Made by a program: the position numbers and the translations under genes. From positions 151,620 through 215,619 of the forward strand of contig NIVC01001615.1 in assembly GCA_002269645.1 (NCBI GenBank): a DNA stretch of 64,000 nt. Reading direction: 5' to 3'. The stretch comes from Macrostomum lignano (taxonomy: Eukaryota). Under the pieces are notes generated by a model. That model was not told the origin of the DNA. It made no database searches and saw only the letters and a program-made list of their open reading frames with translations. This document shows, in pieces, positions 1 through 64,000 of the stretch; position 1 is the first letter of the stretch; each line of letters opens with the position of its first letter.

Positions 1-610
1 CTCGAATTTAGTACTGCCTGAATTTAGTACCGCCTGAATTTAGTAACGCCTGAATTTAGTAACGCCTGAATTTAGTACCGCCTGAATTTAGTACCGCCTG
101 AATTTAGTACTGCCTGAATTTAGTAACGCCTGAATTTAGTAACGCCTGAGTTTAGTAACACACATATATGTAGGCACAAAATATATTATGTATAAAACTA
201 ATGTAATATATATATAGTGAAGTTGCAGAACAATAGAACTTTCCTTCACTTCATATTCACTTCCTTTCCTTCAGGAAGTACTATACTAATGTATTATACT
301 ATGTATTATACTATGCATGTATACTATGTATAATACACTAGTATAGTACTAATGTATTAGTATTGTACTAATACATAAGGAATATCTCTCAGCTGCACCA
401 TTTGTTGCGTTACTAAATTCAAGCATTACTAAATTCAGGCGGTACTAAATTCAGGCGGTACTAAATTCAGGCGGTACTAAATTCAGGCGGTACTAAATTC
501 AGGTGGTACTAAATTCAGGCAGTACTAAATTCAGGCGGTACTAAATTCAGGCAGTACTAAATTCAGGCAGTACTAAATTCACGGTTACTAAATTTTGGTT
601 ACTAAATTCA
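1..610. repeat. Foldback-like element with inverted arms made of 16-bp tandem units; left end outside window
   Basis: CCTGAATTTAGTACCG-type units at 1-160 and their reverse complement (TACTAAATTCAGGCGG)n at about 409-610, around an AT-rich spacer. Confidence 0.8.
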
Positions 611-611
611 A

Positions 612-775
612 GGGCACCCGGTCAAGGATAGCTAACAAACTAAAGAAATTCAATTTAAAATTAAGTGTCTTGCTCTACAGCACAAATTGTTCCAAGTGGA
701 TTGAAAATCATACCTCCCAACCTTCAATTCAAGTTATGAGTCTGATGCTCTAACCACTAACTAGGTTATAATTAC
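612..775 (-). mobile_element. Degenerate tRNA-derived SINE remnant
   Basis: Minus strand reads TAGTTAGTGGTTAGAGCATCAGACTCATAAC (tRNA-like D arm and anticodon arm), followed by a decayed body. No intact cloverleaf. Confidence 0.35.
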
Positions 776-1596
776 CTCTTTGGTCTCTTAATAAAGATAG
801 TGTCTTATTGTGAAGACTTATTTTAATTTTATAGGTGTAATAATAATAGTTTATGACTATTTTTTATAGGTGACTTGTACTTATAGGCCTAGGCTACTTA
901 AGATATTTATAGGCCCCTAGGCCTACAACCTGGGTCTTTTAGCATAGAAATAACTAATAAGGAATGATTAGCATTCTAGCTTTTGGATTAAGTATAGCTT
1001 TCCTATTTTCTATTATATCTTTGATTTTTACTAGGATCAAACTAGGAACCAATATTCCTTGCTATCATATCATTTAGTCAAGTTTAGGCCTATTACTTAG
1101 TCTTTGGTTATTACTTGTGCTACAAGCTATTAGATAATATTTAATTGGCTTTGCTTTTGTGCTTTTTTAAATTTTATTTTGAACTAGCAATATTTGCTCC
1201 CTGATGGGGGACATTTAGATAGAATCTCAGTTCTCTACAAGTAGCAAAAAGATAGCAAAATAAAGCCTTCACAAAGACAATACTAGTAGACATTCTTTCT
1301 AAAAAGTTTCTTGCCTCCCCAATATCAAGCATCCCTTGATAGCAAGTATCCCTAGACAGCATGCAAGCATCCCTTAGATAGCACAAATACTCCAGATAGG
1401 AAGCATCCTCCCAGATAGCAAGCATCTCCCCAATACTAAGTATTAATCAGATAGCAAGCATGTTTCAATCCTCAGATAGCAAGCATCTCCTTGATAACAA
1501 TTATTTATCCTCAAATAGCAAGTATCCACCAGACAACAAGTAGCTAATGCAAAAATTTCCTTAGCTTTATAGTGGCTTCTTTATGTTTGGCATGAC

Positions 1597-2512
1597 TAGA
1601 GATGTCAATTCCCCAGAATTTCTACTCCTCGAGGTCCCCAGGGAATTTGAACCCTTTCCTCGGGGAATCCCCAAGGTTTCCCAAGGGAAGGAGTTAAATG
1701 GTAATTTGTTAATATCTACTAAGAAAATGATATTTTATACCTTCAATGTGCTTTTATAATACTTTACTTTGTTTTCATGCTCATTCACATAATCATACTG
1801 TTACAGGAGTCAGGGCCAGGGATGAACCAACTTCACCCAAGCCTCTGGCCAAAAGATTTCAAGGTTTCGCATCTCCCTCTAGCAGATACTTCAAAATAAT
1901 AAAAACTTATTAAGAATAAGAACTAAAATCTCATTTTTTAAACTAAAGTCTTATTTCTTAGAAACAAAATCTACCTAAACAAAATATTAAAACATATTAT
2001 TAGAACCCTAGAATAAATTGATGTACACAACTATAACAGCATAAAGAATAGCATTTGATTCTACTAAAGTTCAAAGAAATACAATTGCTTCAAATTCAGA
2101 ACTATCAAACTGTTATAGCTCAATTTAAGCTGAGCCGTACCCAGGGCCTAGGGGCCAGGTCAAGACTCGAGACTTGAGTCAGTTGAGTCGAGTGCAGCGC
2201 ATGCGTGAGCCACTTTTAAATTGGTGCCAGCGTTGCCGCTGAGAAACACCAAAAAATATCATGATTGTCATTACAGTTTCAAACCATCACAACTCATAAG
2301 ACTCTACTAAGTCTTTTGATACTGAGTCTGACTCTACTTACTATAAATAGTATAATACTATACAATACTACAGTATATAAATACTATAAATAGTACTTTT
2401 TAAAATTGTTTTTTGTCTGGGGATGGGGATCCCCAGTGGACCTCCCCAGGGTGCCTCCCCGGTGGTACACCCTGGGGAGGCCAGGGAGCACTCCCTGGGG
2501 ATGACATCCCTA
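1597..2512. mobile_element. Non-autonomous hAT-type element (MITE)
   Basis: Imperfect TIRs TAGAGATGTCAATTCCCC / GGGGATGACATCCCTA, flanked by a perfect 8-bp duplication GGCATGAC (1589-1596 and 2513-2520). Confidence 0.8.
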
Positions 2513-2790
2513 GGCATGACGTTTCTTTTTACACTTGAAATGGTATCTCCTTTATATTTGACAAAGTAGCTCTTTTTATGTTTGGCATGGTGGCTCAATA
2601 ATGTTTGACATGGAGGCTCTTTTACATTTGACATGGTGGCTCTTTAATGTTTGACATGGTAGCTCTTTTATGTTTGACATGGTTGCTCTTTTATGTTTGA
2701 CATGGTAGCTATTAACTTAGCTTATTTTATTTAACTAAATTTGTTTAAAAATAATGCCTTTTTTCAAGGTCTAACTCAAAGACAACTTAA

Positions 2791-3458
2791 GTAGAAGGAC
2801 GGGAAACCTTGTTTCTTAGAATTTTTTAAGGCACTTTTTCCCGAAAAAATACACTACGGAGATAGGAAATTTTCATTTTTTCAGCACAAAAATTGCTATT
2901 ACTTTTGATAGGAGGCAGATCCAGTGTTCATCTTTTGTTATGTTGTGCCTTTTTTATTGCTCTATCGATATTCATAAAGCTTTTCGTTCAGAAAATTAGG
3001 ATTCTATGTTAATTTTTTATTCTATGTATATTTTCACGTGTCTTGTGCCTGAAATACATTAGAATGCTACGGCTTGGCTCTTTGGTTTTATGAGTCTATT
3101 TTGTCATTCTTAACTGACTGTGTAGCAAATATTCGTAACAGAGATGATAAAATAGATTCATAAAACCAAATATTGGAGCTGTGTCATGCATTTTTGTGAT
3201 TTTTAGGTACAGGAAATATACATAGAATAAAAAATTAACATAGAAATCTAATTTTCTGAATGAAAAGCTTTATAAATATCGATAGAGCAATAAAAAAGGC
3301 ACAACAAATCAAAAGATGAACACTGGATCTGCCTCCTATCAAAAGTAATAGCAATTTTTGTGCTGAAAAAATGAAAATTTCCTATCCCCGTAGTGTATTT
3401 TTTCGGGAAAAAGTGCCTTCAAAAATTTTCTAAGAAACAATGTTTCCCGTCCTTCTAC
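2791..3458. mobile_element. TTAA-flanked MITE with about 250-bp terminal inverted repeats
   Basis: TTAA-GTAGAAGGACGGGAAAC... at 2787 mirrors ...GTTTCCCGTCCTTCTAC-TTAA at 3462. The arms stay nearly complementary for about 250 bp. A related copy lies at 42857-43560. Confidence 0.85.
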
Positions 3459-4170
3459 TTAAGTCATCATTTGTCTAACTATGCACTAATACTTTTTTGT
3501 ACTTTTTTTAAATAACTTAAAAAATGATTAAGTCTATACATTTGTAAAGGCATTGTCTTAATTCTTATTTTTTACATTAAATCATTTTTGTTTTTCTTTA
3601 ACCACTGTCTAAATATTTATTTGATTTAATTGACCCTGTTATGTATATAAGCATGATAAAAAGCATCTGGCCATGAATTAAGCATATATAAAAGCAAAGT
3701 TCCATAGCTAGGGCCTAGCTTCAAACCAGTAAGTAACCTTTTGGCTTTTCAACTTCCTAATCCTATTCAAGCAAGTTGCTCTGGTACCTATTTTATCCAG
3801 AGTTGTATTTTAGCAATTTCTTTTGTTGACTACTAGGTAGGCCTAACCTATTATCATATTATAAAACACTGTTTGAAGACTTATCATTTTAGGCCTACAA
3901 AGTAATAATGAATGATTTGTTCTTTTTCATGCATGCTGCATTGACTGAAATACTGCTGTTACCAGCTTCTAATTGATAGATTTGCATAAAACACATCTGG
4001 ACTGACTATCATACTATTAAGTCAAAGGTTTCCTACACAAAACAAGGTTTTGCATATACCTTTTGCATCTTTTTAAAAACTTTGCAAGTTATCAATTTTC
4101 TATTGATTTACTTCATTTTGCAATGAATATAATAATTTTATAAAGATATATTCTATTTATTAATAGCACA

Positions 4171-4341
4171 ATGCTTGCGTACAACAGACCCACTGAAAAT
4201 AACTCAAAGTACGAACTGCATAGACACTGCTCCTGGAGACATATCGATTGCTATATTGCTGTCGCCTTTGCATCAAACTTTTTGGTTTTTAAATTGACAA
4301 ATCAAGTACCAGCAAGCAGTCCACCCTGTGGAACTTTGTAA
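4171..4341 (+). CDS. Conserved upstream small ORF (56 aa) ahead of BIR-like paralogue 1
   Basis: ATG 4171 to TAA 4339-4341: MLAYNRPTENNSKYELHRHCSWRHIDCYIAVAFASNFLVFKLTNQVPASSPPCGTL. The ELHRxCSxRHIDxY motif recurs at 8764-8805 with mostly synonymous codon differences. Confidence 0.6.
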   Translation: MLAYNRPTENNSKYELHRHCSWRHIDCYIAVAFASNFLVFKLTNQVPASSPPCGTL

Positions 4342-4387
4342 TTACCTGTATCTTGCTGCATAAAGAAAGAAGGCGTCAATTTCAACA

Positions 4388-5122
4388 ATGTCAGGCAGAC
4401 CAATTTCTGAATATTTGTCTGAGCGCAGTTACTCGGCTGTCTGTCAGGTCTTGCACATTTTTCTGACTGCCCGCCATCCTGGAATGCTGCTGCAGCAAGA
4501 TCGCGTGACTGAGTTTGCTAGGCATGGCCTGAATGGGCCCGAGCATATTCAGTGCGCTAAGCTGGGCTTCTTTCCGCTTCCTTCACCTCATGGTGGTGCA
4601 ATCGACGACAGCACCGTGATGGTTGTCTGCTTCAGCTGCGGCTTCGAGTGCAAGCTGTCCAGCGTCCAGCATCGAATCCTTGGCAGCTTCAACAGGCTGC
4701 ACTGCCCGCTGCAGGCTGCCCGTTGTCCCAAGCAGCAACCAATGCAACAGGAGCTTTTGGGTGACGGGCCTTCGGATTTCCCGAGCCCTACGCAGCTTGC
4801 ACAGCTTCTGACTTTCATTCAGAGCAATTGTGGCACAGTACTGACCGAGATGTTTCCGCCGGATGCAGTTCTGTTGTGTGCCGCCACCATGCTCGTGACT
4901 GAGCGCCGATCTCTGTTAAATCTGCAGCCCGGGTATCTGGTTGAGCGCCTGCAAGCTAGCAATTGGAACCGGCAATCGCTGTGGCAATTCCCCGTGCTTG
5001 ACGAGGCGTCAACTTTTACTGGCGACTTCATCAACCTGGTCAGCGCTGGTCCCGGAGCTGTCGACCTGAGAGATGTTCAGGGTATCGGCTATTTAGTTAG
5101 CCAGGCTGTGATGGCTGAATGA
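4388..5122 (+). CDS. Divergent BIR-like (IAP-like) protein, paralogue 1, intronless, 244 aa
   Basis: DRVTEF...AKLGFF...VVCFSCG...CP resembles the BIR pattern RLxTF...LAxAGF...VxCFxCG...CP. It aligns along its length with the spliced gene at 8915-15588. AATAAA at 5177. Confidence 0.7.
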   Translation: MSGRPISEYLSERSYSAVCQVLHIFLTARHPGMLLQQDRVTEFARHGLNGPEHIQCAKLGFFPLPSPHGGAIDDSTVMVVCFSCGFECKLSSVQHRILGSFNRLHCPLQAARCPKQQPMQQELLGDGPSDFPSPTQLAQLLTFIQSNCGTVLTEMFPPDAVLLCAATMLVTERRSLLNLQPGYLVERLQASNWNRQSLWQFPVLDEASTFTGDFINLVSAGPGAVDLRDVQGIGYLVSQAVMAE

Positions 5123-5362
5123 ATGCTTTTTGAACTAACTAACTAAATTATCAAAAAACCTGTTTTAATTAACTCGAATAAACTTTACCCAAAAGACTGC
5201 TATGATTATATATACTAGAAAAATTAGCTGGATGTCACTCGTAATTTAATTTGTGAAAAAGTAGAGCGTATACTTCTTTTTTAGTAGTTTGCCAGAGCAG
5301 CGTCACTTAAATCGATCGGGGTTTGCGACCTCGGGAGCTTATGTGATGAAGAATTAACGACT

Positions 5363-6370
5363 CAGGGGTCGGCAAACTTTTCAGTGCGGGCCGGATCGGA
5401 AGACTGGCTGAAGGGGGGCGGGCCAGAAAAAATGCACAACAAATTGAGACTCAATGACCATTTGGTATCCTATAGAATCGTTCGTTAAATTATTTTCTCG
5501 CTTGAGTTTGATTCCTTTCTATTTTTAGAGTCCAAATATATGAAAAAAAGTGAACGAATTAACAGGTTAACATGTACTGACAGCTAAATTGTTTGTTATA
5601 GTCAACCGCCACATCACGACACGAGGGTACTACGTAATAGTTAAACAGTGGCACAATCCAACCTGAGGCCGCTGGTCGTCCAGCCATCCAGGGAGTAGTA
5701 GTCCAAAATCAGAAAATTAAGCAATGGCTTGAATTGAATCCCAGTATTGGCAGCTCGGCAGCTAATTTTTCAATCTCAAACGCATCTTCCTTTAATTAAG
5801 GTCCCCCCGCGCACTGTCACAGTTTTTTACCATAGACATATTTTCATGCTTTGCGTGCACAAAACTGATACTTTAGAACTGATTTTTTAGAATTCCTGAA
5901 ATCAGCGCACAAACTCAAATGTGGAGAGATGTGTGGATAAAATTACCCAGTCACACTATTACCCAACATTAAAGTAGTACCCTCGTGTCGTGATGTGACA
6001 GGAAACGAAGGAAACGAATTCAAGCGAAAAAATAATTCAAGGAACGATTCTATAGGATAGCCGACAATTTTAGATGATAGACCAAATAGACCAATAGACC
6101 AATTGATAGACCAATTTTAGATCTAGACAGACAGCACATCAGTTCAAACTTTCGAATATGGTATGGGGGGTAAAGGCCCAGGGGGGTAGATTTTGGAGGG
6201 TAAAGACCCAGAGGGCGGATTCTGGAGGGTAAAGACCCTGGGGGCAGATTCTGGATGGTAAAGAAAGACCCAGGGGGGGGGGCGAAGTAATCGGGGGACG
6301 ACCTGTGGCCCGTGGTCTTGAACTGAAAACCTGATCGGGCCCTCAAGTGGAAAAAGGTTGCCGACCCCTG
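5363..6370. mobile_element. hAT-type MITE
   Basis: TIRs CAGGGGTCGGCAAACTTTT / AAAAAGGTTGCCGACCCCTG. No clean target-site duplication is retained. Confidence 0.7.
5610..5997. mobile_element. Small inverted-repeat element nested in the hAT MITE
   Basis: Perfect 24-bp inverted repeat CACATCACGACACGAGGGTACTAC (5610-5633) / GTAGTACCCTCGTGTCGTGATGTG (5974-5997). Confidence 0.6.
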
Positions 6371-6707
6371 GCCTAACTGTTATCAGTCTGGCGGGGGGCT
6401 GCGACACCATCCCTTTTATCACTTGCAATCTTTGTATAGCCTTATCTACTCAAGTCCTTTTTATTGCGTATTGATAATTTTTCCTACATTATTTTACTCG
6501 TATCTATTTATTCAAGCTTTGCCTCTGTTATTGGAATATTTGTTATTTAATGCTTGTGGATTGGGTTCTTAATTGTTTAATGCTCGTTTTGAATTATTTT
6601 TCACCCTATGTAGTGTATTCTTTTTCGATAACTATTTATTGTTTATTATATTCAAAAACCATCAAGTTCACGTACCGAACGTTACGAAATAATCCAAAAC
6701 TGTGGGA

Positions 6708-6950
6708 GGGGGCGAAGGAGCTTAGCGGTAAGCGGATCTGACTCTCGCGTCACGACACCTGGTTCGATTCCGTCCGCAGCTACATTAGTTTAGGGCTTGT
6801 GTGTTCACGAAAGTTGGCTGTTGGCGTTAGACTTACCTATGAAAAAAACCTATGTAAAAATTAACGTAATTGTGGGTAAACGGCAGGAGTAACTTTAACT
6901 GTATTCTAAAGGCTAAGGCCTCGTCATCTAGTTAGTACTACGTCTTTTTT
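6708..6950 (+). mobile_element. tRNA-headed SINE containing a 28S rRNA-derived segment
   Basis: A-box-like GGAGCTTAGCGG and B-box GGTTCGATTCC (6761-6771). Positions 6874-6936 match the conserved eukaryotic 28S stretch GGGTAAACGGCGGGAGTAACTATGACT...GCCTCGTCATCTAATTAGT. Confidence 0.6.
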
Positions 6951-7611
6951 TGGGTGGGCATTTTTACAACTTACCTTGGCTGGGCCCCTCACCTAAAAGT
7001 GAGATTCTGAGTCGCGATATGTCAGAACTGGTGTAGTGGTGTCTGAGTGGTGGCTTAGCAAGCACTTCACCTGTAGACACCTGCGTTTGAAGTTCTGTCC
7101 AAGTCTCAGTGAGCAACCTTATGCACACACTGTAACAGAATTACTTTAAATCCTTTCCTTGCTACTATTCAGTAGGCAATTTTCTATGTGGGTGATGATT
7201 CGAGAATTGAATTTGGCCATGCACCAAACCTTCCTTGATAATTGAATTTTATTTTCAAATAATAAAAGTTGGGACTGGAGACGCAGACTTGCAAGTTAGA
7301 AATTCGCCTAATCGAGTATGGTATCGTGACAATTGACAGCTGCGAACTCCGTTACCCTTAAATTTAGCTGAAACGTGTTTTGTTATTTTTCTTTAATCAA
7401 ATTTTCTGTTTTCTTTATTTTTTACGCGTCAATAAGCTATATTTATTTCACTTCTACTCACTTAATAAAAATATTTACCTTGTTTACGTATGGCGGGTAT
7501 AAAAAACTGCCTTAATATCTTTGCTTTTATCAATAGTAATTCATTAGTGTTTTTAATAGGCAATATTTGTAGCCTCATCCCAGATCCCCTATATGCCCAT
7601 GCAGTCATTCC

Positions 7612-8532
7612 CAGACCTCATAGAGCCATGAAGTTCCTGTCTAAGACTCCACAGAGCCATGAAGTTCCTGTCCTAGACTCCAGAGCCATGCAGTTGCAGT
7701 TCCTGTCTGAGACTCCACAGAGCCATGAAGTTCCTGTCTGAGACTCCACAGAGCCATGCAGTTCCTGTCCTAGACTCCAGAGCCATGCAGTTCCTGTCCT
7801 AGACTCCAGAGCCATGCAGTTCCTGTCCTAGACTCCACAGAGCCATGCAGTTCCTGTCCTAGACTCCAGAGCCATGAAGTTCCTGTCCTAGACTCCAGAG
7901 CCATGCAGTTCCTGTCCTAGACTCCAGAGCCATGCAGTTCCTTTCCTAGACTCCACAGAGCCATGCAGTTCCTGTCTGAGACTCCACAGAGCCACGAAGT
8001 TCCTGTCTGAGACTCCACAGAGCCATGAAGTTCCTGTCTGAGACTCCACAGAGCCACGAAGTTCCTGTCTGAGACTCCACAGAGCCATGAAGTTCCTGTC
8101 TGAGACTCCACAGAGCCACGAAGTTCCTGTCTGAGACTCCACAGAGCCATGAAGTTCCTGTCTGAGACTCCACAGAGCCACGAAGTTCCTGTCTGAGACT
8201 CCACAGAGCCATGAAGTTCCTGTCTGAGACTCCACAGAGCCACGAAGTTCCTGTCTGAGACTCCACAGAGCCACGAAGTTCCTGTCTGAGACTCCACAGA
8301 GCCACGAAGTTCCTGTCTGAGACTCCACAGAGCCACGAAGTTCCTGTCTGAGACTCCACAGAGCCACGAAGTTCCTGTCTGAGACTCCACAGAGCCACGA
8401 AGTTCCTGTCTGAGACTCCACAGAGCCACGAAGTTCCTGTCTGAGACTCCACAGAGCCACGAAGTTCCTGTCTGAGACTCCACAGAGCCACGAAGTTCCT
8501 GTCTGAGACTCCACAGAGCCACGAAGTTCCTG
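7612..8532. repeat. 31-bp minisatellite
   Basis: Unit AGAGCCACGAAGTTCCTGTCTGAGACTCCAC, about 30 copies; shorter variant units at the left end. Confidence 0.95.
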
Positions 8533-8697
8533 TTTTTAACTCCAGAACCATTCACATGCATTCGGAACATATTTTGAATTTTCGTCAAACGTGACTACTT
8601 CATTTATTTTCACGGTTTTTATTCATGCTTATGAATTTTATCATTATTCCACTCGAAGGTCGGAAGCATCTCTGAATCGGCCGTGTCTATTAAATTA

Positions 8698-8874
8698 ATG
8701 GGAGTTCTTACAAACAGTATCAGTGTAAAACCCGTGGTCTTTCATCGAATATCAGTGTTCATTGAGCTTCACAGATACTGCAGCTCTCGTCATATTGACA
8801 CGTACTTGCTGGACTGCACTCTGCTTAATCTGCTGTCACAGCTGTTTAAAGGCAGCGCTGTGTGTGGCGACTAA
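8698..8874 (+). CDS. Conserved upstream small ORF (58 aa) ahead of BIR-like paralogue 2
   Basis: ATG 8698: MGVLTNSISVKPVVFHRISVFIELHRYCSSRHIDTYLLDCTLLNLLSQLFKGSAVCGD*. It ends 40 nt before the main ATG and shares its motif with 4171-4341. Confidence 0.6.
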   Translation: MGVLTNSISVKPVVFHRISVFIELHRYCSSRHIDTYLLDCTLLNLLSQLFKGSAVCGD

Positions 8875-8914
8875 ACTTCATAGAGCCAGCTGACTTACAA
8901 AAATTACTGCCAAT

Positions 8915-11900
8915 ATGAATGTTGAACTGCCTGAAACTAAGAAAATTTCTCGCTATCTGTCAAGCTCTGTGAATTTGAACTCCATTACTTCAATTCTTCT
9001 GCTATGGCTCAATGCTGTTTACCAAACTTCGTTCCTGGAAAAGGACCGTTTGGCAAGCTTTCTGGTGTATTTTCCTGCTCTGAACCAGGAGTTTGAAAAC
9101 CTCGCCGCACTTGGCTTCTTTGCCATTTCTCAGCATGAAATTGTTTGCTTCGCCTGTGGCCTGCGCTGCCAGATAAGAAGGTGAGCAGGCTTGATAGGGC
9201 TGCATCTGAAAGGCCAGTCAAGGGGGTAGCCAGCCACTGACGGGACAGTGAGGCGGGGGGGGTTAACCAGCCACTGGCGGGACAGTGAGGCGGAGGGGGG
9301 GTACCCAGCCAGGGTCAGAGAAGGGGGTAGCCAGCCACTGAAGGGTCAGAGAAGGGGGTAGCCAGCCAGGGTCAGAGAAGGGGGTAGCCAGCTACTGAAG
9401 GGTCAGAGAAGGAGGTTAGCCAGTCACTGAGGGGTCGGAGAAGGGGGTAGCCAGCCACTGAGGGGTCAGAGAAGGGGGTAGCCAGCCACTGAGGGGTCAG
9501 AGAAGGGGGTAGCCAGCCACTGAGGGGTCAGAGAAGGGGGTAGCCAGCCACTGAGGGGTCAGAGAAGGGGGTAGCCAGCCACTGAGGGGTCAGAGGGGTG
9601 TAGCCAGCCACTGAGGGGTCAGAGAAGGGGGTAGCCAGCCACTGAGGGGTCAGAGAAGGGGGTAGCCAGCCACCGAGGGGTCAGTAAAAAGGGGTAGCCA
9701 GCTACTGACGGATTAGAGACAATATATAGTTTTATAGTGTTTGAATCTGGTCTATGAAAGTTTTTTAAAACAGATAGCCCAGTGCTGCTCTCCAACAGAC
9801 AAATCATGACCGTAACGTTCAATGTCTGCACAATTGCTATATAATTCAAAACGCTTTCATTTGCAGACAGCTGCAGCCCCGACCCGGCATCTTGAACAAT
9901 CCCACCTGTCCGCTTCAAGCTGCTCGGCTGTACTGCGGCGGTGGCAGCGGCGACCGTGAGCTGGGCTTGCCGATACCTGAGCTGCGCTGCCTGAGGCCCA
10001 CGATCTGGCTTCGATTTGTTGATCTTAAAGCTATCAGCGATGTGAGCAATAGGCCTTAACCTCTTCAAGACTGGGCCCAAAATTTTTCATCTCCGTTCCA
10101 GTCGGATGGTAAGCAGTGCTTACCATAGACTATTTGGCTTCTGACTGAGCCATAGATATTTTTTCTCTCCGTTCCGGTCGGCATGGTAAGCAATGCTTAT
10201 CAATAGACATTCAGTCGGCTGGGGTAGAAAAATAAGCAAAAATGTACATTTAAGTAGCCTGTTTCTAGACTGAAAGCACACTGGTCCCTGTACAAGAGGA
10301 ATGGGCAACACGAACAGTATAAGAAACGTTCTTTTCCTAGCCCCAGTCAGTTCAAACAGAGAAGCTGATCCATCTCCTTACTCGTCTAGCTTTTTGACAG
10401 CTTATTCAGTCGTGCTTTATACTACAGTGGTTCTTTGACTCCTTAAGTTTTCGTTTCCTATACTTTATCTGTCTCAGTATGGTTTGAGCCGAATACTATA
10501 AAATCAGTTCTCAAAGAGCTTTGAAATGGCCCAAGTGGACGAAATGTCTGAACTCATGACATCGGACGACGAGGACTACCTCTTATCAGATGATTCTTCT
10601 GGTGAGTCAGATGTTCTGGACAGTGTTGATGAGGACGTACAGGTTGCTGATGAGTTGTCGTGGCGGCCTGCTATCGTTGGGAACGACGCATCGACGAGAG
10701 ATATCGAGTTTTTCGGAACACCTGGCCTGAATCCTGGAATAATAGTGCCTGCCGATGTTGAGAACTCAACTTCCTTCTTCTTAGGTTTATTCCTGTCTGA
10801 TTCGTTGTTTGAAGATCTAGCTATGTGGACTAACCGTAGAGCTTGGGCAGCAATTCATTCATTGGATGCTGATGACCTGCCTGTGAGTTTGTTACAGTGG
10901 AACGAATGTAGCGCAAACGAAGTCAAGAAGTTGATTGGCATGTACCTGTACATGGGAAGCAACAAGAAGACTGAGATGAATGACTACTGGAGTACTGGCA
11001 GCTACCACTCGACACCATACTTTCAAGCACCTGAGGCGCTCTCTAGAGACCGCTTCAAGCAATTGCTCGGCTTTCTTCGCTTTTATGATTGCCTTGAGGA
11101 TCCCACACCTGGTGATCCGTTGTACAAGATTCGTCCATTTTTGAACAATTTGCGTGACACCTGCGTGAACATCTACAGACCTGACGAAGAAATAAGTGTT
11201 GACGAATCGTTGGTTCTTTACAAAGGACGATTAGGCTTCAAGCAATACATTCCAACTAAGCGCGCCAGGTATGGCATCAAGGTGTACTGTGCTTGTGAGT
11301 CTGAAACAGGCTACTTGTTCAACTTTCGAGTTCATGCTACTCCGGAGGAGAATCGTAGATTTGCTTTAGATCCACAAAGCGGAAACCTGTCATTCAGCGA
11401 AAAAATTGTTGTCGAGCTTTGCCAAGATCTGTTGGACCAAGGCTACCGCATTTTTGCCGACAAGTGGTTTGGTTCTTATCGGTTGGCTATGTACCTCCTG
11501 GATCGAGATACTCATCTGACTTGCACCATACGAGCTGACCGAGGCGTGCCGATTGAGCTCAGGCAGTTAAATGTGCCGCCCAATGATGTCGGCTTCATGC
11601 GCAAGGGTGCCGTACTGGCCGCAAAGATTGTTGAAAGAAAGGAAAGCGGTCTAAAAACGTTGTATTTGCTGGACACAAAGGAGGCAGCATCAAAAGTTCC
11701 AGTCCGACGAATCGCCCGAGGTGGAGCAGCGGCTGCAGTGCAGAAGTGCCGCTCAGCTTTGAGTTACAACCGCTGCATGGGCGGCGTCGATCGAATGGAC
11801 GGCCACATGCAGCCCTACCAGCCTGCTCGGAAAACCAGAAAATGGTTTTTGAAACTTGGTTTGCACCTGTGCTTGCAGATGGTCCGAAATGCTTGGATTG

Positions 11901-14900
11901 TATACTGTAAGTGCGGCGGCCGAAAGGTGTTCGTTAAGTTTCTGGAAGCCAGCATTCGTGAATTCGTGCAGAGCACTGGGATGAGCAGAAGGCGAGCAGC
12001 CGCTGCAGCTCAAGCCTTCGGCCAAGTCAGCCCGCATTTCCCAATGCGAATTGCGGCCCGAGAAAGTCAGCCAAGGCCAAATAAGCGGTGTCGCGTCTGC
12101 TACTGAGCTGAAAGAATCAAACGATCAATTTACTGCTGCCCTGCGTGTCCAGGTGAACCAGGACTGTCTGGAGACCTGCTTTCAGCAATGGCATTCTTGA
12201 ATTCTTGACAGTTTTTGTTCCCAGTGCACGCATGCTGGAAGAATATTTCCTGCTATATTCCCTTCTATACGTGTGCCTGAAAGAAAATTGAGGAAATGGG
12301 TTTCTCCCAGTTAGCTTCTTCTTTCTGAGACTATAATTAAAAATTAATTCAGAATACTAGTGGCGCTAACATCTCGAGTTGCTGAGAATGCGCCATAAGA
12401 ATTGTTTGAATGAATGCCAAAAACGAATCGTTTGTATACTTCGTGATAAAACATCTTTAAAGATCTAAGAAACAAGTGATAGTAATTAAATAACATTTAC
12501 TTTTTCTGTTATCAATTCTGTCCTGCTCCAAATACGGGTTTATGCGGGGCAAAGAGGGCAACTGCCCCCCAAACAACTTACATCTGTGGCGCCCCCAGCT
12601 GCGCAGCTCGCCTTTGTTGTGTCTTTTCCCTTTGCTGCCGCCTCCTAGGTACAAAAATTCTGCACTACTTAATAATTTCCTGGGTCAAAAAATCTGCATC
12701 CGCCTCTGTTCTGCTGACATTTTTCATGTCCCAGTTTTCATGTTTGCATCATACGCTGGTACGAGTAGATTGTTTCTCTTCAGAAAATTTTAATTAACTT
12801 ACGCGTACGGTGTTACTCAATTTATTCTTACTCAATTGTTTTCTCACTCAGCAAAAATATACATCAAATTTATATAAACGAAAACTGATCTTACTGTATA
12901 CAGTTGTATTTCAAGGAAGCTGAAATTTTTGTACCGTCTGTTGGTTATTTTGATTGAGAAAGAGATCTAAACTACGAGTAAAAAAATCAGGGAAGCTATC
13001 GTTCTAAAAGTTCTGCTTACCATAGCCGACCGGAACGGAGTGTGAATTTTACCATAGATTATATTTGATCTGAATCATCTGACTTCTGCCTAGACTGAAA
13101 CTAGGGTGTGCGCATGGTAAGCAGTGCTTACCATCAGACTTTTGGAGGTTAAATGTCCTAATTAATTTTACTATTTCTACTTGTAACTACAGTCACATCC
13201 TGTTAATCCAGATCTCTCCCAGTCACATCCTGTTAATCCAGATCTCTCCCAGTCACATTCTGCTAATTCAGATCTCTCCCAGTCACATTCTGTTAATCCA
13301 GATCTCTCCCAGTCACATTCTGCTAATCCAGATCTCTCCCAGTCACATCCTGCTAATCCAGATCTCTCCCAGTCACATCCTGCTAATCCAGATCTCTCCC
13401 AGTCACATCCTGTTAATCCAGATCTCTCCCAGTCACATCCTGCTAATCCAGATCTCTCCCAGTCACATCCTGTTAATCCAGATCTCTCCCAGTCACATCC
13501 TGCTAATCCAGATCTCTCCCAGTCACATCCTGTTAATCCAGATCTCTCCCAGTCACGTCCTGCTAATTCAGATCTCTCCCAGTCACATTCTGTTAATCCA
13601 GATCTCTCCCAGTCACATTCTGCTAATCCAGATCTCTCCCAGTCACATCCTGCTAATCCAGATCTCTCCCAGTCACATCCTGCTAATCCAGATCTCTCCC
13701 AGTCACATCCTGTTAATCCAGATCTCTCCCAGTCACATCCTGCTAATCCAGATCTCTCCCAGTCACATCCTGTTAATCCAGATCTCTCCCAGTCACATCC
13801 TGCTAATCCAGATCTCTCCCAGTCACATCCTGTTAATCCAGATCTCTCCCAGTCACATCCTGCTAATTCAGATCTCTCCCAGTCACATCCTGCTAATCCA
13901 GATCTCTCCCAGTCACATCCTGTTAATCCAGATCTCTCCCAGTCACATTCTGCTAATTCAGATCTCTCCCAGTCACATTCTGTTAATCCAGATCTCTCCC
14001 AGTCACATTCTGCTAATCCAGATCTCTCCCAGTCACATCCTGCTAATCCAGATCTCTCCCAGTCACATCCTGTTAATCCAGATCTCTCCCAGTCACATCC
14101 TGCTAATTCAGATCTCTCCCAGTCACATCCTGTTAATCCAGATCTCTCCCAGTCACATCCTGCTAATCCAGATCTCTCCCAGTCACATCCTGCTAATCCA
14201 GATCTCTCCCAGTCACATCCTGTTAATCCAGATCTCTCCCAGTCACATTCTGCTAATCCAGATCTCTCCCAGTCACATTCTGTTAATCCAGATCTCTCCC
14301 AGTCACATCCTGCTAATCCAGATCTCTCCCAGTCACATCCTGTTAATCCAGATCTCTCCCAGTCACATCCTGCTAATCCAGATCTCTCCCAGTCACATCC
14401 TGTTAATCCAGATCTCTCCCAGTCACATCCTGTTAATCCAGATCTCTCCCAGTCACATCCTGCTAATTCAGATCTCTCCCAGTCACATCCTGCTAATCCA
14501 GATCTCTCCCAGTCACATTCTGTTAATCCAGATCTCTCCCAGTCACATTCTGCTAATTCAGATCTCTCCCAGTCACATTCTGTTAATCCAGATCTCTCCC
14601 AGTCACATTCTGCTAATCCAGATCTCTCCCAGTCACATCCTGCTAATCCAGATCTCTCCCAGTCACATCCTGTTAATCCAGATCTCTCCCAGTCACATCC
14701 TGCTAATTCAGATCTCTCCCAGTCACATCCTGCTAATTCAGATCTCTCCCAGTCACATCCTGCTAATCCAGATCTCTCCCAGTCACATCCTGTTAATCCA
14801 GATCTCTCCCAGTCACATCCTGCTAATTCAGATCTCTCCCAGTCACATCCTGTTAATCCAGATCTCTCCCAGTCACATCCTGCTAATCCAGATCTCTCCC

Positions 14901-15588
14901 AGTCACATCCTGTTAATCCAGATCTCTCCCAGTCACATCCTGCTAATCCAGATCTCTCCCAGTCACATCCTGCTAATCCAGATCTCTCCCAGTCACATCC
15001 TGTTAATCCAGATCTCTCCCAGTCACATCCTGCTAATCCAGATCTCTCCCAGTCACATTCTGCTAATCCAGATCTCTCCCAGTCACATCCTGCTAATCCA
15101 GATCTCTCCCAGTCACATCCTGCTAATCCAGATCTCTCCCCAGTCACATCCTGCTAATCCAGATCTCTCCCAGTCACATCCTGCTAATCTCTGTCAGCTT
15201 TTCTTCATCAACGCAGGCCTTGCGCGCAGCTCCCAGCCGCACCGCCAGCTCGTTTTACTCCAAAGACGCGGTGCTGTTCCTGCTGACGGAGCTGACGGTG
15301 CAGGACGGCGCGGACGTGCGCAATGTGCCGGTGTCTGCCTTGGTGAGGCGCCTCTTCTCGGCCCGTGACGGCTCCTACCCGTTCTCAAACGACGCCGCTA
15401 ACGAGGGCAAATTTGCCGGCGCTTTCCAGCAGCTGGTGGCGGCCGCTGGCAATGGCGAAGGATTCTCGCCTCCCGGCCAGGAGCCGGTTGACGAGATCGG
15501 CAATCTGCTGCCGCCGCCGCCGCCGCAGCAGCAGCATGAGAACTTCGGCCCGTTGGTGACCTCGTCGCCCGTGTATTCGCTGATCTGA
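8915..15588 (+). CDS. Divergent BIR-like (IAP-like) protein, paralogue 2, 3 exons, about 270 aa
   Basis: Model: 8915-9180, 9867-10041, 15217-15588, with phase-compatible GTGAGC donors and CAG acceptors. Exon 1 has EKDRLASF...LAALGFF...IVCFACG; exon 2 has CPLQAAR identical to paralogue 1; exon 3 has DAVL...LVRRL...FAGAFQQLVAA matching DAVL...LVERL...FTGDFINLVSA. The exon 2/3 junction is less certain. Confidence 0.72.
9218..9705. repeat. About 31-bp minisatellite in intron 1 of paralogue 2
   Basis: Unit GGGGTAGCCAGCCACTGAGGGGTCAGAGAAG with variants. Confidence 0.9.
10060..13148 (+). mobile_element. piggyBac transposon, near full length (3.09 kb)
   Basis: TTAA at 10056-10059 and 13149-13152. 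Imperfect termini CCTCTTCAAGACT / AGACTTTTGGAGG. Subterminal motifs ATGGTAAGCAGTGCTTACCAT and CTCCGTTCCGGTCGG occur at both ends. An internal transposase ORF is present. Confidence 0.9.
10526..12106 (+). CDS. piggyBac transposase (PGBD4-like), C-terminal cysteine-rich domain truncated
   Basis: DDD triad contexts SVDESLV, FADKWF, MGGVDRMD; also YIPTKRARYGIK. The ORF stops at RCRVCY*, and the remaining CRD codons follow out of frame to 12200. Confidence 0.92.
   Translation: MAQVDEMSELMTSDDEDYLLSDDSSGESDVLDSVDEDVQVADELSWRPAIVGNDASTRDIEFFGTPGLNPGIIVPADVENSTSFFLGLFLSDSLFEDLAMWTNRRAWAAIHSLDADDLPVSLLQWNECSANEVKKLIGMYLYMGSNKKTEMNDYWSTGSYHSTPYFQAPEALSRDRFKQLLGFLRFYDCLEDPTPGDPLYKIRPFLNNLRDTCVNIYRPDEEISVDESLVLYKGRLGFKQYIPTKRARYGIKVYCACESETGYLFNFRVHATPEENRRFALDPQSGNLSFSEKIVVELCQDLLDQGYRIFADKWFGSYRLAMYLLDRDTHLTCTIRADRGVPIELRQLNVPPNDVGFMRKGAVLAAKIVERKESGLKTLYLLDTKEAASKVPVRRIARGGAAAAVQKCRSALSYNRCMGGVDRMDGHMQPYQPARKTRKWFLKLGLHLCLQMVRNAWIVYCKCGGRKVFVKFLEASIREFVQSTGMSRRRAAAAAQAFGQVSPHFPMRIAARESQPRPNKRCRVCY
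13190..15190. repeat. 30-bp minisatellite (about 66 copies) ending at the 3' splice site of paralogue 2 intron 2
   Basis: Unit CAGTCACATCCTGCTAATCCAGATCTCTCC with C/T variants. Confidence 0.97.
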
Positions 15589-16096
15589 ATAGACGAACAA
15601 GCTGACAGAGAAACTGAATTTTATAACAACTTTGAAAGAAGACTTTAATAGTTTGTGAATGCTTCTATATATATTTGCGTGCTAGTATGCCCAAACTGCT
15701 AATGAATTCGTCCAGGGAAAGCATCATTGATCATGCAGTTTGAGTCTTCTGTATGTTGTCAGAAAACATACGAATTCTGTACTCTGAGTAGTTTCATAAG
15801 GCGTAGCGCCTCCTGCTCCGAATCTCTCAACTTGTCTGTCAACTTGCTGTTCGAGCGAGTCCGTTAACGCCCGCCCAGGTCTCAGAATTGTACCACTGGA
15901 CGGTTTGTCAACAGCGCCGCCCTCTGGCGGTCAAGTAGGGCCTCGGACTGTAGCAATCCAAGCAAGCCCGTTGTGACAGCAAAGATCTTGTCACCAGACA
16001 CCAAAGGGAACCAGACCGCTGTTGGTAGACAAACTGCTGACATCGCTTAAGTTGCAGTCTAACACGGTTGTCTAGACCGCAGATACCAGATATTAA

Positions 16097-16768
16097 CAGT
16101 AGAACTACCAAGAGGGGGGGGGATTTTTTTTCTGCGCCGGAACGCAGCAACGCAGGCACACGAAATTCAAGAACGCGGACCAACTTTCTGTTGCGCACTT
16201 TCTCAAACAGGAATCCAGTCGCCGGCCCTCCAGACCGTCGAGATGTTCGACGATTCTGCCAGAGGGTCGGATTTTTCCCGTGAGCGCTAGTGTGTTCAGT
16301 ACACCCCGTGAGCCAGTCAGCACTGCGCCTCGGAGTGGCCTTGCCAGGCCTCCATATTTCATCAGCACGTCGACCACATGTGTCTGCATCAGCTCTGACT
16401 TCGATGGTCACTGGCCTTCATCCAAGCGGAGCTTCTGGACCTTCAACAGGTGGCACCAGGTGACTATGGACACCCGGATGCAAATTTCTCTAGTTTCGCT
16501 GATCAAGCCTCGACAGTGGGCGAGCCTCAACTGATAAAATTTGGAGCCTTGGCGGGGCTGCTCTGAGGCGCGGTGCTGATTGGCTCACAGGGGTGTACTG
16601 AACACACTAGCGCTTGCGGGAGGAATCCGACCTTCTGGCAGAATCGTCGAGTGTCTCGCCGGTCTGGAGGGCTGGCGACTGGATTCTTGTTTGAGAGGGT
16701 GCGGAAAAAAAGTTAGCCGTCCTTCTTGGTAGTTCGACGGGCAGAAAAATGGCTTGTTATTCCTACTG
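16097..16768. mobile_element. TTAA-flanked foldback/MITE with about 250-bp inverted arms
   Basis: TTAA-CAGTAG... and ...CTACTG-TTAA termini. About 16190-16360 is the near reverse complement of about 16540-16705. Confidence 0.8.
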
Positions 16769-17354
16769 TTAAGTACTACGCGTCCTTATAGGTCTAATCT
16801 GTGCTGTGGCAAATTCTTTGCAAGTTTTGGCAAAATGGAACGCCTTGTTACATGATTATTATTCATATTTATTCATATTTATTTATGATTATAAAAGTTT
16901 AAGCCTAGTGCCCTAACCCAAAAAACTGCTTTAATGACACAGTCCCTACTAAAGTATGAAACTAATTATTGAATTCAAATTATCGAACTTTTCAGAGAAG
17001 AAACTAGACTAAATCGATCTTTATGATGTCTTGCTAAATGATAAATTTAATTTAATTAATTTAATTTAATTTAAATACTCGTAGTTTGCTAATTGTTAAG
17101 AATATTGTATTTTTCTGTTTTTTTAAAAGCTTTTTACTCAAATTTTACTCAAGTCTGGGCCGCTAGCAGATTTGGCCAGACACTCAGCCTTCGTATTGGC
17201 TGCCCTAACCTTGCCACCTTGCTGCTTTGGCCTGGTCTGCTTATAGCGCTCAAATAAACATTTATTCAAGCAGATTCCGAGTCTACAGGCATTGATTTTC
17301 TAAGGATCGTTTATTTAACCAATCGTTTATGTAGCTAGATGCACTACTGTTAGT

Positions 17355-17615
17355 AAGCTAATCCTCGTCACGACCCCCGAGTCGATTCCGTGTGCGGCTT
17401 GTACGCAGGAGAATAAGTGTTGTGCGATTCTCACAGCCATGAGGGCCGACCTCCAAGGCACAGAGAGTGTACATGCCTGGCGATTGGAAAGTCGGGGCCG
17501 CTGTGCACTCTCTGTGTGAGCGTGTGTACGAGTGCCTGCCTGCGTACAGTATTGGCGCGCTTGTATGTACTCAGCAGTCAGCGGAATGGGCAGAATTGCC
17601 GTCAGCGCTGGCTGT
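17355..17615 (+). mobile_element. tRNA-derived SINE (family A), decayed copy
   Basis: Body GGGCCGCTGTGCACTCTCTGTGTGAG...GCGGAATGGGCAG matches the copies at 40485-40690 and 42939-43307. Confidence 0.7.
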
Positions 17616-17668
17616 GAGATGATGTCGCCGAAGGCCTCCTGCTATTACTATTGTTTTTTTGATTCCAG

Positions 17669-18631
17669 GCCAATTCCACAGCAGCTACAGCCGTGCTGGT
17701 CTCCACGCGTCGCCTTGGCGACAGCTCCGACACCATCTTCCAGGTGGCGCATCCGGAGTGCCGTCTGCACCTTCTCGATGCCGATGCCGAATCGTCGTCA
17801 GCCAAGGAGGCCGCCGCCGAGCCGGCGCTGGTGTACCTGTGCCAGGTGGGCAGCCCGCCGCGCTACTGGCTGAGCCGCTGCACCGCCGATCAGCTTGCGG
17901 CCGAGTTCGCCCGGCTGAATCCCCGCCTGGAGGCCCCGCTCGGCCGCGTGCGGGCCGCCATCCTGGCCGGCCTGGCCAGCCCCGCCGCCGACCTCCGCCT
18001 GCTGTCGCCGTCGCTGCTGCAGCTCAGCGGCCGGCTGTCCGAGCACGCGGCCGGCACGGAGTTCCGCTGGCAGTTCCGACTTCGACCGGCGGGGCCCGAC
18101 GCTGTCGACGCTCTGCTGGTGCGGCCGCTGGCAGCTGCTGCCGCCGCCGCCGAGGCCGAAGCTGCGGACCTTCGCGATCGGCTGGGCCGTCTGGGCCGGG
18201 CGGCCGCCCAGCTCGCCAGCGACAATGGGCTGCGGTGCCCGCGCCACCTGGCGGACCTCGTTGCCGATGCGGACAAGCTGGCCGCTGCCGCCGGTGCTGG
18301 AGGTCAGGGCGGCGGCGTTGGCAGCATCGCCGCGGTGGCGGAGGCCGCTGGCGAGCGCTGGCAGGAGCGGCTGGCCCGCGCCGTGGCTGCTGCCGAGTTG
18401 GCGGCCGCGGCAGCTGCTGACGGCGCCGCCAGCGCAGCCACGTCGCCGGCTAAAGAGTCTGGAGATGCCGCGCCTGCCGCCGCCAAGCCGACCAGAGACG
18501 AGCGGCTGCTGCTCCGAGTCGAGGACCCCGCCGAGCGGCAGCGCCGAGAGGAGGCCAAACGGAAGCTGGAGGCCGAGCGAGAGGCTGGAACAAAAAATGT
18601 CGTGAAGAAAAAGAAGAAAGGCCTGTTCTGA
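17669..18631 (+). CDS. NHEJ1: XLF / Cernunnos non-homologous end-joining factor; start codon not in this exon
   Basis: RYW...ARLNPRLEAP and FRWQFRLRPAGPDAVDALLVRPL match the XLF head domain (VW...KELNKRLTAP; FYWNFH...LIRPL). The C-terminal VVKKKKKGLF matches the XLF Ku-binding motif. There is a strong acceptor TTTTTTTGATTCCAG ending at 17668 and no in-frame ATG. Confidence 0.85.
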   Translation, partial: ANSTAATAVLVSTRRLGDSSDTIFQVAHPECRLHLLDADAESSSAKEAAAEPALVYLCQVGSPPRYWLSRCTADQLAAEFARLNPRLEAPLGRVRAAILAGLASPAADLRLLSPSLLQLSGRLSEHAAGTEFRWQFRLRPAGPDAVDALLVRPLAAAAAAAEAEAADLRDRLGRLGRAAAQLASDNGLRCPRHLADLVADADKLAAAAGAGGQGGGVGSIAAVAEAAGERWQERLARAVAAAELAAAAAADGAASAATSPAKESGDAAPAAAKPTRDERLLLRVEDPAERQRREEAKRKLEAEREAGTKNVVKKKKKGLF

Positions 18632-19204
18632 ATGATCTGGCTGGTTGTGACTGCATTCCCGCATTTCTGATTGACTATACACTGTATGCGCATCGGTTCT
18701 GTGTGTGTACAGCTGTGTAGCGTTTTTCTATTAGTTATAATAGAGTAAATATACAGGCAAAATGCATAGCGAACTTACATTTATATACGCATATTAAATT
18801 TCAGAGACTTCTCAGTGTACTTTTATTTGATTTGCGCGCTGGAATTTTTTCAAAAGATGGAATGATGGCTCTTACTGTAACCAGTATCTTCCCTGACTGA
18901 GGCCTCAAGTTTGTTGGGACCTCTTGCGCAGTGCCTTAGTCAGAATTGGTTTGGTTAGAGATTCAGTGATGGGGCCACTTCAAACTCAAGCAGTGTTTTT
19001 TGTTTTGCTATTGTCCGGACTGGCTATCTTCTTCCAGGCTCGAGCGCAAGCACTGGCCTATCTTTGAAATGTGCATGTACTTTTACTTTGTTATTTAATA
19101 GGTCGCCAGTGCCTGCATGGGGACAAAGTCAAGAATTCTACATGTATATGTATATGACAATTCCTATACATGTACATTATCGGTATTTCAGCGCTCATTT
19201 TAGC

Positions 19205-19952
19205 GCCGCAGGCAGTCATTTCGGTGCCGCAGGAAGGCAGTCATTCGGTGCCGCAGGAAGGCAGTCATTTCGGTGCCGCAGGAAGGCAGTCATTTCGGTG
19301 CCGCAGGAAGGCAGTCATTTCGGTGCCGCAGGAAGGCAGTCATTTCGGTGCCGCAGGAAGGCAGTCATTTGGTGCCGCAGGAAGGCAGTCATTTGGTGCC
19401 GCAGGAAGGCAGTCATTTGGTGCCGCAGGAAGGCAGTCATTTGGTGCCGCAGGAAGGCAGTCATTTGGTGCCGCAGGAAGGCAGTCATTTGGTGCCGCAG
19501 GAAGGCAGTCATTTGGTGCCGCAGGAAGGCAGTCATTTCGGTGCCGCAGGAAGGCAGTCATTTGGTGCCGCAGGAAGGCAGTCATTTCGGTGCCGCAGGA
19601 AGGCAGTCATTTGGTGCCGCAGGAAGGCAGTCATTTGGTGCCGCAGGAAGGCAGTCATTTCGGTGCCGCAGGAAGGCAGTCATTTGGTGCCGCAGGAAGG
19701 CAGTCATTATGGTGCCGCAGGAAGGCAGTCATTATGGTGCCGCAGGAAGGCAGTCATTTCGGTGCCGCAGGAAGCAGTCATTAGGAAGGCAGTCATTTGG
19801 TGCCGCAGGAAGGCAGTCATTTGGTGCCGCAGGAAGGCAGTCATTTTGCCGCAGGAAGGCAGTCATTTCGGTGCCGCAGGAAGGCAGTCATTTGTCCGCA
19901 GGAAGGCAGTCATTAGGAAGGCAGTCATTCGGTGCCGCAGGAAGGCAGTCAT
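19205..19952. repeat. 24/25-bp minisatellite
   Basis: Unit GGTGCCGCAGGAAGGCAGTCATTT(C). Confidence 0.95.
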
Positions 19953-20616
19953 TTTGAATCGGGTCACAAGGTGGGGTGGGGGCAAAGCATTGGCATGCGG
20001 GGGACATGCCCCCCCTGTCCTCCCTGATTTCACAGTCAAGTCGCCAAAAATTCGCCCAGCAATCACTTTGAAATTGGAGTCACATTTCTGACGTTTCTGA
20101 CCTCTGAGACGCTCTGGACAGTTTTTACGGGTAAACAATGGATTATTCCCGTCCAATAGTTTGAGAAAAAAGTTACAAAGTGAAGTGGAATACGATTCGA
20201 ACCACATCTGTAATGGTGCGCACGCTCGTTACTCTACATGCTGCGACAGGTGTATTTTCGCGTTTATATTGAAATTTTACGAAGAAAACCTGGCACGTAC
20301 TATACAGCACAGGCTTGCAAACGTCGAACTTGAAAATTACGATAGCAACAAACAATTCAAATTTGAAAAACACACCGTACAACGGCTAACCAAGTACCAG
20401 AGAGGAAACCAATTAGCCAAGCTTATAGGAAACGTATAACGCATTTATCAACAAATACAAACTAACTGACTACTTAAAGTACTAATAAAGCAAACAATTT
20501 TCATACTACAATAACTACTGAAATTTTCGACTTTACCATAAAAAATTTCTAATGATTATGACTATGGTGCCTCTGATGTAAAGCTGTCAGTCTTATAGCA
20601 TCTGTCTGTCTGCCTG

Positions 20617-23600
20617 TCAGTCTATCAGCGCCTCGGCCAGCACCCAGACCTCCTCCTTGGGCTTAGTCAGCAGGCCGAAGCTGGACACAGCCGTGTAGGT
20701 CTCGTCAACCAGCCGGAAGCGGAAGGCGGCCAGCAGGCGCGACAGCCACAGGGCCGTCTCGGCGTAGGCCAGCCGGTAGCCCGGGCACTTGCGGCGGCCA
20801 AAGCCGAAGGGTTCAAACAGCTGCTGGCCGGTCCACCTGTCCGGGTTGAAGTCGTCCGGCTCAGGGTAGGCCTCTGAGCACATGCCGGCCGCGCCGAGCG
20901 CTTGGATCACCGGGGTGCCGGCTGGCAGCTGCGAAGGGGGCAGGCGAGAGTGCTCGGAGATGAGGGATCAGGGTTACTCTGTCATTCCTGCTAGATTGCT
21001 GCTTTAGGAACTTTAGGTTAGATAGACTCACATTTCAGGTCTATGAATCGAGAAAATTATTTCTTTTCGGGTTTACTACGAGCTTTTTCCAACTATTTCT
21101 ATTCTCAACTTTGCCAGAGATTTTTCCTCCTGGGATTTCCCTGCAAAATAGATTCCCTCCTGCTGGGATTTCCCTGCAAAATAGATTCCCTCCTGGGATT
21201 TCCCTGCAAAATAGATTCCTTCCTGGGATTTCCCTGCAAAATAGATTCTCTCCTGGGATTTCCCTGCAAAATAGATTCTCTCCTGGGATTTCCCTGCAAA
21301 ATAGATTCTCTCCTGGGATTTTCCTGCATAATAGATTCTCTTTCCCGGGATTTCCCTGCAAAATAGATTCTCCCTCCTGGGATTTCCCTGCGAAATAGAT
21401 TCTCCCCCTGGGATTTCCCTGCGAAATAGATTCTCCCTCCTGGGATTTGCCAGCAAAATAGATTCTCCCGGCTGGGATTTCCCTGCCAAATAGATTTTCC
21501 CTCCTTGGATTTCCCTGCAAAATAGATTCTCCCGCCTGGGATTTGCCAGCGAAAAAGATTCCCTCCTGGGTTTTCCCTGCAAAATAGATTCTCTCCTGGG
21601 ATTCCTCTGCGAAAGAGATTCTCCCTCTTGGGAATTCCCAGCTAAAAATACTTCTGGAATTTCCCTGCCTAATAGATTCTCCCTCCTGGGATTCCCCTGC
21701 AAGAGATTCTCCCTCTTGGGAATTCACAGCTAAAAATACTCCTTCTGGGATTTCCCTGAATAGATTTTCCCTCCTTGGATTTCCCTGCAAAATAGATTCT
21801 CCCGCCTGGGATTTGCCAGCGAAAAAGATTCTCCCCCTGGGTTTTCCCTGCAAAATAGATTCTCTCCTGGGATTCCTCTGCGAAAGAGATTCTCCCTCTT
21901 GGGAATTCCCAGCTAAAATACTTCTGGAATTTCCCTGCCTAATAGATTCTCCCTTCTGGGATATCCCTGCGAAATAGATTCTCCCTTCTGGGATTTCCCA
22001 GCGAAATAGATTCTTCCTCCTGGGATTTCCCTGCAAAATAGATTTTCCCTTCTTGGATTTCCCTGCAAAATAGATTCTCTCCTGGGATTCCTCTGCAAAA
22101 GAGATTCTCCCTCCTGGGATTCCCCTGCAAGAGATTCTTCCTCTTGGGAATTCCCAGCTAAAAATACTCCTTCTGGGATTTCCCTGCAAAAAATTCTCTT
22201 TTCTGGGAATCTGGGATTTCCCTGCGAAATGGATTTTTCCTGACGGGATTTCCCTGCAAAAGAGATTCTCGCTCTTGGGGTTTCCCTGTAAAAAATACTC
22301 GTGGGGTTTTCCTGCTTACGGTGTGGCCGCCGACCTCGACCTCGGTGTCGGACACCCGGGCAGCGAACGGGGCCAGACAGGACAGCCGCATAGTTTCGTC
22401 AAGGAAGGCCCGATGGAAGGTCATCTGCCCGATGGCTGCCATGTTGGCCTCTCCGGCGGCGCCGAGGACCTCAGCGGACTCGGCCCGGAGCCGGTCGGCC
22501 AGGTTCGGGTGTTGGATAGCATAGTAGAGGGCCCAGAGCAGCAGGTAGCCGGAGGTGTGGAACCCGCCAACCATGTAGGTGATCACATCGGATCGGAGAG
22601 CCTCCGCGTCCTTGGCGTGCAGCTCGATGGCCAGATCGGCGAAGGTCTTGTCAACGTCCGAGTCGAACTTCATGGCCGAGCGTCGGCGTACGGTTGAGTC
22701 CACGAATTCGTGCAGGTGCGAAAGGGCGTCGTTGAATGCCTGGATAGCATCGGGTAGGGCGTTGTGAGTTCAATTACAATGGCTAAATGTAACACCTGCT
22801 TTTAGTCTTAAGCTCAGGATTTGGATCTCTCTATCTGGGTTCTTCATAGCTGGATTCGGGATCTTCATGTTTGGAATTGGGATCTTCATGTTTGGATTCG
22901 AGATCTTCATATTTGGAATCGGGATCTTCATGTTTGGAATTGGGATCTTCATGTTTGGAATTGGGATCTTCATATTTGGAATTGGGATCTTCATGTTTGG
23001 AATTGGGATCTTCATGTTTGGAATTGGGATCTTCATGTTTGGATTCGAGATCTTCATATTTGGAATTGGGATCTTCATATTTGGAATCGGGATCTTCATG
23101 TTTGGAATTGGGATCTTCATATTTGGAATCGGGATCTTCATATTTGGAATCGGGATCTTCATGTTTGGAATTGGGATCTTCATATTTGGAATCGGGATCT
23201 TCATGTTTGGAATTGGGATCTTCATATTTGGAATCGGGATCTTCATATTTGGAATCGGGATCTTCATGTTTGGAATTGGGATCTTCATATTTGGAATCGA
23301 ATCCTATTTGAGTTGGGTATTCGGGATCAGAATCCCAACAGTCGCGCACCTGGACGCGATGATCGCCAGCCTCGGGCTCTCCCTGAGTCAGACGCGCCTC
23401 CATCTCGTTCCAAGCGAGATCGTAGCAGGATTTTAATTGAGCCACCTGAGTATGGGATTTGGGATGAAGAATAAGCAATTAGGAAATTAGAAAGCGTTTT
23501 ATTACAGAAACATATTTGCTGTACAAGCAGCAAAAACAGCCACCTGCTCATCGGGCAGGCTGGCGCTGTCGGGCTCGACTGTCACTCGAAGAATCGCTTT

Positions 23601-26600
23601 GATGGCCAGGCCAATGCAGAAGCGGGACAGCGGTATTCGCTCGCCCTTGGCGGCCATGGCCCGCAGCTTCTCAATCAGCTCGTCTGCGCACTCGTCCAGC
23701 ACGGGGAAGGTCCGGCCGACGGCCTCGTGCGAGAAGGCCCGGTCGAAAGTGTTCCGCCGGGTGCGGCCGTCCAGCCCGTTGGCGTATTGGATGGACTTCG
23801 GGCCTGAGAATTAGGGGCATTTATTTGGGGATCTGGGAGGTATGTGGCCCAGCAACTGAGAATTTGGGATGCTGTGGCCTAGCAGCTGAGGATCTGGAAG
23901 GCTGGCCCAGAAACTGAGGATCTGGGAGGTTGGCCCAGCAACTGACACTCTGGGAGGCTGGCCCAGCAACTGACACTCTGGGAGGCTGGCCCAGAAACTG
24001 AGGATCTGGGAGGCTGGCCCAGCAAATGAGGATCTGGGAGGGTGGCGGTGGCCCAGCAGCTGAGGATCTGGGAGACTGTGGCCTAGCAACTGAGGATCTG
24101 GGAGGTTGTGGCCTAGCAACTGAGGATCTGGAGGGTGGCGGTGGCCCAGCAGCTGAGGATCTGGGAAACTGTGGCCTAGCAACTGAGGATCTGGGAGGTT
24201 GTGGCCTAGCAACTGAGGATCTGGGAGGCTGTGGCCTAGCAACTGAGGATCTGGGAGGTTGTGGCCTAACAACTGAGGATCTGGTAGAGTGGCGGTGGCC
24301 CAGAAGCTGAGGATCTGGGAGGTTGTGGCCTAGCAGCTGAGGATCTGGAAGGCTGGCCCAGAAACTGAGGATCTGGGAGGTTGGCCCAGCAACTGACACT
24401 CTGAGAGGCTGGCCCAGCAACTGACACTCTGAGAGGCTGGCCCAGCAACTGACACTCTGGGAGGCTGGCCCAGAAACTGAGGATCTAGGAGGCTGGCCCA
24501 GCAAATGAGGATCTGGGAGGCTGGCCCAGCAACTGAGGATCTGGGAGGTTGTGGCCTAACAACTGAGGATCTGGTAGAGTGGCGGTGGCCCAGAAGCTGA
24601 GGATCTGGGAGGTTGTGGCCTAGCAGCTGAGGATCTGGAAGGCTGGCCCAGAAACTGAGGATCTGGGAGGTTGGCCCAGCAACTGACACTCTGAGAGGCT
24701 GGCCCAGCAACTGACACTCTGAGAGGCTGGCCCAGCAACTGACACTCTGGGAGGCTGGCCCAGAAACTGAGGATCTAGGAGGCTGGCCCAGCAAATGAGG
24801 ATCTGGGAGGCTGGCCCAGCAACTGAGGATCTGGAAGGCTGGCCCAGAAACTGAGGATCTGGGAGGTTGGCCCAGCAACTGACACTCTGGGAGGCTGGCC
24901 CAGCAACTGACACTTTGGGAGGCTGGCCCAGAAACTGAGGATCTGGGAGGCTGGCCCAGCAAATGAGGATCTGGGAGGGTGGCGGTGGCCCAGCAGCTGA
25001 GGATCTGGGAGACTGTGGCCTAGCAACTGAGGATCTGGGAGGTTGTGGCCTAGCAACTGAGGATCTGGGAGGCTGTGGCCTAGCAACTGAGGATCTGGGA
25101 GGTTGTGGCCTAGCAACTGAGGATCTGGGAGGCTGGCGGTGGAGAAGCGGATAAATTCTCACGCCTACATATGTCCGGTTCTCAATGCTGCATTCAAAAC
25201 AATAATCATGTGATTTTACCATTACTTTCTTAGCAGTTTTTTATATCAGTAAAAGAAAAATGAGTCCAAAGTGTCGAGGCCAGGCTCCCTTATCCTCAGC
25301 AAGCTACCTAAGCCAAGGCCAAAACTCGAATAATCAGCCACACTCACCAATGAGCGGCTCGAACAGTTTAAACAGCTCAGGCGGCCTGTCAAACAAGCGC
25401 ACGGTCTGTCGCATGAGCTCACTGCTGGCCAGGCTCACCACAAACTGCTGGCCGAAGTAGAATCCGGCCAGGGGGCCATGCTCAGCGTGCAGATCGCATA
25501 GGAACTCGTGTAGGCTGCCCGCTTTGCCAATGTCTGGCAAATTGCCAAGGCTGATACAATGGAAGAATGTGTTTAATCCAATATTAGATGGCCTATTAAA
25601 CTAATAAAGCACATTTATTATTGAGATATTTTAGGAGGACTTACAGCTTGTCGCTAGGAGGTGGGCCTGGAATGTCTGTCTTCTTCTTGGCACCCTAGAA
25701 TTGGTTAAATGAATGAAAAAAACTTCTATTAGCAAAGAAACTACTAAAGAAAATTATACTGATTTCTAGGTTTTTAATTCAAATCTTTTATTTTTTAATG
25801 TTCATATTTCTCCCATTTTAGGCAATTCTGAGTTTATCTAGGTTTTTTTAAGTAATAGGCACCCTGATTAAAAGCCCTTGTTTATTGCATTATTTCAAAA
25901 AAGGGCAAACTTAAAGAATACAATACTTTGTAAAGTGTTTAATCAATGTTACCATTTATGACCCACTCATTTAAACTATCAATATATTATTCAGCTATAT
26001 ACTTAGTTAAAACACTAAATTTTATTATAAACATCTTCTCTATAAAAGTAAATGTTGTTATATTATATATTGCATAAGCCCCCTAGAAGCCATTTTGCAG
26101 ATGGTGGGTGTTTGCCGGAAAATTCCAGCATACACTTGATTTCTGTGGCAAGTGGCGTATACCAGTGTACATTTCTTGGCTGTGTACAGTGTGGCATACA
26201 GTGTGGTGTATGGCGACTAGCATAGAAATTAATATAAAGAATTTTTTGTGCTTTTTCTGTGTTAAGTTATTTCAAAAACCATTTTTCTGCTACTATTTTC
26301 TCATTTACCAATCATTTTAATTACTGGAATTGTCACAACTATTGTCATGTCAAGTTATCAATTTTTTGTAGTTTAAGTTTAAATTTAAATTTAAATATTT
26401 GTTGATTTTTTTACCATTTTTTAAGTTGGCGTACATTTAAAATCTGTTGGCGTACAATTGAAAATTCAATAAAAATGTGTCCAGCGTACACAGAAAACCT
26501 TCCACAATATGGCCTAGAAGTTTTCAATGTGGCTAGCATAAATTGTGGCAACTCATGGGCAAGGGTCAATTGCAAAACTGACTATTGTATCAAAAAAAAG

Positions 26601-26938
26601 AATAGCCTAGAAGGAAAAGAACAATAAAGAAGAGGGAAAAAATAAAGTGGCACTGGAAAGCAAATAAGGCAAACAATAAGCAAAGTCCAAAGAGTAAAAA
26701 ACTAAGCAAGTTGCAACAGAAGCAAACTAAGTCGCATTATGGTAAAAACCAAGTCATACAGCCAATTTAATTTCAGAGGTCGAGCATGTATGCATTTTTC
26801 CCTTTATTAAAATACATAATTAAAAAATAGTTTTTAGATTCATGAGTTTAGTTCACTTACAGGGGAAGCATACAGAAGAAACCCGACAAGTGCCAAAATG
26901 AACAGTGCGGCAAATCCAACTACAAAAAAACTAATCAT
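20617..26938 (-). CDS. CYP20A1: Cytochrome P450, CYP20 family, 7 exons, 472 aa
   Basis: Exons 26938-26861, 25694-25645, 25550-25348, 23803-23544, 23445-23350, 22739-22320, 20928-20617; all GT-AG and phase-consistent. N-terminal anchor; GNLPDIGKAGSLHEFL..LH..HGP typical of CYP20; GGFHTS, ETMR, NPDRW, FGFGRRKCPG; C-terminal KEEVWV. Confidence 0.9.
21110..22310. repeat. Degenerate about 30-bp minisatellite in CYP20 intron 6
   Basis: Recurrent CTGGGATTTCCCTGCAAAATAGATTCTCCCT units with higher-order blocks. Confidence 0.9.
22857..23298. repeat. 21-bp minisatellite in CYP20 intron 5
   Basis: Unit GGAATTGGGATCTTCATGTTT. Confidence 0.95.
23828..25140. repeat. Composite minisatellite in CYP20 intron 3
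   Basis: Interleaved units built on CTGAGGATCTGGGAGG, GCTGGCCCAGCAA and GTGGCCTAGCAA, with block duplications. Confidence 0.9.
26090..26512. mobile_element. MITE with 8-bp target duplication in CYP20 intron 1
   Basis: CCTAGAAG at 26082-26089 and 26513-26520; imperfect TIR CCATTTTGCAGATGG vs CCATATTGTGGAAGG (11/15). Confidence 0.55.
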
Positions 26939-29039
26939 GTTGCAACATAAAGCGGAGTGCTTTACTCTAGCTGGATATGTGTCTTTTCTTTGACAAAACC
27001 TTTCAAAGTCTACAAAAAAATTGCCACGCCACGTTAAATAGTAGATTTCCAAGAAAACATTGCATTTAAAATTTCGCTTAACGCGTAATAGTTTACATGT
27101 ACTTTTATTTCTGGAAAAGTATTACGGATCTGAAAAGCAGTTTTACTTACAATTTTTCGGAGTCTCATGTAGTTGATTTTTTATCGTGTCTACTGATATA
27201 TCAGTTAAAATCCGTGTCTTGCAGAACACAGAACACTAAATAGACATAAAGTGTATTCGCCCAATGTACACAATCACCCGACGGTAACCGACTAGCTAAA
27301 CCGGAACTTTCGAAATCGGGCTTCCGACTAGAAGGGGCTTAGCACTTACCTGCCAACTAGTGTCTCGAAGTCTCGAAGTCATAGCCGATGATAAGGGACC
27401 CTGCTGGGACTTGATCGCATTGGCCATGCAGGTTACAGAGGGGACTTGTGTTGGAGATACTTGCAGTGGCGAGACTATGGGGTAGCTACATGTTCCATTA
27501 CATTGCAAAATACAAGGTATTGCACTTTTGGCCTTCAACGCGCCAACCAGCCTCTCGTAGTGCTGATGATAGACTCACTCGAGCTTTAGAGACCGCATGA
27601 TTCACCACCCGAGCTGCTTGGCGAATCTAGAGTGCACGGAAGTACACCTCTAGCGCCGATTTTGCAGTATTGGCGATTTTGCTAACCGATTTGATAGATT
27701 GGTCGACTGAGAACTGCCTTGCCATTGTTCCACTGTGACCGGCGCCTACTAGCTTAGCTCCTTATCTGGGCCATCGGGGAACAAAGAAATAAAACCATGG
27801 CAATGGCAAAACCTGTCAGATTTAATCTTCTCACTGAATCACTTCACACCTCAGATTGAGTTAGAGAAATTAGGCTATTAACAGTATTATTGAATGATTT
27901 CTGCTTCAATAACAGCACTACTGGACAAATTAGCAAAAGCGTGCGCCCAATCCAGCTACTTAAATAGGGGACAGATAAGGAATCACTTAATCAAGCAAAT
28001 CTAGGTAGCCTCTCACTCAACCAATCAGAAACTCAACAGCCGGAGACCAGGTAATCCACAGTGACCGAATCGGCTTAGTGCTTCGCAGCTGTAGGCCCGG
28101 GATGATGCTGTCACAATCGCTGCAGATAGCTAGAAGAAGGTGATGCTCTTAACCTCGATGCTTGATGCAATCGACCGGGGGAGACGTCCTTGCGATGATG
28201 AGGGGGGTTGTCGCAATCCGGGGATCAAGAGACAACGGTCGTGACTCCAGAATGGGAGCCGTCAACGTAAAGTGGGTCGAGTCCAGGGAGCCCGAAGGTT
28301 GAGTCATAAATCACTTTTGAGGTGTTGTCAAAAATCACTCGAAATCGCTAAATTATGATTTATGACTTTTCGCGTAGGAATTACAAAAATCAATGAAAAA
28401 ATATGCATTAGAAAGATCTTATTAAGTAGAAGGTGAATATGATGAAGAGAAATCGCTAATCGCTAATCCCAAAGTACTTTTAGGGCTAAAACGCATAGCT
28501 GTCAGAGCTGTCAAACGCTTGAGTGAACACGAACAATAGGCTCTGACCTCATAAATCTGATGGCCTGTCAAAAATGATGAGAAAAAAGCTATCCTCACAG
28601 ACCATTTGGCGCCAGCCCCAACACGGAGTGAGGCGCAGGTGGCTGTCAGACGTGCTCACAAGCAATGATTTATGACCCCAAAAATAGCGAAAAACCGCGC
28701 CCATGTTATAATGACTACAAATATGGCAAAACCATATAGCTACACAAATCCTACTAGTATGAATTCTAGGAAAATTACATAAAAAGAAGAAAAATGCCCG
28801 TAGCCTGCTGTTAGTAGGCTAACAAGTTTGGAACCCATGTGCGAGCGTGAGATTTGGAAAAGAAGTGCGTCCTCATCACTTCAGTAATTTTGTTCTATAG
28901 TTAAAAGCCTTGTGTCAGTTAATTATTAATAGTATTAATAGTATTACTACACTTTTTCTCCCTATACTTTGCTCCCCTTCCTAATCCCATGCTTTCCACC
29001 TATTTGACCCTTGGTTTCCTTGTTTCCTAACCCCTGGTT

Positions 29040-29845
29040 TCACTCTCTCTTGACCCCTAACTGCCCTTGCTTTCAACTACTAGCTGTGCTCCTTCTTGAC
29101 CCCTAACTGCCCTTGCTTTCAACTACTAGCTTTGCTCCTTCTTGACCCTTGGCTTCCCTCCCTCCTGACTCATGGCTTCCCTCTCCCTTACATACAGCTT
29201 CTCTCCCCCTGACCCACAGCTTCTCTCCCCCTGACCCACAGCTTCCCTCCCTCCTGAACCATGGCTTCCCTCCCTCCTGACCCATGGCTTCCCCCCTCCT
29301 GACCCATGGCTTCTCCCCCTCCTGACCCACAGCTTCTCTCTCCCTGACATACAGCTTCTTTCCCCCTGACCCACAGCTTCTCTCTCCCTAACCCACAGCT
29401 TCCATCCTGACCCGCAGCTTTCCAATTCCCCTAACCCACAGCTTCTCTCTCCCTAACCCACAGCTTCCATCCTGACCCACAGCTTTCCTTCCCCTGACCC
29501 ACAGCTTCTCTCCGCCTGACCCACAGCTTCTCTCCCCCTGACCCACAGCTTCTCTCCCCCTGACCCACAGCTTCTCTCCCCCTGACCCACAGCTTCTCTC
29601 TCCCTGACCCACAGCTTCTCTCCCCTGACCCACAGCTTCTCTCTCCCTGACCCACAGCTTCTCTCTCCCTGACCCGCAGCTTTCCAATTCCCCTGACCCA
29701 CAGCTTCCCTCCTTCCTGACTCGCAGCTTCCCTTCCTCCTGACCCACAGCTTTCCCCTGACCCGCAGCTTCTCTCCCTCCTGACTCGTAGCTTCCCTTCC
29801 TCCTGACCCACAGCTTTCCCCTGACCCGCAGCTTCTCTCCCTCCT
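29040..29845. repeat. Pyrimidine-rich about 22-23-bp minisatellite
   Basis: Unit CTGACCCACAGCTTCTCTCCCC with variants, followed by CT-rich low-complexity sequence to about 30015. Confidence 0.9.
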
Positions 29846-30744
29846 GGCTTGCTATTTTGCCCCCTGCTCTGTCTTTTTGCTCTGACTCCTACTGTCTGCT
29901 CTACCTTGCTCCTTCCCTTGCTGTGCTCCCTGCTCTTCTGCCCCTGCTCTGCCCCTGCTTTGCTCTCTGCTCTGCCCCTCTGCTGTCTGCTCTACCCTGC
30001 TGCTCTGCCCCCTGCTAAAGTATTTTCGTATTGGTACCGAGCAGCGCAGCTTATTGAAAGCACATTCGTCCTTCAGAGAAAGCTACCGGTAGAGCCCAGC
30101 TGCTGAACCATTGGCATCTTTGCTATGGTCTCTGGCGCGATTGGTCTAGCACCATGCAAGCAGGAGTTCACCTACAAAAACTATCCAAGCTTTCTACTAT
30201 ATGTGCACACTGAGCTGGAATAAGTTTGCGACCGTGTGCGCTGATGCGCTGACATCAGGTGCAAACGCTGCGACCGGCGAAAGACTGCAGCTGGCTCCGC
30301 TTAAGCAGCCGCCTCGAGCAACGCTGCAGCGGCCGGGTCTGCCGCTGGTTCCGCTTAAGCAGCCGCCTCGAGCGAACGCTTCATTCAGTCGGTGCAAAGC
30401 GTACCATACCCTTCAGCAATGCGGTTGTCGTAGCTCGTACTTCAGTATAAAAGTTAGCTCAGGATGAAACAGTCATTGTAAGGATTAAGCTGTCTTAAGC
30501 TGTCAGCAAAGGAAAACTCGTATAATTGACGGTTCAGTTTAGCTCTATTTTCAGTCAACTTTTTAACTTTGGTTACCTGTAACCCTTGTTCTACTTTTAG
30601 CCATGGCTTGTAAGTTTGTCGCTCCTGTACTGTATGCATGCAGTAGTACCGCCGGCCACCGTTAGTTTCCCTAGTCACCAATAGCCATAACACAAAAGCC
30701 ATGCACTCACAAAGCCATAACAGATTTTCGCAAAAGGCGGGGAG

Positions 30745-33279
30745 AGCGGGAGAAGGTGGCGGCAGCTGAGAGTGAGAAGGTGGCGGCAGCTGAGAGTGAG
30801 AAGGTGGCGGTAGCTGAGAGTGAGAAGGTGGCGGCAGCTGAGAGTGAGAAGGTGGCGGCAGCTGAGAGTGAGAAGGTGGCGGCAGCTGAGAGTGAGAAGG
30901 TGGCGGCAGCTGAGAGTGAAAAGGTGGCGGTAGCTGAGAGTGAGAAGGTGGCGGTAGCTGAGAGTGAGGTGGCGGCAGCTGAGAGTGAGGTGGCGGCAGC
31001 TGAGAGTGAGAAGGTGGCGGCAGCTGAGAGTGAGAAGGTGGCGGCAGCTGAGAGTGAGAAGGTGGCGGCAGCTGAGAGTGAGAAGTTGGCGGCAGCTGAG
31101 AGTGAGAAGGTGGCGGCAGCTGAGAGTGAGAAGGTGGCGGCAGCTGAGAGTGAGAAGGTGGCGGCAGCTGAGAGTGAGAAGGTGGCGGTAGCTGAGAGTG
31201 AGAAGGTGGCGGCAGCTGAGAGTGAGAAGGTGGCGGCAGCTGAGAGTGAGAAGGTGGCGGCAGCTGAGAGTGAGAAGGTGGCGGCAGCTGAGAGTGAGAA
31301 GGTGGCGGCAGCTGAGAGTGAGAAGGTGGCGGCAGCTGAGAGTGAGAAGGTGGCGGTAGCTGAGAGTGAGAAGGTGGCGGCAGCTGAGAGTGAGAAGGTG
31401 GCGGTAGCTGAGAGTGAGAAGGTGGCGGCAGCTGAGAGTGAGAAGGTGGCGGCAGCTGAGAGTGAGAAGGTGGCGGTAGCTGAGAGTGAGAAGGTGGCGG
31501 CAGCTGAGAGTGAGAAGGTGGCGGTAGCTGAGAGTGAGAAGGTGGCGGCAGCTGAGAGTGAGAAGGTGGCGGCAGCTGAGAGTGAGAAGGTGGCGGTAGC
31601 TGAGAGTGAGAAGGTGGCGGTAGCTGAGAGTGAGAAGGTGGCGGCAGCTGAGAATGAGAAGGTGGCGGTAGCTGAGAGTGAGAAGGTGGCGGCAGCTGAG
31701 AGTGAGAAGGTGGCGGCAGCTGAGAGTGAGAAGGTGGCGGTAGCTGAGAGTGAGAAGGTGGCGGCAGCTGAGAGTGAGAAGGTGGCGGTAGCTGAGAGTG
31801 AGAAGGTGGCGGTAGCTGAGAGTGAGAAGGTGGCGGCAGCTGAGAGTGAGAAGGTGGCGGTAGCTGAGAGTGAGAAGGTGGCGGTAGCTGAGAGTGAGAA
31901 GGTGGCGGTAGCTGAGAGTGAGAAGGTGGCGGTAGCTGAGAGTGAGAAGGTGGCGGCAGCTGAGAGTGAGAAGGTGGCGGCAGCTGAGAGTGAGAAGGTG
32001 GCGGTAGCTGAGAGTGAGAAGGTGGCGGCAGCTGAGAGTGAGAAGGTGGCGGCAGCTGAGAGTGAGAAGGTGGCGGCAGCTGAGAGTGAGAAGGTGGCGG
32101 CAGCTGAGAGTGAAAAGGTGGCGGTAGCTGAGAGTGAGAAGGTGGCGGTAGCTGAGAGTGAGGTGGCGGCAGCTGAGAGTGAGAAGGTGGCGGTAGCTGA
32201 GAGTGAGAAGGTGGCGGCAGCTGAGAGTGAGAAGGTGGCGGCAGCTGAGAGTGAGAAGGTGGCGGCAGCTGAGAGTGAGAAGGTGGCGGTAGCTGAGAGT
32301 GAGAAGGTGGCGGTAGCTGAGAGTGAGAAGGTGGCGGTAGCTGAGAGTGAGAAGGTGGCGGCAGCTGAGAGTGAGAAGGTGGCGGTAGCTGAGAGTGAGA
32401 AGGTGGCGGTAGCTGAGAGTGAGAAGGTGGCGGCAGCTGAGAGTGAGAAGGTGGCGGCAGCTGAGAGTGAGAAGTTGGCGGCAGCTGAGAGTGAGAAGGT
32501 GGCGGCAGCTGAGAGTGAGAAGGTGGCGGCAGCTGAGAGTGAGAAGGTGGCGGCAGCTGAGAGTGAGAAGGTGGCGGTAGCTGAGAGTGAGAAGGTGGCG
32601 GTAGCTGAGAGTGAGAAGGTGGCGGTAGCTGAGAGTGAGAAGGTGGCGGCAGCTGAGAGTGAGAAGGTGGCGGCAGCTGAGAGTGAGAAGGTGGCGGTAG
32701 CTGAGAGTGAGAAGGTGGCGGTAGCTGAGAGTGAGAAGGTGGCGGCAGCTGAGAATGAGAAGGTGGCGGTAGCTGAGAGTGAGAAGGTGGCGGCAGCTGA
32801 GAGTGAGAAGGTGGCGGCAGCTGAGAGTGAGAAGGTGGCGGTAGCTGAGAGTGAGAAGGTGGCGGCAGCTGAGAGTGAGAAGGTGGCGGTAGCTGAGAGT
32901 GAGAAGGTGGCGGTAGCTGAGAGTGAGAAGGTGGCGGCAGCTGAGAGTGAGAAGGTGGCGGTAGCTGAGAGTGAGAAGGTGGCGGTAGCTGAGAGTGAGA
33001 AGGTGGCGGTAGCTGAGAGTGAGAAGGTGGCGGTAGCTGAGAGTGAGAAGGTGGCGGCAGCTGAGAGTGAGAAGGTGGCGGCAGCTGAGAGTGAGAAGGT
33101 GGCGGCAGCTGAGAGTGAGAAGGTGGCGGCAGCTGAGAGTGAGAAGGTGGCGGTAGCTGAGAGTGAGAAGGTGGCGGCAGCTGAGAGTGAGAAGGTGGCG
33201 GCAGCTGAGAGTGAGAAGGTGGCGGCAGCTGAGTGAGAAGGTGGCGGTAGCTGAGAGTGAGAAGGTGGCGGTAGCTGAG
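30745..33279. repeat. 24-bp minisatellite (about 105 copies)
   Basis: Unit AAGGTGGCGGCAGCTGAGAGTGAG with a C/T dimorphism; abuts the LTR at 33280. Confidence 0.97.
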
Positions 33280-36125
33280 TGTGGAATGTCTGACCAAAAG
33301 ACTGTCGTACCGCAGAGCACGAGTATGTAATACCTTCTGCATACTTAATATTTTCGTCACAATAAAGCATAAATTAGCTTGTAGGTGTTCAATTGTTAGG
33401 TTAGTTTTTGCGACTGTTGCTAAATCTTGTGGAAATGTTATTAAATCAGATTATCTGTGTTCTTTTCTCTTTTTTATCATAGTGTTGATTTGTGCCATTT
33501 TTATCATAGCACGACAAAGAGAAGCTAGGTGACAATTGGGATGTGCTTGTGCGAAAACTGAGAAATATAGTTTTGTTTTGCAATGAAAAGGTCTTATTGA
33601 TGAAAGCGCCACATACATTTACATAATGTACGCTTGTACACATGTACACAAGCTCATGCGCATAATTGTACATGTTTAACTTCAGGTAGTTACTGTCTAT
33701 TTTTAACAATTGAAATATTTCTTGCAGCGCTTGTGTGACTTCTGCAATATCGTGTACATGTACCCACAGTAGGATAAGCAGAGTAGAAAGGTGTATAAAA
33801 TCGCTATATGCACTGTAGTGTAGTCTGGCACTTGGATGTGCACGTCTGGCTTGTTTTGGGGTTGGGTTTTGCGCTGCAGCGTGTGTGCTTAGGGTGGTTG
33901 CACCCACCCCAACTTTGGCAATAAATATATTGGCGTGAGCCAGTGAGGTCTCCTCACGTTTTGTTATTCACTGCAACTTAACCCACGGTCTTACACTGGT
34001 GGCAGCGGTCTCAGTATGGCCAAATCAGAGCAAGCCAGTTTATTGCCTCCAAAGTTCAGCGGCGACTCCAACGTGAGAATGTGGCTCAGCACGTTTGAAG
34101 ACTTCGCCGACGACTGCGAATGGGACGACAAGAAGAAGGCAAAGAAGCTGAGACTGCTGGTGACAGGAGAAGAGCAAATCTTCGTCTGGGAGCAGCCGGC
34201 AGACGTGTCAGTCAGCTATGAAAAGCTGAAGGAGAAGCTGATCGAGTGTTTTGGCAACGGTCTGAGCTGCTACAGAGCAATGGAGGAGTTTGAAGAGCGA
34301 AAGCGACAGCCCAACGAGTCGCTGAGGGAGCTCGCCTACAGCCTGAAGCTTCTCCACCTTCGGGCCCGCCTGGACGACTCCGTGGCGGCTCGGGAAAAGG
34401 ACGTGAAGTTTCGCCTGATGCGCCTCCTGCCATCTGCCGTGAGAGATGCACTGTTGAAGGACCAGGACGCGGACTCGTGTTCGCTGACCGCTATCGTCGA
34501 CAGAGCTGCGCAGCTTGAGCTGGTGAGCCACGCAACTACAGCCCCATCAGCCGCAGTGTCGGTAGAAGACAGACGGCTGAGCCAGCTGGAGCAGCAGATG
34601 CAGCAGCTGACAGCCAGCGTGCGAACGGGACAACCCGGAAGAGACAGGCGTCAGAAGGGACCCATTAAGTGCTTCAGCTGCGGCGAGCCGGGTCACATCG
34701 CTAGGCGGTGCCCAAAGACGATCGACAGCCGCTGCAGCCGGTGCTCAGGCAAGGGTCACTCCGCCGCGGTGTGCCCGACACCAACTAGACAGCCGCAGGG
34801 AAACTTCCGAGGGTCGGCAGCCTGGGGCCAGCACCGAACCGCTCAAAAGAAGCCCTCAGATCAGCGCCTTCAGTCTTCGTGAAGGTGCACTTTGGCAGCG
34901 TGTCAGCGCCTGCTCTGCTCGACACCGGCGCGCAAGTTTCGTTGATGGACAAGTTGCTGTTCGACAGATTGCCGTGCAAGATAGACTCCACCGACATCGG
35001 TGCGCTGCCGATGGATGTCGACGGATCCCGGCTGCGCTGCCTTGGCCTGTCAGCAGCGGATGTTTCGATCGGCCAGACTATCCGCGTGCGCCATCGCTTC
35101 ACAGTCGTGGATGGCATCCAGCCAGGCTGATCATCGGCATGAAATTCATCGGCGAGGTGTCGCAGGCGATGACCATCGACATTAAAGAAGGCGTCGTAAA
35201 GTTTGACAGCACAGCTGTGCCTTTCAGCAGCGAGCCGGCTCGAGCAGACTGTCGCCTGGTGCCGAGTGTCCTGGTGGCGCGTGTGGCGGCAACTACGGAG
35301 CTGCCCGCCCGCAGCGAGGTGGCTCAAGGTGGATTCCAGCGACGAGCAGGGAGTCTTTGAGCCGTCTGAGGACTTCGTGAAGTCCACCGCCGTCCTGCCG
35401 GCCCGCGTGCTGGCGGTCTCGGACGGCTGCCGCATCCCGGTGAAAATGTGCAACCTGGCAGAGGAGCCCGTGCTGCTGTACGCCAACAAGGCGGTCGGCA
35501 CGTTCGAAGGCGCGATGACAGACGGGGACGGTCGCCAGGAGGCGGCCCAGGAGACCCCCATCGGTTGGAACATCAACGCGGAGCTGCCGGAATCGGATGC
35601 TGCGAGGCTGCGACAGCTGCTGGAGCGCAACGAGGGCCTGTTGTTCGCCAGGCACGAGTACGACCTGGGCACGACGGCGTTGCTGCAGCACCAGATCGAG
35701 CTGGAGCCGGGAGCGCGGCCACACCGGCAGGTTCCGCGCCGGCTGCCGCTGTCTGTGCGAGACCAAGTGGACAGGAAGATCAGCCAGATGCTTGACAGCG
35801 GCATCATCGAGCCGTCGACAGCGCCATGGGCCAGCAACCTGCTGGTGGTACGCAAGAAGAACGGCGACATCAGACTGTGCACGGACTGGCGGAAGCTCAA
35901 CGCCTGCACCGTCACGGACGCGTACCCGCTACCGCACCTGCAGCGCTTGTCGGATGCTCCTGGTTCTCCACCATCGACTGCCGGCAGGGCTACCACCAGG
36001 TGTAGGTGGCGGAGGAGGACCGGTACAAGACGGCCTTCTATTCGACGTGCGGCCTGATGCAATTCTGCAAGATGGGCTTCGGAATGTGCAACGCCCCAGC
36101 GACTTTCCAGCGGCTCATGGCCTTC
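33280..36125 (+). mobile_element. Ty3/gypsy LTR retrotransposon, 3'-truncated (5' LTR, gag, protease, partial RT)
   Basis: Candidate LTR TGTGG...TTACA (33280-33995, AATAAA inside); PBS-like TGGTGGCAGCGG at 33997. Protease LLDTGAQVS; RT N-terminal motifs PWASNLLVVRKKNG..RLC.DWRKLN and KTAF...MGFGMCNAPATFQRLM, with frameshifts and a stop. The left LTR boundary is tentative. Confidence 0.88.
34016..34882 (+). CDS. Gypsy Gag with two CCHC zinc knuckles
   Basis: 288-aa ORF with CFSCGEPGHIARRC and CSRCSGKGHSAAVC. Slippery G GGA AAC at 34798-34804, followed by an open -1 frame into the protease. Confidence 0.88.
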   Translation: MAKSEQASLLPPKFSGDSNVRMWLSTFEDFADDCEWDDKKKAKKLRLLVTGEEQIFVWEQPADVSVSYEKLKEKLIECFGNGLSCYRAMEEFEERKRQPNESLRELAYSLKLLHLRARLDDSVAAREKDVKFRLMRLLPSAVRDALLKDQDADSCSLTAIVDRAAQLELVSHATTAPSAAVSVEDRRLSQLEQQMQQLTASVRTGQPGRDRRQKGPIKCFSCGEPGHIARRCPKTIDSRCSRCSGKGHSAAVCPTPTRQPQGNFRGSAAWGQHRTAQKKPSDQRLQSS

Positions 36126-36229
36126 TGAACCGGGTCCGAATCCGGGCTACAAAGCAGCTCGTCCATGACTAAATTCCAGAGAATCATGCTGAGGACTCCA
36201 CCTTGCGGTCTGCCTTTCTAGACCTCCTG

Positions 36230-36530
36230 GGAGTGACCCTCCCGGTCGATTTATATCCCTGGCGATGGTCCCGCGGTTCCACCCGACCTCACCTCCCTCG
36301 TGGACTACTGCTCTGACCGCAGGTTCGAGCTGCTGGTGGCGGGCGACGCCAACGCCCACCACACCCACTGGGGGCAGTAATACCTCCAACAGCAGAGGCG
36401 AGGGACTCCTTGCTTACATCTGCACCACCAATACTGAGTTTTGCAACATAGGTGGAACTCCCACCTTCGACAACGGACGATGGACGGAGGCCCTCGACGT
36501 GACCCTCGTCTCCCACGGCCTGGTTCCTCT
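36230..36530 (+). mobile_element. Non-LTR retrotransposon AP-endonuclease fragment
   Basis: One frame reads LLVAGDANAHHTHWGSNTSNSRGEGL...NIGGTPTF...ALDVTL, the GDFNAHH..WGS..N.RG pattern of LINE endonucleases. Confidence 0.8.
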
Positions 36531-36559
36531 GGACAATCAGTGGCCAATCTCCCTTAAAC

Positions 36560-38380
36560 TAAACTAGCGGGCCCGGGGTGTTTTATAGGTACACGTTAAG
36601 GCGCAGCCGCCACCAAGTACCTGCGTAAAAGTTCATGGCACCATCATGGTTGCTTGGTACCGGAGGTCAAGGACAGGTCACAGCTCCTTGAATATCACGC
36701 ATCACGCTTTGGTGTTTGTTTTCCCGCGAGGCCGACCCACCGGTCCCTGCATGGAAACCCCTTCAAGAGTACGTACGTCCTACAATGAGTTTATAAAATC
36801 TTCCTTAGGACCAAGCTAAATTCCACTGAACGCTTTAATTGCTCTCAGATCCCGAGGATCTTCCCACTATATATAGACATCCGTTAACTGTCCTCCCTTC
36901 ATCATTTGCGAACTCCACTCAACGCCCACGACAATCCGAGACTTTTGGTCCACCACACGTTGAGTCACCCGGGTCATCCGTGACTGCAGCCGCCACCGAG
37001 ACCACCCACGACCACCGCGCCAAGCAGACCTGCAGACAGCCCGTGTCTGTTAAGGTATTTTCCTCCTTTGCGCTGTATTTGGGTATTTGCCAGTGTAGTG
37101 CATGCGCCCTTGTCGGTTGGCAGGGCGCAGTGCACTTTGGGGCTGGCAGGCGTGGCAGGGTCTGGCCGGCGGCCGGGCTTTGCGCGTGCCCCTCCCCAGC
37201 CGTGCCCCCTGCCCCGTGCTCACGGCTGGTTGGCTGCGGCCGGGCCGGCTTTGGCGCGGGTGCGGGCCCTCCCGCCTAGGCGGGGTTTTGATTGGCTTGC
37301 CGGTGCGGCCAGTCTCTATTTTCTCTTGTTTGAGTATTTTTGTGGGCTTAGCCGGTGGGGCCGCCTGCCCCCCGCCCCCAGGCCTGTGCTTTGGTATTTA
37401 TTATTTTCCTTGCTCTCGTGACTCTGGGTTTTTTCCACTCACTTCGTATTTGCGCTCCGAGAAATTGCAAGCGATACTTGACTCAAGTCACCCAGTGAGT
37501 AAACAGTAAAATTTAGTAAATTAAGTCCAAGAGAAACCAGTCAAGCACCGCTTGGAAACCAGCGAGCAAAGGCAAATAAACGCGCGAACGGTAATTTGGC
37601 CACTGGTAAGCCGCCTGCTTGAGTTCACTCTTTCTGGGAAGCTTGTTAGTTGTTGTGAGCCCCGTCCTCCGGAGCGACGCCTACAGCTGAACCCTGTCGG
37701 GAAGCTGCGACCCCGAGGTCCCCAGTTAAAGCTCCCGTGACGCGCCCTAGGGAGAAGCAGGAAAAATGACAGTAAATCGCGAACACGAACTTACACGCCG
37801 TAGCCGATGCAGTTCGCCGTGCACTTTTTATGGTAGACGAGCCGCTTTATTCAATAGCCAACGGAGGCGGACCAAACGCGAGCAAGGGAGGGACACCAGA
37901 CAGCGACTTCATTATTATTTTCATTGGTCCTACGCGTACATGAATATAACTAAAGAACAAATGTACGGTATGGGGTTGTGGTGTGAGGTGGCGTGACCGG
38001 CGTACGCATTGATTATGAGAAAAATGAGGGGTGGGGAGACTGGAAGGGTTGGGGCGGGACACGAGGGCGAAAAGGGGCACGATTGCACAACATTAGGCTG
38101 CAGGGAGTTCTTGCCAGAGCGTCATACGCCGGGAGAGCATATAGCTCGTACCAAACTGTACCTCTACTTATACTGTATACCCATTGTATAAGCACCAGAG
38201 TGTCGCTACACCTCTGAGAGCAACGCTAGTTCTGAGCGTCATCACGCCAGAACGAGCAACCTGGTACTCAGAGCGTCATAACGCCTGTCAGCAGTAATAA
38301 CATATTGGCAGAGCGTCACAACGCCTGCAGGTACCACCGTATTGTACTTGGGCTGGGCACCCGAACCGACCCCGGTTACG
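36560..38380 (-). mobile_element. Possible internally deleted LTR element (LTR-like 37738-38380 plus integrase C-terminal remnant)
   Basis: TG...CA-bounded segment with a minus-strand AATAAA; minus-strand traces FHAGDR.V and HELLRRY near 36620-36760. Weak evidence. Confidence 0.3.
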
Positions 38381-39993
38381 ACACCAGTCAGGTCTCCATT
38401 TCCCATTGATCACTGTTTTTTAAAATACATCTATAATATTTTCTAATGTATTTTTGATCCCTCTCATCTTAAAAATTAATTATTAGTGCCATAAGTCAGG
38501 GCCAGAAAGTCAGGGCATTAGCCACTCAAATCTTTGTCAGTTTCTGCCTATTTTCTTCTCTGCCATGAATAGTGACATGAAGTGTGAGTAGAGTGCGCCT
38601 GTCGCAGGGCATAGAATAGAAGCTGATCGAGGATCGGAGTGCAAATCACCGAGTGAGCCGAATACATCCAAATTAAATAATCATAGCAGTCTAAGTAAGT
38701 TCTACGTAAGTATTTCTAAGTCGATGTAAGATGTACACCATGAGAAAGCACCGCCGGTCAGGCCTCGCTCCCTAGAACACGTACATGTATGCTCTCTCAG
38801 CTGTTGCAGATACGTGTAGTGTAGCACCTCCCTATCCCGACTGCATCGAGCCCATCTAAGAGGATAGACATTGGATGCATGTAGCTACAGTATTGTCCCA
38901 TGACTCTTGCCCTCATTATCCACCATTGGGATCTTGGGGCTTAGGAGGGAATAGTGGATTGGAGTCGCCCACCAACAAATTCCCCTTGATGCAAAAGTCC
39001 TCGTTTCCAGCACTGACTAAACTGTTCCTTGTACGCTCGAATGCCTCCTCGCATGGTCCATAAAACGGCCATTTCTAGTACAGTGTGGGAGATTTTACCG
39101 GGTGTAGTCCTGCACAGGTGACTGGTAGTGGCCGCATCTTTAGCAAACTAACAACCCGGGCCCGCTGCCTAGACAATGGGATGTTGGCCGCTACGTCAGC
39201 TGCCACACCGTCCAGAAGTCTAGGGGCGAGGCCTGGCGGCAGCTGCATGTACCTTCAGCGCCAAAGTCCAGAGGTTTGCACAGGTATTCTCATGCAGCCG
39301 GGTTACGTCCCTATTGGCTAGGAGCGGAAAAATTTGTAGTCGCTACTGAAGCTGGTGACGTTCTTGGCAATTACGAAGTACAAGTTAACAGGTTGGTAGG
39401 CGCCTGATGAAGCAACATGCGGCAGCTGGTGCAGTTTTGGCAGCTCCCTAGACTGACAGTCCGAATGAGTTCCTAGACTGATGCGAACCCGCGCCCTTAT
39501 TCGGCCCCTTCCCTGCGTTTTGAAGCTCAATTCAATCCTACATGCATGCGCAATTTTTATTAATTATGCGTAACTTTACTGAGGCCCAAACCCGTCGATA
39601 CGTGGACTGCCTGCTATGCGACGCCGGGGCGCCCGGCACTGCAACTAAGATCGTAAAACCCCTGGTCATAATTGTATGTGATTAGAGATGAAGTTTATAC
39701 CTGCATTTTGAGAGACATACACAGCTGGACACACACACAATTATGCGCAGTGGACAGTTTCCCTCAGCAGGATCTCGATCGTATTCAGATCGAGCTTAAA
39801 TTTAGTTTGTTTATTTTAGCTCTAAACTATTGGATTTACATGCGTGAACTGAATCGAGGATTGTTGACTTTCAAGTTCTGCTACCACACAGTGCTCGGTG
39901 GCAGGTTGCACAGGGTACAGCTGGCTGCAGGAGTGCAGTTGAACCCCAAGCATCCCAATCATTACTTGATTAGAGCCTCAGAGGTGACGTCGC

Positions 39994-42098
39994 TCAAGGT
40001 ATGTTTAGCGACAGTCGAGTTGCTTTGACCGAAGTCCAGCTGCCGTTCCGCATCCAGCAAATCGCACTTGGGCTGTTGACCTCCGAATTGGAGTACAGGC
40101 CGTTGGGGTTTGCTCGAGCGCAAGACTTGAACCACCAGCCGGAGTTGCCGTGGAAATATGTAGAGCAGGAGCCACCCAGTAGGTCATTGTCTTGTTCCAT
40201 CGTGGAGAACCGCATTCCACTGTGATAGCCGAGGTTGTTGTAGAAAAAGTTCGAGCGAGTCCGCTCCAAGCGTCCCACAGTCATATTATATTTCGATCTG
40301 GCGTCTTGAACTCGAAAGTTGGAGTACTCTTGAAACAGCTTCTCCTCGTGCCAGGAGAAGATTTCAACCAGCAGAGTGACACCATCATCCAGTACCGAGC
40401 TGAGCTCGTGAATGTCCAGCAGGCCTGGTAATGTTTTGAACGTGGACAACTTTAGGAGGGTTGCGTACACCCAGCCGTCCTAACCGATGCTGCGGTAATT
40501 CTTCCCGTTCCGCTCACTCCTGAGCACAGGCGCGCCAATACTGTACGCAGTCACGCACTCATGCACTCGCTCACACAGGGTGTACAGCGCTCACACAGGG
40601 TGTACAGCGGCCCTGACTTTCTAATCATCAGGCATGGATGTACACTCTCTGTGCCTTGGGGCTTGGGTCTCATGGTTGTGAATTGCACAACAACAACAAA
40701 AACAAACAACAAAGTACATTGGATAGTCTCTTGTGTCACAGGGCGCGTCTCAAGGCCAGAGTGCGAACATAGGCCGCTCCGCCGGCAGAGTCCGGGGCGC
40801 CGACTTCAGGCAACAGGCAGTTGACGAAACGCCGAGTGCGCGCCTGCCCTCGCCGGTAGGGTGCCTGCAGCGTGAGCAGCAGCACCTCCTGCACCGGCTG
40901 TGGGCAGTACGACTCGGTGCGGATGATGTGACCTGTCAGCTGGAGTCGCCGACGGCGCAGCAGGTCACTTGGACGGGCCAGGCCGGCGCGGCGATAGAGT
41001 GCCGCGTTGGTGACTCGCTCGTCGCTGATCTTGAAGGCGGCGCTTGATCTTTGAATAGCACAACAAACCCGAAATGAATGCGGCCGCGCAACGGAATCGA
41101 ACCAAGGGGTGGCAGCGCGCGAGTATACTCTGGCCCTTTATACATTGGAAACAAATTAAAGTAGACGAACGAACAACACTAAAGTAGGCCTATTTTAGCT
41201 GAAAAATTTAGCATTAAGACCAGAAGTTCAAAAATAAAAAATTTTCAAACTTTTCTCGACAAACTTGTGAGCGCATCTTGAACAAGACAGCTGAAAAGTA
41301 CCCAACTGACTAGCCTGATGCTTTTTTTCAGCGAGAAACGACCTCAAACGGAATTCGCACGAATTGCAAGTCTTGGCATCCTTGTACTTTAGCAGTCCAT
41401 GATTTGAACTCTTTCTGGTGCTAAACAAGCTTTTTACATCACAAAAAGCAACAGACCGATCCAGAAGTTAAGTTCGTTGCCGAACCCAGTCTCGTAGCTG
41501 CTCCAAGTCTGCTCGAAGCTCACAGAGTCGCTCACTCGCTGCTGGATGGGGCACCACAGGCGGCCGTCATCAGTTGCAGAGATGCTGTGTTTGCACGATG
41601 ATGCCGAGTCTGCATGAAAAAAGACATGATATGAATCATAAGACATTCAATCTGATTTCAGTAAAAATCTATCGCTATATATTTCACATTACGCTCACCC
41701 GAATTTCTCCGACAAAATACGAACCGCGAGTCCGGAATTCCGGCATTTTCATTCGACATTCGGCACTCGAACGCCTCGACAGAGAATCCAAACGACAGAC
41801 AGTCGGGGCGCTTGTTGCAGAGCATTGCACAGTCAAGAATGCTAGCAACGGTTTCAGTTGATACCCTTGTAAACATCGTTGGCGTCCTTGTCTCCGATTC
41901 CAGAGAAAACGTCTCACTTGAACACACTGGCACCGCACTGTCTCTGAAGTGCAGAGCGAAGATGCTTAGAAAGATATGAGAAACATGGGAAAATTAATCT
42001 ACATCGAGATAGCGGGGAACTTACTGAGAGGCACAGGTATCAGTCAGCAGCAGCGCTACCGCCAGCCAGAAGACCAGATTATCAGGACACTGTCTCAT
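39994..42098 (-). CDS. Secreted PAN/apple + fibrinogen-related domain (FReD) protein, 4 exons, 300 aa
   Basis: Exons 42098-42025 (signal peptide MRQCPDNLVFWLAVALLLTDTCAS), 41943-41699 (PAN: SILDCAMLC..RPDCLSFGF...C), 41609-41457 (IQQR..SVSF..W..YETGFG..NFWIG), 40424-39994 (MRFSTMEQDND...C...GWWFKSCARANPNG). Phases are consistent. Confidence 0.85.
40485..40690 (-). mobile_element. SINE family A, 5'-truncated copy, in FReD intron 3
   Basis: Matches the body of 42939-43307 and 17355-17615. Confidence 0.7.
40686..41030 (-). mobile_element. RTE-type LINE 3' end with (TTG)n tail
   Basis: Minus strand reads LLRRRRLQLTGHIIR...P.QEVLL...RRGQARTRRF...*, then a TTG-rich tail. A second copy lies at about 52150-52390. 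Confidence 0.7.
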
Positions 42099-42856
42099 CC
42101 TGATGCTGCACCAGTGAAGCTGTTTGGGAGGCAAAATAGTCAGAAAGTTAATGATTCTTCCGCATATATCATTTCTGCAGCCCATTGTCCTGGATTTTTC
42201 GTGTTTCTTCACGAGATTCGGGATTGGCTGGAGCAGTCATACAGACAGACGGCAATTTTTATGAAAGAATTCAGCTGCATTCGTCCCTAAACTGGTTGCA
42301 GCTTGCGCACGGTTGGGCTCTGTTAAACAAAGCATTTCCATCATTTTCCTGTTTGAGCTGCATGAGTTCTGCACTGCTAAAGCATACATTCGCTGCTTGT
42401 TGAGCTCAGATGGAATTAAACAGTTGAGGAAAGTCAAATTAAATTTTTTAAACTGCAAAATTTCCTGCAAACTCAAACTTCACAGGAGATTCTTAAAATT
42501 TGAATTGGATATTGCTGTGTGGCATAAAATGCCAGATCAGCAATGTATACTCGTAGTAACATACTTGGGGGTTGAGGCTGTCGCCTTTGCTTGCCTCAGA
42601 CACTATGAAACCGAAGTCGCATGCTGCAGGACACCGGTGACTGGGATGGAGAATGGTTAAGAAGGAGAGCAGATTGAATTCAGATTGGATGCCGGACCAA
42701 TTCCACCCTTGAATCGCCAAGCATGAGAAGATGAAGATGTGACTGAGGGCTTGGGATAGAGCCACCTTGGAGCTTTGCGAAGCAGGTCGAGTTCCTGCAC
42801 GCTCACCCCCATTCCCGACTATCGCACTATCGAATGTGTACCTGAGCCAAGGACTA

Positions 42857-43560
42857 CTCAAGTAGAAGAATGGGAAACTACGTTTCTTGGACAGTTTCAT
42901 GTTTTGCCGAAAAATGCATTACGGAGACATGAGGTTTTCATTTATATTTTTTTTAGAGGCAGGGGGGTTGTGTGCACCCTGGCGGACTTTAAGCGACATT
43001 GGCACACAACCGGCGAGAGGCATTACTGCCCATTCCGCCGACTCCCCTGAGCAGGCATACAAGCGCGCGGATACGTACGCAGGCCCACACTCACACAGGA
43101 GTGTACAGCGGCCCTAACTTTATATTATCGTTAGGTATGTACACTTCACTGCGCCTTGGGAGGTTGGCTCTCAAGGCCGTTAATTGCACGAGCAGAGCCA
43201 AGCCGAGATTCCAATTCAGCCCCAAATTAATGTGACTGCACTTGGAATCGAGCCTGGGTCGCTGGCACACCAGTGCAGCTGCGCTACCGCTGGGCTACGG
43301 CCCCCCGGAGGTTTTAAATCTTTCAGCACAAAAATTGTTATTACTTTTGATAGAAGGCAGACCCAGTGTTCATCTATTGACGCTGAGTTCATTTTTATAT
43401 CCTACGTAGAATCGTGCATGTCTTGTGCATAAAAATCCGAAGAATGGCACAGCTCGACTCATTAATTTCATGAATCATGTCACAATCATTCATAACTTAA
43501 TGACTGTGTAACAAAATATGTAACAGAATGATGAAATATGAATAGATTCATAAAACCAAT
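42857..43560 (+). mobile_element. Truncated copy of the TTAA MITE at 2791-3458, interrupted by a SINE
   Basis: AAGTAGAAGAATGGGAAAC start and TTTCAGCACAAAAATTGTTATTACTTTTGATAG...CAGTGTTCATCT match 2790-2932. Confidence 0.7.
42939..43307 (-). mobile_element. Full-length tRNA-derived SINE (family A)
   Basis: Head GGGGGGCCGTAGCCCAGCGGTAGCGC with B-box-like GGCTCGATTCC, A-rich tail, and target duplication GAGGTTTT (42931-42938 and 43308-43315). Confidence 0.8.
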
Positions 43561-43589
43561 GGAATAGCGAACGCGCACGAAAGCACGAA

Positions 43590-46500
43590 AGCAAAATCAA
43601 GCAGTCAGTCAGCGCATGCGCAAATCAGCTTCTTTGTAGATCTTGTCTCCGCCTTTGGCCTGCCGCAGGTGCGGCCGAGCCGCGATCGGCGGCTCCGCTT
43701 TTTCCAAGCTTCCTGGGATGCCAGGCGGCTGCGGCGCCGGCCCGGCTGGCTGGTCTGGCGCTTCTGGCAGCCGCTTGACCTGCGTGGCGTACCAGCAGCA
43801 GGTGGTGTCGTCGCGCTGCATGATCAGCGAGTCTCCGAGCACTTTGGACACGACCCACGGCGTTGACTCGTAGAAGGCGTCGGCCTTTTGTCTGGACTGC
43901 AGCCGTCGCAGGACGCGGTCTCCTGGCCGAATGTCGTGGTCTGCTGCCTTGGCCCTTTGGTCGGCGTAGCGTTTAATCTTCTCCTTGGACAGCTGATCCT
44001 TGTCTTTGATGGCTGCTCTCGTCGCGTCCACCGGCTGCGAGTGCTGGAGGTTGGGGATCGTGTCGGTGATCTGCCGCCTGAACAGAACGCTGGCGGGCGC
44101 GATCCCAGTAGCGCTGTGCGGAGTGCGTCTGTACGCAGCCAGGTACTCGTCGATTGCTGCCGTCCAGTCCCTGCCTTCGGCCACGGCCGTACGATGGCCT
44201 TGTTGAGTCTCTGGTTGCACCTTTCCGTAGCGCCGTTGCCCTGTGGGTACAGCGGAGTGATCCGGTGGTGCCTGGAGCCTTGGTCCACCAAGAAACTGCT
44301 AAACTCAGCCGACGCGAAGGACGGGCCGTTGCCGGTCGTCACTTTCATGGGCTGCCCGAAGATGCTGAACCAATTCCGCAGCATGCGGATGACTGCCGCG
44401 GCGGTGGTGCTCGACATGACCTCGACCAGTGGGATGCGCGAGAAGTGGTCCGTGCAGACGAGCAGCGACTTGACGTTGACGGGCCCGAAGATGTCCATGC
44501 CGAGCTCCAGCCAGGGCGCCGCCGGTAGTTTGGTCGGCTTGAGCGGCGTCGCCTTTGGCGTGGTCTCGCGGGTACAGATCTGACAGCTCAGGCAGGCCAC
44601 CTCGTGCGCCTGTACTGATGCTCGCATGCTGGGCCACCACACCTTGGCTTGCACACCTTGTCTCTCTAATTCCCTGGTGACTTTGGTGCGCCAGCTGCAG
44701 GCACCGGTAGCGCAGTGCTGTAGGCATGAAGATCTGGCCCAGACGTAGCAGCAGGCCGTCGAGCTTAGACAACTCGTGGGGACGGTGTGCAGCCTTCACG
44801 CTTCGGGTTCAGGTTGCTCTTGTCCCGAACCTGACACTGCGGATGCCGTGAGGCGCGGCTTGGACTGTGGCATCTTGGTTGGAGGCCGCTTTGATGGTCG
44901 CCAGGCTGATGGACACCGGCGTTGCTGCTTGGACTGCCGTGACCACGTAGATTACGTCTTCTTGCTCACCAACGTTGTTAGGCGGCATCGGCAGCGGCTG
45001 GCGGCTCAAAACGTGGTGGTGGTGATGGTTTCTTGGCCAGAGCTAGTCCGGGGGGGCGCGTCTGCGCCCCTATCCTCTGGAGATACTCGAGCACGCGGGG
45101 CCGTCGTCTGCGATGACCGTCAGCGACGCGTTTGGTCCGAGGACCTCCGCCCGGATGTCTGCGTGTACCGGGCACTGGATCATGAGGTGTTCGAGGTCCT
45201 CCTCAGCTTTGCCGCATGCTGGGCAGGTCGCGGATGGTTCCAGGCCGATGCGGTCGCGATATTTGCGGAGGCGGAGGCAGTGGCCGCGGTGCGGAGCTGG
45301 GCCAGGGTCACTTGGGCTTTGCGCCCGGAGCCCGGCGGTAGGCGTTTTGGTGGCCTTCCGTGTGTGGCAGAGCGATGCGTCGCGCAGTGCTGGTCATTGG
45401 CGTAGGCCTGGTGGAGGTCCGAGGCTACTAGCACAGCAATGGCCGAGCGGGTGCTGCGGAGGTCCAGTGGAGCGTCTGATTGGGGGAGCCGAGCCGTGCC
45501 GCGCGCTGTGTTGTCCGCTATAGGTCGTTGAGCCGCAGGTTGCAGTGTCCGGGGACCCACTGGATGGTGACGTGGTGGCCCAAGGTACTCTTCTGAGCAG
45601 AGCCCAGATGTCCCTGCAGCATGGCGAGAGGCGCGGTAATGGGCCAGCGAGGAGGCTCCGGAGCAGGGACTGCGAGTCTGTGGCCCAGCGGAGCTCGCCG
45701 CTGCCCGGCCATGGCAGGATGTCGAGGGCGGCACGAGTCCGAAGCGAAGTTCAGCCAGGCTGCAGCGCCATGAAGGACGGCAGATTCGGCGTAGGTGCGA
45801 TACAGGCGTGAGAGGATATGCGAGTCCTGACCCCAATCACGGCCGGTGAGGCACCTCAGGACGCCGGTGCGTTTTTGCAGGTTCCTGCGTTGGAGTGAGG
45901 CTTGGTGGCGGAAAGTAAGCTGTGGATCCAGGTAAACGCCGAGCAGTTTTGGGTGCAGTTCGAAGGGGCCGGGAGACGCCGAGCATGATGCGTGGCTGCA
46001 CCTTTCCGTTTGTCTCACGCAGGTCGAGAGAGAAGTACGCAACGACCGACTTGGTCCTGCTGAGGTCCACTTTCCAGTTTTGGGACCACAACAGGAGCCA
46101 ATCGGTCGCGCGTTGCTGGGTTTGCTCGCACTCCCGGACAGTCGCGCCCTGAGCTCCAAAGATTGCTGTCGTCGGCGTAAGCTATAGTCAGGACGTCCTC
46201 AGGCGCGCCATCCAGGAGGTCGTCCATGTAGACGATCCATAGGGTCGGGGCGAGGACCGATCCTTGCGGGAGGCCATCGGAGAAGGTGAGGATCCAGCTA
46301 CTGGTTCCGTTCCAGGTGACGCGGGCGCGTCTGTCCGAGAGGAACCTTCTGAGCCATCGGTTCATGCAGGTGGGGACCCTCTTGCGGTGCAGTTTGACGG
46401 TTTGGGCATTTTGTAGGCTCTCGAAGAATCTCCGAGGAGAGCTGAGCGCTTTGCTGGCTTCTTAGCCATCGATGATGTAGTGCGTGACGGCAGTGATTTG

Positions 46501-48400
46501 CTCCTCAGTGGAGCGGTACCTGCGAAAGCCGGCCTGGGCTGGATTGATCCTCACTCCAGCTGATTCAGCTGATCCTCATTCCACTTGGGTGAGGCGTTCG
46601 TTGATCATCCTTTCAGCGACCTTAGCAACGCAGGAAAGAAGGCATATCGGGCGATAGTCAGCGGTAAGGTTCACCAAGGCAGCTTACAGGGAGCCGCCAG
46701 GGCTGCTCTGGCTTCAATGGCGATAGCTTTGTCGCGCCGCTGGTGGCTGACTGTTGCGTACTCTTTACAGAAGAGGTCAGCCTTTTGACGGTCTGTGGTG
46801 GCTACGCGTCCAGTTGGGGTTTTGATCGCAACGGACGGCCCGCAGGCTGGTGATATGCCGTCGAGGGTGCGGATGATTCCCCAGAGGTCCGCCGACTTCA
46901 GTTCTGCCTGGTAGTCGCTGACGAACTCTTGCCACAGGGATTCTTTGGCTTTGCGGAATGCCTCGTTGGCGGCGGCCGCCGCAGTCTGGAAATCCGTAGC
47001 AAGCGTCTCGTTGTTTAGGTCCGCCCTGAGCTTCTCCAGTGTTTCGCGTCGGGCGTTGCAGGCAGATTTGACTTCGGGGCACCACCAGCCGATCGGGGCG
47101 CGCCGAGCGCCTTTGGGGATTGCCTTGTTCGCCGCGCGGAGTGTGGTGTTGTTGTTAAACGAGGGTGGGAAGCCAGGGGGCAACCCTTGCGTTAGCGAGT
47201 GTGGTGTTAGTGAGCTTGGCAGCCGCCCCTGAGGCGGTCCGGGGTGGGCGCTTTGTCCAGTGTTTTAGCTCGGATTCGATGACCTGGCGGAAAAGATCCC
47301 AGTTGGCTTTCTGATAGGCGAAGCGAGTCGTTCTTTTGGTGCGGCGTTGTCGCTGGCTCGAAACGTAGGACGGGCTGGTACACCACCTGGAACACGAGGT
47401 CTTGCAGTCGCAATGTCATTCGCTCGATCCGTGGCGGTGGCCGAGATCCCGGAATTTCAGGCCACCGTACTTCACTGCCAGGGCCTCGCGCTCCGTCTGG
47501 GAGTAGCGCTGCTCCGTCGGGCTCAGACTGCAGCTGGCGTAGGCCACCGGCCGTGTCGATCCGTCCGGCTGTACCTGGGCAAGGATGGCGCCGACGCCGG
47601 TTGGGCTGGCGTCCACGATCAGCTGGATCTGCAGTTCGCTGTTGACGAATACCAGCGCCTGGCTGCTGGATGTCGTTGAAGGCCGCTTCCTGCTGCTCGC
47701 CTCAGGTCCACTCGGCGGCTCGCTTCGTCAGCTCCCGTAACGGCCAGGCCCTATCGGACAGGTTGCTGATGAAGCTGGCCACGAAGGTGACGAGACCCAG
47801 GAAGGAGCGGACCTCGGTCGCGTTGGTCGGCCGCTTGAAGCTGCGGAAGGCCTCCACCTTCTCCTTGCTTGGGTGGATGCCGGCGGCCGTGAGTCGCATG
47901 GCAAGGAAGTCGACCTCCCCCTGGGCGAACCGACACTTCTTGATGTTCAGTGTGATGTTGCTCTCCTTCAGTCGAGCAAGGCAGTCTCGAAGACGCTGGA
48001 TGTGCTCCTTGATGTCCTTTGCGTACACCAGGATGTCGTCATGCACGCCCGGGAGACCGCTCAGGACGGAGGTCATCAAATGCTGGAGGATCTCCGAGGC
48101 GGACGTGTAGCCCATGCAGAGACGGCGCAGTCGCAGGAGGCCGATGGCAGACTTGGTTGGCATCTGGCCTCAGCTTGATGGTAACGCTGACTCCCTTGAC
48201 GCATCCGATGACTTGCAAGCGGTCGCTGAAGCCTGCCAGGATGCTCTTGAGCTGCAGCTGCTTGGGCAGGTGACGGTCCTTGCAGTCCGCTGGCTTGGCC
48301 AGGCTAGCCACCATCGCCGATTCTTTGACGACCGCTGGACCAAACCTCAGCATGAGTATCGGAGTTCAGCTGCTGTTGATGATGAAGGTGAAAGAGAATC
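43590..48400 (-). mobile_element. Decayed Ty3/gypsy (Mag-like) pol: RT, RNase H, integrase
   Basis: RT GYTSASEILQ..L.GLPGV.DDIL...KKCRF (47702-48163); RNase H DASPTGVGAIL...YAS..L...E.RYSQTEREALA; integrase LAH..HQGI, WW, C..C, PW.ELGMDIFGP, GNGATER. Multiple frameshifts; no LTRs recognised. Confidence 0.88.
44800..47365 (-). mobile_element. RNase H-containing LINE (I/R1 group) nested in the gypsy pol
   Basis: RT motifs GLPQGSVLAPTL and YADD; PKLLGVYLDPQLTF; RNase H QWVPGH. Gypsy pol is interrupted between RNase H and integrase. Boundaries approximate. Confidence 0.82.
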
Positions 48401-50152
48401 TTCCTACAAACATATACGCTTGTAAAAAGAGCGTTTATTTTGGCATTCTCGTCAATTAAGCTTGGCGTAGAGAAATCGGGACCGGGGCTCCATTTTCATT
48501 TTCCATTTTGACTCTTAAGTTCACATCCTCTTTTCCAGGAAACTTGGTTTCCCGTCCTTCTGTAGCACGGCCGCCGGATTTTTACACGGCCACCTGATGA
48601 CGAACTTTCTGTCCGCTGTTTGGTTAGGACTTTTGCACGTTGCATGAACACTTTTTTGTTGTTTTCCTTTTGTGCCTGATTTGCGCCGTCGGGGTGGGGG
48701 CTGCTCTCTTATTACTTTCATCTCGCTGTAGTCTGTGCATGCCGCCACTCCAGATGGGTGAGTCATTTTAACTTTTCCACCGCTGGCTATATCATCGCTC
48801 CGCAGTTGTCGTGCATGCCAAAATATATTTTGCGATTTTTCCCTCTAAATTCTCTGCTCTCACGAGCTACACAATTTAGACAGGATCGTGTCGTACAACA
48901 GATTTATTGGTGGTGTTGACAGGCTGGAGCCCTATAACCCATGCCGGCGACCGGCAAAAGAGGCCCTCACAAAGCTTAGCGCGCATCTTTTTCTTGTGCT
49001 GTCCAGAAACGGCTGGATTGTGTGTACCGATCGTGCGGAGGTACACTCGAGTTTCTAAAGTTCAGCAGGCTATGATAGCCGCAAGCTACGATGCTCACTT
49101 GAGATTCTTAACATTTGAATCGGATATGCAAGATTCTGTGCAACTGCATAGCTCGTAGAATCCACTGTAGCAGGTCAAATATAGCAACATACTTGGGGTT
49201 GAGGCTGTCACTCTTGCTTGCGTTAACCACTATGAAATCGAAGTCGCATGCTGCAGGACACCGTGGTGACTGTCAATGGGGTAGGGTAAGGAGAAGGGAA
49301 GGGAGACAAGCTAAAAGGGAGATAGGATAGAAACTTGCAGGTTGGATGCGATTCACACTACTGATCAGGGAAGTAGAACGACAGTGCATGACGGGACCAA
49401 TTCCATCTGCAGTTTTCTGCAGCTAGCCACCGCCAGACCGGAGTCTGACGGGTTCACCGGGAAATGCGCGAGTTTTTGCTCAGAAAATAAACGTGCTGCG
49501 GTAGCAAAACAGTAGTTCAAAGTTCAAGCAGTAGTTAAAATTTTTCATTTCTGTTTAGTGCAATTGTGGCAGGAGCCTTAACGCGCTAAGGTTAACGCGC
49601 TATTGCACTGTCGAATGCGTGAGATCCATGTGCGTGCCCAGGCTCAGTCGAATGAGCGTCACTTGAGACAATTGAAAAACTCGTCAGCGAGCGAAGATCT
49701 CTCAGCTAAGCCATTTTGTCCAGGAACATGACTTAAAGTGAACGGAAGTTTTCAGAACCTAGGGCAAGATGGCAAAAAAATTAAATTATAAACACAGTGC
49801 TCATGGACTGTTCAGTCGCCATCAACTATTAACGTTGGTTTCAAGTAAAAGCTAAAATATAGCAAAACCAAAACAGAAATAAAAATTGATTCAATCATAA
49901 ATTGAATGAAAAACTGAATTGCTCAGCCGCAAGTTACAATCAAGCCAGACTTCCACCAAATCAGTAGACACGGTAATTACGGACAAATGCACTGATAGGC
50001 ACTCAAGTTGATTGCTGTTGTCTGGACGAGTATTTATCCGACGCATCCGCGAAGAGTTGAGGGGAATCGACAGCAGAAAAAGTTCCCAGCTTTCAGTGGC
50101 GCTCTCCATTTGCAATAAATTCGAAGTCACAAGCAAAAAATTTCCAATACCT

Positions 50153-51858
50153 ATGAAAACATTTCACTGTGACAGACAGCACCTCTTGGTGCAGCCGTTT
50201 CTTCTGACTCTCCTGGCGCTCAGTGCAGCCTCGGCAACTGTGGATCAGGCGGCCACAGCTCACTTCTCGGTGACTAACGGGCTCTGCAGCACTGAGGAGT
50301 CGCTTGCTGAAGCCTCGGAAGCGGCGAGTAAAATCGAATGCGCAGCGCACTGCGCCAGGACCAGCGGCTGCATCGCCTGCCACGGCAACGAGTCGCTTTC
50401 CAACAATAAGTGGCGGCTTCTGCGAAACCGGTCGGCTCAGCTGACGCCCGGAAGTTGCAAACTGATCGCCAAGATGGACACTGCTCTGGGTAACATATTT
50501 TTATTTATTCAAAACACAAATTTAGTGCTAAGCAGGAACCCAAAGAACCGCGTTTCGAATAAAAAAATTTGCTTTTAGAGAATTGCGAAGACAACAAAAC
50601 ACTCGAAGCGCCGTTTCTGGTCCTTAATTCTACGAGTGTGGCTGAAAACCTGGCCGAGCTCCTCTGCTTCCGATGGTGCACGCGGCTGGCGGCGGACGGC
50701 TCCCTGTTTGCGCCGATTCTCGACGCCGCAGCCGCTGCCCCCAAAGCCGCCGGACCCGCCGTCCGCTGCGTGTCGTTCAATGCCTCCGCCTACTTCGCCC
50801 ACATCGCTGCCGCCGACTACCCAGCCGACGACTTCTCGCCTCTCGCCGTGTCGGTCCGTTGGCGAAGCCACTTCTCCAGCGAGACCTGGTGCACCCACAC
50901 TGCGGCCGCCAATGTCCCGCCTGTGCTCCACCTCGCTTGGTCGCAGCCGCATCACCTGGACGTTTGCGCCCACGCCTGCGCGTCGCGTCCGACCTGCGAG
51001 TTCTTCGTCTTCAACGCGTCCGGCTGCTTTGAGGGATCGCTCAGCCTCTACCTGAACAGCCGCCTCCACGGCGTCCAAGGCTGCAGCATGTGGCACAAAG
51101 CGCGCACCTGGGCCTCATCAATGCTCGCCTTCTACACCTTCAACTCGAGCATGCTGAACCTCGCCAACCCGACCGTCATGCCGGCCGTCAACAACACACC
51201 GATCGACATCGGACCCGACGGCGTCCAGATTCCGGTGAGCATATCGCAGTTCGTGAGGCTCAACCTGTCGCACATTGGCTTCGACTCGCTTGTCAGGTTC
51301 GTTTTTTCTTTTTGTATTTTGAATTTAAATTTAACTTTTTCACTGACCCTCCTTTTCTCATCTAACAGCATCCCACCGACACCTTTCAGGGCTGGGACGC
51401 AATTCACCTTCTTTGTCACTTTCGTTCGGGGCACTGTAAAGTATCGAACCGAGCTCGCAATGTTCGCCAGCTGCTCCAACAACAACAACCACAACGGTGC
51501 CATCAACGAACAGTCCGTTGGCAACGAAGGCTGGTTCCTGAACTCCCTGACTGGCGATTGGCAGGTTGCAACGTCCGTCGCTGCTGGATCGACTTACACC
51601 TATCCCAGCGGCTCTGCAATCCACTTTGCCATGGCCATCGGCCCGACATCCGGCTACTTTGTGGTGAACGGTGTGAAGCTGGACACCACCTTCTACACCT
51701 CCGCCAGCACGTACGGCACGGATCCCGAGCGAATCGGCTGCCTCTACCTTGGCTTCAACTGGCATAATGCGCCAACAAAGTTTTTGTACGGCCGAATCAA
51801 AGTACTCGGCATCTTCAAAGAAATGCTCACTGTTGAGCAGATTATGGAGTTGGTTTAG
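50153..51858 (+). CDS. Secreted protein with PAN/apple-like modules and a C-terminal LamG/concanavalin (pentraxin-like) domain, 3 exons, 514 aa
   Basis: Exons 50153-50489, 50579-51296, 51369-51858. Signal peptide; SKIECAAHC..TSGC and LDVCAHAC..RPTCEFFVF PAN patterns, plus a weaker middle one; LAFYTFN...HFAM...FVVNG...LYLG...LYGRI..LGIF..MLT.EQI. Confidence 0.72.
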
Positions 51859-52149
51859 TTTTGGGATACGGAAATGGGAAAATATTACTGCTCCAAGCAA
51901 CTTGTGTGGACACACTAAACCTGAAGAACACACTATACACACGCTCGTATGAAGAGACATTTTTGAAATGGTTCACAGTTTTTGAATATCGAGTGTCTTG
52001 ATGCAGACAAGAATTACATCAAGGATAATATATTGACCCTTGATCCTTGATTGACCCTTGAGCGTGTCTCCGATTCAGCCTGAGCTAAACACTTTCTTAT
52101 TCTACATGCAGTCCATTAATTCTTATTGCAGCAATTGTCTGTCAACGCA

Positions 52150-52390
52150 AAATAACAATACGCGTTGTCCCAGAAGGTCCCTCAAAACAGCGTCACTTGG
52201 CGCTCGATATGGGGCCTCAGGTAGAATCCATGGCCCACCTGTTCGCGCCTTTATAGGCTACCTTCACCGGCGAAAGCAGCCGCACCTCCTAAATAAACTC
52301 TGGCCAGAACAAATGGATGATGTGGCCATCCAGCTGGAGTCGCCGACGGCGCAACAGGTCGCTTGGACGGGCCGGCCGACGCGGCAATGA
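52150..52390 (-). mobile_element. Decayed RTE LINE 3' fragment
   Basis: CAGCTGGAGTCGCCGACGGCGCA...CTTGGACGGGCC is shared with 40937-40982. Confidence 0.6.
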
Positions 52391-53685
52391 AGTGTTATGT
52401 AAATGCCTCGCTCGTCGCCAATCTCGAATGCGTAGTGTAAGCGGCATTTTCTTTTACTTGAGTGCAACCCTGTTGGAATCCATGTCTCGGTACTCTAAAG
52501 GTCTGCCCTCTGGCGGTCAGACAGGGCCTCGGACAGCATGACCCCAATATAGACTGACAGATATAAGAGTATATATTGAATCACCTTTTTTTCAGCACGC
52601 AAACCTAGACCTTACAGTCACGAATTTTGGTTCGATTCCGGGAGCCGCCACATTTTCATTTCGAGCTTGTGACAAAAACATTCGTCGTGGCATTTTTCGT
52701 CAGCGAAATGAGCAGAACTGCTTTACTGCTGCTTGTGAGACGATTTCACCGAAGGCGTTGCGCCAGGATGGCGACACATTATTACTATTTCGTTTTTTAT
52801 CAACAAAAGATGAGGCGCATGTGCCTAATGGAAAAGAGGAGCAAAGGTATTGAATATATTTATTGCCAATAGTAGAAAATAGAAAATTTGAATGCAGAAA
52901 CAGAAGAGTAAGAGGGAGGGATAGGGGGAGCTTAAAGACTGCAGGCGCAGCAGATGAGGCGAGACCTCTTAGTGGGGGAGCGAAGGAGCAGGGGGTAGGG
53001 AGGTGCAAATTTGCGGAGGGAAGTAAGAGTGAGATGAAGGGAGGGAAGTAAGTGAGATGAAGGGAGCTGTTATGGCGGACGCATACCTGTGCTTGGGGGT
53101 TAGTTTAAAGTACGCTATGCGTCACCCATTGTCGTTTACTCTCGGTCTAAATTGCGTCATCCACAGACTCATCGCTCATCGTACAGTATTTGGTTGTTTC
53201 TCTCTAACTTGTTGTTTTTTTGTTGTTGTTGTTTCTCTCTAACGGCTATTTAACTTGTTAAAGTGCAGTACGCTAGCATAAATATATAGCAAATCGCGAG
53301 CAGCTCAAATCGCAGCTTTCTACTAGCAAATTATCGGAGCTCAAGTCAAACACAACAGGAGCTACATTGAGATGAGGGGTGAGAGACTGTGCACGACAAT
53401 TGAAGCACGGAAATTCAGAGCACAGAAACAGCGATGCGTCCTGACATTTTTTTCTTACTTTTTCGGAATATGGCGCCTACAAAACAAGCAAAAGAAGGCA
53501 GCGATAGACAGCATTTGGAGTGTATTTCATTCGATCGAGTAACATACCAGGTTGACTCATTGAAAGATAAAAAAAATATCAGTTAAATTCAACTTTTTTT
53601 GCGACAGCAATCGATTGAAGAAAAGTGATAAATCATTTTGATTTAACTGTGCAGATAAATGGGTCTATGACATTTGCTCTTGGTT

Positions 53686-56545
53686 GTGCTGCTAGCCGGA
53701 TGTGTTGCTAGCCGGATGTGTTGCTAGCCGGATGTGTTGCTAGCCGGATGTGTTGCTAGCCAGATGTGTTGCTAGCCGGATGTGTTGCTAGCCGGATGTG
53801 TTGCTAGCCAGATGTGTTGCTAGCCGGATGTGTTTCTAGTCAGACGTGTTGCTAGTCAGATGTGTTGCTAGCCGGATATGTTTCTAGCCAGATGTGTTGC
53901 TAGCCAGATGTGTCGCTAGCCGGATGTGTTGCTAGCCGGATGTGTTGCTAGCCAGATGTGTTGCTAGCCGGATGTGTTGCTAGCCGGATGTGTATCTAGC
54001 CAGATGTGTTGCTAGCCAGATGTGTTGCTAGCCGGATGTGTTGCTAGCCGGATGTGTTGCTAGCCAGATGTGTTGCTAGCCGGATGTGTTTCTAGTCAGA
54101 CGTGTTGCTAGTCAGATGTGTTGCTAGCCGGATATGTTGCTAGTCAGATGTGTTGCTAGCCAGATGTGTTGCTAGCCGGATGTGTATCTAGCCAGATGTG
54201 TTGCTAGCCAGATGTGTTGCTAGCCGGATGTGTTGCTAGCCGGATGTGTTGCTAGCCAGATGTGTTGCTAGCCGGATGTGTTTCTAGTCAGACGTGTTGC
54301 TAGTCAGATGTGTTGCTAGCCGGATATGTTTCTAGCCAGATGTGTTGCTAGCCAGATGTGTTGCTAGCCGGATGTGTTGCTAGCCGGATGTGTTGCTAGC
54401 CAGATGTGTTGCTAGCCGGATGTGTTGCTAGCCGGATGTGTTTCTAGTCAGACGTGTTGCTAGTCAGATGTGTTGCTAGCCGGATATGTTTCTAGCCAGA
54501 TGTGTTGCTAGCCAGATGTGTTGCTAGCCGGATGTGTTGCTAGCCGGATGTGTTGCTAGCCAGATGTGTTGCTAGCCGGATGTGTTGCTAGTCAGATGTG
54601 TTGCTAGCCGGATGTGTTGCTAGCCGGATGTGTATCTAGCCAGATGTGTTGCTAGCCAGATGTGTTGCTAGCCGGATGTGTTGCTAGCCGGATGTGTTGC
54701 TAGCCAGATGTGTTGCTAGCCGGATGTGTTTCTAGTCAGACGTGTTGCTAGTCAGATGTGTTGCTAGCCGGATATGTTGCTAGTCAGATGTGTTGCTAGC
54801 CGGATATGTTTCTAGTCAGATGTGTTGCTAGCCGGATGTGTTGCTAGCCGGATGTGTTGCTAGCCGGATGTGTTACTAGCCGGATGTGTTTTTAGTCAGA
54901 TGTGTTGCTAGCCGGATGTGTTACTAGCCGGATGTGTTTCTAGTCAGATGTGTTTTTAGTCAGATGTGTTGCTAGCCGGATGTGTTACTAGCCGGATGTG
55001 TTTCTAGTCAGATGTGTTTCTAGTCAGATGTGTTGCTAGCCGGATGTGTTACTAGCCGGATGTGTTTCTAGTCAGACGTGTTGCTAGTCAGATGTGTTGC
55101 TAGCCGGATATGTTGCTAGTCAGATGTGTTGCTAGCCGGATGTGTTACTAGCCGGATGTGTTTTTAGTCAGATGTGTTGCTAGCCGGATGTGTTTCTAGT
55201 CAGATGTGTTGCTAGCCGGATGTGTTACTAGCCGGATGTGTTTCTAGTCAGATGTGTTGCTAGCCGGATGTGTTACTAGCCGGATGTGTTTCTAGTCAGA
55301 TGTGTTGCTAGCCGGATGTGTTACTAGCCGGATGTGTTGCTAGCCGGATGTGTTGCTAGCCGGATGTGTTTCTAGTCAGACGTGTTGCTAGTCAGATGTG
55401 TTGCTAGCCGGATATGTTGCTAGTCAGATGTGTTGCTAGCCGGATGTGTTACTAGCCGGATGTGTTTCTAGTCAGATGTGTTGCTAGCCGGATGTGTTAC
55501 TAGCCGGATGTGTTATAGCCGGATGTGTTTCTAGTCAGATGTGTTGCTAGTCAGATGTGTTGCTAGCCGGATGTGTTACTAGCCAGATGTGTTTCTAGCC
55601 GGATGTGTTACTAGCCGGATGTGTTTTTAGTCAGATGTGTTGCTAGCCGGATGTGTTTCTAGTCAGATGTGTTGCTAGCCGGATGTGTTACTAGCCGGAT
55701 GTGTTTCTAGTCAGATGTGTTGCTAAGCCGGATGTGTTACTAGCCGGATGTGTTTCTAGTCAGATGTGTTGCTAGCCGGATGTGTTACTAGCCGGATGTG
55801 TGCTAGCCGGATGTGTTGCTAGCCGATGTGTTTCTAGTCAGACGTGTTGCTAGTCAGATGTGTTGCTAGCCGGATATGTTGCTAGTCAGATGTGTTGCTA
55901 GCGATGTGTTACTAGCCGGATGTGTTTCTAGTCAGATGTGTTGCTAGCCGGATGTGTTACTAGCCGGATGTGTTAATAGCCGGATGTGTTTCTAGTCAGA
56001 TGTGTTGCTAGTCAGATGTGTTGCTAGCCGGATGTGTTACTAGCCAGATGTGTTTCTAGCCGGATGTGTTACTAGCCGGATGTGTTTTTAGTCAGATGTG
56101 TTGCTAGCCGGATGTGTTTCTAGTCAGATGTGTTGCTAGCCGGATGTGTTACTAGCCGGATGTGTTTCTAGTCAGATGTGTTGCTAGCCGGATGTGTTAC
56201 TAGCCGGATGTGTTTCTAGTCAGATGTGTTGCTAGCCGGATGTGTTACTAGCCGGATGTGTTGCTAGCCGGATGTGTTACTAGCCGGATGTGTTGCTAGC
56301 CGGATGTGTTGCTAGTCAGATGTGTTGCTAGCCGGATATGTTGCTAGTCAGATGTGTTGCTAGCCGGATGTGTTACTAGCCGGATGTGTTTCTAGTCAGA
56401 TGTGTTGCTAGCCGGATGTGTTACTAGCCGGATGTGTTAATAGCCGGATGTGTTTCTAGTCAGATGTGTTGCTAGTCAGATGTGTTGCTAGCCGGATGTG
56501 TTACTAGCCAGATGTGTTTCTAGCCGGATGTGTTGCTGTCTAGCC
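53686..56545. repeat. 16-bp minisatellite (about 2.85 kb)
   Basis: Unit GGATGTGTTGCTAGCC with variants; scattered 1-bp indels appear after about 55700. Confidence 0.97.
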
Positions 56546-56683
56546 AGTGAGTTATTCAGACATTGCACCATAGAACAAAAATCTGGCTAGCAAACGGGGT
56601 CTCTCAAGTTCACATACGATTTTGTTCACTCCTTCACCTCTGATTCAGCAGAGTTGCTTTAGGAAATCAAATCAGATGACCCC

Positions 56684-58916
56684 TCAAATCTGCTTGCCAT
56701 GGATTTGACCCGGCCTGACGGACGATGAAGCTGCTGGCTTTCTTGTCCTGTCTTGGCTATACCGGCCTGTCCAGCCTCGGACGCTGTCGCCGGATGAGGC
56801 AGAGCAGCTGACGACGCCGCCGAATCGCCTCGGGCAGGCCACCTGGGAGCCGCTTTCGGAGGCAGAGGAGCTGCCGATGGCGATGGCTGGAGCAGATTTG
56901 AGAGAGGAGGTCAGATGTCTGCAGCTGACGGTTGTATGGCCCTCTATGGTCATAACTGACCGTCAGAAACGGCAGCTTCTGAGAAGCACAGCAGTTGTAT
57001 CCAAGAGCTCTTACCGCTGTTACTGCAGTCTGTTCTCGAAACTGCATCGGAAGAGGCGGCATTGGCGGTGGCGGATGAGGCGATTTTACTGGAGGCGGTG
57101 GCGGCGGTGGCGGCGGCGGTGGCGTCGGAAGCGTCGGCTTTGCCGGCGGTGGGGGCGGTCTCGGAGGAGGCGCCACCGCAGCTCGATCAGCGGGACGAAG
57201 CTGTCCACCAAGGAGACCGCGGTCCAGCAGCTGCTCGGCAACTGGGCGCAGGCCGACGGCCGCCACAGTTAGCCGCTGGTGGCCCAGCGCACCGTCCACC
57301 AGCCGGACTCCGAGCGCGACTCGGCCACCACCAAATCGCCGAGCGCCGGCTGCGTCAGCCGCTCCGAATCCGACGTTGCGCAGTTGCTGACACAGACGAC
57401 GAACGCATCGGTGGAGTCCGACACCGGCTCGGACGGTGAGCTCGGCGAGTCGGCTCGCGTCGCTGGCGTGAGGAACTGCGCGGGGAACCAGCCGATCCGG
57501 CCGCCGACCTCCACAAGCCAGTAGCCGGTGTCGGCCCGTCGCAGCACCGACGCCGCGTCGCCGGCCTCAGCGCTGAATTCAACACCGTGAGCGTCGCGAC
57601 AGGAGTGGCCGCGAGTCACTAAATAGAGCGGTGCCACCGCCGGAGTTGAAATGTCTGCCGAAGTTGCCTGCGGCCGCCTGAAGTTGGCAAGCATGCATGG
57701 TTTTGCCTGAAAGGGGCAGCTTCTTTTTGACAAGAGTAGACCGTCTGATTCTCATACTAGAAAGCTTGCTAAATAAAAGTGCACGCTCACTCTTTCTGAG
57801 AAGATTTTCTAGCGTCGTCCTCGGAGCAGGAAAAGAACTGAATGACGTGTCGGTGCCGCTGAATGAAATCTGGTAGCTGAAAAATGCTCTGGTAAGAGAG
57901 GAAAAAGTTTGAGCTTAGTAAAATTGCACTTCTAAAGTTTTAGCCAAGTGCAGTATTAGCCATACTTACATTGCAGTATTCCTCCAGTAATGGTCGCCTT
58001 TTAGCTGCTACCTCACGCTCCTTTTTTGTACGAATTAAAACTTTTCCTGGCAGCACTGGGATCAATCGCTCCTCTGGGTGTTTACAACCAGCCTCTTTTG
58101 GGAAAAGTTCCATTATTTGATGCTGAAAAATTGAGCAATTATAAAATTAAGTTATATTTACACTGTATTTGTTAAACATATCAAAACATTGAACACAGAA
58201 AAATATATGCAAACTATAGCTACCTGAAAATTAAAAAACTGATTGTAGCGCCGGTGTATAATTTTGCAGCATCCCTCTTCGTTGCGAATGTTGATAACGA
58301 ACTCCTAAGTACAGAGAGTCAGAAATAAAGCTGTAGTTACGATGCCTTCTCATTAATTTCAAATAAAAAAATAATTTATGACTATTTCACATGCCAAAGT
58401 GGATTCACTATCACATTGATAGCATTTTAGTTTTTTTCATAATTTGGGCTGTCGTAGTTTAATCGGTTTTTTAATTATGACAATTATGACCTTTGCCTGA
58501 ACTGATAACTTTATTAGATACCTTCTGGCAAAAATGAGGTAAATTCAGAAATTAAATAAAAAGGACCACATTAAATCCAGCCTTTCAAGGTGCTACTTGA
58601 TATTTACGCTGCTCAAACATGAGTTATATACTTACATAATATTTTTCATGATTCTTATAAACCTTGTGGAAAAAAGGAATCGAACAATGCATTTCCTTAT
58701 CGAATCGAATCCAAGAATTTTTTTCCTGGTTAAACATCAAATCATTTCTTAGAAAATCCGATGTTTAAAACCACTCGATAAAGCCACTAAAGTTTTTTCT
58801 ATCTACATGAGAATAGGCAATTTTAGGTCTTTTCTCAGCAAAAAAGTAAAAGGCACCTTTTCAGCAGCAATTAGAAAGTATTGCTTTTGGACTACGCTAG
58901 AGTTTGTTATAGAATT
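56684..58916 (-). CDS. PX-SH3-SH3-proline-rich adaptor (p47phox/NOXO1/Tks-like NADPH oxidase organiser); last exon frame-disrupted
   Basis: PX exons 58916-58857, 58662-58636, 58304-58224, 58122-57970, 57888-57791 (IIHRRYNQFFNFQ; LIPVLPGKVL; EVAAKRRPLLEEYC; QLPDFI...VIQFF) closely resemble the Tks5 PX domain. The next exon (about 57722 down) has SH3 YWLV..GRIGWFPAQFL and SESGWW. TAA at 57269-57271, with the polyproline in another frame. Both ends are uncertain. Confidence 0.78.
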
Positions 58917-61043
58917 CTGCGAACTTACAGTAGGTGCACGAATTTGAAATTAATCCCTTAAGTCCTTGCTTAGCACCCGCGCTTTTGTGCCCTTTGCCTG
59001 ACGGAGCTAGATGTTTGTGACCGGCTAGAACGGCTCGGTAAGGTTCATACTTGCCAGACGGTATCTATAGTGAATGAAGTAATTATTATGTTCGATTATG
59101 AGTGGTCGATGCTTTGTATTTAATATCTGGCGAATCGCGGCGATCATTAATCAAATTTAATTCTTGAACCATGAATGAATCTAGATGCTAGAAGCCTAGA
59201 AAGTAGTAGAAGCTGTTAAATTTACTGCTTAATAATATACATTTACTATTATATTGTGTTGAAATTCAAAATATTGTCATGGCCATATTAATCTGGCTCT
59301 TGTGCACAAAAATAGATAGAGGTTTCCATTTGTCATGTAATTTGCTCATAACCCAACAGTCTAAAGTCAAGGAGTATGCTGATATATGCTGATGCCTGAC
59401 ACTGTCAGTGACAATCATTAATAAAATTATCAACCAAATATATCAATTTTATTGTATCAATTATTAATTCAAGACCATTTTAAACTGCTATATTGCTAGC
59501 TATGATAGGGGCCTGCTATGCCATTTTAATCAAGAGTATTGCACTAGAGTGTCTGTTCACAATTCTATAAGTATTATTTTTGTTTTTATAAGTTTTTATT
59601 AATCTACTATGTCTAGATCTACTAGGAACAAAATGAATTTTTGTTTATTATAAAAGATTTTTATTGTTTGATAAAAGTGCATTCAGTATAAGAGTGTTTT
59701 AATAATATACTCACTTGGTTTTAGCAAATGGATATAGACTTCTTAAAATTAAAATAAAAATATTTTTGTCATTTTGATTTTCTTAATTTTATCAAACTTG
59801 CTAGAGGTTAATTAGGTAGGGCCTATCTAATCTAAGACAAATAAAAAAATAATAAAATTGCCTTTGGGGCTTTGGTTTTGGTATAGTTTTGGCTTATATA
59901 TGATTTTAAATATTTTTATAGTGATTGCATATATTAACTTAGGCCTAATAATAGGTTTTAATATTAATATCTAGGTGGTCTCCAAAGCAACGATTAATAT
60001 ATTTAATACCCTTATTAATATATCTAAAAATCAATAGGGCTCTATGCTTTTATTAAGGAATAGATATATGAAATCACTTTTGACCCTATGAAAATTTCTC
60101 TATTCTTAAACCCTCACATCTAAATGAATAGTTTAAAGCTAAATTAAAAATAAAGTTAAAGTTTAAAAGTAGCATTTTTAAAAACCATAAAGAGACCAAG
60201 ATTATAATCTTATTAAAATTGGAACTTTTTATACACAAGGACTTAAACAAGTCTAAGCCTACTTAGTAATATATTTTTGTAACTTTTAAATTCATAAATT
60301 AAAGAAAATTCTAGATTTTTATTTGCAATTGCAAATTAGTTTATTATTACTCATATCTTATTAGCAATTTTGCTTTTCTGTTTTTAGTCAATAAGACTAG
60401 CTAGGCCTAGGGTAGGCTGTTTGCCAGCATCCAGAAATCTATTTTCATTTTTTGTATATTTGATGATTGATAATAAGATTTTCATTTTTAGTATAACTGA
60501 TGACTAACAATCTTCGCCCCCAATGGGGATATCTGGATAGAATTTCTGCTCTGTACAAGTAACAAAGACCCCAGATAGCAAGCATCCTTGGATACAAATA
60601 ATTCCTTATAGATAGCTAGCTTTGACTCTTGCATCCTACATGCCTGCTTATAGTATCTTAAATATGCTTGCATTGTATATATGCTCATTAATCAGTGGAA
60701 TAAGCAAAACTTTTCTATATTGGTTATAGAGCAATATTCCAAAAGGCATTGCACCAAGGTACTCAGAGCCCTGCAAAGAATGGGAAGTTATATTTGATAG
60801 GTTATTATTATTTATAAAGTAGACTCATCTTGAAATTGTAGGCTTTGGGAGAAGTCATCCCCAACTTTCTACTTTTTATATTGAAATATATATACTTACA
60901 GTAGCTCTCTCTGCACCTTCGCTTTTTCTCATTTTTTACTTAACAAATGACGTATAAAGATTAAAAAAAGCCTAGACTGTAAAACATTTTCAATTGCTTT
61001 TTTGCAGGGTCCTTAAAAACACAGCCTTCAGCCAGCAATTGCA

Positions 61044-62430
61044 ATGTCCAATGAAGACGATTTTCCCGAGGACCTGCTGGTATTCAAAAGGGTAAGCTGT
61101 CCTGTCTGTTCGCACTTATATCACCGTCTGAGATTCACATGAGAGCTTTCACCGCCCCGCAGCTGACCCGCATTCATCGCCAGCCAAGCGGCAGCGAGTC
61201 CGATGCCGATGCCTGGTCCCTGCACTCCATGGCCTCCAGGCGCAGCGTGCACTCTATGGCCACGACGGCAACTTCGGCCACCTCGGCAGCCACCGCTATC
61301 GGCCTAAGGAGAAATCGCGCCAGCGTCGGTGGCAGCGGCGCGGCGGCGGCGGCGGGCACCGCGGACTGTCGCGGCTGGCCTCCCTGATCAGCCTGCTGCC
61401 TGGCCGCCGGAATGCGCCAGTTGTCTGCGAGAGCCCGCCGCCGGAAGCCGCCGTTGGCGTTGATGGCAGCGTCGGAGGAGCCGGCGCAGTCGCTGCGGAC
61501 TCGGCTGACGCCGCCGCTGCCGCCCCAGCCGGCGGTTGCTTGAGCCGTCGGCAGCTGGACGTCCGCGCCTGCCTGCAGGAGCTGCTGGACTTGGAGTCCC
61601 GCTTCTACCAGCGGCTGGAGTGCGCACTGCGGGTGTACTACGAGCCGCTGCTGCAGACCTCTGGCATACCGGAGGCGGACGTACGCGAGATGTTCCACAC
61701 CCTGCCTAGCCTGGCTTGGCGCGGCCCCGCCCGGCTTGTTAACCGGCTGAGGCCGTGCCTGCAGCGAATGCGCTGCGGCCGAGGCGGCTGCGATGATGAT
61801 GAAGCTTGTTGGGATGCTGGGTGAGCCGCTTTGAACATTCATAATGCCAGAACTTTATTTCGAATGAATTTCCCACAATCTGAGTCCCATTTGGCACAGA
61901 TGCAATGGCGCCCCATTAAATACATTAGCGCTGCCTCAGATGCAATGGCGCCCCTCAGATGCAATGGCACCCCCTCAGATGCCATGGCACCCCTCAGATG
62001 CAATGGCGCCCCTTCAAATGCAATGGGGCCTGTTATATGAACTGGCATTCCCCAAGACGCGGAGAGCCCCTCTTGGCCACCCCTGCGCTGCTACAAGAGA
62101 TGACACAAGCCTACATGCTCGCGGTCCGTTCACGATGTACAGCAGTGTATTGGTAAATCCAAACTAACCGATTTCTTCTCGTTTGAACGCCCGCAGCGGC
62201 TGCGGCTCCGCTCTGCTTGAATGGGCCACCGAGGAGTCGGCCGAGGACGGCTCGCTGGGCCGCCTGGTGGCCTACTGCACTCACCTGGACCAGTCGCGCC
62301 AGGCCTACGATCGGCTGCGTAGGCGGACAAAGTTTCGCGATTTCATTCAGCGCTGCCTGACAGTCCGGCGCTCGTTGGAAGGCCTCGATTTGTGGAGCCA
62401 CCTGCACGAGCCGAAGTCTCATATGGCCAG
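61044..62430 (+). CDS. Dbl-homology RhoGEF, 5' part (continues beyond 62430), apparent 1-nt frameshift
   Basis: Exons 61044-61091, 61163-61820, 62197-62430. DH motifs VRACLQELLDLESRFY..L...YYEPL...EMF and AYC.HL...RTKFRDFI...LDLWSHL.EP. The frame switches in the GGC run near 61340. Confidence 0.72.
61895..62030. repeat. Short about 22-bp tandem repeat in RhoGEF intron
   Basis: CAGATGCAATGGCGCCCCT-type units, about 5 copies. Confidence 0.75.
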
Positions 62431-62473
62431 GTGGGAATTTATACTGGCCTGCTTGGAATGCCTTTTTATAGGA

Positions 62474-63759
62474 TCCAAAATCCAATGATCCAGTCCCTAA
62501 ATCCAATGATCCCAGTCCGCGAATCCAATGATCCCAGTCCTGAATCCAATGATCCCAGTCCCTGAATCCAATGATCCCAGTCCCTGAATCCAATGATCCC
62601 AGTTCCGAATCCAATAATCCCAGTCCCTGAATCCAATGATCCCAGTTCCGAATCAAATGATCCAGTCCCGAATCCAATGATCCCAGTCCGAATCCAATGA
62701 TCCCAGTCCCTGAATCCAATGATCCCAGTTCCGAATCCAATGATCCAGTCCCGAATCCAATGATCCCAGTACCTGAATCCAATGATCCCAGTTCCGAATC
62801 CAATGATCCAGTCCCGAATCCAATGATCCAGTCCCGAATCCAATGATCCCAGTCCCTGAATCCAATGATCCCAGTCCCGAATCCAATGATCCCAGTACCT
62901 GAAACCAATGATCCCAGTTCCGAATCCAATGATCCAGTCCCGAATCCAATGATCCCAGTCCCTGAATCCAATGATCCCAGTTCCGAATCCAATGATCCAG
63001 TCCCGAATCCAATGATCCCAGTCCCTGAATCCAATGATCCCAGTTCCGAATCCAATGATCCAGTCCCGAATCCAATGATCCCAGTTCCGAATCCAATGAT
63101 CCAGTCCCGAATTCAATGATCCCAGTCCCTGAATCCAATGATCCCAGTTCCGAATCCAATGATCCAGTCCGAATCCAATGATCCCAGTCCCTGAATCCAA
63201 TGATCCAGTTCCGAATCCAATGATCCAGTCCCGAATCCAATGATCCCAGTTCCGAATCCAATGATCCAGTCCCGAATCCAATGATCCCAGTCCCTGAATC
63301 CAATGATCCCAGTTCCGAATCCAATGATCCAGTCCCAAATCCAATGATCCCAGTCCCTGAATCCAATGATCCCAGTTCCGAATCCAATGATCCAGTCCCG
63401 AATCCAATGATCCCAGTTCCGAATCCAATGATCCAGTCCCGAATTCAATGATCCCAGTCCCTGAATCCAATGATCCCAGTTCCGAATCCAATGATCCAGT
63501 CCCGAATCCAATGATCCCAGTCCCTGAATCCAATGATCCCAGTTCCGAATCCAATGATCCAGTCCCGAATCCAATGATCCCAGTTCCGAATCCAATGATC
63601 CAGTCCCGAATTCAATGATCCCAGTCCCTGAATCCAATGATCCCAGTTCCGAATCCAATGATCCAGTCCCGAATTCAATGATCCCAGTCCCTGAATCCAA
63701 TGATCCCAGTTCCGAATCCAATGATCCAGTCCCGAATTCAATGATCCCAGTCCCTGAAT
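62474..63759. repeat. 21-22-bp minisatellite in RhoGEF intron
   Basis: Units AATCCAATGATCCCAGTCCCTG, AATCCAATGATCCCAGTTCCG and AATCCAATGATCCAGTCCCG, often in trimeric blocks. Confidence 0.95.
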
Positions 63760-64000
63760 CTATACTATCCATATTATGCTTATCGATATCTTTGCTGATT
63801 ATATTTTAAACACAGTAGCGATTTTCCCGCCGCATGCCCTCACTAGCTGCATGTAAGTAGTGCACTGGGACATTGTGCCTGAAGTTTACTGCTGCTCAAG
63901 TGTGTGCTCAATTAATTGGCGCGGTTCTTGTGGCTGCACTTCTCTGTGAAGGAGGCCGGCACGCGCCTGCTGCGTGATCCAGCCTCAGCCTTTGCTACCT

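What the first reader, a model, noticed from the sequence alone, without database searches (positions are those of the whole stretch)
4171..8874. Conserved small upstream ORF (ELHRxCSxRHIDxY) paired with both BIR-like paralogues
Seen: each paralogue is preceded by an ATG-initiated ORF of 56 aa (4171-4341) or 58 aa (8698-8874), ending 46 nt and 40 nt before the main ATG. Over 14 aligned codons (4213-4254 vs 8764-8805), 11 residues are identical (E L H R C S R H I D Y). Eight of those 11 use different synonymous codons (gaa/gag, ctg/ctt, cat/cac, tcc/agc, aga/cgt, atc/att, gat/gac, tat/tac). A hydrophobic stretch follows the motif in both. Inference: this is purifying selection on a peptide, so the locus may be a two-ORF unit of a His/Cys micropeptide plus an IAP-like protein (conserved peptide uORF or bicistron). 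The first ORF is below the supplied track cutoff and would be missed by routine annotation.
Basis: partly seen in the sequence, partly recalled or inferred. Interest (0 to 1): 0.82.

Follow-up and report, generated by a model that had tools for sequence, protein, structure and literature searches.

The report
Conserved peptide upstream ORF, flatworm gene pair
Two old tandem copies of a flatworm-only cysteine-rich gene each carry a short upstream reading frame whose 14-residue His/Cys motif has been kept by selection on the peptide, a new example of a known kind of element (conserved-peptide upstream ORF).

Summary
The window is Macrostomum lignano scaffold NIVC01001615.1.

- **The match:** uORF1 (4171-4341, 56 aa) and uORF2 (8698-8874, 58 aa) share ELHRxCSxRHIDxY. 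That is 11/14 residues and 26/42 nt, and 8 of the 11 conserved codons differ synonymously. Shuffled upstream regions never exceed 8/14.
- **Independent support:** a second locus (L001) carries both units with both uORFs intact. There uORF1 has 20 nt changes placed 6/2/12 over codon positions (omega 0.16, P=0.006). uORF2 differs only by a Ser-to-Ser AGC>TCC switch.
- **Separate from the main ORF:** the main ORFs are 33% identical and lie in the +1 frame. A stop in that frame lies in the spacer, and all four annotated CDS start at the main ATG. The 214-nt leaders hold no other ATG.
- **Reading:** most likely a translated conserved-peptide uORF, either a small bicistronic peptide or a nascent-chain regulator.
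- **Not excluded:** weak in-frame GT-AG paths would make it an N-terminal exon, and no transcript data were available.
- **"BIR-like":** only weakly supported, because the matches are below threshold and the canonical His ligand is Gly.
- **Relatives:** neither ORF has a homologue in the large protein libraries.

This is a new member of a known kind and of moderate interest.

The parts
4113..4148 (+). Conserved AT-rich block upstream of uORF1 (TGCAATGAATATA...TAAAGATA). It is a possible core promoter or TATA-like element and contains a 6-codon mini-ORF (ATG at 4123).
   Evidence: It is the only well-conserved stretch in a 5' flank that is otherwise 69% identical, with gaps, to the second locus L001. 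The ATG at 4123 is listed. The promoter role is inferred, not tested.
4171..4341 (+). uORF1: 56 codons plus TAA. Start context agcacaATGC (A at -3).
   Evidence: The L001 copy (9784-9954) is intact and the same length. It has 20 nt differences placed 6/2/12 over codon positions and 8 aa changes. NG86 omega is 0.157, against 0.78 and 2.5 in the other two frames. Simulation gives P=0.0056.
4213..4254 (+). Motif 1: ELHRHCSWRHIDCY.
   Evidence: 11/14 residues identical to motif 2. All 3 nt differences from L001 are synonymous. The AF2 model places it as strand-turn-strand, with pLDDT about 75-79.
4342..4387 (+). Spacer 1: 46 nt. It holds a stop in the main frame (TAA 4361-4363) and no AATAAA.
   Evidence: It is 43/46 identical to L001.
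4388..5122 (+). Main ORF 1: 244 aa, a single-exon CDS in the NCBI annotation. It is cysteine-rich with a weak BIR resemblance.
   Evidence: Annotated CDS with exactly these bounds. It is 92% identical to BOX15_Mlig015637g1. There is no Pfam hit. Omega against L001 is 0.67.
5177..5182 (+). AATAAA poly(A) signal downstream of main ORF 1.
   Evidence: Read directly from the sequence. It shows that a canonical signal is used after the main ORF but not after the uORF.
8698..8874 (+). uORF2: 58 codons plus TAA. Start context aaattaATGG (U at -3, G at +4).
   Evidence: The L001 copy (14512-14688) encodes an identical peptide. The only nt change is AGC>TCC at 8854-8855, which is Ser to Ser.
8764..8805 (+). 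Motif 2: ELHRYCSSRHIDTY.
   Evidence: It is identical in L001.
8875..8914 (+). Spacer 2: 40 nt. It holds a stop in the main frame (8891-8893) and no AATAAA.
   Evidence: It is identical in L001.
8915..9180 (+). Main ORF 2, exon 1. It contains the RLASF...LGFF...CFACG segment. The donor is AAG|GTGAGC.
   Evidence: The annotated CDS starts at 8915. It is 33% identical to main ORF 1 over 112 aa, E=3e-12. Pfam BIR gives E=0.0085, below the cut-off. The weak PDB hits are all BIR domains.
9867..10040 (+). Main ORF 2, exon 2. It contains CPLQAAR, the block best conserved with main ORF 1. The acceptor is TTTGCAG| and the donor is |GTGAGC.
   Evidence: In CPLQAAR, 5 of 7 codons differ synonymously, the same behaviour as the uORF motif.

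Best explanation
Each paralogue is a two-cistron unit. A translated conserved-peptide upstream ORF (about 6.4 kDa, core motif E-L-H-R-x-C-S-x-R-H-I-D-x-Y) lies in the same 5' leader as a lineage-restricted Cys-rich main ORF. It is in a different frame and is closed by its own stop.

**How it would work**
- Ribosomes scanning from the cap meet the uORF AUG first.
- The main AUG, 217 nt downstream, is reached only by leaky scanning or reinitiation.
- The uORF therefore necessarily limits output of the main ORF. This step is inferred from position.

**What selection preserves**
Selection acts on the peptide sequence itself; this is shown here. Within this anatomy I favour two options.
- A released small peptide, made in a fixed ratio with the main protein, that acts with or near it (about 0.35).
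- A purely cis-acting nascent-chain arrest peptide (about 0.25).
The two are not exclusive. The confidence of 0.6 is for the anatomy, that is, a separately translated conserved-peptide uORF on the main ORF's mRNA.

**Shown:** peptide-level purifying selection, a separate frame and stop, and AUG-free leaders.
**Inferred:** co-transcription, translation from the uAUG, and the mode of action.
For: **Selection on the peptide, between paralogues**
- 11/14 residues are kept at only 62% nt identity, and 8 of the 11 conserved codons are changed synonymously.
- Shuffles reach at most 8/14, and 0 of 200,000 random-substitution trials reproduce the match.
- The bona fide coding block CPLQAAR of the main ORFs behaves the same way, with 5 of 7 codons changed synonymously.

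**Selection on the peptide, against the second locus L001**
- uORF1 differences fall 6/2/12 over codon positions.
- Omega is 0.157 in the uORF frame, against 0.78 and 2.5 in the other two frames (P=0.0056).
- The constraint also holds before the motif (0.14) and after it (0.29).
- The only change in uORF2 is a Ser-to-Ser double substitution outside the motif.
- Both stops and both lengths are kept.

**A separate cistron**
- The main frame is +1 and has a stop in each spacer.
- All four annotated CDS begin at the main ATG. That annotation comes from TransDecoder run on assembled transcripts (PMC5730564).

**A scanned leader**
- There are 0 ATGs in the 214 nt between the uATG and the main ATG in both paralogues. 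About 3.3-3.5 are expected, P about 0.03 each.
- Conservation against L001 rises sharply just upstream of the uATG, from 69% to 88-95%.

**Favouring a released peptide**
- The motif lies 22-28 residues from the stop rather than at the C-terminus.
- The whole peptide is under constraint.
- The peptide tails are weakly similar between paralogues (P=0.015).
- AF2 gives a beta-meander with pLDDT 75-79 over residues 11-40.
Against: - No transcript, TSS (RAMPAGE), spliced-leader or ribosome-profiling data could be consulted. It is therefore not shown that the uAUG lies in the mature mRNA.
- A TATA-like TATAAAG lies only about 30 nt upstream of uATG1, and TATTAAAT lies 10 nt upstream of uATG2. If these are real TATA boxes, transcription would start at or after the uAUGs.
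- A uORF of 56-58 codons followed by a 40-46 nt spacer is unfavourable for reinitiation.
- In-frame GT-AG paths exist.
- The evidence comes from one species only: two paralogues, each in two loci. No cross-species copy could be found.
- The AF2 model rests on a two-sequence alignment.
Confidence: 0.6

Rival explanations
1. Same anatomy (a translated uORF in the leader), but the peptide has no life of its own. The motif acts only inside the ribosome exit tunnel as an arrest sequence, possibly ligand-dependent. It stalls the ribosome on the uORF and blocks scanning to the main AUG, as a classical regulatory CPuORF does. This is nested within the best explanation's anatomy, and its 0.25 is part of that 0.6.
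For: - Between paralogues only a 14-residue core is strongly kept, while the flanks have diverged. This is typical of tunnel-interacting motifs.
- Most characterised sequence-dependent uORFs work this way (PMC7530721).
- AUG-free leaders show that access to the main AUG matters.
Against: - Known regulatory CPuORFs usually have their critical residues in the C-terminal region (PMC7530721). Here the motif ends 22-28 codons before the stop.
- Constraint against the second locus extends over the whole peptide, including a Ser-to-Ser codon switch 5 residues from the C-terminus of uORF2.
Confidence: 0.25
2. The 'uORF' is really the first coding exon. A short intron removes the uORF stop, the spacer and the annotated ATG, and joins the motif in frame to the main ORF just before the conserved (P/K)IS.YLS block. 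This would give a protein about 50 residues longer.
For: Enumeration finds in-frame GT-AG paths in every copy.
- **Copy 1:** 4338-4398, 61 nt, TT|GTAATT...GGCAG|A. The same path exists in L001.
- **Copy 2:** 8860-8941, 82 nt, GCT|GTGTGT...CTAAG|A.
- Both paths land within 4 nt of the first residues conserved between the main ORFs.
- The N-terminal 5-10 residues after the annotated ATGs are not conserved between paralogues.
Against: - All four annotated CDS start at the main ATG, although TransDecoder would have taken a longer fused ORF had the assembled transcript been spliced that way.
- The two candidate introns differ in phase (2 against 0) and in acceptor position by 1 nt. This is not expected for an intron inherited from before the duplication.
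- Neither donor matches the GT[G/A]AG motif enriched at M. lignano cis-donor sites, which DREME found in 122,399 of the 187,627 regions around cis-splice sites. The copy-2 acceptor is AAG, not CAG (PMC8629364).
- The genuine introns of gene 2 use GTGAGC and TTTGCAG.
- Copy 1 alone yields 19 such paths, so finding one is expected by chance.
- An in-frame ATG just upstream of the conserved block, and AUG-free leaders, in both paralogues would be a coincidence.
- The fused proteins gain no domain match.
Confidence: 0.15
3. The small ORF and the main ORF are not on the same mature mRNA. Either the small ORF is an independent tiny gene, or an upstream operon cistron with the main ORF SL trans-spliced. 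Alternatively, the main mRNA starts inside or after the uORF, while the peptide is made from a separate, longer transcript.
For: - In M. lignano 30% of genes are SL trans-spliced and 15% lie in operons (PMC8629364).
- TATA-like sequences lie very close to the uAUGs.
- uORF1 and main ORF1 have very different divergence from L001, dS 0.43 against 0.066.
Against: - The spacers are only 40-46 nt and lack AATAAA, whereas AATAAA follows main ORF 1 at 5177.
- Repeat-adjusted distances between adjacent trans-spliced genes peak near 100 bp.
- No [T/C]TNCAG trans-splice acceptor lies in either spacer.
- The tight, conserved linkage (217 nt from uATG to main ATG in all four copies) and the AUG-free leader argue for one scanned leader.
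Confidence: 0.12
4. The similarity is not due to a peptide. It would be a conserved DNA or RNA element (promoter site, RNA structure), or a patch of gene conversion between the paralogues.
For: The location is in an upstream region, where regulatory elements are expected.
Against: - Nine of the 16 nt differences fall at third codon positions. All 10 differences in the 11 conserved codons are synonymous, including the Ser and Arg family switches.
- 0 of 200,000 random placements of 16 substitutions keep the peptide.
- A conversion tract would give near-identical DNA, not 62% identity.
- The RNA folds no better than shuffles, with z of +0.5 and +0.6.
- There is no Rfam match.
- There is no ORF of 40 aa or more on the opposite strand.
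Confidence: 0.01

Closest known systems
Conserved-peptide uORFs (CPuORFs) of animals and plants, as defined by ESUCA (PMC7530721). Examples are the regulatory CPuORFs of PTP4A1, SLC6A8 and TMEM184C; the fungal arginine attenuator peptide and the AZIN1 upstream conserved coding region belong here too (own knowledge and PMC7530721).
   Same: - An ATG-to-stop ORF upstream of, and not fused to, the main ORF.
- A peptide sequence kept under Ka/Ks well below 1 across homologous genes.
- By its position it must reduce access to the main AUG.
   Different: - Conservation is shown only between two paralogues (in two loci) of one species, not across orders.
- The conserved core is mid-peptide, 22-28 codons from the stop, rather than C-terminal.
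- At 56-58 codons it is long.
- The host gene is an orphan with no homologue outside M. lignano.
- No functional assay exists.
Bicistronic uORF-encoded microproteins, such as the MIEF1, SLC35A4 and MKKS upstream ORFs. These are listed as CPuORFs in PMC7530721. That their peptides are stable proteins is from my own knowledge.
   Same: - A 50-70 residue peptide encoded in the leader of a protein-coding mRNA.
- Constraint over the whole peptide.
- Predicted ability to fold (AF2 pLDDT about 75 in the core).
   Different: - The peptide has not been detected.
- No homology to any of these.
- A partnership with the main-ORF product is pure inference.
Drosophila tarsal-less/polished rice polycistronic smORFs (own knowledge).
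   Same: A short conserved motif repeated in several small ORFs of an invertebrate locus, overlooked by standard annotation.
   Different: - In tal/pri several 11-32 aa ORFs lie on one RNA that has no long ORF.
- Here there is one small ORF per gene, each ahead of a long ORF, and the motifs are unrelated.
BIR (baculoviral IAP repeat) domain, Pfam PF00653. This concerns the main ORFs only.
   Same: - R-x-x-[ST]-F ... L-x-x-x-G-F-F ... V-x-C-F-x-C-G ... x-C-P-L, in the BIR order and with nearly the BIR spacing.
- All 12 weak PDB hits of gene 2 are BIR domains.
   Different: - The score is below the Pfam cut-off for gene 2, and gene 1 has no hit.
- The His zinc ligand position is Gly in both paralogues, and an extra conserved Cys (C-x2-C-x3-C) is present.
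- There are 21 rather than 23 residues between the CxxC and the last Cys. The BIR figure is from memory of the C-x2-C-x16-H-x6-C signature.

Membership tests
Conserved-peptide uORF (ESUCA criteria, PMC7530721) | An ATG-to-in-frame-stop ORF lying entirely in the 5'-UTR of a transcript of the main ORF. | not testable with these tools
   - No transcript, RAMPAGE or SL data were reachable.
- Indirect support only: the annotated CDS start at the main ATGs.
- The leaders are AUG-free.
- Conservation against L001 starts just upstream of the uATG.
Conserved-peptide uORF (ESUCA criteria, PMC7530721) | The uORF is not fused to the main ORF in the major transcript forms (uORF-mORF fusion ratio below 0.3). 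| tested here: inconclusive
   - 0 of 4 annotated CDS are fused.
- The frames differ by +1 and a stop in the main frame lies in each spacer.
- However, weak in-frame GT-AG paths exist, and no isoform data were seen.
Conserved-peptide uORF (ESUCA criteria, PMC7530721) | The uORF amino-acid sequence is conserved upstream of homologous main ORFs. | tested here: met
   - 11/14 residues between paralogues whose main ORFs are 33% identical.
- The peptides are 86% and 100% identical in the second locus.
- Cross-species conservation (at least two orders in ESUCA) could not be tested, because no homologues exist in the libraries.
Conserved-peptide uORF (ESUCA criteria, PMC7530721) | Ka/Ks clearly below 1 in the uORF frame. 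| tested here: met
   - Omega is 0.157 for uORF1 against L001. The other two frames give 0.78 and 2.5, and the simulation gives P=0.0056.
- Between paralogues, synonymous sites in the motif are saturated with only 3 replacement codons of 14.
Conserved-peptide uORF (regulatory subclass) | Peptide-sequence-dependent repression of main-ORF translation (ribosome arrest). | not testable with these tools
   This needs reporter assays with frameshifted or synonymous uORF variants, or toeprinting or ribosome profiling.
BIR / IAP repeat (Pfam PF00653) | Match to the family profile at or above the curated gathering score. | tested here: not met
   - Gene 2 scores 17.0 bits against a cut-off of 22.9 (E=0.0085), covering only profile positions 1-45 of 70.
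- Gene 1 has no hit.
- The PDB profile search gives nothing.
- Single-sequence PDB hits are all BIR domains, but with E of 0.085 or more.
BIR / IAP repeat (Pfam PF00653) | Zinc-binding signature C-x2-C-x16-H-x6-C. | tested here: not met
   - The CxxC and the last Cys (x-C-P-L) are conserved.
- The residue 7 before the last Cys is an invariant Gly, not His.
- No His is invariant anywhere in the alignment.
- The signature itself is from established knowledge.
BIR / IAP repeat (Pfam PF00653) | BIR fold (three-stranded sheet flanked by helices). | tested here: inconclusive
   - The AF2 model of main ORF 1 has mean pLDDT 45.9.
- The order of secondary-structure elements (helices, then E61-63, E76-81, E87-91) is compatible with the fold, but the model is too poor for a fold search.
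SL trans-spliced operon of M. lignano (PMC8629364) | The upstream cistron has its own poly(A) signal, and the downstream cistron has a [T/C]TNCAG trans-splice acceptor in the intercistronic region. | tested here: not met
   - The 46-nt and 40-nt spacers hold neither AATAAA nor a YTNCAG.
- This is a sequence-level test only; no SL-read data were seen.
Antizyme-type +1 programmed frameshift | The downstream frame is open across the upstream ORF's stop codon, so that a +1 shift yields a fusion. | tested here: not met
   The main frame is +1 relative to the uORF, but it is closed by a stop between the uORF stop and the main ATG in all four copies. It is open only from 24 nt or 21 nt upstream of the ATG.

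The most novel reading that the evidence does not exclude
The uORF peptide is released and is an obligate partner of the protein encoded downstream on the same mRNA. Its invariant H-x2-C-x3-H core, on a beta-hairpin, would supply metal ligands to the degenerate BIR-like module of the main ORF. That module has lost the canonical His (now Gly) in both paralogues. This would be a zinc module split across two cistrons of one messenger, with stoichiometry set by leaky scanning.
Probability: 0.05. Interest if true: 0.8.

Novelty: new member of a known kind. Interest (0 to 1): 0.45.

Why it matters
If confirmed, this would be, as far as my searches show, the first conserved-peptide uORF described in a flatworm. 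No paper in the searched library pairs Macrostomum with uORFs.

- **Annotation:** the peptide is not annotated and is absent from libraries of 5.8 and 1.8 billion proteins.
- **An unusual balance of constraint:** between the two loci, selection is more visible on the upstream peptide (omega 0.16) than on the main ORF (omega 0.67).
- **Testability:** M. lignano is transgenic-tractable (PMC5730564). The cis-versus-trans question could therefore be tested directly with reporters.
- **A wider lesson:** transcript-based annotation that keeps only the longest ORF hides small coding units that are under selection.
- **Limits:** conserved-peptide uORFs are already known in their thousands in animals, and the host gene is an orphan of unknown role. 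The general significance is therefore moderate.

Tried and rejected
1. **+1 programmed frameshift (antizyme-like).** Rejected: a stop in the main frame lies in each spacer.
2. **SL trans-splicing supplying its terminal ATG in frame with the motif.** An AG at 4208-4209 would work for copy 1. No equivalent in-frame acceptor exists in copy 2. Judged to be chance.
3. **RNA structure or a known RNA family.** The folds are no better than shuffles, and there is no Rfam hit.
4. **More copies of the unit.** There are none in the window or L001 beyond the two per locus. A weak tblastn hit of uORF1 at 60856-60954 (E=0.022) was treated as chance and not followed up.
5. **Homologues of the main protein.** Both word-indexed searches and the exhaustive HMMER search returned only the 92% identical second-locus copy. 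The exhaustive search also returned one junk repeat translation, P0002.
6. **Homologues of the uORF peptide.** None found. The exact peptides are not on record as called genes.
7. **PDB profile search.** Nothing found.
8. **AF2 of main ORF 1.** Too poor (pLDDT 46) to justify a fold search.
9. **Fused uORF+main proteins against Pfam.** No additional domain.
10. **Literature and supplement look-up of Mlig015637 for expression class.** Nothing found.
11. **Resemblance of the motif to the C-terminal His...Cys segment of BIR domains.** This was recalled from memory (for example survivin EEHKKHSSGC). I dropped it because the main ORFs already contain the aligned last-Cys segment (x-C-P-L) and no profile hit supports it.
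12. **Shared promoter motif between the two upstream regions.** Only AT-rich 8-mers are shared, which is not significant.

Full report
**1. Source and setting**

The window is Macrostomum lignano scaffold NIVC01001615.1 of assembly GCA_002269645.1. The record coordinate equals the window coordinate plus 151,619. The 244-aa ORF at 4388-5122 is annotated there as a single-exon CDS with exactly these bounds. The next annotated CDS starts at window 8915. A second, syntenic copy of the region lies on NIVC01000201.1 and was fetched as L001. It carries both genes in the same order. It is 88% identical at the DNA level around gene 1 and 93-96% identical around gene 2. M. lignano DV1 carries large duplicated chromosome segments (PMC8629364), so I treat L001 as a homeologous or duplicated copy.

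**2. The observation**

- uORF1 is at 4171-4341 (56 aa) and uORF2 at 8698-8874 (58 aa).
- The spacers to the main ATGs are 46 nt and 40 nt.
- The motif is ELHRHCSWRHIDCY (4213-4254) against ELHRYCSSRHIDTY (8764-8805).
- 11/14 residues and 26/42 nt are identical.
- Eight of the 11 conserved residues use different codons, including tcc/agc (Ser) and aga/cgt (Arg).

Chance is excluded by two tests.
- The best 14-residue window between the two 300-nt upstream regions, over all nine frame pairs, is 11. The maximum in 1500 dinucleotide shuffles is 8.
- With 16 random substitutions in the 42 nt, none of 200,000 trials keeps 11 or more residues.

BLASTP of the two peptides gives E=2e-7. The rest of the two loci is not alignable as DNA. 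The main ORFs are only 33% identical over 112 residues. The motif is therefore at least as well kept as anything in the main proteins. Their best block, CPLQAAR, shows the same signature, with 5 of 7 codons changed synonymously.

**3. An independent test of peptide-level selection**

In L001 both uORFs are intact, with the same lengths and the same stop codons.

For uORF1:
- The 20 nt differences fall 6/2/12 over codon positions and cause 8 residue changes, none in the motif. The three motif differences are all synonymous.
- The Nei-Gojobori omega is 0.157 in the uORF frame, against 0.78 and 2.5 in the other two frames.
- Relocating the same substitution types at random gives 13.1 ± 1.8 residue changes, so P(8 or fewer)=0.0056.
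- Constraint is seen before the motif (0.14), in it (0) and after it (0.29).

For uORF2, the only difference from L001 is AGC>TCC at 8854-8855. This is a two-base Ser-to-Ser switch outside the motif.

By contrast, main ORF 1 differs at 35 sites spread 12/10/13, with omega 0.67. Identity to L001 rises from 69% with gaps in the 5' flank to 88% in the uORF. It is 93.5% in the spacer and 95% in the main ORF.

**4. Is it a separate ORF or an exon?**

Evidence for a separate ORF:
- The main frame is +1 relative to the uORF in all four copies.
- It is closed by a stop inside each spacer. This excludes simple read-through and an antizyme-type +1 frameshift.
- All four annotated CDS begin at the main ATG. 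The annotation comes from genome-guided transcript assembly followed by TransDecoder (PMC5730564). That pipeline would have reported a longer fused ORF if the assembled transcript had been spliced in frame.

Evidence for an exon: enumerating GT/GC...AG pairs does find in-frame paths.
- Copy 1 has 19 such paths. The best is 4338-4398 (TT|GTAATT...GGCAG|A, phase 2).
- Copy 2 has two. The better is 8860-8941 (GCT|GTGTGT...CTAAG|A, phase 0).
- Both land just before the conserved (P/K)IS.YLS.

Why I rate the exon model low, at about 0.15:
- The two candidate introns differ in phase, and in acceptor position by 1 nt.
- Neither donor matches the GT[G/A]AG motif enriched at M. lignano cis-donor sites. 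DREME found that motif in 122,399 of the 187,627 regions around cis-splice sites (PMC8629364).
- The genuine introns of gene 2 use GTGAGC and TTTGCAG.
- Without transcript data the model cannot be excluded.

**5. The leader**

- Between the uATG and the main ATG there is no other ATG in either paralogue: 0 in 214 nt against 3.3-3.5 expected, P about 0.03 each. This fits a leader that ribosomes must scan.
- The start contexts are A at -3 for uAUG1, and U at -3 with G at +4 for uAUG2. Both main AUGs have A at -3.
- Neither spacer has AATAAA or a [T/C]TNCAG trans-splice acceptor. AATAAA does follow main ORF 1 at 5177. An operon-type arrangement is therefore unlikely.
- The uATG-to-main-ATG distance is 217 nt in all four copies, although compensating indels of +24, -18 and -6 nt separate the paralogues. 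I cannot say whether this is chance.
- TATA-like sequences lie very close to both uAUGs. If they are real TATA boxes, the uAUGs might not be in the mRNA. This is the main open risk.

**6. Other readings tested**

- The RNA around the motif folds no better than shuffles, with z of +0.5 and +0.6.
- There is no Rfam family and no tRNA in 3000-16000.
- No opposite-strand ORF of 40 aa or more covers either uORF.
- A gene-conversion patch would give near-identity, not 62% identity with synonymous differences.

**7. The proteins**

Main proteins:
- They have no detectable relatives. The word-indexed searches and the exhaustive HMMER search of 1.84 billion representatives return only the second-locus copy (BOX15_Mlig015637g1, 92%). 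The exhaustive search also returned one spurious repeat translation.
- Pfam BIR matches gene 2 below the cut-off (17 bits against 22.9) and does not match gene 1.
- All 12 weak PDB hits of gene 2 are BIR domains aligned over RLASF...LGFF...CFAC.
- The canonical His ligand position is an invariant Gly, and no His is invariant anywhere.
- The AF2 model is poor, with pLDDT 46.
- "BIR-like" is therefore a plausible remote resemblance, not an established membership.

uORF peptides:
- They have no relatives at all.
- AF2 on the two-sequence alignment gives a beta-meander (E13-21, E24-33, E36-42). pLDDT is 75-79 over residues 11-40, and the motif forms a strand-turn-strand. This is weak evidence.
- The tails after the motif are marginally similar (P=0.015), ending in C-G.

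**8. Interpretation**

The best-supported reading is a translated conserved-peptide uORF sharing the leader with the main ORF, at about 0.6. By position it must throttle the main ORF. What selection preserves is the peptide.

I favour a released small peptide (about 0.35) over a purely cis-acting arrest peptide (about 0.25), for four reasons.
- The conserved core is mid-peptide rather than C-terminal. PMC7530721 reports that the C-terminal region is the part shown to matter for stalling in many known regulatory CPuORFs.
- Constraint covers the whole peptide.
- The peptide has diverged between paralogues about as much as the main protein.
- The peptide is predicted to fold.

None of these four points is decisive.

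**9. Comparison with known systems, and verdict**

This meets the sequence-level criteria of a CPuORF: conservation upstream of homologous main ORFs, and Ka/Ks well below 1. The criteria that need transcripts, other species or functional assays could not be tested. It is a new member of a known kind in a phylum where none seems to have been described. It sits on an orphan gene pair. Interest is moderate (0.45).

Noticed in passing
window 10060-13148: A piggyBac-like element with an intact 526-aa transposase ORF (10526-12106; PF13843, E=2e-66). It has subterminal inverted repeats at 10100-10126 and 13114-13140. It sits in intron 2 of gene 2 and is absent from the second locus, where L001 15586 joins directly to window 13149. 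It may therefore be a recent insertion that is still mobile.
   Followed up: partly
L001 14729-16653; window 9867-10040: The 274-aa NCBI product of the L001 gene-2 copy is reproduced exactly by joining exon 1 to a last exon that starts inside the 30-bp tandem array. That model skips the conserved CPLQAAR exon, which has canonical splice sites in both loci. The annotated model is probably an alternative or mis-assembled isoform.
   Followed up: partly
window 4171-5122 against L001 9784-10735: Divergence is very uneven. uORF1 has dS 0.43. Main ORF 1, only 50 nt downstream, has dS 0.066 and omega 0.67, with differences spread 12/10/13 over codon positions. The flanks are 13-31% diverged. This suggests recent gene conversion over the spacer and main ORF 1, or a main ORF that is drifting nearly neutrally.
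   Followed up: partly
window 4171/4388 and 8698/8915; L001 9784/10001 and 14512/14729: The distance from the uORF ATG to the main ATG is exactly 217 nt in all four copies. This holds despite indels of +24, -18 and -6 nt between the paralogues in the pre-motif, post-motif and spacer parts.
   Followed up: no
window 5363-6370: A roughly 1-kb element with nested inverted repeats lies between the two genes. The outer arms are 19 nt and 95% complementary; the inner arms are 52 nt and 33 nt. It looks like a non-autonomous TIR transposon.
   Followed up: no
window 7622-8533 and 9312-9719: A 31-bp tandem array of about 30 copies ends 165 nt upstream of uORF2, so any promoter for gene 2 is confined to that gap or lies in the array. 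A different 31-bp array of about 13 copies fills intron 1 of gene 2. The window holds more than 20 such arrays in all.
   Followed up: no
window 22158-22703(-), 34016-34882(+), 39994-40470(-), 43824-44654(-), 47702-48163(-), 57269-57733(-): Other coding fragments: cytochrome P450 (E=8e-17), a retroelement gag with a CCHC knuckle, a fibrinogen C-terminal domain (E=5e-23), a retroviral-type integrase, reverse transcriptase, and an SH3 domain.
   Followed up: partly
L001 9959: The second-locus copy of spacer 1 has gained an ATG (ACATGTAT). It opens a 5-codon mini-ORF in the main frame. It is the only extra ATG in any of the four leaders.
   Followed up: no
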